This document shows, in pieces, positions 1 to 64,000 of a DNA stretch of 64,000 nucleotides; position 1 is the stretch's first letter, and each line of letters starts with the position of its first letter. The position numbers and the translations under genes are program-made. The stretch is taken from NCBI RefSeq assembly GCF_039654945.1, contig NW_027361869.1:7626001-7690000 (forward strand). The letters run 5' to 3'. The DNA is from Dendrobates tinctorius (lineage: Eukaryota). Under the pieces are notes generated by a model that worked only from the letters and a program-made list of their open reading frames with translations, was not told the DNA's origin and searched no databases.

Positions 1-1430
1 TCAAAATCTCCATTATCCTCTCGTCACTTTGGTCACAGGCAGCTGTGCCATCGAGTGTGTCACATAGCGCTCAGATATCAGTGTGCCTCACACAATCCAC
101 AAGTGTCCAGTGTCCAAAAGTGTACGCAGAGATTCAAAATCTCCATTATCCTCTCGTCACTTTGGTCACAGGCAGCTGTGCCATCGAGCGTGTCACATAG
201 CGCTCAGATATCAGTGGGCCTCACACAATCCACAAGTGTCCAGTGTCCAAAAGTGTACGCAGAGATTCAAAATCTCCATTATCCTCTCGTCACTTTGGTC
301 ACAGGCAGCTGTGCCATCGAGCGTGTCACATAGCGCTCAGATATCAGTGGGCCTCACACAATCCACAAGTGTCCAGTGTCCAAAAGTGTACGCAGAGATT
401 CAAAATCTCCATTATCCTCTCGTCACTTTGGTCACAGGCAGCTGTGCCATCGAGCGTGTCACATAGCGCTCAGATATCAGTGGGCCTCACACAATCCACA
501 AGTGTCCAGTGTCCAAAAGTGTACGCAGAGATTCAAAATCTCCATTATCCTCTCGTCACTTTGGTCACAGGCAGCTGTGCCATCGAGCGTGTCACATAGC
601 GCTCAGATATCAGTGGGCCTCACACAATCCACAAGTGTCCAGTGTCCAAAAGTGTACGCAGAGATTCAAAATCTCCATTATCCTCTCGTCACTTTGGTCA
701 CAGGCAGCTGTGCCATCGAGCGTGTCACATAGCGCTCAGATATCAGTGGGCCTCACACAATCCACAAGTGTCCAGTGTCCAAAAGTGTACGCAGAGATTC
801 AAAATCTCCATTATCCTCTCGTCACTTTGGTCACAGGCAGCTGTGCCATCGAGCGTGTCACATAGCGCTCAGATATCAGTGGGCCTCACACAATCCACAA
901 GTGTCCAGTGTCCAAAAGTGTACGCAGAGATTCAAAATCTCCATTATCCTCTCGTCACTTTGGTCACAGGCAGCTGTGCCATCGAGCGTGTCACATAGCG
1001 CTCAGATATCAGTGTGCCTCACACAATCCACAAGTGTCCAGTGTCCAAAAGTGTACGCAGAGATTCAAAATCTCCATTATCCTCTCGTCACTTTGGTCAC
1101 AGGCAGCTGTGCCATCGAGCGTGTCACATAGCGCTCAGATATCAGTGGGCCTCACACAATCCACAAGTGTCCAGTGTCCAAAAGTGTACGCAGAGATTCA
1201 AAATCTCCATTATCCTCTCGTCACTTTGGTCACAGGCAGCTGTGCCATCGAGCGTGTCACATAGCGCTCAGATATCAGTGGGCCTCACACAATCTACAAG
1301 TGTCCAGTGTCCAAAAGTGTACGCAGAGATTCAAAATCTCCATTATCCTCTCGTCACTTTGGTCACAGGCAGCTGTGCCATCGAGCGTGTCACATAGCGC
1401 TCAGATATCAGTGGGCCTCACACAATCCAA
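1..1430. repeat. 133-bp tandem repeat (~11 near-identical copies) inside the hAT element, upstream of the transposase
   Basis: Unit TCAAAATCTCCATTATCCTCTCGTCACTTTGG...GTACGCAGAGAT recurs every 133 bp; ORF-track starts 243, 376, 509, 642, 775, 908 are spaced by 133. Confidence 0.97.
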
Positions 1431-1551
1431 ATGTGTCCACTGTCCACAAGTGTGTGCAGAATTTCTAAATCTCCCCTGTCCTATAGACACCTTTTACCTT
1501 GTTTTACATTACTATATAGTTTGTTGGATTTTGTCTACATTTCTACCAAAA

Positions 1552-4500
1552 ATGAGGAAGGCTGGTGGAAGAGGCCGTGGAATTGGGCGGGGGTTGGCAG
1601 CTGGTAATGATGGTGTTGGTGTTGGATCTGATGGTAGTGGCAAGAGCAAAATAGGACCGAATGCAGGAGGTGCTGACCCTGCGTCATCGTCTGGCTACAT
1701 AAGGCCTCGAACGCTTAGTTTTCTAGGAGTTGGCAAACCGCTTTTAAAGGCAGAGCATCAGGAAAAAGTTTTGTCTTACATTGCTGACTCAGCCTCCAGC
1801 TCTATCGCCTCCTCTTCTTCAGTTGTAAAAAGTAAAAGCACTGAGTCGTCATTGGAGGCTCATGTTCATGAACCACACCTTTCCTTGTGTCCTTCACCCC
1901 AACCAAGATTGAAGGATGACGTAGGCCATACTACTGATTACTCCATGGAGCTGTTTTCACATACCATGCCTGAATTATCAAGTCAAATGGTGAATTACCC
2001 AGGCCAAGATGAATCTGACATGGAGTGCACTGATGCACAGCCGCTGATGGATGATTCTGCTGGTACATTCACTCAGAGCACTACATTGTCCTCGCAATGT
2101 ACAGAGCCAGATTTTGACCCTGATGAGACTCAGGTGCCCCTTCCCGCACACTATACCACCATACACGGTGACACAGAGAAAGGTGCACATGACATAGAAG
2201 AGGAGGTGATGGATGACCCAGTTGTTGACCCAGATTGGCATCCATTGGGGGAAGAGGGTGCTGCTTCCAATAGCTCAGATGAGGAGCATCCACAGCAGAC
2301 ATCGACATCGCAACAGCTGTTATCTGGCAGGCCCGGAGCACTCCAAAGACAGGTTCCAAACATCAAAAGAGTTGCTGGACAGCTTGTCCAGAGGGTCAAA
2401 AGATCACAGCGTGCTAGGCCGCAAAATGTCTGCCAAAGTAGGAAGAGTGCAGTGTGGCACTTTTTTGAACAAAATCCTCATGATCAGGCCAAGGTTATCT
2501 GTAAGAAGTGCGCAAAGACCTTTAGCCGAGGGAAAAATCTGAAAAATTTGAATACCAGTTGCATGCTTAGACATTTAACCAGCATGCACTTGCAAGCGTG
2601 GACACAACACCAAACCTCAAGTGCCACATGTGCAACTGATCACAACGAAGGTAGTCAGCAACGCTACATTGTTTCCCCCACTGTAAGCCCACCGGTTAGC
2701 ACAGCAGCAAATGTTGAGGTGTCGTTGCAAGGCCACAGCAGTCAGGGAATCCCACTGTTATATCAACGAAAGACTGATTCTAGGCCATCAGAAAGAACAC
2801 CAACTCCATCACCATCATCAACCCTCTCTCAGTCCGCCCTGTCCACCGCTACTTCCACCATATGCAGCTCTCAAGTCCAGCTCACCCTCCCAGACACTAT
2901 GAGTAGGTCAAGAAAGTACTCAGTCTCTCATCCGCGTACACTGGGTTTGAACGCCCACATTGCCAAACTAATCTCGTTTGAGATGATGCCCTTTCGGTTG
3001 GTGGAAAGCACAGCTTTCCGCGAACTCATGGCCTATGCAGTACCACGCTATGACCTACCCAGTCGCCACTTCTTCTCTCGCAAAGCCATCCCAGCCCTCC
3101 ACCATCATGTGAAAGACCGCATTGTCCATGCACTCAAGCAGTCAGTGAGCGGAAAGGTGCACCTCACAACTGATGCATGGTCCAGTCGGCATGGCCAGGG
3201 CCGTTACGTGTCCATCACTGCGCACTGGGTTAATGTGGTGGATGCAGGGTCCACAGGGGACAGCGGTGGTGGGACAGTGCTGCCTAGCCCACGGTATAGG
3301 AAACAGTTGGCTGTAGGCGTTCGACCCTCCTCCTCCTCCTCCTCCAGAAGCGAAAGCTCGTCCACAGAGCGCAGTCGTACGAGCACTCCATCTGCAGCTG
3401 CCACTGTTGCACACGATGTGTCCCCCTATCGAGCAGCTAGTGGAAAGCGTCAGCAGGCTGTGTTGCAGATGGTGTGTTTGGGCGACAGACACACCGCCGA
3501 GGTGCTGGCCGAGTACTTGAAGCGACAAACTGAGTCATGGCTGGGCAGTGTACATCTTGAGGCAGGCAAGGTAGTTAGTGATAACGGACGTAATTTTGTG
3601 GCAGGCATAGCCCTTTCAAAACTCAGCCACATACCTTGCTTGGCTCACACCTTGAACCTGGTGGTGCAGTGCTTCCTCAAAAATTATCCGGAGTTAACAG
3701 CCCTGCTCCAGAAGGTGCGAAGACTGTGCGCGCACATCCGCCGGTCGCCTGTACACTCCGTTCGTATGCAGAAGCTGCAGCGATTGCTCCACCTTCCCAA
3801 CCACCGCCTCATTATCGACATTGCAACAAGGTGGAACTCCTCCCTGCACATGGTGGAGCGGCTGTGCGAGCAGAGGCAGGCCATAATGCATTTGTGGGAG
3901 GATACACGGCCAGGCACTTTGAGAGCAGACATGGAGTTGACAGGTGTGCAGTGGTCGAAGCTGAAAGACCTTTGTAAAGTCCTTCAGTATTTTGAGGAAT
4001 GCACACGGCTGGTAAGCGCAGACGACGCCATCCTAAGCATGAGCATCCCACTTATGCGTCTGCTCATGCAAACTTTGACGCACCTTAAGGAGCAGGCGTC
4101 TGCAGCCAATGTTGATGAGGAGGAAGAGGAGGAGGGAATCCTTGATGACATTCAGCCATTGTCTGCTCAGGGACCTCTCCTGGACGAGGTGGAGGAAGAA
4201 GAGGAGGAGGAGGAGGATGATGGGGATGATTACTTAGGGGAGGAGGATGCATCTCGTGGGGCAAGTGAAAATGTTGGCGTGGCAAGGTCTGGTAGAGGGT
4301 TTGTGCGTGACTGGAGGGATGTGGATTTGCCAGAAAGTGCTCCTCCACCCAGCACTCGCAGTGCATCATTGACAACGGGAACATTGGCCCACATGTCAGA
4401 TTATGCCTTGCAGATCCTAAAAAGGGACCCCCGCATTGCCAAAATGATGAACGATGACGACTACTGGTTGGCCAGCATCCTGGATCCACGCTATAAAGGC

Positions 4501-5091
4501 AAATTACAAAACATCATGCCACAGGAGAACCTTGACCTAATATTGGCTAATAAACAAGCAACTCTGGTAAATCGGTTGCTTGAGGCATTCCCAGCACACA
4601 GCAGCGGTGATGGTTCTCACACGAGCCGTACGGGCCGGGGGCAGCTTGGCAGAGGTGTTCGTGGTGCACACAGCAGAAGTGGCGTTGGAGACAGGGGTTT
4701 CATGACAATGTTGTGGACTGATTTTTCAAATACCGCTCACACAACTGGTAATACTGCATCGATGGAAAGTGACAGGAGACAGCAGTTGTCAACTATGGTT
4801 ACAAACTACTTTTCCTCCCATATCGATGTTCTCCCACACAGGTCATTCCCCTTTGACTATTGGGCCGCTAAACTGGACACCTGGCCTGAATTGGCCCAAT
4901 ATGCCTTACAGGAGCTCGCTTGCCCAGCTGCAAGTGTGCTATCGGAAAGAGTCTTCAGTGCAGCTGGATCAATCCTGACAGAAAAAAGGACCTGTCTGTC
5001 AACCCAAAATGTGGATGATCTAACCTTCATTAAAATGAACCACGCATGGGTTTCCAAGGATTTTGTCCCACCTTCCCCTGATGACACATAG
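1552..5091 (+). CDS. hAT transposase with BED zinc finger (ZBED-like), ~1179 aa from the likely ATG at 1552
   Basis: BED finger SAVWHFF...CKKC...LRHLTSMH; catalytic LTTDAW and VVSDNG; CLAH (CxxH); TRWNS; C-terminal dimerisation motif CPAASVLSERVFSAAG. The ORF-track extension to 1174 is just the 133-bp repeat. Confidence 0.93.
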   Translation: MRKAGGRGRGIGRGLAAGNDGVGVGSDGSGKSKIGPNAGGADPASSSGYIRPRTLSFLGVGKPLLKAEHQEKVLSYIADSASSSIASSSSVVKSKSTESSLEAHVHEPHLSLCPSPQPRLKDDVGHTTDYSMELFSHTMPELSSQMVNYPGQDESDMECTDAQPLMDDSAGTFTQSTTLSSQCTEPDFDPDETQVPLPAHYTTIHGDTEKGAHDIEEEVMDDPVVDPDWHPLGEEGAASNSSDEEHPQQTSTSQQLLSGRPGALQRQVPNIKRVAGQLVQRVKRSQRARPQNVCQSRKSAVWHFFEQNPHDQAKVICKKCAKTFSRGKNLKNLNTSCMLRHLTSMHLQAWTQHQTSSATCATDHNEGSQQRYIVSPTVSPPVSTAANVEVSLQGHSSQGIPLLYQRKTDSRPSERTPTPSPSSTLSQSALSTATSTICSSQVQLTLPDTMSRSRKYSVSHPRTLGLNAHIAKLISFEMMPFRLVESTAFRELMAYAVPRYDLPSRHFFSRKAIPALHHHVKDRIVHALKQSVSGKVHLTTDAWSSRHGQGRYVSITAHWVNVVDAGSTGDSGGGTVLPSPRYRKQLAVGVRPSSSSSSRSESSSTERSRTSTPSAAATVAHDVSPYRAASGKRQQAVLQMVCLGDRHTAEVLAEYLKRQTESWLGSVHLEAGKVVSDNGRNFVAGIALSKLSHIPCLAHTLNLVVQCFLKNYPELTALLQKVRRLCAHIRRSPVHSVRMQKLQRLLHLPNHRLIIDIATRWNSSLHMVERLCEQRQAIMHLWEDTRPGTLRADMELTGVQWSKLKDLCKVLQYFEECTRLVSADDAILSMSIPLMRLLMQTLTHLKEQASAANVDEEEEEEGILDDIQPLSAQGPLLDEVEEEEEEEEDDGDDYLGEEDASRGASENVGVARSGRGFVRDWRDVDLPESAPPPSTRSASLTTGTLAHMSDYALQILKRDPRIAKMMNDDDYWLASILDPRYKGKLQNIMPQENLDLILANKQATLVNRLLEAFPAHSSGDGSHTSRTGRGQLGRGVRGAHSRSGVGDRGFMTMLWTDFSNTAHTTGNTASMESDRRQQLSTMVTNYFSSHIDVLPHRSFPFDYWAAKLDTWPELAQYALQELACPAASVLSERVFSAAGSILTEKRTCLSTQNVDDLTFIKMNHAWVSKDFVPPSPDDT

Positions 5092-5298
5092 GGTGACAGA
5101 AAAATGGCTTGCTTTGATCCACCTCTTCCTGGTACTTCACCTATTTCGCCTTTTGCATCAGCTGAATGTCCAACATCAACATATGCCACTTTCTAAAACT
5201 CCCTAACTGTGCTGCCTCCCCCCCATGGCCGGGGTCACCACCTACCGCATGACACCGTGCGAGTGCCGTTGCCCTGGACAGGTGGGTAGGCCGACTCT

Positions 5299-5420
5299 TG
5301 GGCGCGGGCACTGGCACAGGGTCCCTCATAGTGCAATCAAGTGTCTCTGACGGTGGTGGTGCACACCCGCCGTCAGACACACCGCTGTACTATGAGGGGC
5401 CCAGTGCCAGTACCGACGCC
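5299..5420. repeat. Imperfect inverted repeat (hairpin) in the hAT 3' region
   Basis: GGCACTGGCACAGGGTCCCTCATAGTGCA...TCTGACGGT / CCGTCAGA...TGTACTATGAGGGGCCCAGTGCC are reverse-complementary arms. Confidence 0.8.
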
Positions 5421-5507
5421 CACGAGTGGGCCCCCCTTGCTTGGGCAGGGCCCCAGCATTTGCAATCTTTACCTCTCCCTGCTCCTCCGCTGTGTAATCT
5501 GGGCCGT

Positions 5508-5892
5508 CAAATCCATACTGTGCCTGACACGGTCTGAGCCTGCCTCCTGAGACAAATATTTTGAATGTGTACGCTATCCATACATGTTATCCGGGGATAC
5601 GGTACCCTTTCTAACCTTTGTGCAATCACGTGCAATCCATACTGTGCCTGACACCGTCTGAGCCTGCCTCCTGAGACATATATTTTGAATGTGTACGCTA
5701 TCCATACATGTTATCCAGGGATACGGTACCCTTTCTAACCTTTGTGCAATCACGTGCAATCCATACTGTGCCTGACACCGTCTGAGCCTGCCTCCTGAGA
5801 CATATATTTTGAATGTGTACGCTATCCATACATGTTATCCAGGGATACGGTACCCTTTCTAACCTTTGTGCAATCACGTGCAATCCATACTG
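5508..5892. repeat. 124-bp tandem repeat (~3 copies) inside the hAT element
   Basis: AATCCATACTGTGCCTGACAC...GTGCAATCACGTGC is repeated with a 124-bp period. Confidence 0.93.
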
Positions 5893-6742
5893 GGCGTGAG
5901 AACGGCTGGCGAGCTGTTAAGCAAGCTACAGCACCTGTCCAGACAAGTACAGGGATTCCCTAGCGAGGAGACTTATTTGATTGTTTTCAATGTTGGGACA
6001 GCAATTTTTGGGGAGCACTATACTCTGGAGAATGATAGATGGGGCCCACCATACACTGGAACATTCCAAAGGTGGACATCAGACACTGGAGCAGCATTTA
6101 CAGGGCCCATTATACACTAGAGCATTAGAAATGGGGCCCATTATGTTTGGAGCATTATTTGGGCCCATAAGACAGTGGAGCTTCATCCATGGGGACCAAC
6201 ATATACTGTAGCATTATGTGGAGCTCATCATATACTGTTTCAAACATTATATGGGACCAATGATTCTGTATGGAGAAATAGATGGGCCTCGTCATGAGAT
6301 GTAAAAAGTGAGGTATTTTTTATTGTACTATACCGCTATTTATCTGCCGTATCGGAGCATGATGAGTTGTGGTTTGTGTTAAAGGGGCACTCTTTCGCCC
6401 AGGGCACATGAAAACCTGCAGCCAGCCCTCCCCCCCCCACAACTTTAGCCAAATAACCCCCATTTTTCATTGCGTAACTTATATTATGAAGTTAATTAAG
6501 GTTGACAAGCTTAAGTAAGAAGAATTGATGCTTTTGGCATTCAAATGGGCCCTGTAGGTGTGTTTCCTGTCCTCCTCTCACTGCCGACTTTTATTCCTCA
6601 TTGACTTACATTGGGTTTCGTGTTTCGGGACGACCCCGACTTTTCCCTATAATCGGACGATCTTGCTCGACCCGACATTTGGAAAAGTCGGGTTTCACGA
6701 AACGAAACGCGACCCTAAAAAACCAAAAGTCGCTCAACTCTA

Positions 6743-7310
6743 GTACCAACACCTTGTCGCCGCAGAGGTGTATGATCAGTGCCACCACCTCCTCTCTGCA
6801 GAGCTGTATGATAAGTGCCACCACCTGGTCCTTGCAGAGCTGTATGATCAGTACCAACACCTTGTCCCCGCAGAGCTGTATGATCAGTGCCACCACCTTG
6901 TCGCCGCAGAGGTGTATTATCAGTGTCACCACCTTGTCCCCGCAGAGCTGTATGATCAGTGCCACCACCTCCTCCCTTCAGAGCTGTATGATCAGTGCCA
7001 CCACCTCCTCTCTGCAGAGCTGTATGATCAGTACCACCACCTTGTCGCCGCATTGGTGTATTATCAGTGTCACCACCTTGTCCCCGCAGAGCTGTATGAT
7101 CAGTGCCACCACCTGGTCCTTGCAGAGCTGTGTGATCTGTGCCACAACCTCATCCCTGCAGAGCTGCATGATCAGTGCCACCATCTTATCCACACAGAGC
7201 TGTATGATCAATGCCACCACCTACTCCCTGCAGAGCTGTATGATCAGTGCCACCACATCATCCCTGCAGAGCTTTATGATCAGTGCCACCACCTCATCCC
7301 TATACAGCTG
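6743..7310 (+). repeat. 36-bp histone-3'-end-like satellite, array A
   Basis: Tandem CAGTGCCACCACC(N10)CAGAGCTGTATGAT units. Confidence 0.95.
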
Positions 7311-8160
7311 TGCTCTGTGTAGAAATTGGATTTTGTGTCTCCTCTTTTCTCCCAATATTCCCCTTTTGCACAATAGTTGGGTCACATAAATCCAGGAATA
7401 TCTCACAGTTTTCTCCCCGGAGATGCGTCTGGTTGGGGAGTGAGTCGCATTATGAAGCTGCCCCTTATCAGTTCTCTTCCACCATTACAGGCCTCAGGGG
7501 TCACAGCTCCACAATGGGTGAGACCAGATTTTAGCAGGTCATTGCAATCAGCCGCCCATGTGGATCATCTCCTGATGTGGAGCATCTGTCACCCCCAATA
7601 CTCCGCACATACGGGGTACAGGGAGGTCACAGGTCAGGGAGGCGGCAGTCAGCGGAGCCATCGCCTGTGTTACCCTTCTGGGCTCTCAGCAGCTCCAGGT
7701 CGTCCCCACATCGTACAATCAGCGTCCTGTACGATAGACATTGTAGTAAAGATCCCTGTGATGGTGACAGGAGCCGGGAACAGGAGGAACGAGTTCCCCC
7801 AGCAGATGTATCTTCCCGGATACACAGCGATGTGCAGATCTGGAGGACGACGGCGATGATCCCGGGACCTCCTCTCCGCTCTTCCCCGGCGTCTCTGCTA
7901 GTGACAGCTACAGACGGTCGGTGGAGAAGATGGCGAAGAAGAAGCGGCGGAGGAAGCGCGCTCTGCTGTCCGGTGTCAGCCGGTAAAGGGCTTTTATTCC
8001 GGGCAGGGAAGCACAAGGGGAGAGCGGAGCTTCACTCGTTCTCAGCTGGGAAGAGGCGGGGCATGTATGCAGTGTCAGCCAATAGATGCTCAGGACGTTG
8101 TAGCTCAGCAGCCAATCAGTGCACAGTAAGCCTGTACATATAACAGACGCCTCCGGCTCC
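7240..8160 (+). repeat. Direct duplicate of the H1 upstream/promoter region (copy of ~12108-13030) with no H1 CDS behind it
   Basis: Near-identical to 12108-13030; matching ORFs 7377/12244 and 7577/12444. Diverges at 8161, just after CTCCGGCTCC. Confidence 0.93.
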
Positions 8161-9530
8161 GACGGTGCAGTTTTATCTAGAGATTATGCTGGAGTCTTCA
8201 CTGTAAAGGGAAGCGGTGACGACATTTTAGAAGCAGCGGGAAATTCAAACCCCCTAACCGGCCTGTGTTCAGCCAATCCGCAGAGGGAGGGGAGGAGCTA
8301 ATGTTCCCAATGGTTGACACGTTTGCAGTTCCCGCTTTTTCTGTTCTTTGTCTCCATATAACGCGCGGTCCCAGGACGGAGCGATGTCGGGGAATCTGCA
8401 GGTGTTGAGAGGTCGCTGGTCGCTTACATCCCATACAGGAGTCTGCAGCTGTTCCTGGTTAGAGAATGAATCCGCGTTAGGCAGATGCTGTGATGCCCCG
8501 TGTGTCTGACCTGCAGGCGATCACATCTCCCTTTCTCGTCATAATCAGTATTGTGGAGACAATATATTGGCTAGAGATGTATCCTACAAGAGACATTTCA
8601 GGGGAGACCAATTCTGCTCTTCCAAGCAGATCCCACCTGCAGCTCCAGGCAGGAGGTCTGTGATGGGAAATGTGCGATCATGTAGAGAAGATTGCCGAGA
8701 GCTCAGTGCACAATACATTACACTGTGATGTGAGGATCCTCTAGGTCAGACATGTCATGACATCATCTCCCATCACATCCTCCTCACAGATGTTTTTTAA
8801 ATAATTACTGCAGGATATGGGGCGATATTGGCGGCTGGGATCAGTCAGGATCACTGCTGAGCTCTGATTTTCAGCCTTTTCTGTCATTATGTTAATAATT
8901 GTTTTTCCTAATTAATTGTAGCTGACAGCAGGTCCCTACTCTGCAGCAATGTGAGCTATGATGTGGTGGAAAAAAGAATCATTGCCAGGGGAAGAAGAAA
9001 ACACAAATATAAGGACAATAGTGTCATAATTGCCCGAAGTAATGATGACTCCTATCATAGCACAAATGTCCCTAATGCGGGAATATAAGACCTGAATAAA
9101 GGCAGAGAGGGCTTAGCCCTGGGGTTAATATAAATGTAATATTCTCTATGAAAACCGGAGATCCTGTGATTACTGAGGACTGAGCCTTATATCAGGCAGT
9201 GTATCTACCGGTGTGAGATCCCCTGGGCGGCTGCCTGTAATATCTGTGGTTACAGTCTGTTCTGTCCTCCTGACATATACTGGGGCCGTGTCTGCTCCCC
9301 TCTATTTGTGCTGCCCATTTATCTATAGGCTGAATCTGGAATAATTCTCATCACAGGGGAAGAAGTGACATTATATTACAAGCTGGAAAGAAAAGGGAAA
9401 CTGAACAATGAGCGGGAAATTCAAACTCTCCAACAGTTCTGTGCTCAGCCAAACAGCAGAGGAAGGGAGGAGCTCATGTGGATTCTGTAAGCCCCGCCCT
9501 GGGGCGCGTCATCTCTGCAGTTCTCTCTCT

Positions 9531-9553
9531 GGTCCGTCTCTCCTGTATATAAA
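9531..9553 (+). promoter_or_regulatory. H4 promoter: GGTCCG H4-subtype element and TATA box
   Basis: GGTCCG at 9531, TATATAAA at ~9546, GC box at ~9492, upstream of the H4 ATG. Confidence 0.7.
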
Positions 9554-9574
9554 GGAGGGGTCGTTCTGTTTTAG

Positions 9575-9913
<339 letters not shown>

Positions 9914-9943
9914 TTGTATTCTTTTCTGTGCTGATAACCCAAA

Positions 9944-9959
9944 GGCTCTTTTCAGAGCC
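9944..9959 (+). terminator. Histone 3' stem-loop (H4)
   Basis: GGCTCTTTTCAGAGCC followed by ACCCA and a purine-rich HDE (GAGAGGCT). Confidence 0.96.
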
Positions 9960-11631
9960 ACCCACATCTTCTACCTGAGAGGCTACGATTTCCTATTCCT
10001 GCATTCTGGTGCCTGTAAGTATACTAGTTGTCACAGCCTGGCATGTGTCTTGCACTTTCCTCCTTCCATACTGGAGCTGGCACCGCGGACTTGGGGTGAT
10101 GTGGTTTATTCTCCTTGATCTATAATATACAGCTGCCAGGTTCTGGGGGCATACAGTATATCCGCACTGTGCAGCACAGACATCTCTGCACCACAGTACA
10201 TACCTCGCTGTGATGTGGTCACTACAGAGCAGAAATCCAAGTTCTGCCGTGAGATGAACGTGATTCTGCTACAGGTCTTCCTGATCAGATCAGTGTGTGT
10301 GTCAGGAGGCAGCGAATACTCCCGGGGATTGTCGCTGGATAGATGCGCCTCCCCCAAAGGCTCCTATCAGAGCCGCCCACATGTGTTCTGGAGAAGCTAC
10401 AATTCCTGATATTTGATGACTGCGGTGATGGAGTCTGGTCAGATCCTATTTCTCAGGATTGGTGTAAATCCAGTGAGGAGCGGTCACATCCTGTACCGGT
10501 AACTGCTCCCCCTTGTTAGTGGCGGCTCCCCGGTATGTCCAGCGCCTGCATCTCATCACTACCACCCTCCTCATTTACCATCTACATGTGGCCACTGATT
10601 GTGACCTCCTGACTGCTCCTAATAACATGGACTGGAGCTACAGCCGGCAGCGGTCTCCTGTGCTCGGGCTGATGGATGAAGCCGCTCCCTCCCCGCAGCC
10701 GGACATTAGCGGCTCGTTCCCCTCATGACGGGGAGGTTTCTGGTGTCTTATCCTATTTATCAGTAGTCGGAGCCAGAAGAGAGAACAGAGTCCGCACCCC
10801 GAATGTACAGCGCCGTCATCCGAGCCCGGCGGACCATAGCGAGGACTGGAGATGAGGCGGCTCCGGAGCCTGTGTATTTCTGAGTGCGGAGAGCGCCATC
10901 CCTCCAGAGGAGAAAAAGTCTCGCATACAAGATAACTGCATAAATGTGGTTGGTGAGATAATGAGCAGCGGCCACCGTTCTGGGGATTGAGGGGTTAATA
11001 CAATCTCACTTTACCACACGATCTGCAGGTATAATGGCCGCTTACTCCTGACAGTGATTGGGAAATGATGTCTCTTCCACAAGCAGAGAACAGTCACTGA
11101 AGGGTTAATGATCGAGGGCCGAGAGCACGACTGAGCGGGAGATTCAAACCATCAAACGGTTATAAAGCTCCGCCCACAGGAACCGACCAATCGATAGACG
11201 TGCTTCCTCCTCCGTTTAACTCCTTATTGCCCTTCTACCTGCTGCTCCTCATGTACACGTGTTCTCCCGGCAGCGCTCAGCACATCGGGCTCCTCCTGGT
11301 AGAACATGTGCGGATTGTATCATCCGATCTGTGCTAGATGCGGCCTCCTGTGATCAGTGCGGACCCCACACGGAGACGCCCAGATATAACGTTACCGGGT
11401 CTCCGTGTGGGGTCCGCTCCGATCACTGCTGGAAGTGGAGTTGAGACTGATCAGCCCTGGAGCTGCAGGCAATGTATACACACCCCGTACGGTGCTGCAC
11501 ATCCTCCATACCACCTACTGGGTGGTATACAGCACTACAAAGCCTACGTGTGCTGTATACTCCCCATCTAGTGCTGCAGACACAAATCCGAGAGCATCTG
11601 TTCTATATAAGCCTGAATCATGGAATGTTCC

Positions 11632-11805
11632 AGCTCAGTGCAAGATTCATTAAATCCTCCCAGACGGATGTCTGTCCAGCCTCTGTTTGAAGACTTCCAT
11701 TGAAGGAGAACTCAACACCTCCAGTGGCAGCCTGTTCCACTTATTGATCATCCTCACTGTCAAAAAGTTCTCTTTAATATCTAATCCGTGTCTCCTCCCA
11801 TTCAG
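11632..11805 (-). mobile_element. CR1 LINE 3' fragment (inverted copy of 16276-16449)
   Basis: Similar to the end of CR1 ORF2 at ~27420-27590 (GAGTTCTCCTTCAATGGAAGTCTTCAAACAGAGGCTGGACAGAC). Confidence 0.85.
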
Positions 11806-11955
11806 AATCATCTACAGAATACCCCCATATAGTGCTGTAAACCCCAAATAGCTATTGTATGTATAGGCTCACATAGTGCTGGATACCCTCCATATAGTGA
11901 CATGAGCATAAGGTAGTGCTGATACCTACATATTGCTGAATACTCTGCACAAAGT

Positions 11956-12176
11956 GCTGTATGATCAGTGCCACCACCTCCTCTCTGCAGAGCTGTATGA
12001 TCAGTACCACCACCTTGTCGCCGCAGAGCTGTATGATCAGTGCCACAACCTCATCCCTGCAGAGCTGTATGATCAGTGCCACCACCTCGTCCCTGCACAC
12101 CTGTCTCATCAGTGCCACCACATCATCCCTGCAGAGCTTTATGATCAGTGCCACCACCTCATCCCTATACAGCTGT
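11956..12176 (+). repeat. 36-bp satellite, array B
   Basis: About 6 units; joined to the inverted-duplication arm at GCTGT. Confidence 0.93.
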
Positions 12177-12919
12177 GCTCTGTGTGTAGAAATTGCATTT
12201 TGTGTCTCCTCTTTTCTCCCAATATTCCCCTTTTGCACAATAGTTGGGTCACATAAATCCAGGAATATCTCACAGTTTTCTCCCCGGAGATGCGTCTGGT
12301 TGGGGAGTGAGTCGCATTATGAAGCTGCCCCTTATCAGTTCTCTTCCACCATTACAGGCCTCAGCGGTCACAGCTCCACAATGGGTGAGACCAGATTTTA
12401 GCAGGTCATTGCAATCAGCCGCCGATGTGGATCATCTCCTGATGTGGAGCATCTGTCACCCCCAATACTCCGCACATACGGGGTACAGGGAGGTCACAGG
12501 TCAGGGAGGCGGCAGTCAGCGGAGCCATCGCCTGTGTTACCCTTCTGGGCTCTCAGCAGCTCCAGGTCGTCCCCACATCGTACAATCAGCGTCCTGTACG
12601 ATAGACATTGTAGTAAAGATCCCTGTGATGGTGACAGGAGCCGGGAACAGGAGGAACGAGTTCCCCCAGCAGATGTATCTTCCCGGATACACAGCGATGT
12701 GCAGATCTGGAGGACGACGGCGATGATCCCGGGACCTCCTCTCCGCTCTTCCCCGGCGTCTCTGCTAGTGACAGCTACAGACGGTCGGTGGAGAAGATGG
12801 CGAAGAAGAAGAAGCGGCGGAGGAAGCGCGCTCTGCTGTCCGGTGTCAGCCGGTAAAGGGCTTTTATTCCGGGCAGGGAAGCACAAGGGGAGAGCGGAGC
12901 TTCACTCGTTCGCAGCTGG

Positions 12920-13015
12920 GAAGAGGCGGGGCATGTATGCAGTGTCAGCCAATAGATGCTCAGGACGGTGTAGCTCAGCAGCCAATCAGTGCACAGTAAG
13001 CCTGTACATGTAACA
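12920..13015 (+). promoter_or_regulatory. H1 promoter (GC box, two CCAAT boxes, TATA-like TGTAA)
   Basis: GAGGCGGGG at ~12922, GCCAAT at 12948 and 12981, TACATGTAA at ~13005. Confidence 0.65.
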
Positions 13016-13084
13016 GACGCCTCCGGCTCCGGCCTTAGTGTTTTCCTATCGGGAGATTTTTGTGTTTTGGCTCCGTAGCACAGG

Positions 13085-13702
13085 ATGGCAGAGACCGCGC
13101 CAGCCGCCGCTCCCCCTCCCGCAGAACCGGCTGCCAAGTCCAAGAAGCAGCCAAAGAAATCCGCCGCCAAGAGCAGCAAGAAATCCTCCGGTCCTGGCGT
13201 CTCCGAGCTGATCGTGAAAGCCGTGTCAGCCTCTAAGGAGCGCAGTGGGGTGTCTCTGGCCGCCCTGAAGAAGGCGCTGTCTGCCGGAGGGTACGATGTA
13301 GAGAAGAACAACAGCCGCCTGAAGCTGGCCGTCAGGTCTCTGGTCACCAAGGGCACCCTCCTCCAGGTGAAGGGCAGCGGCGCCTCCGGGTCCTTCAAAC
13401 TCAACAAGAAGCAGGAGACTAAAGTGGCCAAGAAGTCAGCAGCCAAGCCCAAGAAACCCGTTGCTGCTAAGAAAGCCGCCAAATCTCCGAAGAAGCCCAA
13501 GAAGGCTCTGACCACGGCCAAGAAGAGCCCGAAAAAGGCCAAGAAGCCCGCAGCTGCCAAGAAAGCGGCCAAGAGCCCCAAGAAGTCGAAAGCCGCTCCC
13601 AAGCCTAAGAAGGCGACGAAGAGTCCGGCTAAAAAGGCGGCCAAACCTAAAGCTGCCAAGAGTCCGGCTAAGAAAGCCAAGAAGCCCGCGGCCAAGAAAT
13701 AA
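13085..13702 (+). CDS. H1: Linker histone H1 (somatic, replication-dependent)
   Basis: [12 protein letters not shown]-terminus; globular domain [30 protein letters not shown]...[10 protein letters not shown]; Lys/Ala/Pro tail with SPKK motifs; stem-loop. Confidence 0.98.
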
Positions 13703-13729
13703 GTTGCGGACCCAGTTCTTTTACACAAA

Positions 13730-13745
13730 GGCTCTTTTCAGAGCC
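13730..13745 (+). terminator. Histone 3' stem-loop (H1); HDE AGAGCTGTA at 13762-13770
   Basis: GGCTCTTTTCAGAGCC-ACCAC-CCTGTCCCCGC-AGAGCTGTA. Confidence 0.96.
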
Positions 13746-14141
13746 ACCACCCTGTCCCCGCAGAGCTGTATGATCGGTGCCACCACCCTGTCCTCGTAGA
13801 GCTGTATGATCGGTGCCACCACCCTGTCCCCGCAGAGCTGTATGATCAGTGCCACCACCCTGTCCCCGCAGAGCTGTATGATCTGAGCCACCACCCTGTC
13901 CTCGTAGAGCTGTATGATCAGTGCCACCACCCTGTCCCCGCAGAGCTGTATGATCAGTGCCTCCACCTCCTCCCCGCAGAGCTGTATGATCAGTGCCTCC
14001 ACCTCCTCCCCGCAGAGCTGTATGATCAGTGCCACCACCCTGTCCCCGCAGAGCTGTATGATCAGTGCCTCCACCTCCTCCCCGCAGAGCTGTATGATCA
14101 GTGCCTCCACCTCCTCCCCGCAGAGCTGTATGATCGGTGCC
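13739..14141 (+). repeat. 36-bp satellite, array C (~11 units), starting inside the H1 stem-loop
   Basis: The first unit is CAGAGCCACCACCCTGTCCCCGCAGAGCTGTATGAT, i.e. the H1 processing signal itself. Confidence 0.96.
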
Positions 14142-14451
14142 TTCAGGTGACAGTTCTGTGTAATGGAGGGAAGGGGCCGATGTGCAGCAGAAATCACGTT
14201 ACTTCCATCATCCTAATTATCACCACCTGTAACCCACATCTTAGTAAGAGTGGTGTGAGGTTATAACTCCGATGTGAGAGTTGGAGCGTCAGTGACTGAT
14301 TATAGAGGAGCTGCTGTACCGCTCTGGGTACTGGGAATATAGAATCGGAGCTTCCGCTGTAGAAGCCGCCTGGAGATTGGATGTGACCCTGTGTATCAGA
14401 GCAGTGGGTGATAGCTGAACTGTGAGTCAGGTTGAGCCTTCTCTGTACAGT

Positions 14452-15024
<573 letters not shown>

Positions 15025-15055
15025 ATCTGTCCTGCCCACCTGACTGCAACACAAA

Positions 15056-15071
15056 GGCTCTTTTCAGAGCC
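15056..15071 (+). terminator. Histone 3' stem-loop (H3)
   Basis: GGCTCTTTTCAGAGCC-ACCCA, with HDE AAGAAGAGC downstream. Confidence 0.96.
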
Positions 15072-15114
15072 ACCCAATCCTCCCTCAAGAAGAGCGAATT
15101 CCTGACCTATAATA

Positions 15115-15450
15115 CTGCCGGCTTTGCTACCAACCATGGTCCTGATCATGCTCGTGGTGGTGAGGCTGGTAGTTTTGCTACCCCTGCTGATGCTGGCATG
15201 GCAGGTGGTGCAAATGACCTTTTTTGGGGTTATGGGCAGAGTATTAAAAAACAACTAGACTTGAGAAGGCCTAACAGATGGACAGGCAACTTCCATCATG
15301 TTGGTGTTACTGTTAATAGTCGCCGGCCTTCTGTCTGCGGCAACCACACTGCTTCTTCCTGGCTGTTGGGGCGCTATGCCTCCCTCCCCCTATGCTGCTG
15401 TCCTCACTTTGCATGTCCTCCTGCTAGCTTGGGTCAGTTACTATATCATC
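15115..15450 (-). pseudogene. Degenerate hAT transposase fragment (BED zinc-finger region)
   Basis: The minus frame reads FFNTLPITPKKVICTTCHASISRGSKTTSLTTTSMIR, paralleling FFEQNPHDQAKVICKKCAKTFSRGKNLKNLNTSCMLR of the intact transposase. Boundaries approximate. Confidence 0.7.
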
Positions 15451-16275
15451 CACCACTTCATCCTGCTAAACACTGTCTCTTGTGCCTCCTTCGAGCCTGC
15501 CACCTGGTTCCAGCAGTCATGGTACTTTATTTCCCAGGGCGTTCTGATGCTTCCTGTATCCCTGGGTGGTCCTTACCAGGTCAGCTCGCCCAGGGTGGGT
15601 TGGAATCATGGCCCAGAGGGTCCACTCCAGGAGTCCTCACACGAACAAGGGTGGGTGGTTTTGCTGGGCGTAAAATACTGGTTATGGAAAAGGTTGAGGT
15701 GTAACCCACAGGGCAACATGTTTGCCAGCCAACACACTTAGTGTATGGGCATTACAAGTCTAGGAGATCTGGTTCTTTTTTTAATGAGACATTTTTTAAA
15801 AGGCCCTCTATATTTTATTCCAAGGGGGGATTGGAGTTATTGGGGTGCATATGACTTGGTAGCAGGGCAGGCCTTGCCGTGAATCCATAATACATGAGGG
15901 TGTGCACGAATATATGGGGAGTATACAGCACTGTATGGATACAGGATATTCAACTATAAAATACTATATGTTGGATTATCAGCACTATATGGAGGTATAT
16001 AATACTACTTGAAGGGTATACTGCACAATGTGTCCGTATACAACAGTATTTGGCAGCTTACAGCACTATATGGGGGTATACAGCCACATATGATGTTATA
16101 TAGAACAATATGGAGGGCCCACAGCACTTTGTGCAGAGTATTCAGCAATATGTAGGTATCAGCACTACCTTATGCTCATGTCACTATATGGAGGGTATCC
16201 AGCACTATGTGAGCCTATACATACAATAGCTATTTGGGGTTTACAGCACTATATGGGGGTATTCTGTAGATGATT

Positions 16276-16449
16276 CTGAATGGGAGGAGACACGGATTAG
16301 ATATTAAAGAGAACTTTTTGACAGTGAGGATGATCAATAAGTGGAACAGGCTGCCACTGGAGGTGTTGAGTTCTCCTTCAATGGAAGTCTTCAAACAGAG
16401 GCTGGACAGACATCCGTCTGGGAGGATTTAATGAATCTTGCACTGAGCT
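16276..16449 (+). mobile_element. CR1 LINE 3' fragment
   Basis: CTGAATGGGAGGAGACAC...AACAGAGGCTGGACAGACAT matches the ORF2 end of the full CR1. Confidence 0.85.
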
Positions 16450-17268
16450 GGAACATTCCATGATTCAGGCTTATATAGAACAGATGCTCTCGGATTTGTG
16501 TCTGCAGCACTAGATGGGGAGTATACAGCACACGTAGGCTTTGTAGTGCTGTATACCACCCAGTAGGTGGTATGGAGGATGTGCAGCACCGTACGGGGTG
16601 TGTATACATTGCCTGCAGCTCCAGGGCTGATCAGTCTCAACTCCACTTCCAGCAGTGATCGGAGCGGACCCCACACGGAGACCCGGTAACGTTATATCTG
16701 GGCGTCTCCGTGTGGGGTCCGCACTGATCACAGGAGGCCGCATCTAGCACAGATCGGATGATACAATCCGCACATGTTCTACCAGGAGGAGCCCGATGTG
16801 CTGAGCGCTGCCGGGAGAACACGTGTACATGAGGAGCAGCAGGTAGAAGGGCAATAAGGAGTTAAACGGAGGAGGAAGCACGTCTATCGATTGGTCGGTT
16901 CCTGTGGGCGGAGCTTTATAACCGTTTGATGGTTTGAATCTCCCGCTCAGTCGTGCTCTCGGCCCTCGATCATTAACCCTTCAGTGACTGGATTTCTGCT
17001 CTGTAGTGACCACATCACAGCGAGGTATGTACTGTGGTGCAGAGATGTCTGTGCTGCACAGTGCGGATATACTGTATGCCCCCAGAACCTGGCAGCTGTA
17101 TATTATAGATCAAGGAGAATAAACCACATCACCCCAAGTCCGCGGTGCCAGCTCCAATATGGAAGGAGGAAAGTGCAAGACACATGCCAGGCTGTGACAA
17201 CTAGTATACTTACAGGCACCAGATTGCAGGAATAGGAAATCGTAGCCTCTCAGGTAGAAGATGTGGGT

Positions 17269-17284
17269 GGCTCTGAAAAGAGCC
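17269..17284 (-). terminator. Histone 3' stem-loop (H4 copy 2)
   Basis: GGCTCTGAAAAGAGCC on +, i.e. GGCTCTTTTCAGAGCC on -. Confidence 0.96.
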
Positions 17285-17314
17285 TTTGGGTTATCAGCAC
17301 AGAAAAGAATACAA

Positions 17315-17737
<423 letters not shown>

Positions 17738-19519
17738 TTACAGAATCCACATGAGCTCCTCCCTTCCTCTGCTGTTTGGCTGAGCACAGAACTGTTGGAG
17801 AGTTTGAATTTCCCGCTCATTGTTCAGTTTCCCTTTTCTTTCCAGCTTGTAATATAATGTCACTTCTTCCCCTGTGATGAGAATTATTCCAGATTCAGCC
17901 TATAGATAAATGGGCAGCACAAATAGAGGGGAGCAGACACGGCCCCAGTATATGTCAGGAGGACAGAACAGACTGTAACCACAGATATTACAGGCAGCCG
18001 CCCAGGGGATCTCACACCGGTAGATACACTGCCTGATATAAGGCTCAGTCCTCAGTAATCACAGGATCTCCGGTTTTCATAGAGAATATTACATTTATAT
18101 TAACCCCAGGGCTAAGCCCTCTCTGCCTTTATTCAGGTCTTATATTCCCGCATTAGGGACATTTGTGCTATGATAGGAGTCATCATTACTTCGGGCAATT
18201 ATGACACTATTGTCCTTATATTTGTGTTTTCTTCTTCCCCTGGCAATGATTCTTTTTTCCACCACATCATAGCTCACATTGCTGCAGAGTAGGGACCTGC
18301 TGTCAGCTACAATTAATTAGGAAAAACAATTATTAACATAATGACAGAAAAGGCTGAAAATCAGAGCTCAGCAGTGATCCTGACTGATCCCAGCCGCCAA
18401 TATCGCCCCATATCCTGCAGTAATTATTTAAAAAACATCTGTGAGGAGGATGTGATGGGAGATGATGTCATGACATGTCTGACCTAGAGGATCCTCACAT
18501 CACAGTGTAATGTATTGTGCACTGAGCTCTCGGCAATCTTCTCTACATGATCGCACATTTCCCATCACAGACCTCCTGCCTGGAGCTGCAGGTGGGATCT
18601 GCTTAGAAGAGCAGAATTGGTCTCCCCTGAAATGTCTCTTGTAGGATACATCTCTAGCCAATATATTGTCTCCACAATACTGATTATGACGAGAAAGGGA
18701 GATGTGATCGCCTGCAGGTCAGACACACGGGGCATCACAGCATCTGCCTAACGCGGATTCATTCTCTAACCAGGAACAGCTGCAGACTCCTGTATGGGAT
18801 GTAAGCGACCAGCGACCTCTCAACACCTGCAGATTCCCCGACATCGCTCCGTCCTGGGACCGCGCGTTATATGGAGACAAAGAACAGAAAAAGCGGGAAC
18901 TGCAAACGTGTCAACCATTGGGAACATTAGCTCCTCCCCTCCCTCTGCGGATTGGCTGAACACAGGACGGTTAGGGGGTTTGAATTTCCCGCTGCTTCTA
19001 AAATGTCGTCACCGCTTCCCTTTACAGTGAAGACTCCAGCATAATCTCTAGATAAAACTGCACCGACTACAAATGTCTCCTGTTATTTGAGGAAAAACAC
19101 GAGAATCATGAACTAAGTGCAGAGAGGAAAATCGTCAGCTCACTGTCTGGTGCTGCATGGGGGAGAAAATTCAGTCTCAAAGCATCCCGGCTTAGAAAGT
19201 GTTATTAGTCATCATGGTGTATCATGAACTAAACCGAATCATGTTATACCAAATGAATGAGACCCCAGAATATCAAGATCTGTGGAGCAAGGGGTTAAAG
19301 AGTAGTCCCTGAACACAGAGCAACTTATGGAGAAGTGACCAGGTTATTATTTAGAAGGTCCTCGGTTCTCACAATCTCCTTGGTAGCATTCATCATCCCT
19401 ACTTCCTTCACCTGTCACTTCCCGTCACTAGACGCAGAGACCCAGGCGGTGGAGCAGACAACTCGGGGAGACGGGAAAGGACACAGGAGCAGCCACAGCT
19501 CTGATGGAGATGGGGTGGT

Positions 19520-19535
19520 GGCTCTTAGAAGAGCC
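19520..19535 (-). terminator. Histone 3' stem-loop (H2B)
   Basis: GGCTCTTCTAAGAGCC-ACCAC-CCCATCTCCAT-CAGAGCTGT on the - strand. Confidence 0.95.
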
Positions 19536-19569
19536 TTTGGGGTGATGGCGGAGCAGCAGACTGAGCAGA

Positions 19570-20657
<1,088 letters not shown>

Positions 20658-20690
20658 GCGCTGCCGCCGATCTCTGTCCACAACACCAAA

Positions 20691-20706
20691 GGCTCTTCTA
20701 AGAGCC
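20691..20706 (+). terminator. Histone 3' stem-loop (H2A)
   Basis: GGCTCTTCTAAGAGCC-ACCCA...CAAGAGCTG. Confidence 0.95.
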
Positions 20707-21753
20707 ACCCACACCGTCGCCACAAGAGCTGACGCCGCTGATCTCTGCGTGCTCACATGGGACTGACGTTAGACACCACGGGCTGCCGCCACCAGTTTGT
20801 AGGTTGGTGCCCATACACACTTGATTCCGGGGTTCAACACAAAACACTGAGGATGCCCATGTCTGGGTTATCACATGAAGCCTCAGACCTGTGTGGGGAG
20901 AGGAGTCCTCGAATAGTCACAGGAAATGTCCCTCATTAGTGAATGTCTTGATACTCGGGCCCCTGACTCCGCTGTGGAGATTACATGCGGTTATCACGTC
21001 CCGGAGTATCGGGGGATGGCGGCCGGTGATTGTCCACATCAGTGACTGCTGCTCCTCCCGGAGGGCGATCCCGTGATGGCGGCTCTGGAGGGCCGGACTC
21101 TGCGCGGTTCTCTGTGTGACCGGATTGTGATGTCCGCTAATAATCCTCGGCGGAAGAAGAGCGGGAAGTTCAAATCCCCAAACGGATCCTGCGATCAGAC
21201 AATGAGCGGGAATCCTCGGTTAAGCGCCGCCCTCAGCCTTCAGTGATGTACATAGACGCCTTTCCTCCTCTGTTTAACCTCTTACTTGCCTTGTTCCTGC
21301 TGATCCCCTCTTATTTACCAGTGTTCACAGATGCGCCACCTTCATCTCACATCGGGCTCCTCGAGAACATCTGCTGCTTATAGCCCCCTGTAATCAGTGC
21401 AGAAACAGCTGGGAGTCCCGATAATACTGTAAGTGACTGAGGAGATTGCGGCACGTGCAGATCGAGCTAATTGCCATCATTGGTGAAAAGTCCTAGAGCT
21501 ACACAGCGGGTTAACCCCACATTAGTGTAGTGTAATTATCCGCAGGTTCACTGAACAAATATTATGTAACAGAAGAAAATTAATGAAGCCAATAAACCAC
21601 AAATCCTCCTGCTTTTCTGTAATTACTAAAAAAAAAAGCACAGATGAAAGCCTATGTACTAATGGGGGAGCGTGATAGGCGACGCGCTGGTTCCAGCATC
21701 AATGTGCTCTCCATCCGCATGCCATACTCCATACCCCGTCCCCCATTTTTGGC

Positions 21754-23277
21754 CTGTATGATCAGTGCCACCACTTCACCCCTGCAGAGTTCTATAATGA
21801 GTGCCACCACCTCGTCCCTGCTGACCTGTATGTTCAGTGCCACCACCTTTTCCCTGCAGACCTGTATGTTCAGTGCCACCACCTTTACATGCAGAGCTGT
21901 ATGATCAGTGCCACCACCTTTTCGCCGCAGAACTGTATAATCAGTGCCACCACATTGTCAACGCAAGCTGTATGATCAGTGCCACCGCCTACTCCTTGCA
22001 GAGCTGTATGATCAGTGCCACCACCTAATCCCTGCAGAGCTTTTTGATCAGTGCCACCACGTCATCCCCTCAGGGCTACCTGATTAGTGCCACCACCTTG
22101 TACACGCAAAGCTGTCTGATCAGTGCCACCACCTTGTCCACGAAAAGTTGTATGATCAGTGCCACCACCTCGTCTCTGCAGACCTGTATGATCAGTGCCA
22201 CTACATCATCCCTGCAGAGCTTTATGATCAGTACCACCATCTTGTCCCAGCAGAGCTGTACGATCAGTGCCACCACCTATTCCCTGCAGAGCTGTATGAT
22301 CAGTGCCACCACCTCCTCCCTGCAGAGCTGTATGATCAGTGCCACAACCTCATCCCTGCAAACCAGTATGTTTAGTGCCACAACCTCCTCCCTGTAGAGC
22401 TGTCTGATCAGTGCCACCACCTTGTCCGCGCTGAGCTGTATGTTCAATAACACCACCTTTTCCCTGCAGACCTGTGTGATCAGTGCCTCCAACTTATACC
22501 TTAAGAGATGTATAATCAGTGCAAACACATTGTCCCCGCAAAGCTGTATGATCAGTGCCACCACCTGGTCCTTGCAGAGCTGTATGATCAGTACCACCAC
22601 CTTATCGCCGCAGAGGTGTATGATCAGTGTCACCACCTTGTCAATGCAGAGCTGTATGATCAGTGCCACCACCTTGTCCCTGCAGGTCTGTAGGATCTGT
22701 GCCACTACCTCATCCCTGCAAAGCTGTATAATCAGTGCCACCACCTCCTCTCTGCAGAGCTGTATGATCTGTGCCACTACCTCATTCCTGAAGAGCTGTA
22801 TGATCAGTGCCACCACCTCCTCCCTGAAGAGCTGTATGATCAGTGCCACCACTTCCTCCCCGCAGAACTGTATGATCAGTGCCACCACCTCATCCCTACA
22901 GAGCTGTAAGATCAGTGACACAACCTTGTCCCTGCAGAGCCTTATGATCAGTGCCACCGCCTCCTCCCCACAGAGCTGTATGATCAGTGCAACCACCTCA
23001 TCACTGCAGAGCTGTATCTTCAGTGCCACCACCTCATCCCTGCAGAGCTGTATGATCAGTGCCACTACCTCATCACTGCAAACAAGTATGTTCAGTGCCA
23101 CCACCTCCTCCCTGTAGAGCTGTCTGATTAGTACCACCACCTTGTCCACGCTGAGCTGTATGTTCAGTGCCACCACCTTTTCCCTGCAGAGCTGTATGTT
23201 CAGCACCACCACCTCCTCCCTGCAGAGCTGTATTATCAGTACCACCACCCTGTCCCCGCAGAGTTGTATGATCAGTG
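21754..23277 (+). repeat. 36-bp satellite, array D
   Basis: About 42 diverged units. Confidence 0.95.
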
Positions 23278-23703
23278 GTGGCATTTATGCACATGTAATC
23301 GAAGTACATGCATCAAAGTACTACTGTCAGTTATAGCATGGCAGTTAGACAGGGCAGGAGACAGGTAAGACATTTATATACATCTACTCCCTGTACATTT
23401 GGAGCACATCTCCAGGGGAAGAGTCTTGAGGAGATCATTTGCATATTCCCAGTGCCTCCTGGGATAAGTGAAGAGTCTCCGCGAGCTCAACGATCACTGG
23501 GTTTTGGCCGTTGCAGCTGAAAAAAGGAAATCGGAAAACCAGGGGAAGAGTCTTGAGGAGATCATTTGCATATTCCCAGTCCCTTCTGGGATAAGTGAAG
23601 AGTCTCCGCGAGCTCAACGATCACTGGGTTTTGGCCGTTGCAGCTGAAAAGAGGAAATCGGAAAATTTTGGCTCATCTTTCATCGTTTTTAAGAAATCTC
23701 AAG

Positions 23704-24666
23704 ATGGAAGAGGCCAGGAGCCATTTGGTGAGCTGCATTTCTTGCTACATGTTCACAGATTTACCAGTGGAAAAGCCAAACTTCACATGCCACAAATGCA
23801 AGCTTGTGTCCCTGTTGGAGGAAAAGTTGCAAAATCTCGAAGAGAGGTTAGCTACGTTGAAGATCATTAAGGAAGGTGAAGAGTTCTTGGACAGAGCAGA
23901 ATTATCTCTTCATGTTACAGAAAGAGAAGAAATTCGAAGTGCACCTGAAGAAACAGAGGAATGGAGACATGTAACCCAGAGAAGCAGGAGGATCAGGAGG
24001 CAGTCAGCACCCATACTGCTCAGAAACCAGTACCAGGCTCTCACGCAGGAAAACGATGAAGAAATACATCAGGATAAGACTTTGCCAACAAACAGCAACC
24101 TTGTACGCCTTCAGAGTCCTCTTGGATGGAGAAAGAAAAATGTTGTGAAGAAGAAACGGAGAGTGGTGGTCATGGGGGATTCCCTGTTGAGAGGAACAGA
24201 GGCCGCTATCTGCAGACCGGATATAACTTCAAGAGAAATGTGCTGTCTTCCAGGTGCAAAAATTAAAGATGTGTCTGACAGGATATCAGGACTCTTCAGA
24301 CCTACAGATGACTACCCATTCCTGCTACTACATGTGGGGACAAATGACACCGCAAGAAACGACCTGGAAACCATCTGCAGAGACTTTGAAGACTTAGGCA
24401 AGAAAGTGAAAGAACTGGGAGCGCAGGTGGTCTTCTCTTCCATCCTCCCAGTGGATGGCCATGGAACAAGGAGGTGGAATAAGATTCTGCAGGTGAACAA
24501 CTGGCTACGTCGATGGTGCCGTCAGAAACGATTTAGATTTCTGGATCACGGAGTGAACTACTTATACAATGGACTACTTGCTAGAGATGGGGTGCACCTT
24601 ACGAAGACTGGAAAGCATGTATTTGGAAGTCGCCTTGCTACACTTGTAAGGAGAGCTTTAAACTAG
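23704..24666 (+). CDS. CR1 ORF1: zinc finger/coiled coil plus SGNH (GDSL) esterase
   Basis: CISC...CHKC; VVVMGDSLLRG, CCLPGA, LHVGTND, DGVHL. Start probably MEEARS at 23704. Confidence 0.9.
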   Translation: MEEARSHLVSCISCYMFTDLPVEKPNFTCHKCKLVSLLEEKLQNLEERLATLKIIKEGEEFLDRAELSLHVTEREEIRSAPEETEEWRHVTQRSRRIRRQSAPILLRNQYQALTQENDEEIHQDKTLPTNSNLVRLQSPLGWRKKNVVKKKRRVVVMGDSLLRGTEAAICRPDITSREMCCLPGAKIKDVSDRISGLFRPTDDYPFLLLHVGTNDTARNDLETICRDFEDLGKKVKELGAQVVFSSILPVDGHGTRRWNKILQVNNWLRRWCRQKRFRFLDHGVNYLYNGLLARDGVHLTKTGKHVFGSRLATLVRRALN

Positions 24667-24845
24667 AACAACATGGGAAGGGAAGCAAAAGACCAGAAAA
24701 AGCCATACATCTGACAAATGCTATTGAGAACTCTGCTATTAGAAGTTAAAAGGAAGAACAAAGACAAAAGAATCTAATTAATAAAAATATTGGAGAAAGA
24801 GAAACCAATCACAAACTAAAATGTTTCTATACTAATGCACAAAGC

Positions 24846-27578
24846 ATGGGCAACAAACAAGGAGAATTGGAACTACTAACACAGGAAAAGAAATATGATG
24901 TCATTGGAATTACTGAAACTTGGTGGGACAATACACATGATTGGAATACAAGACTAGAAGGATACAACTTATTTGCAAGAAACAGACTTGATAAACGAGG
25001 AGGGGGTGTCGCATTGTATGTTAGAAACGCGTATATCTGCACAGAGATTGAAGCTTCAGAGACTGGGAGTTCTGTGGAAACTGTTTGGGTAAGAATACAA
25101 GGACAGAACAATGGAAAGGACACCATTGTAGGCATTTACTACAGGCTGCCTGTGCAAGCTGAAGATATGGATGAACTCTTTATGCATCAAATGGCCAAGT
25201 TCTCCAAAAAATATGACATAGTTGTCATGGGAGATTTCAACTATCCAGACATTTGTTGGGAATCTCTCTCAGGCAAAACTAACAGGTCAAGGAAATTCTT
25301 ATCCTCTCTTGCTGACAACTTTATCTTCCAAAAGGTAAGGGAGAAAACAAGGGGATCTGCTACCTTGGATCTAATCCTTATAAACAGGGAGGAAATGGTT
25401 GAGGAGGTAATAGTGGCTGGGACCCTAGGAGGTAGCGACCATGCTATTTTAGAATTTTGGATAACTAGAGGCGGAAGACCTGTGAAGACTCAGACGTCAA
25501 GGTTAGATTTCAGAAAGGCAGATTTTAAGGGATTCAGAAAGAGAATTGGAGGGATCCAATGGCTGGATATCCTTAAAGACAAAAATGTCCAGGAAGGATG
25601 GGAAATCTTGAAAAATGAAATTCTCAAAGCACAGTTGTTAACAATTCCGAAAAGAGGGAAGAATAGGAAGCATTTAAGGAAACCAGGATGGATGAACACA
25701 GAACTTAAGCACATGCTAAAAAGGAAGAAAAAAATGTTTATAAAATGGAAAGAGGGAGGCATATCTAAAGAAGAATATAATGCTGTCTGCAGAACCTGCA
25801 GGGCACAAATCAGATTAGCTAAAGCTGAAAATGAATTGAGGCTTGCAAGAGATGTCAAAAGCAATAATAAAGGATTTTGGGGATATGTCAAAAGTAAAAG
25901 AAAAGTCAAAGATGCTATAGGATTTTTACAGGATGAAAATGATGAAATGGTAAGACAGGATGTTGAGAAGGCTGAACTTTTAAATTCCTATTTTGCATCT
26001 GTTTTCTCACAGAAAGGAAATGTAACATCAACTGTTATTCATTGTCCTATTAAGGGAATAGAAGAATCCAGGATATCTATAAACAGAAAGATAGTGAGGA
26101 AACACTTAGCTAACCTAAATGAATTCAAGTCTCCAGGTCCAGATGAATTACACCCCAGAGTACTGAAGGAGATAGCAGAAGAAATTTTTGAACCCCTCTC
26201 CATAATCTTTGAAAATTCTTGGAGAACAGGAGAAGTACCAGAAGACTGGAGAAGAGCAAATGTTGTTCCTATCTTCAAAAAGGGGAAGAAGGTGGACCCA
26301 GGCAACTATAGGCCAGTGAGTCTGACTTCTATACCAGGAAAGATATTTGAACAAATTATTAAACAACATGTATGTCAATACCTGGATAAGAATGAAGTGA
26401 TTAAACAGAGTCAACATGGGTTTGTAACTAATAAGTCATGTCAGACTAACTTAATTTCCTTCTATGACGGTATCACTGATTGGGTGGATCAATGAAATGC
26501 TGTAGATATAGTATATCTTGACTTCAGCAAAGCATTTGACAAAGTCTCTCATACAATCCTTATTGAAAAAATGACTAAGTATGGAATGGACAAGGCAACT
26601 GTTAGGTGGATTCATAACTGGCTTAGTGATCGGACCCAAAGAGTGGTCATAAATGGCTGCACATCCAGTTGGAAGAATGTCTCAAGTGGGGTACCACAGG
26701 GCTCTGTCCTGGGCCCTGTATTGTTCAACATCTTTATCAACGATTTAGATGAAGGAATTGAGGGTAAACTGATTAAATTTGCTGATGACACAAAGCTAGG
26801 AGGGATAGCTAATACTAGAGAAGAGAGAGAGAGGATTCAAAAAGATTTAAATAAACTGGAGAAGTGGGCAGCAACTAACAGAATGGTTTTTAACAGGGAG
26901 AAATGCAAAGTACTACATCTGGGCAATAAAAATGAAAAAAGCATATATAGAATGGCAGGAATAGGGCTAAGTGACAGCACATGTGAAAAAGACTTGGGTA
27001 TACTAATAGATCACAGACTGAATATGAGTCAACAGTGTGATGCAGCAGCAAAAAAGGCAAATGCAATTCTAGGATGTATTAACAGAAGCATACAGTCTAG
27101 ATCACGTGAAGTCATTATTTCCCTCTACTCCTCTTTGGTCAGACCTCATCTGGAATATTGTGTCCAGTTTTGGGCACCACATTTTAAAAAAGACATCAAC
27201 AAACTGGAGCAAGTTCAGAAAAGAGCGACCAGAATGATGACCGGTCTGCAAACCCTGTCTTATGAGGAAAGGTTGCAGGATTTAGGAATGTTTAGTTTGC
27301 AAAAGAGAAGACTGAGAGGAGACTTAATAGCTGTCTACAAATATCTAAAGGGCTGTCACATTGTAGAAGGATCAACTTTATTCTCATTTGCACAAGGAAA
27401 GACTAGAAGCAATGGGATGAAACTGAATGGGAGGAGACACAGATTAGATATTAGAAAAAACTTTTTGACAGTTAGAGTGATCAATGAGTGGAACAGGCTG
27501 CCACGAGAAGTGGTGAGTTCTCCTTCAATGGAAGTCTTCAAACAGAGGCTGGACAGACATCTGACTGGGATGATTTAG
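24846..27578 (+). pseudogene. CR1 ORF2 (APE endonuclease + reverse transcriptase) with an in-frame stop at 26493-26495
   Basis: ITETWW, MGDFN, SDH, KSPGPD, NYRPVSLTS, then VDQ* followed in frame by [19 protein letters not shown] and KFADDTKL. Confidence 0.93.
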
Positions 27579-30500
27579 CGAATCCTGCTTTGAGCAGGGG
27601 GTTGGACCAGATGGCCCAGGAGGTCCCTTCCAACTCTACGATTCTATGATTCTATGATTCTATATACCATAAGCATTTGTATAATTTATATCCTGGCCGC
27701 TGCATTCACACACATCCACCGCCCTTGCATCAACTCTCTACACTCCATCCATATCGGCCCCTCGCTCCTTTCCTCTCCTATGTATAGCACTCACGCTCTT
27801 TTCACATTGTTAAATTGCACAGATCCAGTCAGTCCCACCATTCAACATCAGAGACGCTCTCACAAATCACTTAACAATCTGCTCACTCTTTCTATCCTCC
27901 TTCTCCTAGTCGCAGGAGACATTGCTCCCAACCTTGGTCCCCCATGTTATAGAAAGTCAAACCCCCCAACTGCTACACTTAGAAACCCCTCTAATCTTAT
28001 TAATATTCCCTGCATGCCATCTGTCTCTCTTAATTGTGCACTTTGGAATTCTCGCTTAGTTTGTAACAAACTCTCCTTCATCCATGACTTCTTCCTTTCT
28101 AATTCTCATAACCTTCTGTCTCTTACTGAAACCTGGATCCAGCAGTCAGACACTACCGCTGCTGCTGCTCTTTCATACGGGGGGCTACACTTCTCTCATA
28201 CCCCAAGATCAGACAGTAGAGCAGGTGGAGGCGTTGGTCTGCTCCTATCACCAAAATGTACCTTTCAGGTTATCCCTCAAGTACCCTCACTTGTCTTCCC
28301 TTCTTTTGAGGTCCATGCCGTCAGACTCTACACCCCCTTCTCCATGCGAGTGGCGGTGGTGTATCGTCCTCCCGGCCCCTCCCATCAGTTCCTGGATCAT
28401 TTTGCCACTTGGCTTCCACATTTTCTCTCCTGTGACATCCCTACCCTCATCATGGGAGATTTCAACATTCCCATTGCTCTTCCCCGCTCACCATCTGCTG
28501 CTCACCTTTTATCTCTAACCTCCTCATTTGGCCTTTCGCAGCTTACTAATTCTCCAACGCATGAAGTCGGAAACTCCCTCGACTTGGTCTTCTCTCGGCT
28601 TTGTGCAGTGGATGATTTTGCAAACTCCCCTCTCCCGCTCTCTGACCACAATCTTCTTTCATTCTCTATCAAGAACTGCCAGGCTGCTCAGGTCACCCCC
28701 ACTGTCCAGACTTATAGAAACATACAGGCCATTAACACCCAGAAACTTACGAAGAACTTGCAGTCTTCATTGGCCCTATCTCCTCACTCTCATGTCCTGA
28801 TTCTGCATTGAAGCATTACAATGAAACACTTCAAAGTGCCCTGGATGAATTTGCACCCCTTATAACTAGAACACCACAACACAGACGGCGACAACCCTGG
28901 CACACGGTGCAAACACGTTTCCCAAACACGTTTCCTGCAGCGGTGCTCCAGGTGCGCCGAACGTCTGTGGAGAAAATCCAATCTACACGAAGATTTCATC
29001 CATTATAAGTTTATGCTTTGAACATACAACACTGCCCTTCACCTCTCCAAACAAACCTATTTCAACACCCTCATCACCTCACTGTCCAATAACTCGAAAC
29101 GTCTCTTTGACACTTTTCATTCTCTTCTCAACCCAAGAGTACAGGCCCCAACCTCGGAGCTCCGAGCTGACGATCTGGCCAATTACTTCAAAGAAAAAAT
29201 TGACCAGATCCGACAGGAAATTATCTCCCAATCACCTCATACCATGCACTGTCCTCCCTCCCCCACTGCATCTAGCTCACTCTCTGATTTTGAACCAGTC
29301 ACAGAAGAAGAAGTAAGCAGGCTCCTTGCATCTTCTCGCCCAACTACTTGCACCAGTGACCCATTTCCGTCACATCTCCTCCAGTCCCTTTCCCCTGCTG
29401 TCACCCCTCACCTAACTAAACTATTTAACCTCTCTCTCTTCAGGTATTTTTCCCTCCACATTTAAGTTTGCCATCAAACATCCACTACTTAAAACACCAT
29501 CCCTCGACCAAAACTGTGCCGCTAACTATAGACCTGTCTCTAATCTTCCCTTCATCTCTAAACTCCTGGAACGCCTGATCCACTCCCGTCTTATCCGCTA
29601 TCTCTCAGAAAACTCTGTTCTCGACCCTCTCCAATCCGATTTCCGTTCTGTACACTCCACTGAAACTGCCCTCACTAAAGTCTATAATGATCTGCTAACA
29701 GCTAAATCAAATGGTCATTACTCCATGCTAATTCTCTTGGATCTCTCTGCAGCATTCGACACTGTGGATCATCAGCTCCTCCTCACTATGCTCCGTTCCA
29801 TTGGCCTCAAGGACACCGTTCTCTCCTGGTTCTCCTCCTATCTCTCTGACTGCTCCTTTACTGTATCTTTTGCCGGTTCCTCCTCCTCTCACCTTCCCCT
29901 TACTGTTGGGGTCCCCCAAGGATCGGTTCTAGGCCCTCTCCTCTTCTCCTTGTACACTGCCCCTATTGGTCAAACAATCAGTAGATTTGGTTTCCAGTAC
30001 CATCTCTATGCTGATGACACCCAATTATACGCTTCTTCTCCTGACATCACGCCAGCCTTTCTAGAAAACACCGGCGATTGTCTAAACGCTGTGTCTAATA
30101 TCATGTCCTCACTATATCTGAAACTGAACCTGTCAGAGACTGAACTCCTGATGTTTCATCCCTCTACTAATGTACCTATACCCAACATTGCTATTTCTGT
30201 GTGTGGTTCCACTATTACTCCCCAGTAAAAGGCCCGCTGTCTTGGGGTCATACTTGATTTCGAGCTTTCCTTTGCCCCCTACATTCGATCACTGGCTCGC
30301 TCTTGTCATCTGCACCTCAAAAACATTTCTAGAATTCGACCTTTTCTTACTTTTGACTCTGCAAAAGCTCTTACTGTTTCCCTTATTCATTCTCCTCTCG
30401 ACTATTGTAACTCTCTTCTAATCAGTCTCCCTCTTACCAAACTCTCCCCCCTCCAATCTGTCTTGAATGCTGCAGCCAGGATTATATTCCTCACCAATCG

Positions 30501-31225
30501 TTACACCGATGCCTCTACCTTGTGCCAGTCATTACACTGGCTACCCATCCACTCCAGAATTCAGTATAAACTTATTACCCTCACCCACAAAGCCTTCCAT
30601 GGCTCAGCACCACCCTACATCTCCTCCCTTGTTTCAGTATACCACCCTACCCACGCCCTCCGTTCTGCTGATGACCTGAGGTTAGCATCCTCAATAGTCA
30701 GAACCTCCCACTCCCGTCTCCATGACTTTACACGTGCAGCGCCAATTCTTTGGAATGCACTTCCCAGGTCAATACGATTAGTCCCCAATCCCCACAATTT
30801 TAAGCGTGCCCTGAAAACGCATTTATTCAGACTGGTCTATCGCCTCAACACATTAACCTAATCTATTCCCGTGTGGCACAGCCAAAAGTTTTACCATAAC
30901 CAGTTTTCCCGCATCATGTTCTCACATGCTTTATGCATCCATTAGCCCTCTGTGTCCGTACTGTCACATACCTAACAGTATGGCTGGTTCCTACAATCAG
31001 GGCAACTGTTACCACCCACCTTTCGTGTCTACCTCTTTCCTCATAGACTGTAAACTTGCGAGCAGGGCCCTCTTTCCTCTTGGTATTTGTTATAATCTAC
31101 TGTATGTGATTACTGTTATGCTGTAATGTCTATTGTCTGTACAAATCCCCTCTGAAATGTAAAGTGCTGCGGAATATGTCGGCGCTATAAAAATAAAATT
31201 TTGTATTATTATTATTATTATCATT

Positions 31226-32484
31226 ATCAGTGCCACAACCTCATCCCTGCAGAACCGCATGATCAGTGCCTCCAACTTATCCCTAAAGAGATATATAATC
31301 AGTGCAACCACATTGTCCCCGCAAAGCTGTAAGATCAGTGCCACCACCTAATCCCTGCAGAGCTATTTGATCAGTGCCACCACGTCCTCCCCTCAGGGCT
31401 ACATGATCAGTGCCACCAACTCATCCCTGCAGACCTGTATGATCAGTGCCACCACCTTGTAGCCGCAGAACTGTATAATCAGTGCCACCACCTTGTCACC
31501 ACAAAGTTGTATGATCAGTGCCACCAGTTGGTCAGCACAGAGCTGTATGATCAGTACCACCACCAAGTCCCCGCAGAGCTGTATGATCAGTGCCACCGCC
31601 TACTCCCTGCAGAGCTGTATGATCAGTGCAACCACCTCATCCCTGCACAGCTGTATCTTCAGTGCCACCACCTCTCACTGCAGAGCTGTATAATCAGTGC
31701 CACTACCTCATCCCTGCAAACCAGTTTAGTGCCACAACCTCCTCCCTGTAGAGCTGTCTGATCAGTGCCACCACCTTGTCCGCGCTGATCTGTATGTTCA
31801 GTGCCACCACCTTTTCCCTGCAGACATGTATGATCAGTGCCCCCACCTTGTCGCCGCAGAACTGTATAATCAGTGCTACCACCTTGTCACCGCATGAACA
31901 GTGCCACCAGTTGGTCAGCACAGAGCTGTATGATCAGTACCACTACCTACTCCTCGCACAGCTGTTGAATCAGTGCCACCGCCTACTCCTTGCAGAGCTG
32001 TATGATCAGTGCCACCACCTAATCCCTGCAGAGCTATTTGATCAGTGCCACCACGTCATCCCCTCAGAGCTATATGATCAGTGCCACCACCTTGTCCACG
32101 CAAAGCTGTATGATGAGTGCTACCACCTCATCCCTGCAGACCTGTACGATCAGTGCCACCACATCATCCCTGCAGAGCCTTATCATCAGTGCCTCCATCT
32201 TGTCCCCGCAGAGCTGTATGATCAGTGCCACCACCTCCTCCCTGCAGAGCTGTATGATTAGTACCACCACCTCATCCTTGTAGAGCTTTAAGATCAGTGC
32301 CACCACTTTGTCCACGCTGAGCTGTATGTTCAGTGCCACCAACTCCTCCCTGCAGAGCTGTATGATCAGTGCCACCACCTTGTCCCCGCAAAGCTGTAAC
32401 ATAAGTGCCACCACTTTGTCCCCGCAGAGCTGTATGATCAGTGCCACCACCTACTCCCTGCAGAGCTGTATGATCAGTGCCAAC
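31226..32484 (+). repeat. 36-bp satellite, array E
   Basis: About 35 units; the distal part is paralogous to ~51640-52444. Confidence 0.95.
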
Positions 32485-33252
32485 TGGTATGATTGAGTCA
32501 CCGTAGGAGGCAGACACAAAAATAGAAGCTACGTCCAGAAAAAAAGAGAAGTTGGCAACTATCAGATTGAAGACCCCTGAACCTATCAACACAACTAGCA
32601 GTAGCCGTGGGGGGTTCCTACTGTCGGGATCCCTCAGATATCTCTTTCATCTGAAGGACCGATGTTCTTGGGTGTAGGACACCATATGTCTCTAATTGAT
32701 TGCTCCCGTCGAGAAGAATAACACAGACATAAGCTGTATAATACCACTTGGGATGCCTGCTGAGCGCCTCTGGCTTATCAGTTAGGCTTCCATCTTTTAT
32801 AGCAAATAATTTAGACATTTACAGTCATGCGCAATAAAGAAAAGAAAAATAGTTAAACAACTTGTCCTCCTACCACACAAATCACATAAGAAGGAAATAT
32901 TCGACCTTGGTTAACAAGGGAGATGTCTGAGACATCTCCTCGAAGAAAAGATAAAGTTCAGCAGAATTCATTTAACTCATTCAGTTCTTATCATTCCCCC
33001 TTTGACATCTTCATTTTCCACAATCTGGAACACTGGATCCTGCAACAACAGCGGATAGTGGCTCGTTCACCAGGTACTATCCCAGGCCGACGGGTTGCCC
33101 GAGGGAGACAGGTCTTCTACCTTCTCCATCCCCCAGATACTGAAGCCACGTCCATCATTGCAAGAGTACGCTCCTTCATGCCAGAAATGAGATGTCAATC
33201 TAGGACTCAAAGGAATAATAGTTAAATTCTTTTTGTTTACAGTCAAACTTCC

Positions 33253-34647
33253 TTATCTATTTCTACATCTTTTCTTGCATACAGAGATACACCAAAAAAC
33301 AAGTTTCAATAGCACATATATTAGGAAGATACAAACAACAATACGTAATAGACTTAGTATAATCCCAGTTATCCAGCCTCCAATACCCTTAAACCAATTA
33401 GCTGGATTAAGAAAGGAGAATGTATCTGACCACCAACTATCCTTAGTACGATGATTGTCTTTATCATACTGATCTCTAAGTTTTTGAACATCCTCTATTT
33501 TTAATTTTAACTTTATAATGCTGTTGGGATCTATATAATGACAGCAAGCTGGTCCGATGACTTGACACATACCTCCTTGCGCTGCAGTTAAATAATCTAA
33601 TACTATGGTATGCTGATTAGTGGCTATGATGAGCTGATTTTGGACAGCAACGGTGGTGTTCAATATATCCAATATATCCCATATTTGGTCATCTAAGTAA
33701 TCTGTAGCCCTGACTAATTTATCCCACATTTGAGTAATCATAGGATAAATAAAAATAGAACTGACAATTTTATTAGCCACACTCATCTGCACTATATGTG
33801 GTCTCCCAGAGAGGCGAGGTGTATTGTCAGCAGCTCTTTTGTACAACGTGTGTTTAGGTATGCTCTGAGTATTCAACTGGTCATTCGGAATAACAAAGGT
33901 AGCTGGAGTCAAACGACCCAGAGTACAAGCACCTTTTATCCCTACTGGCAACCATTTATATGCATTGTCTCCACATATCCAGTACATGTCACTAGGTAGG
34001 TCCCATAGGGCTGAATGTTGTAATACCAGTCTATGAACTAAATCTATGAACGCAGATACATTCTGAAGCATACACCAATTTGGAAGTTGTCCTAAAGGGC
34101 TACAATACCCTACATCGGGATTTCCAAAGGTGGGAGTTCCTTTCTCATATCCAGATGACTCGTTGCAAGGTATATTACCTGAATTATTAAAACAAGTTTC
34201 ATTATTGCCCTGGGGAAATAAATTGGAATACTCCCAGGACGTGTTATGCAACCTTCTTTCTAGCAGTATTGGTTTGAAGGCATCAGTAGAGTGGGAAGTT
34301 ACATTAAAACTAACTTGTAGGCCATACATTGGAATTTGCCCCAGGTAGGTTAATCGAGTTCTATTCCTGGGTACCCAAGCCCCCCCTTTATATGCCAGAT
34401 ATTGAAGGTATGTATTACTTCCTGAAAGATTACCCTGCCACCAAGGGTATCCTACCCATCCCACAATAGGTATTCCAACAGTTGTGTTCCATAACTTCAC
34501 ATTATTTGTGGCATTATTAGCAAGTGTATCAGAACAACTGGTCCAGGCAAATAATTCCTCGGGTGGCATAGGAATAACAAGGAACGGAATACTAGTGGCT
34601 GATACTGGTGAATGTGTGCAGATCCAGCAAATGATTTGACCAATCAT
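33253..34647 (-). CDS. env: Retroviral envelope glycoprotein (gamma-type); signal peptide out of frame upstream (ATG 34762)
   Basis: CWIC (CxxC) motif, furin-like LYKR, ISD-like NQHTIVLDYLTAAQGG, CX6CC (CQVIGPACC), hydrophobic TM. Confidence 0.9.
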   Translation of the reverse strand: MIGQIICWICTHSPVSATSIPFLVIPMPPEELFAWTSCSDTLANNATNNVKLWNTTVGIPIVGWVGYPWWQGNLSGSNTYLQYLAYKGGAWVPRNRTRLTYLGQIPMYGLQVSFNVTSHSTDAFKPILLERRLHNTSWEYSNLFPQGNNETCFNNSGNIPCNESSGYEKGTPTFGNPDVGYCSPLGQLPNWCMLQNVSAFIDLVHRLVLQHSALWDLPSDMYWICGDNAYKWLPVGIKGACTLGRLTPATFVIPNDQLNTQSIPKHTLYKRAADNTPRLSGRPHIVQMSVANKIVSSIFIYPMITQMWDKLVRATDYLDDQIWDILDILNTTVAVQNQLIIATNQHTIVLDYLTAAQGGMCQVIGPACCHYIDPNSIIKLKLKIEDVQKLRDQYDKDNHRTKDSWWSDTFSFLNPANWFKGIGGWITGIILSLLRIVVCIFLIYVLLKLVFWCISVCKKRCRNR

Positions 34648-34771
34648 TCAGTAATTTTTCATGATGTTGTATAAACTTATTATTCAAGGACATTGGAGAA
34701 TTTAGATTGTCCCACGCAGCTACCATTATTACAGATAATGCAACAAAACCAAACCAAAACATTATGCACTC

Positions 34772-36645
34772 TTATGCTTTGTTAATTCCTGTGGCTAGTT
34801 TGCAATGCGATGCGTGGATCCAGGTTGGTCGTCCTTCCAACTTAACAGAAGTAGGCGTTGTTAGGAGTACTTGGTAAGGTCCTTGATATCGGGGTTCAAG
34901 GGTCTTTCTGGAGTGTTTCTTGACATATACGTAATCACCGGGTTGTAGACAGTGAGTTCCTTCCACACTATCTGGATCTGGAATGGAAGAGAAAACTAGA
35001 GAATGCATTTGAGTTAAATGCTTTTGCAACTGGATTACATAACTTGTCAAATTATCCACATTGAGTGTTAAGACCTGTGGGTAGTACAACCCTGTGTTCG
35101 GTGGTCTTCCAAACAGTATCTTGAAGGGTGACAGTTTAGTTTTCCCCGTGGGTGTGTACCTTACTGAGAATAATGCTAATGGGAGACACTCTGGCCATGG
35201 TTTATGGGTTTGTTCCATGGTTTTCTGTATTTTCAATTTTAGTGTCCCGTTCATTCTCTCTACCTTCCCTGAACTCTGTGGGTGGTAGGGTGTATGAAAT
35301 GCTTGTTCTACACCTATCACTTGCATTACATTTTGCATTACCTCAGCAGTAAAGTGTGTACCTCTGTCTGATTCAATTGTTTCAGGGACACCGAATCGTG
35401 GTACTAGTTCCATCACCAGTTTCTTTGCAGTGGCTCGAGCTGTAGCCGTTTTCACCGGGTAGGCCTCTGGCCATCCAGAGAAGAGATCTACACATACTAG
35501 GATATTTGCATACACTCCTACCTTGGTAGCTGTATGTCGTCAATCTGCCGTCTCTGAAACGGGTAGAGAGGCCTAGGTGTCGCTTTCTTAGGGACTTTTA
35601 CTGTTTTACCTGGGTTGTGCTGTGCACAGATGAGGCATGATTGTACAAGTTTCGCGGCTGCTCAACTGAAGCCAGGAGCGATCCAGAAGGCATCTACCAT
35701 GGCACACATGTGACTTTTTGAGGTGTGATTGGGGCCATGTGCTGCTTGCGCCATGATTGGGAACAGGGACTTTGGTGGGCACATTTTATCCTTATTCTCC
35801 CATACTCCATTTGAGTTCAGCTCAGCTCCCAGTCTCCCCTGGTGTACCTTCTCTGTTTGGGCAGCCTTTTGCTGGAGGGATTTCAGGACATCTAGACCCA
35901 ATGTGGCTGGAATACGCTGACTCCCCGCCACCGTCCACTGCTCTCTCTAGGCCGCCTTGTGCTATTTTAGCAGCCTCGTTCGCCCTTCTATTGCCCTCTA
36001 CCTCCACGGAGTCACCTTTGTGTGTGCTTTTACCTTGACAATGCCAACCTGGACTGGTAACATCAATGCCTCCATTCATTGTTTCACCAGCTCTGCATTT
36101 TTAATGGGCTTCGAATCTGTGTAAATATTAGCGACTTTACCTGCAGCGGCTCTACACGCCTCAGTGAGTGCCTTCAACTCTGCCTCCTGCGCCGACATGT
36201 GAGGAGAGAGTGGTTCCGCTCGGATTACCTCATGTGAGGATACTACTGCATATCCAGTGTAGAATCGTCCATCCTGGTGGTATCTGGGGCCATCTACAAA
36301 AAAGAAACTCAAAGTCTGCATTAGGAACAGGTTTTTCATGAATGTGTGCAAACCCAACTGTCTCCTGACTCATCAGTTCTATGCAGACATGTTCATGCGT
36401 CATGTCAAAGTATCCTTCCTCACTTGCCAATACGGTCACCAATTCCCCCTTTTCTGAATCCACAGGCAGGAGGGTGGCTGGATTCAGAACGTTACATCTT
36501 TTGAGGAGTGACATACTCAGGAATTAGTAGAGCACACTCAAGTCGGAGCTGTCTGGCCATAGACAGATGTTTTGGTTGAACTTGTAGGAGTATGGCATGG
36601 ATGTCATGTGGGGAATAGATTGTCAAAAGAAACGTCAGTGTCATC
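34772..36645 (-). pseudogene. pol: ERV pol remnant: RT connection domain, RNase H and integrase (frameshifted; PR and RT missing)
   Basis: FVDG...SAQEAELKALTEAC...NIYTDS (RNase H); VDLFSGWPEA, ESDRGTHF, YHPQSSGKVERMN and GPYQVL (integrase). Confidence 0.9.
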
Positions 36646-37400
36646 TCACATGCCTTCCCTATTACGTCTCCACTTTTTTCCTTGTGCTCCAGCATACATG
36701 ACAGGTCGTTTTATTGTCCTTGTTTGCTCAATTTCTTTAGCTACCTTAAGGAGGTCTTTCGGATCTACATGTCTCCATTCAGGTCTGGCTGTCTGTACTG
36801 CGTCTCGTAAGTCTTTGTTCATACCGTCAATGAATGCATTCACCAGTATTCTAACATCAAGTGGGTTTATGCAAATGTACCCCATGTCTGCCCATTTCAG
36901 CTGTAACTGTCCAAAGTACATCTCTACTCTCTCTCCTCTTTGCTGTGTCACATTAGTCAGGAGTACAGACTGCTCTGATTGTTCCACTGCAGCCCATTGT
37001 CTTAGTGACTCACAGTACGTCTCCCCAGATCGTGCAGATTTATAATCCATGCCCCAAGCCTGATTTTTTGTCACATCTGTGTGTCTTAATTATATGATCT
37101 AGTGCGTCACCTGCCTTTAAACTCACCAACCTCTCTAGGTCTGCCCAGGTACACTTATATGTCTGCTGTACTTCCTTTATGTGTCTGTAAAACGGGAATG
37201 GTTGGTCTTCAGGGGCAGGCAGCTGCTTCAGCAAAGCTAGCTGGTCAGAGGGGCTCCAGGGATAATACACCTGTATCTTTCTTATTCTAGTCACACTTCT
37301 AGGTCCTGATGGGGTTGGCCGTCTGATGTCTACTGTCAGCTTACTCCTCAAGGGCCAATGTCCCCACTACCCACTATCCACACTATTATGTCAGCTTCTT
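36646..37400 (-). pseudogene. gag: ERV gag capsid remnant (frameshifted)
   Basis: YYPWSPSDQLALLKQLPAP... (CA N-terminus) and TQQRGERVEMYFGQL (MHR-like). Confidence 0.75.
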
Positions 37401-39528
37401 ATGATCTTGTCTGGATAGGATTTAGTGCAATTCTCTTAGGTCAGTAGCACAGGTCACACAAGTAGCTATTCAGTCTGGATTTGTCTGAGTCTGACCACAG
37501 TGTTTACAAGTCCATCTGTTTTGTCTGGGTCTCTGGTTACACTTTGTCAATCAAACATTCATAATACACCTTCCACACTGCTGCACATTCTCAAGCATCA
37601 TTTATTCACTTGCTATTTTCTTCACTTGTCTGTGCCTTTTTGTACATCCAAACATTCACACTCCGGTATTTTTGCCTTTTTCAATATTTGTCCCACTTGT
37701 TTTACTGCTTCCTTCCTTCTCTGTCTCTTGTAATTTGACACAATTTGCTATACAAATCAATCACACAACTAGAAGCAGGTTCAAACACATTAATGACCAA
37801 GCAATCACTTACAATGACCAAACAATCACTTACAATTCCCTTCTAAATTAGGCACCATATCTTACTTTTAACTTCCAATCTTCAATTAAGTACTGTTGCA
37901 TTAAAATGCACAAATCTTTCAGCGCGTACCTTACGGATAGAATTACAGAGAATTTTGAGCACAGCTCACACTCAGCAGAGATAAGAGCGAAGGGAGAAGA
38001 AACTGCGCAGCGCCATCCTTCACCCATCCCGTCAGAATGCAGCGTCGTCCTTCACAGAATTCTGTAGTTCTTTAGACTTATCAAAATCAATTTCTACAAA
38101 GAAACTCAAAATCACGGGATTTCACTGTAAGGGCAGATAACTGTATAATGAGATTAACCATGCCTTGCCCTTTTTCTGGCCAAATGCATTCAGGAAACTT
38201 TACAATGTAATTTCACATATAACACGAACTATATCATTACTCAATTCATTCAGTCTCAGATGTAGATTTGAAATATCTATAACGCATCTGTCCGGGATTC
38301 CACCACAACTAGAAAGGTCACAAATCTCTTGACACAAAAATGATGTGTGATGATTCATTCATACGTGCTCATTCACTGATTTTTATTTTTTTTTTTTTTT
38401 TTTTTTTACTCAATTACTCATCTCTCATCTTATTCAGAGGTTCTCATAGACATATATACAAGGATTCACACAGCCTGACTTTCTTGCACTTTGGATTTGA
38501 TTAATACTTTTTCCAGGTTCTTTGCTGCACTACTTCCATATCTATCCTCAATTATATCACATAACCGATTTCCTTCTTCAGGTGTCTTTCCCTGACTGTT
38601 CCCCATTTTATCTTTTATTCTTATCCTGTTTCTCTTGTTGTCTTCCTGTTAGTCCCCTGCCTTAGGTGGTGTATTGGGTAAGCTCAAGACTAGGCTCTAC
38701 TATACCTCGTTACCTTCTTCCTAAGGTGCTAACAGGCTAAATGGAGTGTCTGTTCCTCGGTGTACTACGTGTTTCGTGTACTTATATGCTATGTAGCATC
38801 CAAACAGAAATACTCCCACAACACACAGGATTGTAAACAAAGTGTCCATCTACTGGGGTTCTTCAGTCATAGCCTGTCACAGGCTCATTTCACGGTCCTG
38901 TGCTCATTCGGTCACACTCTTATCTGTCACAAGGTTTATTCGTAAAGGGTGTTGATTTAAGCGTAGGCGGTGACCTCCCCGAAAGGACGCTGTCACATGA
39001 CCCAGTTAGGCAATATCACCACTCTTTGAACGAATACCTACTGTGCAGCTTATTTTTCTACTTTCCACAGTCCTTCAAATCAAGGCAGTCACTCAACAAC
39101 CTCCTCTATTTCTAGTGCGGAATCGTCTATTGTGAAAAACTTGTCCGTCCGGGCTGCGCAGTATGAACTGTTCACCCAGCCTTATATTCCGTAATGTCAG
39201 ACCTCTCCCATTTTGATTTGCATCAGCTCTTTTTCTAAAAATAGCTGTGCACAGACAGAACCTACAGTAACCTCTCATTCGAGCAGAAATTACATATGCG
39301 TGTCACACCCGATTTCCTCAGAGTTCTTATATGGACCTGATTTTACGGCCCCCTCCTCTACTAGATTCCCCTTTATACGGACCTTAGTTATAATGATAGA
39401 TTATGAAGAGCAGAGAAGAGAAAAATTGATCTCTTACCTGGCCAGGTGTTTAGGTCTGCTGTTCACAATTTCATCAGTAACTGGAGTGGTCTGTAGATCG
39501 GGTAGTCTTGGAGAGGTGCCTATATCAG

Positions 39529-39547
39529 GTCCCTGTTTCGGGCGCCA
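39529..39547 (-). promoter_or_regulatory. ERV primer-binding site, tRNA-Lys(UUU)-like
   Basis: TGGCGCCCGAAACAGGGAC versus the Lys3 PBS TGGCGCCCGAACAGGGAC (one extra A), 6 nt from the 5' LTR. Confidence 0.88.
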
Positions 39548-40362
39548 GGAAACTGTCGGGATCCCTCAGATATCTCTTTCATCTGAAGGACCGATGTTCT
39601 TGGGTGTAGGACACCATATGTCTCTAATTGATTGCTCCCGTCGAGAAGAATAACACAGACATAAGCTGTATAATACCACTCGGGATGCCTGCTGAGCGCC
39701 TCTGGCTTATCAGTTAGGCTTCCATCTTTTATAGCAAAGAATTTAGACATTTACAGTCATGCGCAATAAAGAAAAGAAAAATAGTTAAACAACTTGTCCT
39801 CCTACCACACAAATCACATAAGAAGGAAATATTCGACCTTGGTTAACAAGGGAGATGTCTGAGACATCTCCTCGAAGAAAAGATAAAGTTCAGCAGAATT
39901 CATTTAACTCATTCAGTTCTTATCACTACGGTGCCCTAGACCCCTCGATCACAGCCGGAGAGCTAATTAGGCTAAAGACAGAAAAGGAAATCTAAACTGC
40001 CCCAGAGCAGACCCCAAAGTAAAAGGCAGCCCCCAACATATAATGACGCTGAAGCAAGATGAAAAAACACTCACACAGATAGAAATATAGGCTGAGCAAA
40101 CGATGGGGCCCAAGCTAACTTAACAGAACAGGAAAGAAAGGTTGCTGTCTGCAATCTGCCAAAACCCTATCAAAGACATAAGCCAACAAGCTGATATGGA
40201 AAAAGACCCTGAAGCAGCTAGGCTTCAAAAACTAAATCAGCACTCAAAGCACAAATGCAAAAAGCCGAGCAGAAAACTTAGCTTTAGAAGAGCAGGAATT
40301 CAGACTGGTCTCCAAGGATCCCACAGAGAATTCACCCGCAGGGCAGAAGGGCGTCGGCGGCC

Positions 40363-43300
40363 TTATATCCAGTCAGTAACTCCACTCAGCCAGTCATCAT
40401 CATTAGGCTCAGGTGCTTGATAATCAGGCTCACTACCTTTCTTTACCAGAAGAGGGAGTTCATCGGGCCTCAGTAGTGAAGGGGAAAATGAACTCACAAC
40501 AGTACCTCCCCCTTGAGGAGGGGTCACCGAACCCTCATCCATGCCACCAGGGCGATCCGGGTGAGACCGATGAAAGGCACGCACCAATCTTTTGGCATGA
40601 ATATCAGAGGCAGAGACCCAGGAATTATCCTCCTGACCATAACCCTTCCACTTAACCAAATACTGGAGTCTCCGTCTAGCCAGACGGGAATCCAGTACTT
40701 TCTCTACCTCATATTCCATGTTACCTTCAACCAATACAGGGTCTGGAGGTGCCACCCCCGGAACAACAGGTTCAACAAACCTCTTCAACAAAGATTTATG
40801 GAACACATTATGGATTTTAAATGTGACAGGAAGAGCCAAACGAAAAGAGAACGGATTAATAATCTCCAAAATCTTGTAAGGTCCAATAAATCTAGGCTTA
40901 AACTTAGGAGGAGCCACCTTCATAGCAATATTTTTTGATGATAACCACACCATATCACCAACCTTAAACTGGGGACCAATGGTCCTATGTCGGTTGGAAA
41001 ACCGCTGGGCCTTTTCCTGGGAGAGAGATAACTTATCCACCACTTGGTCCCAGATCTGGTGCATTCTCTCCACCACAGTGTCAACACCTGGGCAGGCAGA
41101 GGGCTCCACCTGCCCTGAAGAAAATCGAGGATGAAACCCAAAGTTACAAAAAAAGGTGACATCAAAGTGGCAGAACTAGCTCCATTATTTAAAGCAAATT
41201 TGGCCAAGGGCAAAAATGAAACCCAATCATCCTGATCAGCAGAAATAAAACATCTCAAATATGACTCAAAGGTCTGGTTTGTTCTCTCTGTCTGCCCATT
41301 GGTCTGATGGTGAAAAGCAGTGGAGAAGGACAACTGAATTCCCAGCTTGGAACAGAAAGTTCTCCAAAATCTAGACACAAACTGAACTCCTCTGTCAGAT
41401 ACAATGTTCTCAGGAATCCCTTGCAAGCGAACCACCTGTTGCAAAAACAGGGGCACCAACTCAGAGGAAGACGGCAACTTAGGGAGTGGTACAAGATGAA
41501 CCATCTTAGAGAACCTATCACAAATCACCCAAATAACAGTCATCCTTTGAGAGACAGGCATATCAGAGATGAAATCCATTGAAATATGGGTCCATGGCCT
41601 CTTGGGGACAGGCAAAGGCATCAACAACCCACTAGAGCGAGAACACGATTTAGACCGGGAGCACGTCCCACAGGACTGCACAAAATTCCTGACATCACGA
41701 GACAAGGAGGGCCACCAAAAAGATCGACTCACCAGATCTCTAGTAAAAAAAATACCTGGATGACCAGCCAAAGCAGAGCAATGAACTTCAGACATCACTC
41801 TCTTCTTCCACTGGTCAGGAACATACAACTTTCCACTGGGACAACGCTCAGGTTTGTCCTCCTGGAACTCTTCCAGAGCACGTCTCAAATCGGGCAAGAT
41901 GGCAGAAAGAACTACCCCTTCGCCTAAGATGGTAGCAGGCTTGGTCACCACAGGAGAATCAGCAAAGAAGCTCCTAGAGAGGGCGTCTGCCTTGACATTC
42001 TTAGTTTCAGGAAGAAAAGAAACCACAAAATCAAAACGTGTAAAAAACAAGGCCCACCTAGGCTGTCTAGGGCTCAAGCGCTTAGCCGACTCTAGGTAAA
42101 TCAAATTCTTGTGGTCAGTGAGGACCACGACTTGATGCTTAGCTCCCTCCAACCAATGTCTCCACTCCTCAAATGCTCCTTTCATGGCCAACAGTTCCCG
42201 ATTCCCCACATCATAGTTACGTTCAGATGGAGAGAACTTTCGGGAAAAGAAAGCACAGGGATTAATTTTAGATGTTACAGGATCCTTTTGGGACAAAACA
42301 GCTCCTGCACCAATCTCAGAAGCATCCACCTCTACCTGGAACGGAAGTGAGACATCAGGTTGCCGCAAAACCGGGGCGGAGGTGAATCTTCGCTTCAGCT
42401 CCTGAAAGGAAGAAACAGCCTCCGGAGACCAATTTAACACATCAGCACCCTTCTTAGTCAAATCAGTCAATGGCTTGGCAATACTAGAAAATTTTGCTAT
42501 AAATTTCCGATAAAAATTAGCAAAACCCAAAAACTTCTGGAGGGCCTTCAAAGAAGTGGGCTGAACCCAATCGTAAATGGCCTGTACCTTGGCCGGGTCC
42601 ATTTCAATAGTTGACGGGGACAAAATAAATCCCAAAAAAGAAATCCTGTGTACTCCAAAAAGGCATTTAGATCCTTTGACATACAGGGAATTCTCCCCCA
42701 AGATCCGGAACACAGTCCGAATATGTTCCACACGAGAATCCCAGTCCTTGGAGAAGATCAAAATATCATCCAGATAGATAATCAAAAATTTATCGACAAA
42801 ATCTCGGAAAATATCGTTCATGAAGCACTGGAAGACAGAAGGGGCATTAATGAGCCCAAAAGGCATCACCAGGTACTCAAAATGTCCCTCCGGAGTATTA
42901 AACGCCGTCTTCCATTCATCCCCATGCTTAATGCGAATAAGATTATACGCCCCCCTGAGGTCAAGCTTGGTAAACCAGCAAGCACCTTTAACTCTGGAGA
43001 ATAGATCAGAAATCAGGGGTAACGGATACTGATATTTAACAGTAATTTTGTTGAGGGCACGATAATCAATACAAGGTCTTAATGATCCATCCTTTTTGGC
43101 TACAAAAAAGAAACCGGCACCTAAGGGTGACGAGGATGGTCTAATATGACCCTTCTCCAACGCCTCCTTAATATAGGATCGCATAGCCTCGTGCTCGGGT
43201 ACAGATAAATTGAAGAGCCGACCCTTGGGAAATTTACACCCCGGGCTCAGTTCAATTACACAGTCATAACTCCTATGAGGAGGCAGAGACGCAGACTCAT

Positions 43301-43373
43301 TCTCACTAAATACATCATAAAAGTCCGCCAAATAATCAGGAACATCATGCGACTGAGGAGAGGTGGAAAACAC
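40363..43373 (-). pseudogene. pol: Gypsy pol: RT, RNase H, integrase (GPY) and chromodomain; frameshift near 41110-41160
   Basis: LRPCIDYRALN, YLDDILIFS, VDASEIGAGAVL, ISMDFI, VSDRGVQF, GQTERTN, FIGPYKI, YEVEKVLDSR...QYLVKWKGY. Confidence 0.93.
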
Positions 43374-43383
43374 CGGAGCCTCA

Positions 43384-44559
43384 CTAAAGGCACACCGACA
43401 ACCCCCAACTCACCACAGACACAGATTTCCAATCCAAAACTGGATTATGAATTTGTAACCAGGGAAACCCCAGAACAATAGTATCATGCAGATTATGCAA
43501 CACCAAAAATCTGCAATTTTCTTGATGGTCTGGGGCGACCCGCATTACCACCTGGGTCCAAAACTGAGGTTTATTTTTAGCCAAAGGAGTAGCATCAATC
43601 CCCCTCAAAGGGATAGGCGTCTGCAGAGGTGTCATCGGAAATCCACAACATTTAGCAAAATCCAAGTCCATTAGGTTTAGGGCTGCTCCCGAATCCACAA
43701 AAGCCTTGGCGGAAAATGTGGACAGGGAGCAGATCAGAGTAATAGCCAGAAGAAACTTAGGTTGAACACTACCAACAGAAAACGTGTGTGCAAAGCGTTT
43801 CTCTCGTTTAGGGCAGACAGAAATAATATGCGAGGCATCTCCACAGAAAAAAAAACACAACTTATTACGCCTTCTGAACTCCTGACGCTGCTCTCTGGAC
43901 AAAACTCTATCACATTGCATAGGTTCAGACATTTGTTCAACAGGTGGCAACACCTCTCGTGCAGTTTTGCGTTCGCGCAAACGCCGATCAACCTGAATAG
44001 CTAATGACATAGAATCGTCAAGACCAGAGGGAACAGGAAATCCCACCATAGTATCTTTTACGGCTTCTGACAACCCCTTCCGAAAGAGAGCAGCCAAGAC
44101 ATTATCATTCCAGGTAGTAAGTACTGCCCATTTTCGGAATTTTTGACAGTACAATTCTGCAGAATCTCGACCCTGGTTCAATGCCTGCAGGGTCTTTTCA
44201 GCCTGATCAATGGCATTAGGTTTGTCATACAACAACCCCAAGGCTTTGAAAAATGCGTTCACATTAGTCAGAAAAGGATCATCTGGTTTCAAAGAAAACG
44301 CCCAATCCTGGGGATTGCCACGCAGCAAAGAGATGACAATTTTAACCTGCTGCGCGGAGCTCCCTGACGAGTTAGGCTTCAAGGCAAAAAATAATTTACA
44401 ATTATTTTTGAAATTCAAAAATTTAGACCGATCCCCAAAAAATACATCAGGTGTAGGAATCTTTGGTTCAGCAGCATGTGAATGAGCAAGGTAGGCGGAA
44501 ATTCCCCGCACTTCCGCAGCGAGCTGCTCCACACGATCAGACAATTGCTTTATCTCCAT
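43384..44559 (-). CDS. gag: Gypsy gag-protease (PEG10/sushi-like capsid, CCHC knuckle, aspartic protease)
   Basis: EPKIPTPDVFFGDRSKF, EPMQCD, LCFFFCGDASHIISVCP, AFVDSGA. Confidence 0.9.
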   Translation of the reverse strand: MEIKQLSDRVEQLAAEVRGISAYLAHSHAAEPKIPTPDVFFGDRSKFLNFKNNCKLFFALKPNSSGSSAQQVKIVISLLRGNPQDWAFSLKPDDPFLTNVNAFFKALGLLYDKPNAIDQAEKTLQALNQGRDSAELYCQKFRKWAVLTTWNDNVLAALFRKGLSEAVKDTMVGFPVPSGLDDSMSLAIQVDRRLRERKTAREVLPPVEQMSEPMQCDRVLSREQRQEFRRRNKLCFFFCGDASHIISVCPKREKRFAHTFSVGSVQPKFLLAITLICSLSTFSAKAFVDSGAALNLMDLDFAKCCGFPMTPLQTPIPLRGIDATPLAKNKPQFWTQVVMRVAPDHQENCRFLVLHNLHDTIVLGFPWLQIHNPVLDWKSVSVVSWGLSVCL

Positions 44560-45775
44560 TAAGAGAAAAAAAAAAAATCCCCCTACGGCCTCAGAGATAT
44601 AGAGGAAAAAATATACACACTTTTTTTTTTTTTTTTACAATTCTTTCCTGCTATTGAGTACCCTAGGATCTGCGGTATGGCGGGTGATTCTGTTATGATT
44701 GAGTCACCGTAGGAGGCAGACACAAAAATAGAAGCTACGTCCAGAAAACCAGAGAAGTTGTCAACTATCAGACTGCAGACCCCTGAACCTATCAACACAA
44801 CTAGCAGTAGCCGTGGGGGGTTCCTACGGTGCCCTAGACCCCTCAATCACAGCCGGAGAGCTAAATAGCCTAAAGACAGAAAAGGAAATCTAAACTGCCC
44901 CAGAGCAGACCCCAAAGTAAAAGGCAGCCCCCAACATATAATGACGGTGACGCAAGATGAAAAAACACTCACACAGATAGAAAGATAGGCTGAGCAAACG
45001 ATGGGGCTCAAGCTAACTAAACAGAACAGGAAAGAAAGGTTGCTGTCTGCAATCTGCCAAAACCATATCAAAGACATAAGCCAACAAGCTGATATGGAAA
45101 AAGACCCTGAAGCAGCTAGGCTTCAAAAACTATATCAGCACTCAGGTATTTTCAGAAGACAGAGCTAAAGGAATTCAGCTCACCCCAGCAGGGAATGGCA
45201 GAAATCCAGAAAAACAAAGCAAAACAAAGTCAAAGCACAAATGCAAAAAGCCGAGCAGAAAACTTAGCTTTAGAAGAGCAGGAATTCAGACTGGTCTCCA
45301 AGGATCCCACAGAGAAATCACCCGCAGGGCAGAAGGGCATCGGCGGCCTTATATCCAGTCAGTAACTCCACTCAGCCAGTCATCATCATTAGGCTCAGGT
45401 GTTTGATAATCAGGCTCACTACCTTTCTTTACCAGAAGAGGGAGTTCATCGGGCCTCAGTAGTGAAGGGGAAAATGAACTCACAACAGCCAACATCTCCT
45501 CCCTGCAAAGCTGTCTAATCAGTGCCACCACCTCCTCTCTGCAGAGCTTTATGATCAGTGCCACCACCTGGTCCTCGCAGAGCTGTATGATAAGTACCAC
45601 CACCTTGTCGCTGCAGAGGTGTATGATCAGTGCCACCACCTCGTCACTGCAGGGCTGTATGATCTGTGCCACTACCTCCTCTCCTCCCTGCAGAGCTGTA
45701 TGATCAGTGCCACAACCTCATCCCTGCAGAACTGCATGAACAGTTCCACCACCTCGTCAATGCAGAGCTGTATGA

Positions 45776-45934
<159 letters not shown>

Positions 45935-46132
45935 CCAGCATCAATGTGCTCTCCATCCGCATGCCATACCCAGTACCCCAATTTTGGCCTGTATGATCAG
46001 TGTCACCTCCTCCTCCCCGCAGAGCTGTATGATCAGTGCCACCACTTCATCCCTGCAGAGCTCTATAATGAGTGCCACCACCTCGTCCCTGCTGACCTGT
46101 ATGATCGGTGCCACCACCTCGTCCCTGCAGAG

Positions 46133-46385
46133 TTCTTCAGTGTTTTGTTCGCTGGCTCCACTTCATCTCCTCTTCCTCTTGCTTTCTGGGTACCTCAGGG
46201 CTCAGTCCTTGGCCCCCATCTCTTCTTGCTCTATACAGCCCCAATTGGACAGACCATCAGCAAATTTGGCTTTCGGTAGCATCTTTATGCTGATGACACA
46301 CAACTGTATACGTCTTCCCCCGACCTTACCCCTCTGTAATACAGAACGCCAGTGACAGTCTGTCCGCAGTCTCCAATATCATCAG
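46133..46385 (+). mobile_element. L2 RT fragment (copy 1 of 3)
   Basis: VPQGSVLGP...[14 protein letters not shown]...YADDTQLY. Confidence 0.88.
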
Positions 46386-47715
46386 AACTCTATGATCAGT
46401 GCCACCATCTATTCCCTGCAGAGCTGTATGATCAGTGCCACCACCTATTCCCTTCAGAGCTGTGTGATCAGTGCCACCACCTCCTCCCTGCAGAGCTGTA
46501 TGATCAGTACCACCACCTTGTCGCCGCAGAGGTGTATGATCAGTGTCACCACCTTGTCCCCGCAGAGCAGTATGATCAGTGCCACAACCTCATCCCTGCA
46601 GAACCGCATGATCAGTGCCTCCAACTTATCCCTAAAGACATATATAATCAGTGCAACCACATTGTCCCCGCAAAGCTGTATGATCAGTGCCACCACCTCC
46701 TCCCTGCAGAACTGTATGATCAGTGCCACCACCTCATCCATGCAGAGCTGTAAGATCAGTGACACAACCTGGTCCCTGCAGAGCCTTATGATCAGTGCCA
46801 CCGCCTCCTTCCCAAAGAGCTGTATGATCAGTGCCACCACCTCATCCCTGCAGAGCTGTATGATCAGTGCTACTACCTCATCCCTGTAAACAAGTATGTT
46901 CAGTGCCACCACCTCCTCCCTGTAGAGCTGTCTGATCAGTACCACCTCCTTGTCCTCGCTGAGCTGTATGTTCAGTGCCACCACCTTTTCCCTGCAGAAC
47001 CGCATGATCAGTGCCTCCAACTTATCCCTAAAGAGATATATAATCAGTGCAACCACATTGTCCCCGCAAAGCTGTATGATCAGTGCCAACACCTCATCCT
47101 TGCAGAGCTGTATGATCAGTGCCACCAACTCCTCCCTGCAGAGCTGTATGATCATTGCCACCATCTTATCCACACAGAGCTGTATGATCAGTGCCACCAC
47201 CTCCTCCCTGCAGAACTGTATGATCAGTGCCACCACCTCATCCCTGCAGAGCTGTAAGATCAGTGACACAACCTTGTCCCTGCAGATCCTTATGATCAGT
47301 GCAACCACCTCATCCCTGTAGAGCTGTATCTTCAGTGCCACCACCTCTCACTGCAGAGCTGTATAATCAGTGCCACTACCTCATCCCGGCAAACAAGTAT
47401 GTTCAGTGCCACCACCTCCTCCCTGTAGAGCTGTCTGATCAGTGCCACCACCTTGTCCGCGCTGAGCTTTATGTTCAGTGCCACCACCTTTTCCCTGCAG
47501 AGCTGTTTGTTCAGTGCCACCACCTTTCCATGCAGAGCTGTATGATCAGTGTCACCACCCTGTCGCCGCCGAACTGTATAATCAGTGCCACCACATTGTC
47601 ACCGCAAAGCTGTATGATCAGTGCCACCAGTTGGTCAGCACAGAGCTGTATGATCATTACCACCACCTAGTCCCTGCAGAGCTGTATGATCAGTGCCACC
47701 GCCTACTCCTTGCAG

Positions 47716-48246
47716 GCGTATCTATCCACCTGACGAAGGAGATTTATTTCCGAAACGCCCGTGGGGGCATGTTCTTATACAACTCACGTAGCGTCAATCG
47801 GCTTACAGGTATTTTACACCTTGTGTTTTGTTGCACACGCCTTAGTGCGATTTGAATTTTTTGCACAGCTGCACCTCTGCACTTTGGGCACATTCATTAT
47901 ACATATATTTATTTTCTTTTTATGTAATTATCCTTGTGTCACTATATATATGCATTTTTGTACCTGGTTCATTAATTAAGAATTTTTGATATGGATTGGT
48001 TTTCCATTATCCATAAACACATGGCTAATGTGATTGTATACTCTAATATATATCTATATATATATATATATTTTTTTTTTTTTAATGCACTTAATTGTTG
48101 TGTCAATATTTTAATAAAGGCATCTTTATTTAAAAAAATAAAAATTGTGCCATTTATTATTATCATTGTTATTATTTTTATCATTCATGTAGCATCTTTT
48201 TTATCCTGTGGGATTTCTCATTCCCATCCATCTTCGAGTTATTTTT
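47716..48246 (+). mobile_element. AT-rich insert with a minimal hammerhead motif (Penelope-like/retrozyme remnant), copy 1
   Basis: CTGACGA-A-GGAGA-TTTA-TTTCC-GAAAC at 47730-47756; flanked by direct repeat TCCTTGCAG. Confidence 0.65.
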
Positions 48247-51200
48247 TCCTTGCAGAGCTGTATGATCAGTGCCACCACGTCCTCCGCTCAGGGCTACATG
48301 ATCAGTGCCACCACCTTGTCCACGCAAAGCTGTATGAGCAGTGCCACCACCTCATCCCTGCAGAGCTTTATGATTAGTGCCACCATCTTGTCCCCGCAGA
48401 GCTGTATGATCAGGGCCACCACCTCCTCCCTGCAGAGCTGTATGATTAGTACCTCCACCTAATCCTTATAGAGCTTTAAGATCAGAGCCACCACCTTGTC
48501 CACGCTGAGCTATATGTTCAGTGCCACCACCTTGTCCCCGCAAAGCTGTATCATAAGTGCCACTACTTTGTCCGAGCAGAGCTGTATGATCGGTGCCATC
48601 AAATTGTCCCCACAGAGCTGTATGATCAGTGCCACCATCTATTCCCTGTAAAGCTGTATAATCAGTGCCACCACCTCCTCTCTGCAGAGCTGTATGATCA
48701 GTGCCACCACCTCATCCCTGCAGAGCTTTATGATCAATGCCACCACCTGGTCCTTGCAGAGCTGTATGATCAGTACCACCACCTTGTCGCCACAGAGGTG
48801 TATGATCAGTGTCACCAACTTTTCCCTGCAGAGCTGTATGATCAGTGCCACCACTTCATCCCTGCAGGGCTGTATGATCTGTGCTACTGAATCATCCCTG
48901 CAGAACTGCATGATCAGTGCCACGACCTCGTCACTGCAGAGCTGTATGATCAGTGCCACCACCTTGTCCCCACAAAGCTGTATCATAAGTGCCAACACTT
49001 TGTCCGAGCAGAGCTGTATGATCAGTGCCATCAAATTGTCCCCGCAGAGCTGTATGATCAGTGCCACCATATCCTCACTGCAAAGCTGTATAATCAGTGT
49101 CACCATCTCCTCTCTGCAGAGCTGTATGATCTGTGCCACTACCTCATCCCTGCAGAGCTGTATGATCTGTGCCACAACCTCATCCCTGCAGAGCTGTATG
49201 ATCAGTGCCACAACCTCATCCCTTCAGAACCGCATGATCAGTGCCTCCAACTTATACCTAATGAGATGTATAATCAGTGCAACCACATTGTCCCCGCAAA
49301 GCTGTATGATCAGTGCCACCACCTTGTCCCTGCAGGTCTGTAGGATCTGTGCCACTACCTCCTCCCTGCTGAGCTGTATGATCAGTGCCACCACCTCCTC
49401 CCTGCTGAGCTGTATGATTAGTGCCACCACCTCGTCACTGCAGAACTTTATGATCAGTGCCACCACCTCCTCCCTGCAGAGCTGTATGATCAGTACCAGC
49501 ACCTTGTCGCCACAGACGTGTATAATCAGTGTCACCACATTGTCCCCGCAGAGGTGTATGATCAGTGCCACCTCCTCGTCCCTGCAGAGCTGTATGATCT
49601 GAGCCACTATCTCATCCCTGAAGAGCTGTATGATCAGTGCCACAACCTCATCCCTGCAGAACCGCATGATCAGTGCCTCCAACTTGTCCCTAAAGAGATG
49701 TATAATCAGTGCAACCACATTGTCCCCGCAAAGCTGTATGATCAGTGCCAACACCTCGTCCTTGCAGAGTTGCATGATCAGTGCCACCAACTCCTCCCCA
49801 CAGAGCTGCATGATCAGTGCAACCACCTCATCCCTGCACAGCTGTATCTTCAGTGACACCACCTCATACCTGCAGAGCTGTATGATCAGTGCCACTACCT
49901 CATCCCTGCAAACTAGTATGTTCAGTGCCACAACCTCCTCCCTGTAGAGCTGTCTGATCAGTGCCACCACCTTGTCCGTGCTGAGCTGTATGTTCAGTGC
50001 CACCACCTTTTCCCTGCAGACCTGTGTGATCAGTGCCACCACCTTGTAGCCGCAGAATTGTATAATCAGTGCCACCACCTTGTCACCACAAAGTTGTATG
50101 ATCAGTGCCACCAGTTGGTCAGCACAGAGCAGTATGATCAGTACCACCACCTAGTACCCGCAGAGCTGTATGATCAGTGTCACCGCCTAATCCCTGCAGA
50201 GCTATTTGATCAGTGCCACCACGTCATCCCCTCAGAGCTATATGATCAGTGCCACCACCTTGTCCACGCAAAGCTGTATGATCAGTGCCACCACCTCGTC
50301 CCTGCAGAGCTTTATGATCAATGCCACCATCTTGTCCCCGCAGAGCTGTATGATCAATGCCACCACCTCCTCCCTGCAAAGCTGTATGATTAGAACCATC
50401 ACCTCATCCTTGTAGAGCTTTAAGATCAGTGCCACCACCTTGTTCACGCTGAGCTGTAACATAAGTGCCACCACTTTGTCCGAGCAGAGCTGCATGATCA
50501 GTGCCACCATTTCCTCCCTGCAGAGCTGCATGATCCGTATCACCACCATGTCGCCGCAGAGGTGTATGATCAGTGTCACCACCTTGTCCCCGCAGAGCTA
50601 TAAGATCAGTGCCACCACCTCGTCCCTGCAGGGCTGTATGATTAGTGCCACCACCTCATCACTGCAGAACTGTATGATCAGTGCCACCACCTATTCCCTT
50701 CAGAGGTGTATGATCAGTGCCACCAACTCCTCCCTGCAGAACTGTATGATCAGTACCACCACCTTGTCGCCGCAGAGGTGTATGATCAGTGCAACCACAT
50801 TGTCCCCGCAAAACTGTATGATCAGTGCCAACACCTCATCCTTGCAGAGCTTTATGATCAGTGTCACCACCTTTTCCCTGCTGAGCTGTATGGTCAGTTC
50901 CACCACCTCCTCCCTGCAAAGCAGTATGATTAGTGCCACCACGTCGTCACTGCGGAACTTTATGATCAATGCCACCACCTATTCTCTTCAGAGCTGTATG
51001 ATCAGTGTCACCACCTCCTCTCTGCAGAGCTGTATGATCAGTACCACCACCTTGTCGCCGCAGAGGTGTATTATCAGTGCCACCACCTTGTCCCCACAGA
51101 GCTGTATGATCAGTGCCACCTCCTCGTCCCTGCAGAGCTGTGTGATCTGTGCAACTAACTCATCCCTGCAGAGCTGTATGATCAGTGCCACAACCTCATC

Positions 51201-52444
51201 CCTGCAGAACTGCATGATCAGTGGCTCCAACTTATCCCTAAAGAGAGGTATAATCAGTGCAACCACATTGTCCCCGCAAAGCTGTATGATCAGTGTCAAC
51301 ACCTCGTCCTTGCAGAGCTGTATGATCAGTGTCACCACCTCTTCCCTGCAGAGCTGTATGATCAGTGACACCACCTCATACCTGCAGAGCTGCATGATCA
51401 GTGCCACCATCTTATCCACACAGAGCTGTTTGATCAATACCACCACCTACTCCCTGCAGAGCTATAAGATCAGTGACACAACCTTGTCCCTGCAGAGCCT
51501 TATGATCAGTGCCACCGCCTCCTCCCCACAGAGCTGTATGATCAGTGCAACCACCTCATCCCTGCAGAGCTGTATCTTCAGTGCCACCACCTCATACCTG
51601 CAGAGCTGTATGATCAGTGCCACTACCTCATCCCTGCAAACCAGTATGTTTAGTGCCACAACCTCCTCCCTGTAGAGCTGTCTGATCAGTGCCACAACCT
51701 TGTCCGCGCTGATCTGTATGTACAGTGCCACCACCTTTTCCCTGCAGACATGTATGATCAGTGCCACCACCTTGTCGCCGCAGAACTGTATAATCAGTGC
51801 CACCACCTTGTCACCGCATGAACAGTGCCACCAGTTGGTCTGCACAGAGTTGTATGATCAGTACCACTACCTAGTCCTCTCACAGCTGTTGAATCAGTGC
51901 CACCGCCTACTCCTTGCAGAGCTGTATGATCAGTGCCACCACCTAATCCCTGCAGAGCTATTTGATCAGTGCCACCACGTCATCCGCTCAGAGCTATTTG
52001 ATCAGTGCCACCATCTTGTCCGCGCAAAGCTGTATGATCAGTGCCACCACCTTGTCCCTGCAGAGCTATATGATGAGTGCTACCACCTCATCCCTGCAGA
52101 CCTGTACGATCAGTGCCACCACATCATCCCTGCAGAGCTTTATCATCAGTGCCACCATCTTGTCCCCGCAGAGCTGTATGATCAGTGCCACCACCTCCTC
52201 CCTGCAGAGCTGTATGATTAGTACCACCACCTCATCCTTGTAGAGCTTTAAGATCAGTGCCACCACCTTGTCCACGCTGAGCTGTATGTTCAGTGCCACC
52301 AACTCCTTCCTGCAGAGCTGTATGATCAGTGCCACGACCTTGTCCCCGCAAAGCTGTAACATAAGTGCCACCACTTTGTCCCCGCAGAGCTGTATGATCT
52401 GTGCCACCACTTACTCCCTGCAGAGCTGTATGATCAGTGCCAAC

Positions 52445-53240
52445 TGTTATGATTGAGTCACCGTAGGAGGCAGACACAAAAATAGAAGCTACGTCCAGAA
52501 AACCAGAGAAGTTGGCAACTATCAGATTGCAGACCCATGAACCTATCAACAAAACTAGCAGCAGCCGTGGGGGGTTCCTACGGTGCCCTAGACCCCTCGA
52601 TCACAGCCGGAGAGCTAAATAGCCTAAAGACAGAAAAGGAAATCTAAACTGCCCCAGAGCAGACCCCAAAGTAAAAGGCAGCCCCCAACATATAATGACG
52701 GTGAAGCAAGATGAAAAAACACTCACACAAATAGAAAGATAGGCTGAGCAAACGATGGGGCCCAAGCTAACTAAACAGAACAGGAAAGGAAGGTTGCTGT
52801 CTGCAATCTGCCAAAACCATATCAAAGACATAAGCCAACAAGCTGATTTGGAAAAAGACCCTGAAGCAGCTAGGCTTCAAAAACTAAATCAGCACTCAGG
52901 TATTTTCAGAAGACAGAGCTAAAGGAATTCAGCTCACCCCAGCAGGGAATGGCAGAAATCCAGAAAAACAAAGCAAAACAAAGTCAAAGCACAAATGCAA
53001 AAAGCCGAGCAGAAAACTTAGCTTTAGAAGACCAGGAATTCAGACTGGTTTCCAAGGATCCCACAGAGAAATCACCCGCAGGGCAGAAGGGCGTCGGCGG
53101 CCTTATATCCAGTCAGTAACTCCACCAGCCAGTCATCATCATTAGGCTCAGGTGTTTGATAATCAGGCTCACTACCTTTCTTTACCAGAAGAGGGAGTTC
53201 ATTGGGCCTCAGTAGTGAAGGGGAAAATGAACTCACAACA
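52445..53240 (-). mobile_element. Solo LTR of the Gypsy element
   Basis: TGTTATGATTGAG...CTCACAACA, near-identical to 44691-45487, with the same GCCAAC flanks. Confidence 0.95.
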
Positions 53241-53478
53241 GCCAACATCTCCTCCCTGCAAAGCTGTCTAATCAGTGCCACCACCTCCTCTCTGCAGAGC
53301 TTTATGATCAGTGCCACCACCTGGTCCTCGCAGAGCTGTATGATCCGTACCACCACCTTGTCGCTGCAGAGGTGTATGATCAGTGCCACCACTTCATCCA
53401 GGCAGAGCTCTATAATGAGTGCCACCACCTCGTCCCTGCTGACCTGTATGATCGGTGCCACCACCTCGTCCCTGCAGA

Positions 53479-53731
53479 GTTCTTCAGTGTTTTGTTCGCT
53501 GGCTCCACTTCATCTCCTCTTCCTCTTGCTGTCTGGGTACCTCAGGGCTCAGTCCTTGGCCCCCATCTCTTCCCTCTCTATACAGCCCCAATTGGACAGA
53601 CCATCAGCAAATTTGGCTTTCGGTACCATCTTTATGCTGATGACACACAACTGTATACGTCTTCCCCCGACCTTACCCTTCTGTAATACAGAACGCCAGT
53701 GACTGTCTGCCCGCAGTCTCCAATATCATCA
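53479..53731 (+). mobile_element. L2 RT fragment (copy 2)
   Basis: Same as 46133-46385. Confidence 0.88.
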
Positions 53732-56700
53732 GAACCGTATGATCAGTGCCACCATCTATTCCCTGCAGAGCTGTATGATCAGTGCCACCACCTATTCCCT
53801 TCAGAGCTGTATGATCAGTGCCACCACCTCCTCCCTGTTGAGCTGTATGATCAGTACCACCACCTCCTCCCTGTTGAGCTGTATGATCAGTACCACCACC
53901 TTGTCGCCGCAGAGGTGTATGATCAGTGTCACCACCTTGTCCCCGCAGAGCTGTATGATCAGTGCCACAACCTCATCCCTGCAGAACCGCATGATCAGTG
54001 CCTCCAACTTATCCCTAAAGATATATATATAATCAGTGCAACCACATTGTCCCCGCAAAGCTGTATGATCAGTGCCACACCTCATCCTTGCAAAACTGTA
54101 TGATCAGTGTCACCACCTCTTCCCTGCAGAGCTGTACGATCTGTGCCACTACCTCATTCCTGCAAAGCTGTATGATTAGTGCCACCACCTCGTCACTTCA
54201 GAACTGTATGGTTAGTGCCACCACCTCCTCCCTGTTGAGCTGTAAGATCAGTGCCACCACCTCCTCCCTGTTGAGCTGTATGATCAGTACCACCACCTTG
54301 TCGCCGCAGAGGTGTATGATCAGTGTCACCACCTTGTCCCCGCAGAGCTGTATGATCAGTGCCACAACCTCATCCCTGCAGAACCGCATGATCAGTGCCT
54401 CCAACTTATCCCTAAAGATATATATAATCAGTGCAACCACATTGTCCCCGCAAAGCTGTATGATCAGTGCCATACCTCATCCTTGCAAAACTGTATGATC
54501 AGTGTCACCACCTCTTCCCTGCAGAGCTGTACGATCTGTGCCACTACCTCATTCCTGCAAAGCTGTATGATTAGTGCCACCACCTCGTCACTTCAGAACT
54601 GTATGGTTAGTGCCACCACCTCGTCACTGCAGAACTGTATGATCAGTGCCACCACCTATTCCCTTCAGAGCAGTGTGATCAGTGCCACCACCTCCTCCCT
54701 GCAGAGCTGTATGATCAGTACCACCACCTTGTGGCCGCAGAGGTGTATGATCAGTGTCACCACCTCTTCCCTGCAGAGCTGTATGATCAGTGCCACCAAC
54801 TTCTCCCTGCAGAGCTGTGTGTTCAGTGCCACCACCTCCTCCCTGAAGAGCTGTATGATCAGTGCCACCACCTCCTCCCTGCTGAACTGTATAATTAGTG
54901 CCACCACCTCATCCCTGCAGAGCTGTAAGATCTGTGACACAACCTTGTCCCTGCAGAGCCTTATGGTCAGTGCCACCGCCTCCTCACCACAGTGCTGTAT
55001 GATCAGTGCAACCACCTCATCCCTGCAGAGCTGTATCTTCAGTGCCACCACCTCATCCCTGCAGAGCTGTAAGATCAGTGACACTACCTCATCCCTGCAA
55101 ACAAGTATGTTCAGTGCCACCACCTCCTCCCTGTAGAGCTGTCTTATCAGTACCACCACTATGTCCGTGCTGAGCTGTATGTTCAGTGCCACCACCTTTC
55201 CCTGCAGTGCTGTATGTTCAGTGCCACCAACTCCTCCCTGTAGAGCTGTCTGATCAGTACCACCACTTTGTCCACGCTGAGCTGTATGTTCAGTGCCACC
55301 ACCTTTCCCTGCAGTGCTGTATGTTCAGCGCCACCACCTCCTCCCTGCAGAGCTGTATGATCAGTACCACCACCTTGTCCCCTCAGAGCTGTATGATCAG
55401 TGCCACAACCTCATCCCTGCAGAACCGCATGATCAGTGCCTCCAACTTATCCCGAAAGAGATATATAATCAGTGCAACCACATTGTCCCCGCAAAGCTGT
55501 ATGATCAGTGCCAACACCTCATCCTTGCAGAGCTGTTTGATCAGTGCCACCAACTCCTCCCTGCAGAGCTGCAAGATCATTGCCACCATCTTATCCACAC
55601 AGAGCTGTATGATCAGTGCCACCACCTCCTCCCTGCAGAGCTGTATGATCAATGCCACCACCTCCTCCCCGCAGAACTGTATGATCAGTGCCACCACCTC
55701 ATCCCTGCAGAGCTTTAAGATCAGTGACTCAACCTTGTCCCTGCAGAGACTTATGATCAGTGCAACCACCTCATCCTTGCAGAACTGTATCTTCAGTGCC
55801 ACCACCTCACCCCTGCAGAGCTGTATAATCAGTGCCACTACCTCATCCCGGCAAACAAGTATTTTCAGTGCCACCACCTCCTTCCTGTAGAGCTGTCTGA
55901 TCAGTGCCACCACCTTGTCTGCGCTGAGCTGTATAATCAGTGCCACCACCTCTTCCCTGCAGAGCAGTATGATTAGTACCTCCACCTCATCCTTGCAAAG
56001 CTATAAGATCAGAGCCACCACCTTGTCCATGCTGAGCTATATGTTCAGTGCCACCACCTTGTCCCCGCAAAGCTGTATCATAAGTGCCACCACTTTGTCC
56101 GAGCAGAGATGTATGATCAGTGCTATCAAATTGTCCACACAGAGCTGTATGATCAGTGCCACCACCTCCTCTCTGCAGAGCTGTATGATCAGTGCCACAA
56201 CCTCATCCTTGCAGAACCACATGATCAGTGCCTCCAACTTATCCCTAAAGAGATGTATAATCAGTACAACCACATTGTCCCCGTAAAGATGTATGATCAG
56301 TGCCACCACCTTGTCTGCGCAAGGCTGTGATCAGTGCAACCACATTGTCCCCGCAAAGCTGTATGATCAGTGCCAACACCTCATCCTTGCAGATCTGTAT
56401 GATAAGTGTCACCTCCTCTTCCCTGCAGAGCTGTATGATCAGTGCCACCAACTCCTCCCTGCAGAGCTGTATGATCAGTGCCACCATCTTAGCCACACAG
56501 AGCTGTATTATCAGTGCCACAACCTACTCCCTGCAGAGCTGTGTGATCAGTGCCACCACCTCCTCCCTGCAGAACTGTATGATCAGTGCCACCACTTCAT
56601 CCATGCAGAGCTGTAAGATCAGTGACACAACCTTGTCCCTGCAGAGCCTTATGATCAGTGCCACCGCCTCCTCCCCAAAGAGCTGTATGATCAGTGCAAC

Positions 56701-56849
56701 CACCTCATCCCTGCAGAGCTGTATCGTCAGTGCCACCACCTCATCCCTGCAGAGCTGTATGATCAGTGCCACTACCTCATCCCTGTAAACAAGTATGTTC
56801 AGTGCCACCACCTCCTCCCTGTAGAGCTGTATGATCATTGCCACCATCT

Positions 56850-57950
56850 TATCCACACAGAGCTGTATGATCAGTGCCACCACCTCCTCCCTGCAGAGCT
56901 GTATGATCATTGCCACCATCTTATCCACACAGAGCTGTATGATCAGTGCCACCACCTCCTCCCTGCAGAACTGTATGAACAGTGCCACCACCTCATCCCT
57001 GCAGAGCTTTAAGATTATTGACACAACCTTGTCTCTGCAGATCCTTATGATCAGTGCAACCAACTCATCCCTGCAGACCTGTATCTTCAGTGCCGCCACC
57101 TCATCCCTGCAGAGCTGTATAATCAGTGCCACTACCTCATCCCGGCAAACAAGTATGTTCAGTGCCACCACCTCCTCCCTGTAGAGCTGTCTGATCAGTG
57201 CCACCACCTTGTCCGCGCTGAGCTGTATGATCAGTGCCACCACCTCCTCCCTGCAGAGCTGTATGATCATTGCCACCATCTTATCCACACAGAACTGTAT
57301 GATCAGTGCCACCACCTCCTCCCTGCAGAACTGTATGAACAGTGCCACCACCTCATCCCTGCAGAGATTTAAGATTATTGACACAACCTTGTCTCTGCAG
57401 ATCCTTATGATCAGTGCAACCAACTCATCCCTGCAGACCTGTATCTTCAGTGCCGCCACCTCATCCCTGCAGAGCTGTATAATCAGTGCCACTACCTCAT
57501 CCCGGCAAACAAGTATGTTCAGTGCCACCACCTCCTCCCTGTAGAGCTGTCTGATCAGTGCCACCACCTTGTCCGCGCTGAGCTGTATGATCAGTGCCAC
57601 CACCTCCTCCCTGCAGAGCTGTATGATCATTGCCACCATCTTATCCACACAGAGCTGTATGATCAGTGCCACCACCTCCTCCCTGCAGAACTGTATGAAC
57701 AGTGCCACCACCTCATCCCTGCAGAGCTTTAAGATTATTGACACAACCTTGTCTCTGCAGATCCTTATGATCAGTGCAACCAACTCATCCCTGCAGACCT
57801 GTATCTTCAGTGCCGCCACCTCATCCCTGCAGAGCTGTATAATCAGTGCCACTACCTCATCCCGGCAAACAAGTATGTTCAGTGCCACCACCTCCTCCCT
57901 GTAGAGCTGTCTCATCAGTGCCACCACCTTGTCCGCGCTGAGCTGTATGT
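56850..57950 (+). repeat. Higher-order repeat: 360-bp (10-monomer) block x3
   Basis: Near-identical text at 57181, 57541 and 57901; ORFs 57209 and 57569 are 360 apart. Confidence 0.9.
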
Positions 57951-58298
57951 TCAGTGCCACCACCTTTCCATGCAGAGCTGTATGATCAGTGTCAACACCT
58001 TGTCGCCGCAGAACTGTATAATCAGTGCCACCATATTGCCACCGCAAAGCTGTATGATCAGTGCCACCACCTAGTCCCCGCTGAGCTGTATGTTCAGTGC
58101 CACCACCTTTTCCCTGCAGAGCTGTTTGTTCAGTGCCACCACCTTTCCATGCAGAGCTGTATGATCAGTGTCACCACCTTGTCGCCTCAGAACTGTATAA
58201 TCAGTGCCACCACATTGCCACCGCAAAGCTGTATGATCAGTGCCACCACCTAGTCCCCGCAGAGCTGTATGATCAGTGCCACCGCCTACTCCTTGCAG

Positions 58299-58625
58299 GC
58301 GTATCTATCCACCTGACGAAGGAGATTTATTTCCGAAACGCCCGTCGGGGCATGTTCTTATACAACTCACATAGCGTCAATCGGCTTACAGGTATTTTAC
58401 ACTTTGTGTTTTGTTGCACACGCCTTAGTGCGATTTGAATTTTTTGCACAGCTGCACCTCTGCACTTTGGGCACATTCATTATACATATATTTATTTTCT
58501 TTTTATGTAATTATCCTTGTGTCACTATATATATGCATTTTTGTACCTGGTTCATTAATTAAGCCTTTTTGATATGGATTGGTTTTTCCATTATCCATAA
58601 ACACATGGCTAATGTGATTGGATAC

Positions 58626-58683
<58 letters not shown>

Positions 58684-58864
58684 TTTTTTTTTTTTTTTTT
58701 TTATGCACTTAATTGTTGTGTCAATATTTTAATAAAGGCATCTTTATTTAAAAAAATAAAAATTGTGCCATTTATTATTATCATTGTTATTATTTTTATC
58801 ATTCATGTAGCATCTTTTTTATCCTGTGGGATTTCTCATTCCCATCCATCTTTGAGTTATTTTT
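58299..58864 (+). mobile_element. AT-rich insert with a minimal hammerhead motif, copy 2 (expanded (TA)n/Tn)
   Basis: Paralog of 47716-48246 with the same TCCTTGCAG flanks. Confidence 0.65.
58307..58350 (+). ncRNA. Putative minimal type I hammerhead ribozyme
   Basis: CUGACGA, stem II GGAGA/UUUCC, GAAA, short stem III AC-GCCC-GU, cleavage triplet GUC (58344-46); weak stem I CCAC/GGGG. Confidence 0.55.
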
Positions 58865-61800
58865 TCCTTGCAGAACTGTATGATCAGTGCCACCACGTCC
58901 TCCGCTCAGGGCTACATGATCAGTGCCACCACCTTGTCCACGCAAAGCTGTATGATCAGTGCCACCACCTCATCCCTGCAGAGCTTTATGATTAGTGCCA
59001 CCATCTTGTCCCCGCAGAGCTGTATGATCAGTGCCACCACCTCCTCCCTGCAGAGCTGTATGATTAGTACCTCCACCTAATCCTTGTAGAGCTTTAAGAT
59101 CAGAGCCACCACCTTGTCCACGCTGAGCTATATGTTCAGTGCCACCACCTTGTCCCCGCAAAGCTGTATCATAAGTGCCACTACTTTGTCCGAGCAGAGC
59201 TGTATGATCAGTGCCATCAAATTGTCCACACAGAGCTGTATGATCAGTGCCACCATCTCCTCCCTGTAAAGCTGTATAATCAGTGCCACCACCTCCTCTC
59301 TGCAGAGCTGTATGATCAGTGCCACCACCTCACCCCTGCAGAGCTTTATGATCAGTGCCACCACCTGGTCCTTGCAGAGCTGTATGATCAGTACCACCAC
59401 CTTGTCGCCACAGAGGTGTATGATCAGTGTCACCAACTTTTCCCTGCAGAGCTGTATGATCAGTGCCACCACTTCATCCCTGCAGGGCTGTATGATCTGT
59501 GCTACTGAATCATCCCTGCAGAACTGCATGATCAGTGCCACGACCTCGTCACTGCAGAGCTGTATGATCAGTGCCACCACCTTGTCCCAACAAAGCTGTA
59601 TCATAAGTGCCAACACTTTGTCCGAGCAGAGCTGTATGATCAGTGCCATCAAATTGTCCCGGGAGAGCTGTATGATCAGTGCCACCACCTACTCCCTGCA
59701 GAGCTGTATGATCAGTGCCACCATCTCCTCCCTGCAAAGCTGTATAATCAGTGCCACCACCTCCTCCCTGCAAAGCAGTATGATTAGTGCCACCACCTCG
59801 TTACTGCTGAACTTTATGATCAGTGCCACCGCCTATTCCCTTCAGAGCTGTATGATCAGTGCCACCACCTCCTCCCTGCAGAGCTGTATGATCAGTACCA
59901 GCACCTTGTCGCCACAGACGTGTATAATCAGTGTCACCACCTTGTCCCCGCAGAGGTGTATGATCAGTGCCACCTCCTCGTCCCTGTAGAGCTGTATGAT
60001 CTGAGCCACTATCTCATCCCTGCAGACCTGTATGATCAGTGCCACCACATCATCCCTGCAGAGCTTTATGATCAGTGCCACCATCTTGTCCCCGCAGAGC
60101 TGTATGATCAGTACCACCACCTTGTTGCTGCAGAGGTGTATGATCAGTGCCACCACCTCCTCCCTGCAGAGCTGTATGATCAGTACCAGCACCTTGTCGC
60201 CACAGACGTGTATAATCAGTGTCACCACCTTGTCCCCGCAGAGGTGTATGATCAGTGCCACCACCTCCTCTCTGCAGAGCTGTATGATCAGTGCCACCAC
60301 CTCATCCCTGCAGAGCTTTATGATCAGTGCCACCACCTGGTCCTTGCAGAGCTGTATGATCAGTACCATCACCTTGTCGCCACAAAGGTGTATGATCAGT
60401 GTCACCAACTTTTCCCTGCAGAGCTGTATGATCAGTGCCACCCTTTCATCCCTGCAGGGCTGTATGATCTGTGCTACTGAATCATCCCTGCAGAACTGCA
60501 TGATCATTGCCACAACCTCGTCACTGCAGAGCTGTATGATCAGTGCCACCACCTTGTAGCCGCAGAACTGTATAATCAGTGCCACCACCTTGTCACCACA
60601 AAGTTGTATGATCAGTGCCACCAGTTGGTCAGCACAGAGCTGTAAGATCAGTGCCACCGCCTACTCCTTGCAGAGCTGTATGATCATTGCCACCACCTAA
60701 TCCCTGCAGAGCTATTTGATCAGTCCACCACGTCATCCCCTCAGAGCTATATGATCAGTGCCACCACCTTGTCCACGCAAAGCTGTATGATCAGTGCCAC
60801 CACCTCCTCCCTGCAAAGCAGTATGATTAGTGCCACCAACTCGTCACTGCAGAACTTTATGATCAGTGCCACCACCTATTCCCTTCAGAGCTGTATGATC
60901 AGTGCCACCACCTCCTCTCTGCAGAGCTGTATGATCAGTACCACCACCTTGTCGCCGCAGAGGTATATTATCAGTGTCACCACCTTGTCCCCGCAGAGCT
61001 GTATGATCAGTGCCACATCCTCATCCCTGCAGAGCTGTGTGATCTGTGCCACTACCTCATCCCTTCAGAGCTGTATGATCAGTGCCACTAACTCATACCT
61101 GCAGAGCTGTATGATCAGTGCCACAACCTCATCCCTGCATAACTGCATGATCAGTGCCTCCAACTTATCCCTAAAGAGATGTATAATGAGTGCAACCACA
61201 TTGTCCCCGCAAAGCTGTATGATCAGTGCCAACACCTCGTCCTTGCAGAGCTGTATGATCAGTGTCACCACCTCTTCCCTGCAGAGCTGCATTATCAGTG
61301 CCACCATCTTATCCACACAGAGCTGAATGATCAATGCCACCACATACTCCCTGCCGAGCTGTAAGATCAGTGACACAACCTTGTCCCCACAGAGCTGTAT
61401 GATCATTGCAACCACCTCATCCCTGCAGAGCTGAATCTTCAGTGCCACCACCTCATACCTGCAGAGCTGTATGATCAGAGCCACTACCTTATCCCTGCAA
61501 ACCAGGATGTTCAGTGCCAAAACCTCCTCCCTGTAGAGCTGTCTGATCAGTGCCACCACCTTGTCCGTGCTGAGCTGTATGTTCAGTGTCACCTCCTTTT
61601 CCCTTCAGACCTGTATGATCAGTGCCACCACCTTGTCACCGCAGAACTGTATAATCAGTGCCATCACCTTGTCACCGCAAAGTTGCATGATCAGTGCCAC
61701 CAGTTGGTCAGCACAGAGCTGTATGATCAGTGCCACCACCTCCTCCCTGTAGAGCTGTCTGATCAGTGCCACCACCTTGTCCGCGCTGAGCTGTATGTTC

Positions 61801-62065
61801 AGTGTCACCTCCTTTTCCCTTCAGACCTGTATGATCAGTGCCAGCACCTTGTCACCGCAGAACTGTATAATCAGTGCCATCACCTTGTCACCGCAAAGTT
61901 GCATGATCAGTGCCACCAGTTGGTCAGCACAGAGCTGTATGATCAGTGCCACCAACTCCTCCCTGCAGAGCTGTATGATCAGTGCCACCAACTCCTCCCT
62001 GCAGAACTGCATGATCAGTGCCACCACCTCGTCACTACAGAGCTGTATGATCAGTCCACCATCTT

Positions 62066-62208
62066 GGCTGTTTGAGGACACAAATCTGTGCGCGATCCAC
62101 GCTAAGAGGGTCACCATCATGCCCAAAGATATCCAGCTAGCCCGCTGGATCCGTGGGGAGAGAGCTTAGATCTGTCCTGCTCACCTGACTGCAACACAAA
62201 GGCTCTTT
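62066..62208 (+). pseudogene. Histone H3 3' fragment (copy 2)
   Basis: [33 protein letters not shown]; ends at AAAGGCTCTTT. Confidence 0.93.
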
Positions 62209-62407
62209 CCAGCATCAATGTGCTCTCCATCTGCATGTTATACCCCGTCCCCCATTTTTTTCCTGTATGATCAGTGCCACCTCCTCCTCCCCCGCAGAGC
62301 TGTATGATCAGTGCCACCACTTCATCCCTGCAGAGTTCTATAATGAGTGCCACCACCTCGTCCCTGCTGACCTGTATGATCGGTGCCACCACCTCGTCCC
62401 TGCAGAG

Positions 62408-62660
62408 TTCTTCAGTGTTTTGTTCTCTGGCTCCACTTCATTTCCTCTTCCTCTTGCTGTCTGGGTACCTCAGGGCTCAGTCCTTGGCCCCCATCTCTTC
62501 TCTCTCTATACAGCCCCAATTGGACAGACCATCAGCAAATTTGGCTTTCGGTACCATCTTTATGCTGATGACACACAACTGTATACGTCTTCCCCCGACC
62601 TTACCCCTCTGTAATACAGAACGCCAGTGACTGTCTGTCCGCAGTCTCCAATATCATCAG
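62408..62660 (+). mobile_element. L2 RT fragment (copy 3)
   Basis: Same as 46133-46385. Confidence 0.88.
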
Positions 62661-62962
62661 AACCGTATGATCAGTGCCACCATCTATTCCCTGCAGAGCA
62701 GTATGACCAGTACTGCCAACACATCCCTGCAAAGCTGTATGATCTGTACCACCACCTAGTCGCCACAAAGAAGTATGATCAGTGCCACCACCTCGCCCCT
62801 GCAGAGCTGTATGATTACTGCCACTGCCTCATCCCTGCAGAGCTGTATGATCAGTGCCACAACCTCATCCCTGCAGAAATGGATGATCAGTGCCTCCAAC
62901 TTATCCCTAAAGAGATGTATAATCAGTGCAACCACATTGTCCCCGTAACGATGTATGATCAG

Positions 62963-64000
62963 TAGAGTTGAGCGATACCAGCCGATACTTGAAAATATCG
63001 GATCGGAATGGATCGGCCGATCTTTAAAAAAAGTATCGGTATCGCCGATTCCGATACCGGGAACCAATGCAAGTCAATGGGGCCAAAATATCGGAATTAA
63101 AAAAAACCCTTTCTTTCCTTGTAGGTTAATTCTACATGAAGAAAAACAACTAAGAATAATGTAGAATGTATTGTGGGAGGTGGAGGAGACATTAAAGCCA
63201 TAGAGGTTTAGCCCAATCAAATGGAATAGCAGGAATTAAACTTTTTTTTTAAAGATGTTAGGAGTTACAAAGATATTGACTATGTTAGCCTCATTTATAT
63301 TTTGCCAGACATGTATGTCTTCTTCTTCTACTTCCTTTTTTTACATTCTTCTTCTTCTTCTTCTACTTCCTTTTTTTACATTCTTCTTCTTCTTCTTCTA
63401 CTTCCTTTTTTTACATTCTTCTTCTTCTTCTTCTACTTCCTTTTTTTACATTCTTCTTCTTATTCCTTTTTTTACATTCTTCTTCTTCNNNNNNNNNNNN
63501 NNNNNNNNNNNNNNNNNNNNNNNNNNNNNNNNNNNNNNNNNNNNNNNNNNNNNNNNNNNNNNNNNNNNNNNNNNNNNNNNNNNNNNNNNNNNNNNNNNNN
63601 NNNNNNNNNNNNNNNNNNNNNNNNNNNNNNNNNNNNNTCTTCTTATTCAACAATTATTATTCTACATATTCAGCTTCTTCATCTTCTTCCTATTCTTCTT
63701 CATCATATTCTTGTTTGTGTCAGGCATTCCTGTAGTTGTTATCTAGAAAAGTTAGAAGTTTACACCTTCCGTTGTGCCTGTCACAAAAGATTTACAACAG
63801 GATTTGTCCGCGTTCAGTTTGGCCTGCAGCAGCAGGCCTTTTCCAGGGGCACCACGAGGAGGAACGGACTCACCCCCATACACTGCTTAGTCTTCTTCTG
63901 CTTATAAATAAGATAATATCATTTGCTCAGAGTATTAGTCTTATGCTTAATGTTCTTCTGCTTTGTTTTTTTTATGCTTCTTTGTCTTCTCTCTCTTGTT
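62963..64000. mobile_element. End of a second hAT-family element (continues out of window); contains a TTC-rich simple repeat and N gap 63489-63637
   Basis: Begins TAGAGTTGAGCGA, the same 13-bp TIR as 6730-6742; CCGAT-rich subterminal repeats; AAGTCAATG motif; preceded by ATGATCAG (nTnnnnAn). Confidence 0.8.

Follow-up and report, generated by a model that had tools for sequence, protein, structure and literature searches.

Satellites that derive from genes and satellites that accompany a particular locus are already known. PcP190 of frogs, which derives from 5S rDNA, is an example of gene-derived satellites. The histone clusters of the newt Notophthalmus reportedly lie within satellite 1, with read-through transcripts on lampbrush loops, as Stephenson et al. 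and Diaz et al. are said to have described in 1981, Gall et al. (1981) being named as a related reference on newt histone clusters in satellite. The unit of satellite 1 is ~220 bp long, and we know of no report that derives it from a histone processing signal; to our knowledge, histone 3' processing signals are known as one copy per gene and not as a satellite.

The canonical histone 3' signal consists of a stem-loop, the ACCCA cleavage context and a histone downstream element (HDE) that pairs with U7 (PMC7026596). U7-containing spheres, now histone locus bodies, associate with amphibian histone loci, and the read-through context of the newt histone satellite is given in the same work (PMC12046345).

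In this study, the stretch of 64,000 nucleotides from Dendrobates tinctorius (the window) was analysed as a whole. It holds a 36-bp satellite which, as we see it, quite likely arose by tandem amplification of the 3' processing region of a replication-dependent histone gene, H1 being the most likely source; it would then have spread through the locus and be neutral in its bulk. As in the newt, an amphibian histone quintet is set apart by tens of kilobases of locus-associated satellite; newt satellite 1 is reportedly transcribed on lampbrush loops, whereas the satellite here is known from DNA. PcP190 was likewise born from a fragment of a tandem housekeeping gene unit and is common to related anurans, but its donor is a structural RNA gene, while the donor here would be a 36-nt signal for RNA processing that lies 3' of a gene, and this satellite has so far been met nowhere but within histone clusters and beside them. 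Histone locus bodies gather U7 snRNP at histone loci, and the repeats bear motifs predicted to be complementary to U7 at just such a locus, although these bodies form without this satellite, which is absent from the X. tropicalis clusters examined. A literature search returned no description of this satellite, nor of any satellite from a histone downstream element. The donor, a histone mRNA 3' processing signal, is unusually clear. Satellites traceable to their origin at the level of bases are rare, and in this instance the first repeat is presumed to be still in use by the gene.

The histone genes of the window and the elements of their 3' ends that the comparison needs are the following:

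9602-9913, + strand, H4 gene
13085-13702, + strand, histone H1 coding sequence, 205 aa (open reading frame; linker-histone homologs in many frogs)
13730-13745, + strand, H1 mRNA 3' stem-loop GGCTCT TTTC AGAGCC, 16 nt (pattern scan, Rfam RF00032)
13738-13773, + strand, satellite unit 1, with the HDE core AGAGCTGTA at 13762-13770
14614-15024, + strand, H3 gene
17315-17626, - strand, second H4 gene
19488-19535, - strand, H2B stem-loop and tail (ACCAC, spacer, AGAGCTGT)
19570-20037, - strand, H2B gene, with an assembly gap in it
20253-20657, + strand, H2A gene
20691-20731, + strand, H2A stem-loop and tail (ACCCAC, spacer, AAGAGCTG)

GCA_039654945.1 encodes a protein identical to the H1 of the window at 5 places. 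A pattern scan places a stem-loop 3' of every histone gene in the window, and four of these stem-loops pass the Rfam gathering score, the Histone3 (RF00032) match of H1 at 13725-13771 reaching 35.9 bits (gathering score 34). The stem-loops of H2B (19520-19535, - strand) and H2A (20691-20706, + strand) have the loop TCTA (GGCTCT TCTA AGAGCC) and not TTTC, and they score under the gathering threshold.

Past the H1 coding sequence, the stem-loop passes seamlessly, with no junction, into an array of the 36-bp repeat (13738-14141, + strand; 11.2 copies with 92% matches by TRF), whose phase starts inside the stem-loop, at the last two bases of the loop. Each monomer runs in the order last two loop bases, 3' stem arm, ACCAC, 11-nt spacer, AGAGCTGTA and 3 nt; unit 1 reads TCAGAGCC-ACCAC-CCTGTCCCCGC-AGAGCTGTA-TGA, and the consensus is TCAGTGCCACCACCTCGTCCCTGCAGAGCTGTATGA. 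Later units vary chiefly in the first eight bases and the spacer, carrying CAGTGCC, CGGTGCC or CTGAGCC, and the array stops mid-unit against the H3 upstream region. The layout that the initial annotation had given for the stem-loop, unit 1 and the later units was found to be as described in the sequence, by TRF and in Rfam, and the H2B and H2A tails that it quoted are correct and have the same architecture as the monomer.

The repeat has a cleavage context of the ACCCA type: unit 1 shows ACCAC behind GCC, and 42% of monomers keep an intact GCCACCAC; ACCAC is also found in the H2B tail of the window and in the X. tropicalis H1 tail. A stem-loop recognised by RF00032 exists for unit 1 only, where the H1 gene provides the 5' arm. 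Set against the canonical signal, unit 1 together with this arm has every element in normal order and at normal spacing. Since the array begins within the gene's own stem-loop, unit 1 would provide the cleavage site and HDE of H1, and it is probably, judging by its sequence, the working 3' processing signal of that gene.

For the pairing of the HDE with U7, the 5' region AGUGUUACAGCUCUUUUAG, common to human and mouse U7 (PMC7026596), served as a mammalian proxy for the U7 of the window's species. The predicted duplexes with this proxy are:

Unit 1 and satellite consensus, AGAGCTGTA: 9 bp, -14.0 kcal/mol
H2B element: -18.2 kcal/mol
H2A element: -14.9 kcal/mol
H3 element: -10.6 kcal/mol
H4 element: -9.9 kcal/mol
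Background 40-mers: mean -7.8 kcal/mol, 1% tail -15.3 kcal/mol

With the mammalian proxy, the duplex of AGAGCTGTA is thus stronger than those of the H3 and H4 HDEs of the cluster. Duplex energy by itself is not decisive, as -14.0 falls short of the background 1% cut-off of -15.3 kcal/mol, and the argument for U7 therefore rests on position and register. AGAG begins 16 nt past the stem in unit 1 and 17-19 nt past it in the other four classes; because this position is right, unit 1 is a credible working HDE for H1, and the claim of a 9-nt U7 complement at normal spacing holds with the mammalian proxy. Even where a stem-loop is present, processing is poor if the U7 duplex has 9 bp (PMC7026596), which speaks against a function of the bulk repeats. 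Throughout the window, the 9-mer AGAGCTGTA is intact in 172 of 495 monomers and the 8-mer AGAGCTGT in 197 of 495 (35-40%), and by their sequence the repeats could bind U7.

The resemblance between the monomer and histone tails was evaluated by aligning a satellite dimer with the 44 nt that begin in the loop of each histone gene, with p values from 2,000 shuffles:

H2B tail: score 30, p<0.0005
H4 tail: score 22, p 0.001-0.002
H3 tail: score 19, p 0.0085
H2A tail: score 18, p 0.0135

The tails share one register (arm, ACC(C)AC, pyrimidine-rich spacer, AGAG core), and each of the five histone classes in the window has a 3' tail with which the monomer lies in register. The score of 30 for the H2B tail exceeds the maximum of 23 among 11,684 background 44-mers taken from the same window outside satellite and tails; this tail, 27/32 identical to the consensus, is the closest independent relative of the monomer. 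Two histone clusters of Xenopus tropicalis (L004, L005) were used as outgroup, and the 36-bp satellite is absent from both. Their H1, H2A, H2B and H3 tails align in register with the monomer or unit 1 at scores of 17-33, while the H4 tail aligns poorly. Given this match to the tails of the window and of Xenopus, the monomer is a histone tail by its sequence and not merely by its adjacency to H1; it is homologous to a defined gene segment beyond chance, as expected of a gene-derived satellite. The proposal of the initial annotation that the satellite derives from a histone 3' end is thus borne out by the seamless junction and by the in-register tails of the cluster and of X. tropicalis, and we regard such an origin, as read from the sequence, as well supported.

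Between H3 and H1 of one X. tropicalis cluster (L005, 8301-8756) there is a 41-bp tandem repeat of 11 copies (95%), which was ruled out as a relative of the monomer (p 0.29 and 0.88).

The satellite is by no means limited to the H1 flank. Some 495 monomers with at most 12 mismatches to the consensus, all on the + strand, were mapped in ten arrays between 6742 and 62963; the ~500 co-oriented monomers make up 18-20 kb, or about a third of the window. They form head-to-tail arrays, the largest of 15.7 kb, with periods of 36, 72 and 108 bp (TRF), as satellite DNA does. Beside the array at H1, the map comprises:

6742-7301, + strand, array of ~16 units that ends at a duplicate of the H1 upstream region (TRF)
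11956-12166, + strand, array of ~6 units directly 5' of the H1 promoter region (TRF)
21754-23277, + strand, array of ~42 units, 1 kb past H2A, beginning at a recurrent boundary block (TRF)
31226-32482, + strand, array of ~35 units, beginning right behind the (ATT)n tail of an inserted LINE (TRF)
45488-62963, + strand, giant domain with 72- and 108-bp higher-order periods (TRF, monomer map)
45488-45787, 45989-46132, 46383-62065, 62266-62411 and 62658-62963, + strand, component arrays of the giant domain
62066-62212, + strand, H3 relic inside the satellite (C-terminal codons, 3' UTR, truncated stem-loop), 96.6% identical to 14921-15067

The satellite surrounds the histone quintet and reaches at least 40 kb past it within the window. 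It is interrupted by hAT, LINE, ERV-like and Ty3/Gypsy elements inserted into it, and the giant domain is broken up by transposon fragments and H3 relics. The H3 relic at 62066-62212 is fused to the boundary block that also begins the arrays at 21754 and 45989, which shows that cluster copies have collapsed inside the satellite. The array at H1 is the more homogeneous one, with 92% matches against 68-79% in the giant arrays (TRF).

As for its birth, the copied segment would have comprised the last two loop bases, the 3' stem arm, ACCAC, the spacer, the U7-complementary HDE and 3 nt. Slippage or unequal exchange between the TCAG-G of the loop and a similar motif just past the HDE is a possibility for the first step. 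Past its HDE, the X. tropicalis H1 tail reads GTAATATAGTG, which aligns with GTATGATCAGTG of the monomer, and an ancestral TCAG-G-like motif 36 nt past the TCAGAG of the loop might, as a weak inference, have offered the microhomology for the first duplication; with such a motif, the T that stands in place of A at position 5 in 97% of monomers would be explained. Unequal exchange and segmental duplication may then have enlarged the array and carried it across the histone locus, with a histone quintet amid co-oriented repeats as the outcome. If so, the locus is a clean case of the birth of a satellite, its spread through a multigene locus and the decay of a motif once freed from selection.

Which histone class donated the segment is a separate question. 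Among the tails of the window, loop-derived TCAG and ACCAC occur together in the H1 tail alone, as they do in the monomer: TCAG is found in H1, H3 and H4 and TAAG in H2A and H2B, while ACCAC is found in H1 and H2B and ACCCA in H3, H4 and H2A. A second species (organism B, a DNA-like run) has an H1 coding sequence at 90-95% identity, and a contig of depth 112 begins at ~13672, takes in the 3' UTR and stem-loop and reaches at least as far as 13764, so the junction of stem-loop and unit 1 is common to both species. In organism B, satellite bins reach a depth of 4,800-12,400 compared with 140-550 for H1, and, counting organism B, at least two species beside that of the window have the satellite at high depth. 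The shared junction, together with satellite in another species, indicates that the link between H1 and the satellite is older than the window's species.

Could another class, H2B- or H2A-like, have been the donor, the repeat having later replaced the H1 downstream sequence via recombination or gene conversion at GCC-ACCAC, so that the H1 junction is secondary? The H2B tail of the window, with its 27/32 identity to the consensus, also has the strongest U7 duplex, and in X. tropicalis the H2A and H2B tails equal or surpass the H1 tail in their alignment with the monomer, H2A having the top score against unit 1. The homogeneity of the H1-proximal array (92% vs 68-79%) would likewise suit a recent arrival; that array is young and homogenised, and unit 1 could therefore have been overwritten from the array and not be its source. 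Against this, TCAG and ACCAC are paired in H1 only, H2A and H2B having TAAG, ACCAC is present in the X. tropicalis H1 as well, the junction of stem-loop and unit 1 is kept in the second species, and neither the H2B nor the H2A stem-loop of this window is adjoined by an array. We therefore hold a donor of another class to be rather unlikely. The initial annotation's 'probably H1' stands as far as the TCAG/ACCAC combination and the junction in the second species carry it, although the X. tropicalis tails do not single out H1; that H1 specifically was the donor is likely and the most parsimonious reading of these sequences.

Other sources were of less use in this regard. The translated satellite ORF, used as a protein query to find the repeat in other assemblies, returned no match, and gene callers probably skip such ORFs; the H1 of Pristimantis lies at a contig end, without a 3' flank for comparison; and two Logan H1 contigs, which look like fish H1 genes with AT-rich flanks, were set aside as uninformative.

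Taking H1 as the likely donor, we turn to what has become of the copies. What monomers retain of the canonical signal is its 3' arm, cleavage context and HDE core, but the internal ones have no 5' arm, number ~500 in 64 kb and have mostly decayed HDEs. Bulk monomers without the 5' stem arm have no SLBP site: a permissive Rfam scan of 13700-14200 found no second Histone3 match beyond unit 1, and four internal monomers fold no better than shuffles (z +1.35), in agreement with the loss of the 5' arm and SLBP site that had been put forward earlier. The exact stem arm is indeed present in distant units at 48482, 56009 and 59100, as had been reported, but only 5 of 495 monomers carry TCAGAGCC, and these three are copies of one higher-order-repeat variant with a decayed HDE (CTGAGCTATA). 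Being one duplicated variant, they are not independent relics, and a reading of the rare TCAGAGCC monomers as relics of the stem arm was discarded as weak.

Conservation was compared between the parts of the monomer (arm 0.93, ACCAC 0.90, non-CpG spacer sites 0.89, HDE core 0.88, linker 0.87), and the HDE core is conserved no better than other non-CpG positions. An intact AGAGCTGT is kept by 40% of monomers where 36% are expected under independent decay at each site, and the changes at the most variable sites (16, 17 and 22) are of the CpG-decay type (CG to TG or CA). It can be inferred that bulk monomers evolve like neutral methylated satellite DNA, and that the remaining U7 complementarity is inherited sequence and not a maintained function. 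The units next to H1 differ to some extent: all 11 keep the 12-nt AGAGCTGTATGA and thus AGAGCTGTA, with the eight variable sites all elsewhere (p ~0.02 in a small, non-independent sample), while the 9-mer is kept in 32% of giant-array units. Local constraint may account for the intact HDE of these units, or recent homogenisation alone.

That the bulk repeats have a function is conceivable yet unsupported. Such a function would have read-through or oocyte (lampbrush) transcripts present hundreds of U7-complementary sites, and these sites could gather U7 snRNP in the histone locus body, be a sponge for it, or provide fail-safe cleavage or termination past H1 and H2A. All monomers are sense-oriented downstream of H1 and H2A on the + strand, ~170-200 of them retain 8-9 nt complementary to U7 and match the real H3 and H4 elements in strength, and the HDE is kept in all 11 H1-proximal units, but the HDE core is conserved no better than its non-CpG neighbours and is gone from 60-65% of monomers. 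In amphibian oocytes, the spheres (histone locus bodies) that sit at histone loci do contain U7 snRNP (PMC12046345). RNA-labelled runs of two other species show some satellite depth: in a third species it amounts to 450-1,345, above that of H1, which makes satellite transcription somewhere in the group possible, and in a fourth the depth of H1 is up to 22,900 and falls to 21-137 over the units, these depths being those of assembler contigs, in which DNA carry-over is possible and which are not a measure of expression. The drop past the H1 coding sequence in the fourth species could reflect processing close to the stem-loop. In RNA runs of the window's own species, at most 1% of the words from a pure satellite stretch are found, which speaks against a function, and one such run yielded one low-depth H1 contig only. 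On balance, functional arrays seem improbable to us, and we find it just as doubtful that transcripts of the co-oriented arrays, made for instance in oocytes or as read-through from H1 and H2A, draw U7 snRNP to the histone locus or buffer it there through their hundreds of complementary sites. If it were true, a DNA-encoded histone-locus-body scaffold or fail-safe terminator would have evolved from the processing signal itself; the locus offers a natural test of whether arrays of U7 sites affect U7 snRNP localisation or histone-locus-body assembly in amphibians.

It is hardly credible, finally, that the resemblance to histone tails is coincidental and that an unrelated satellite or transposon-borne minisatellite invaded the cluster and cut the H1 3' flank behind the stem-loop: histone clusters do get invaded by satellites and transposons, and arrays with varied boundaries abut LINE, hAT and Gypsy fragments, but five independent tails lie in register with the monomer far beyond background, the array phase begins within the loop and not behind it, the consensus was not found in the literature searched, and a transposon-borne origin is ruled out by the lack of common transposon-like termini among the arrays and by the position of the transposons, which sit inserted in them.

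Several smaller features of the window were recorded beside the amplified processing signal. Three arrays are bounded on their left by the recurrent block of ~70 bp (CCAGCATCAATG ... CCCCATTTTTGGC), which lies at 21680-21753, 45915-45988 and 62195-62265; after it, the repeat begins within the HDE (CTGTATGA), and two copies of the block are fused to a truncated H3 stem-loop. Three copies, ~95% identical, of a block of satellite, H3 relic, boundary block and LINE reverse-transcriptase fragment lie at 45706-46400, 53336-53752 and 61981-62675, the middle one without the H3 relic as aligned, and point to segmental duplication inside the giant array. A higher-order repeat of ~360 bp (ten monomers) is found three times in 56524-58047, with near-identical ORF translations.

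Upstream of the quintet, 7088-8185 is a second copy of 11953-13058 (the last satellite units and the H1 upstream and promoter region), 95.6% identical and without an H1 gene after it, and an H4-promoter-like remnant (8235-8304, compared with 9411-9479) lies just after this duplicate; both look like decayed duplicates of cluster modules. Between the satellite arrays there are two LINE-like elements, an ERV-like element and a Ty3/Gypsy element at 23638-30861, 33253-37351 (- strand) and 40363-44559 (- strand), the ERV-like one carrying an env-like ORF and an integrase-bearing ORF. A hAT-like transposon with a 1305-aa ORF at 1174-5091 adjoins the satellite with its end at ~6741, and tandem repeats of 133 bp (11 copies, 98%) and 124 bp (3 copies) are situated at both of its ends, within 1-1474 and 5510-5899.
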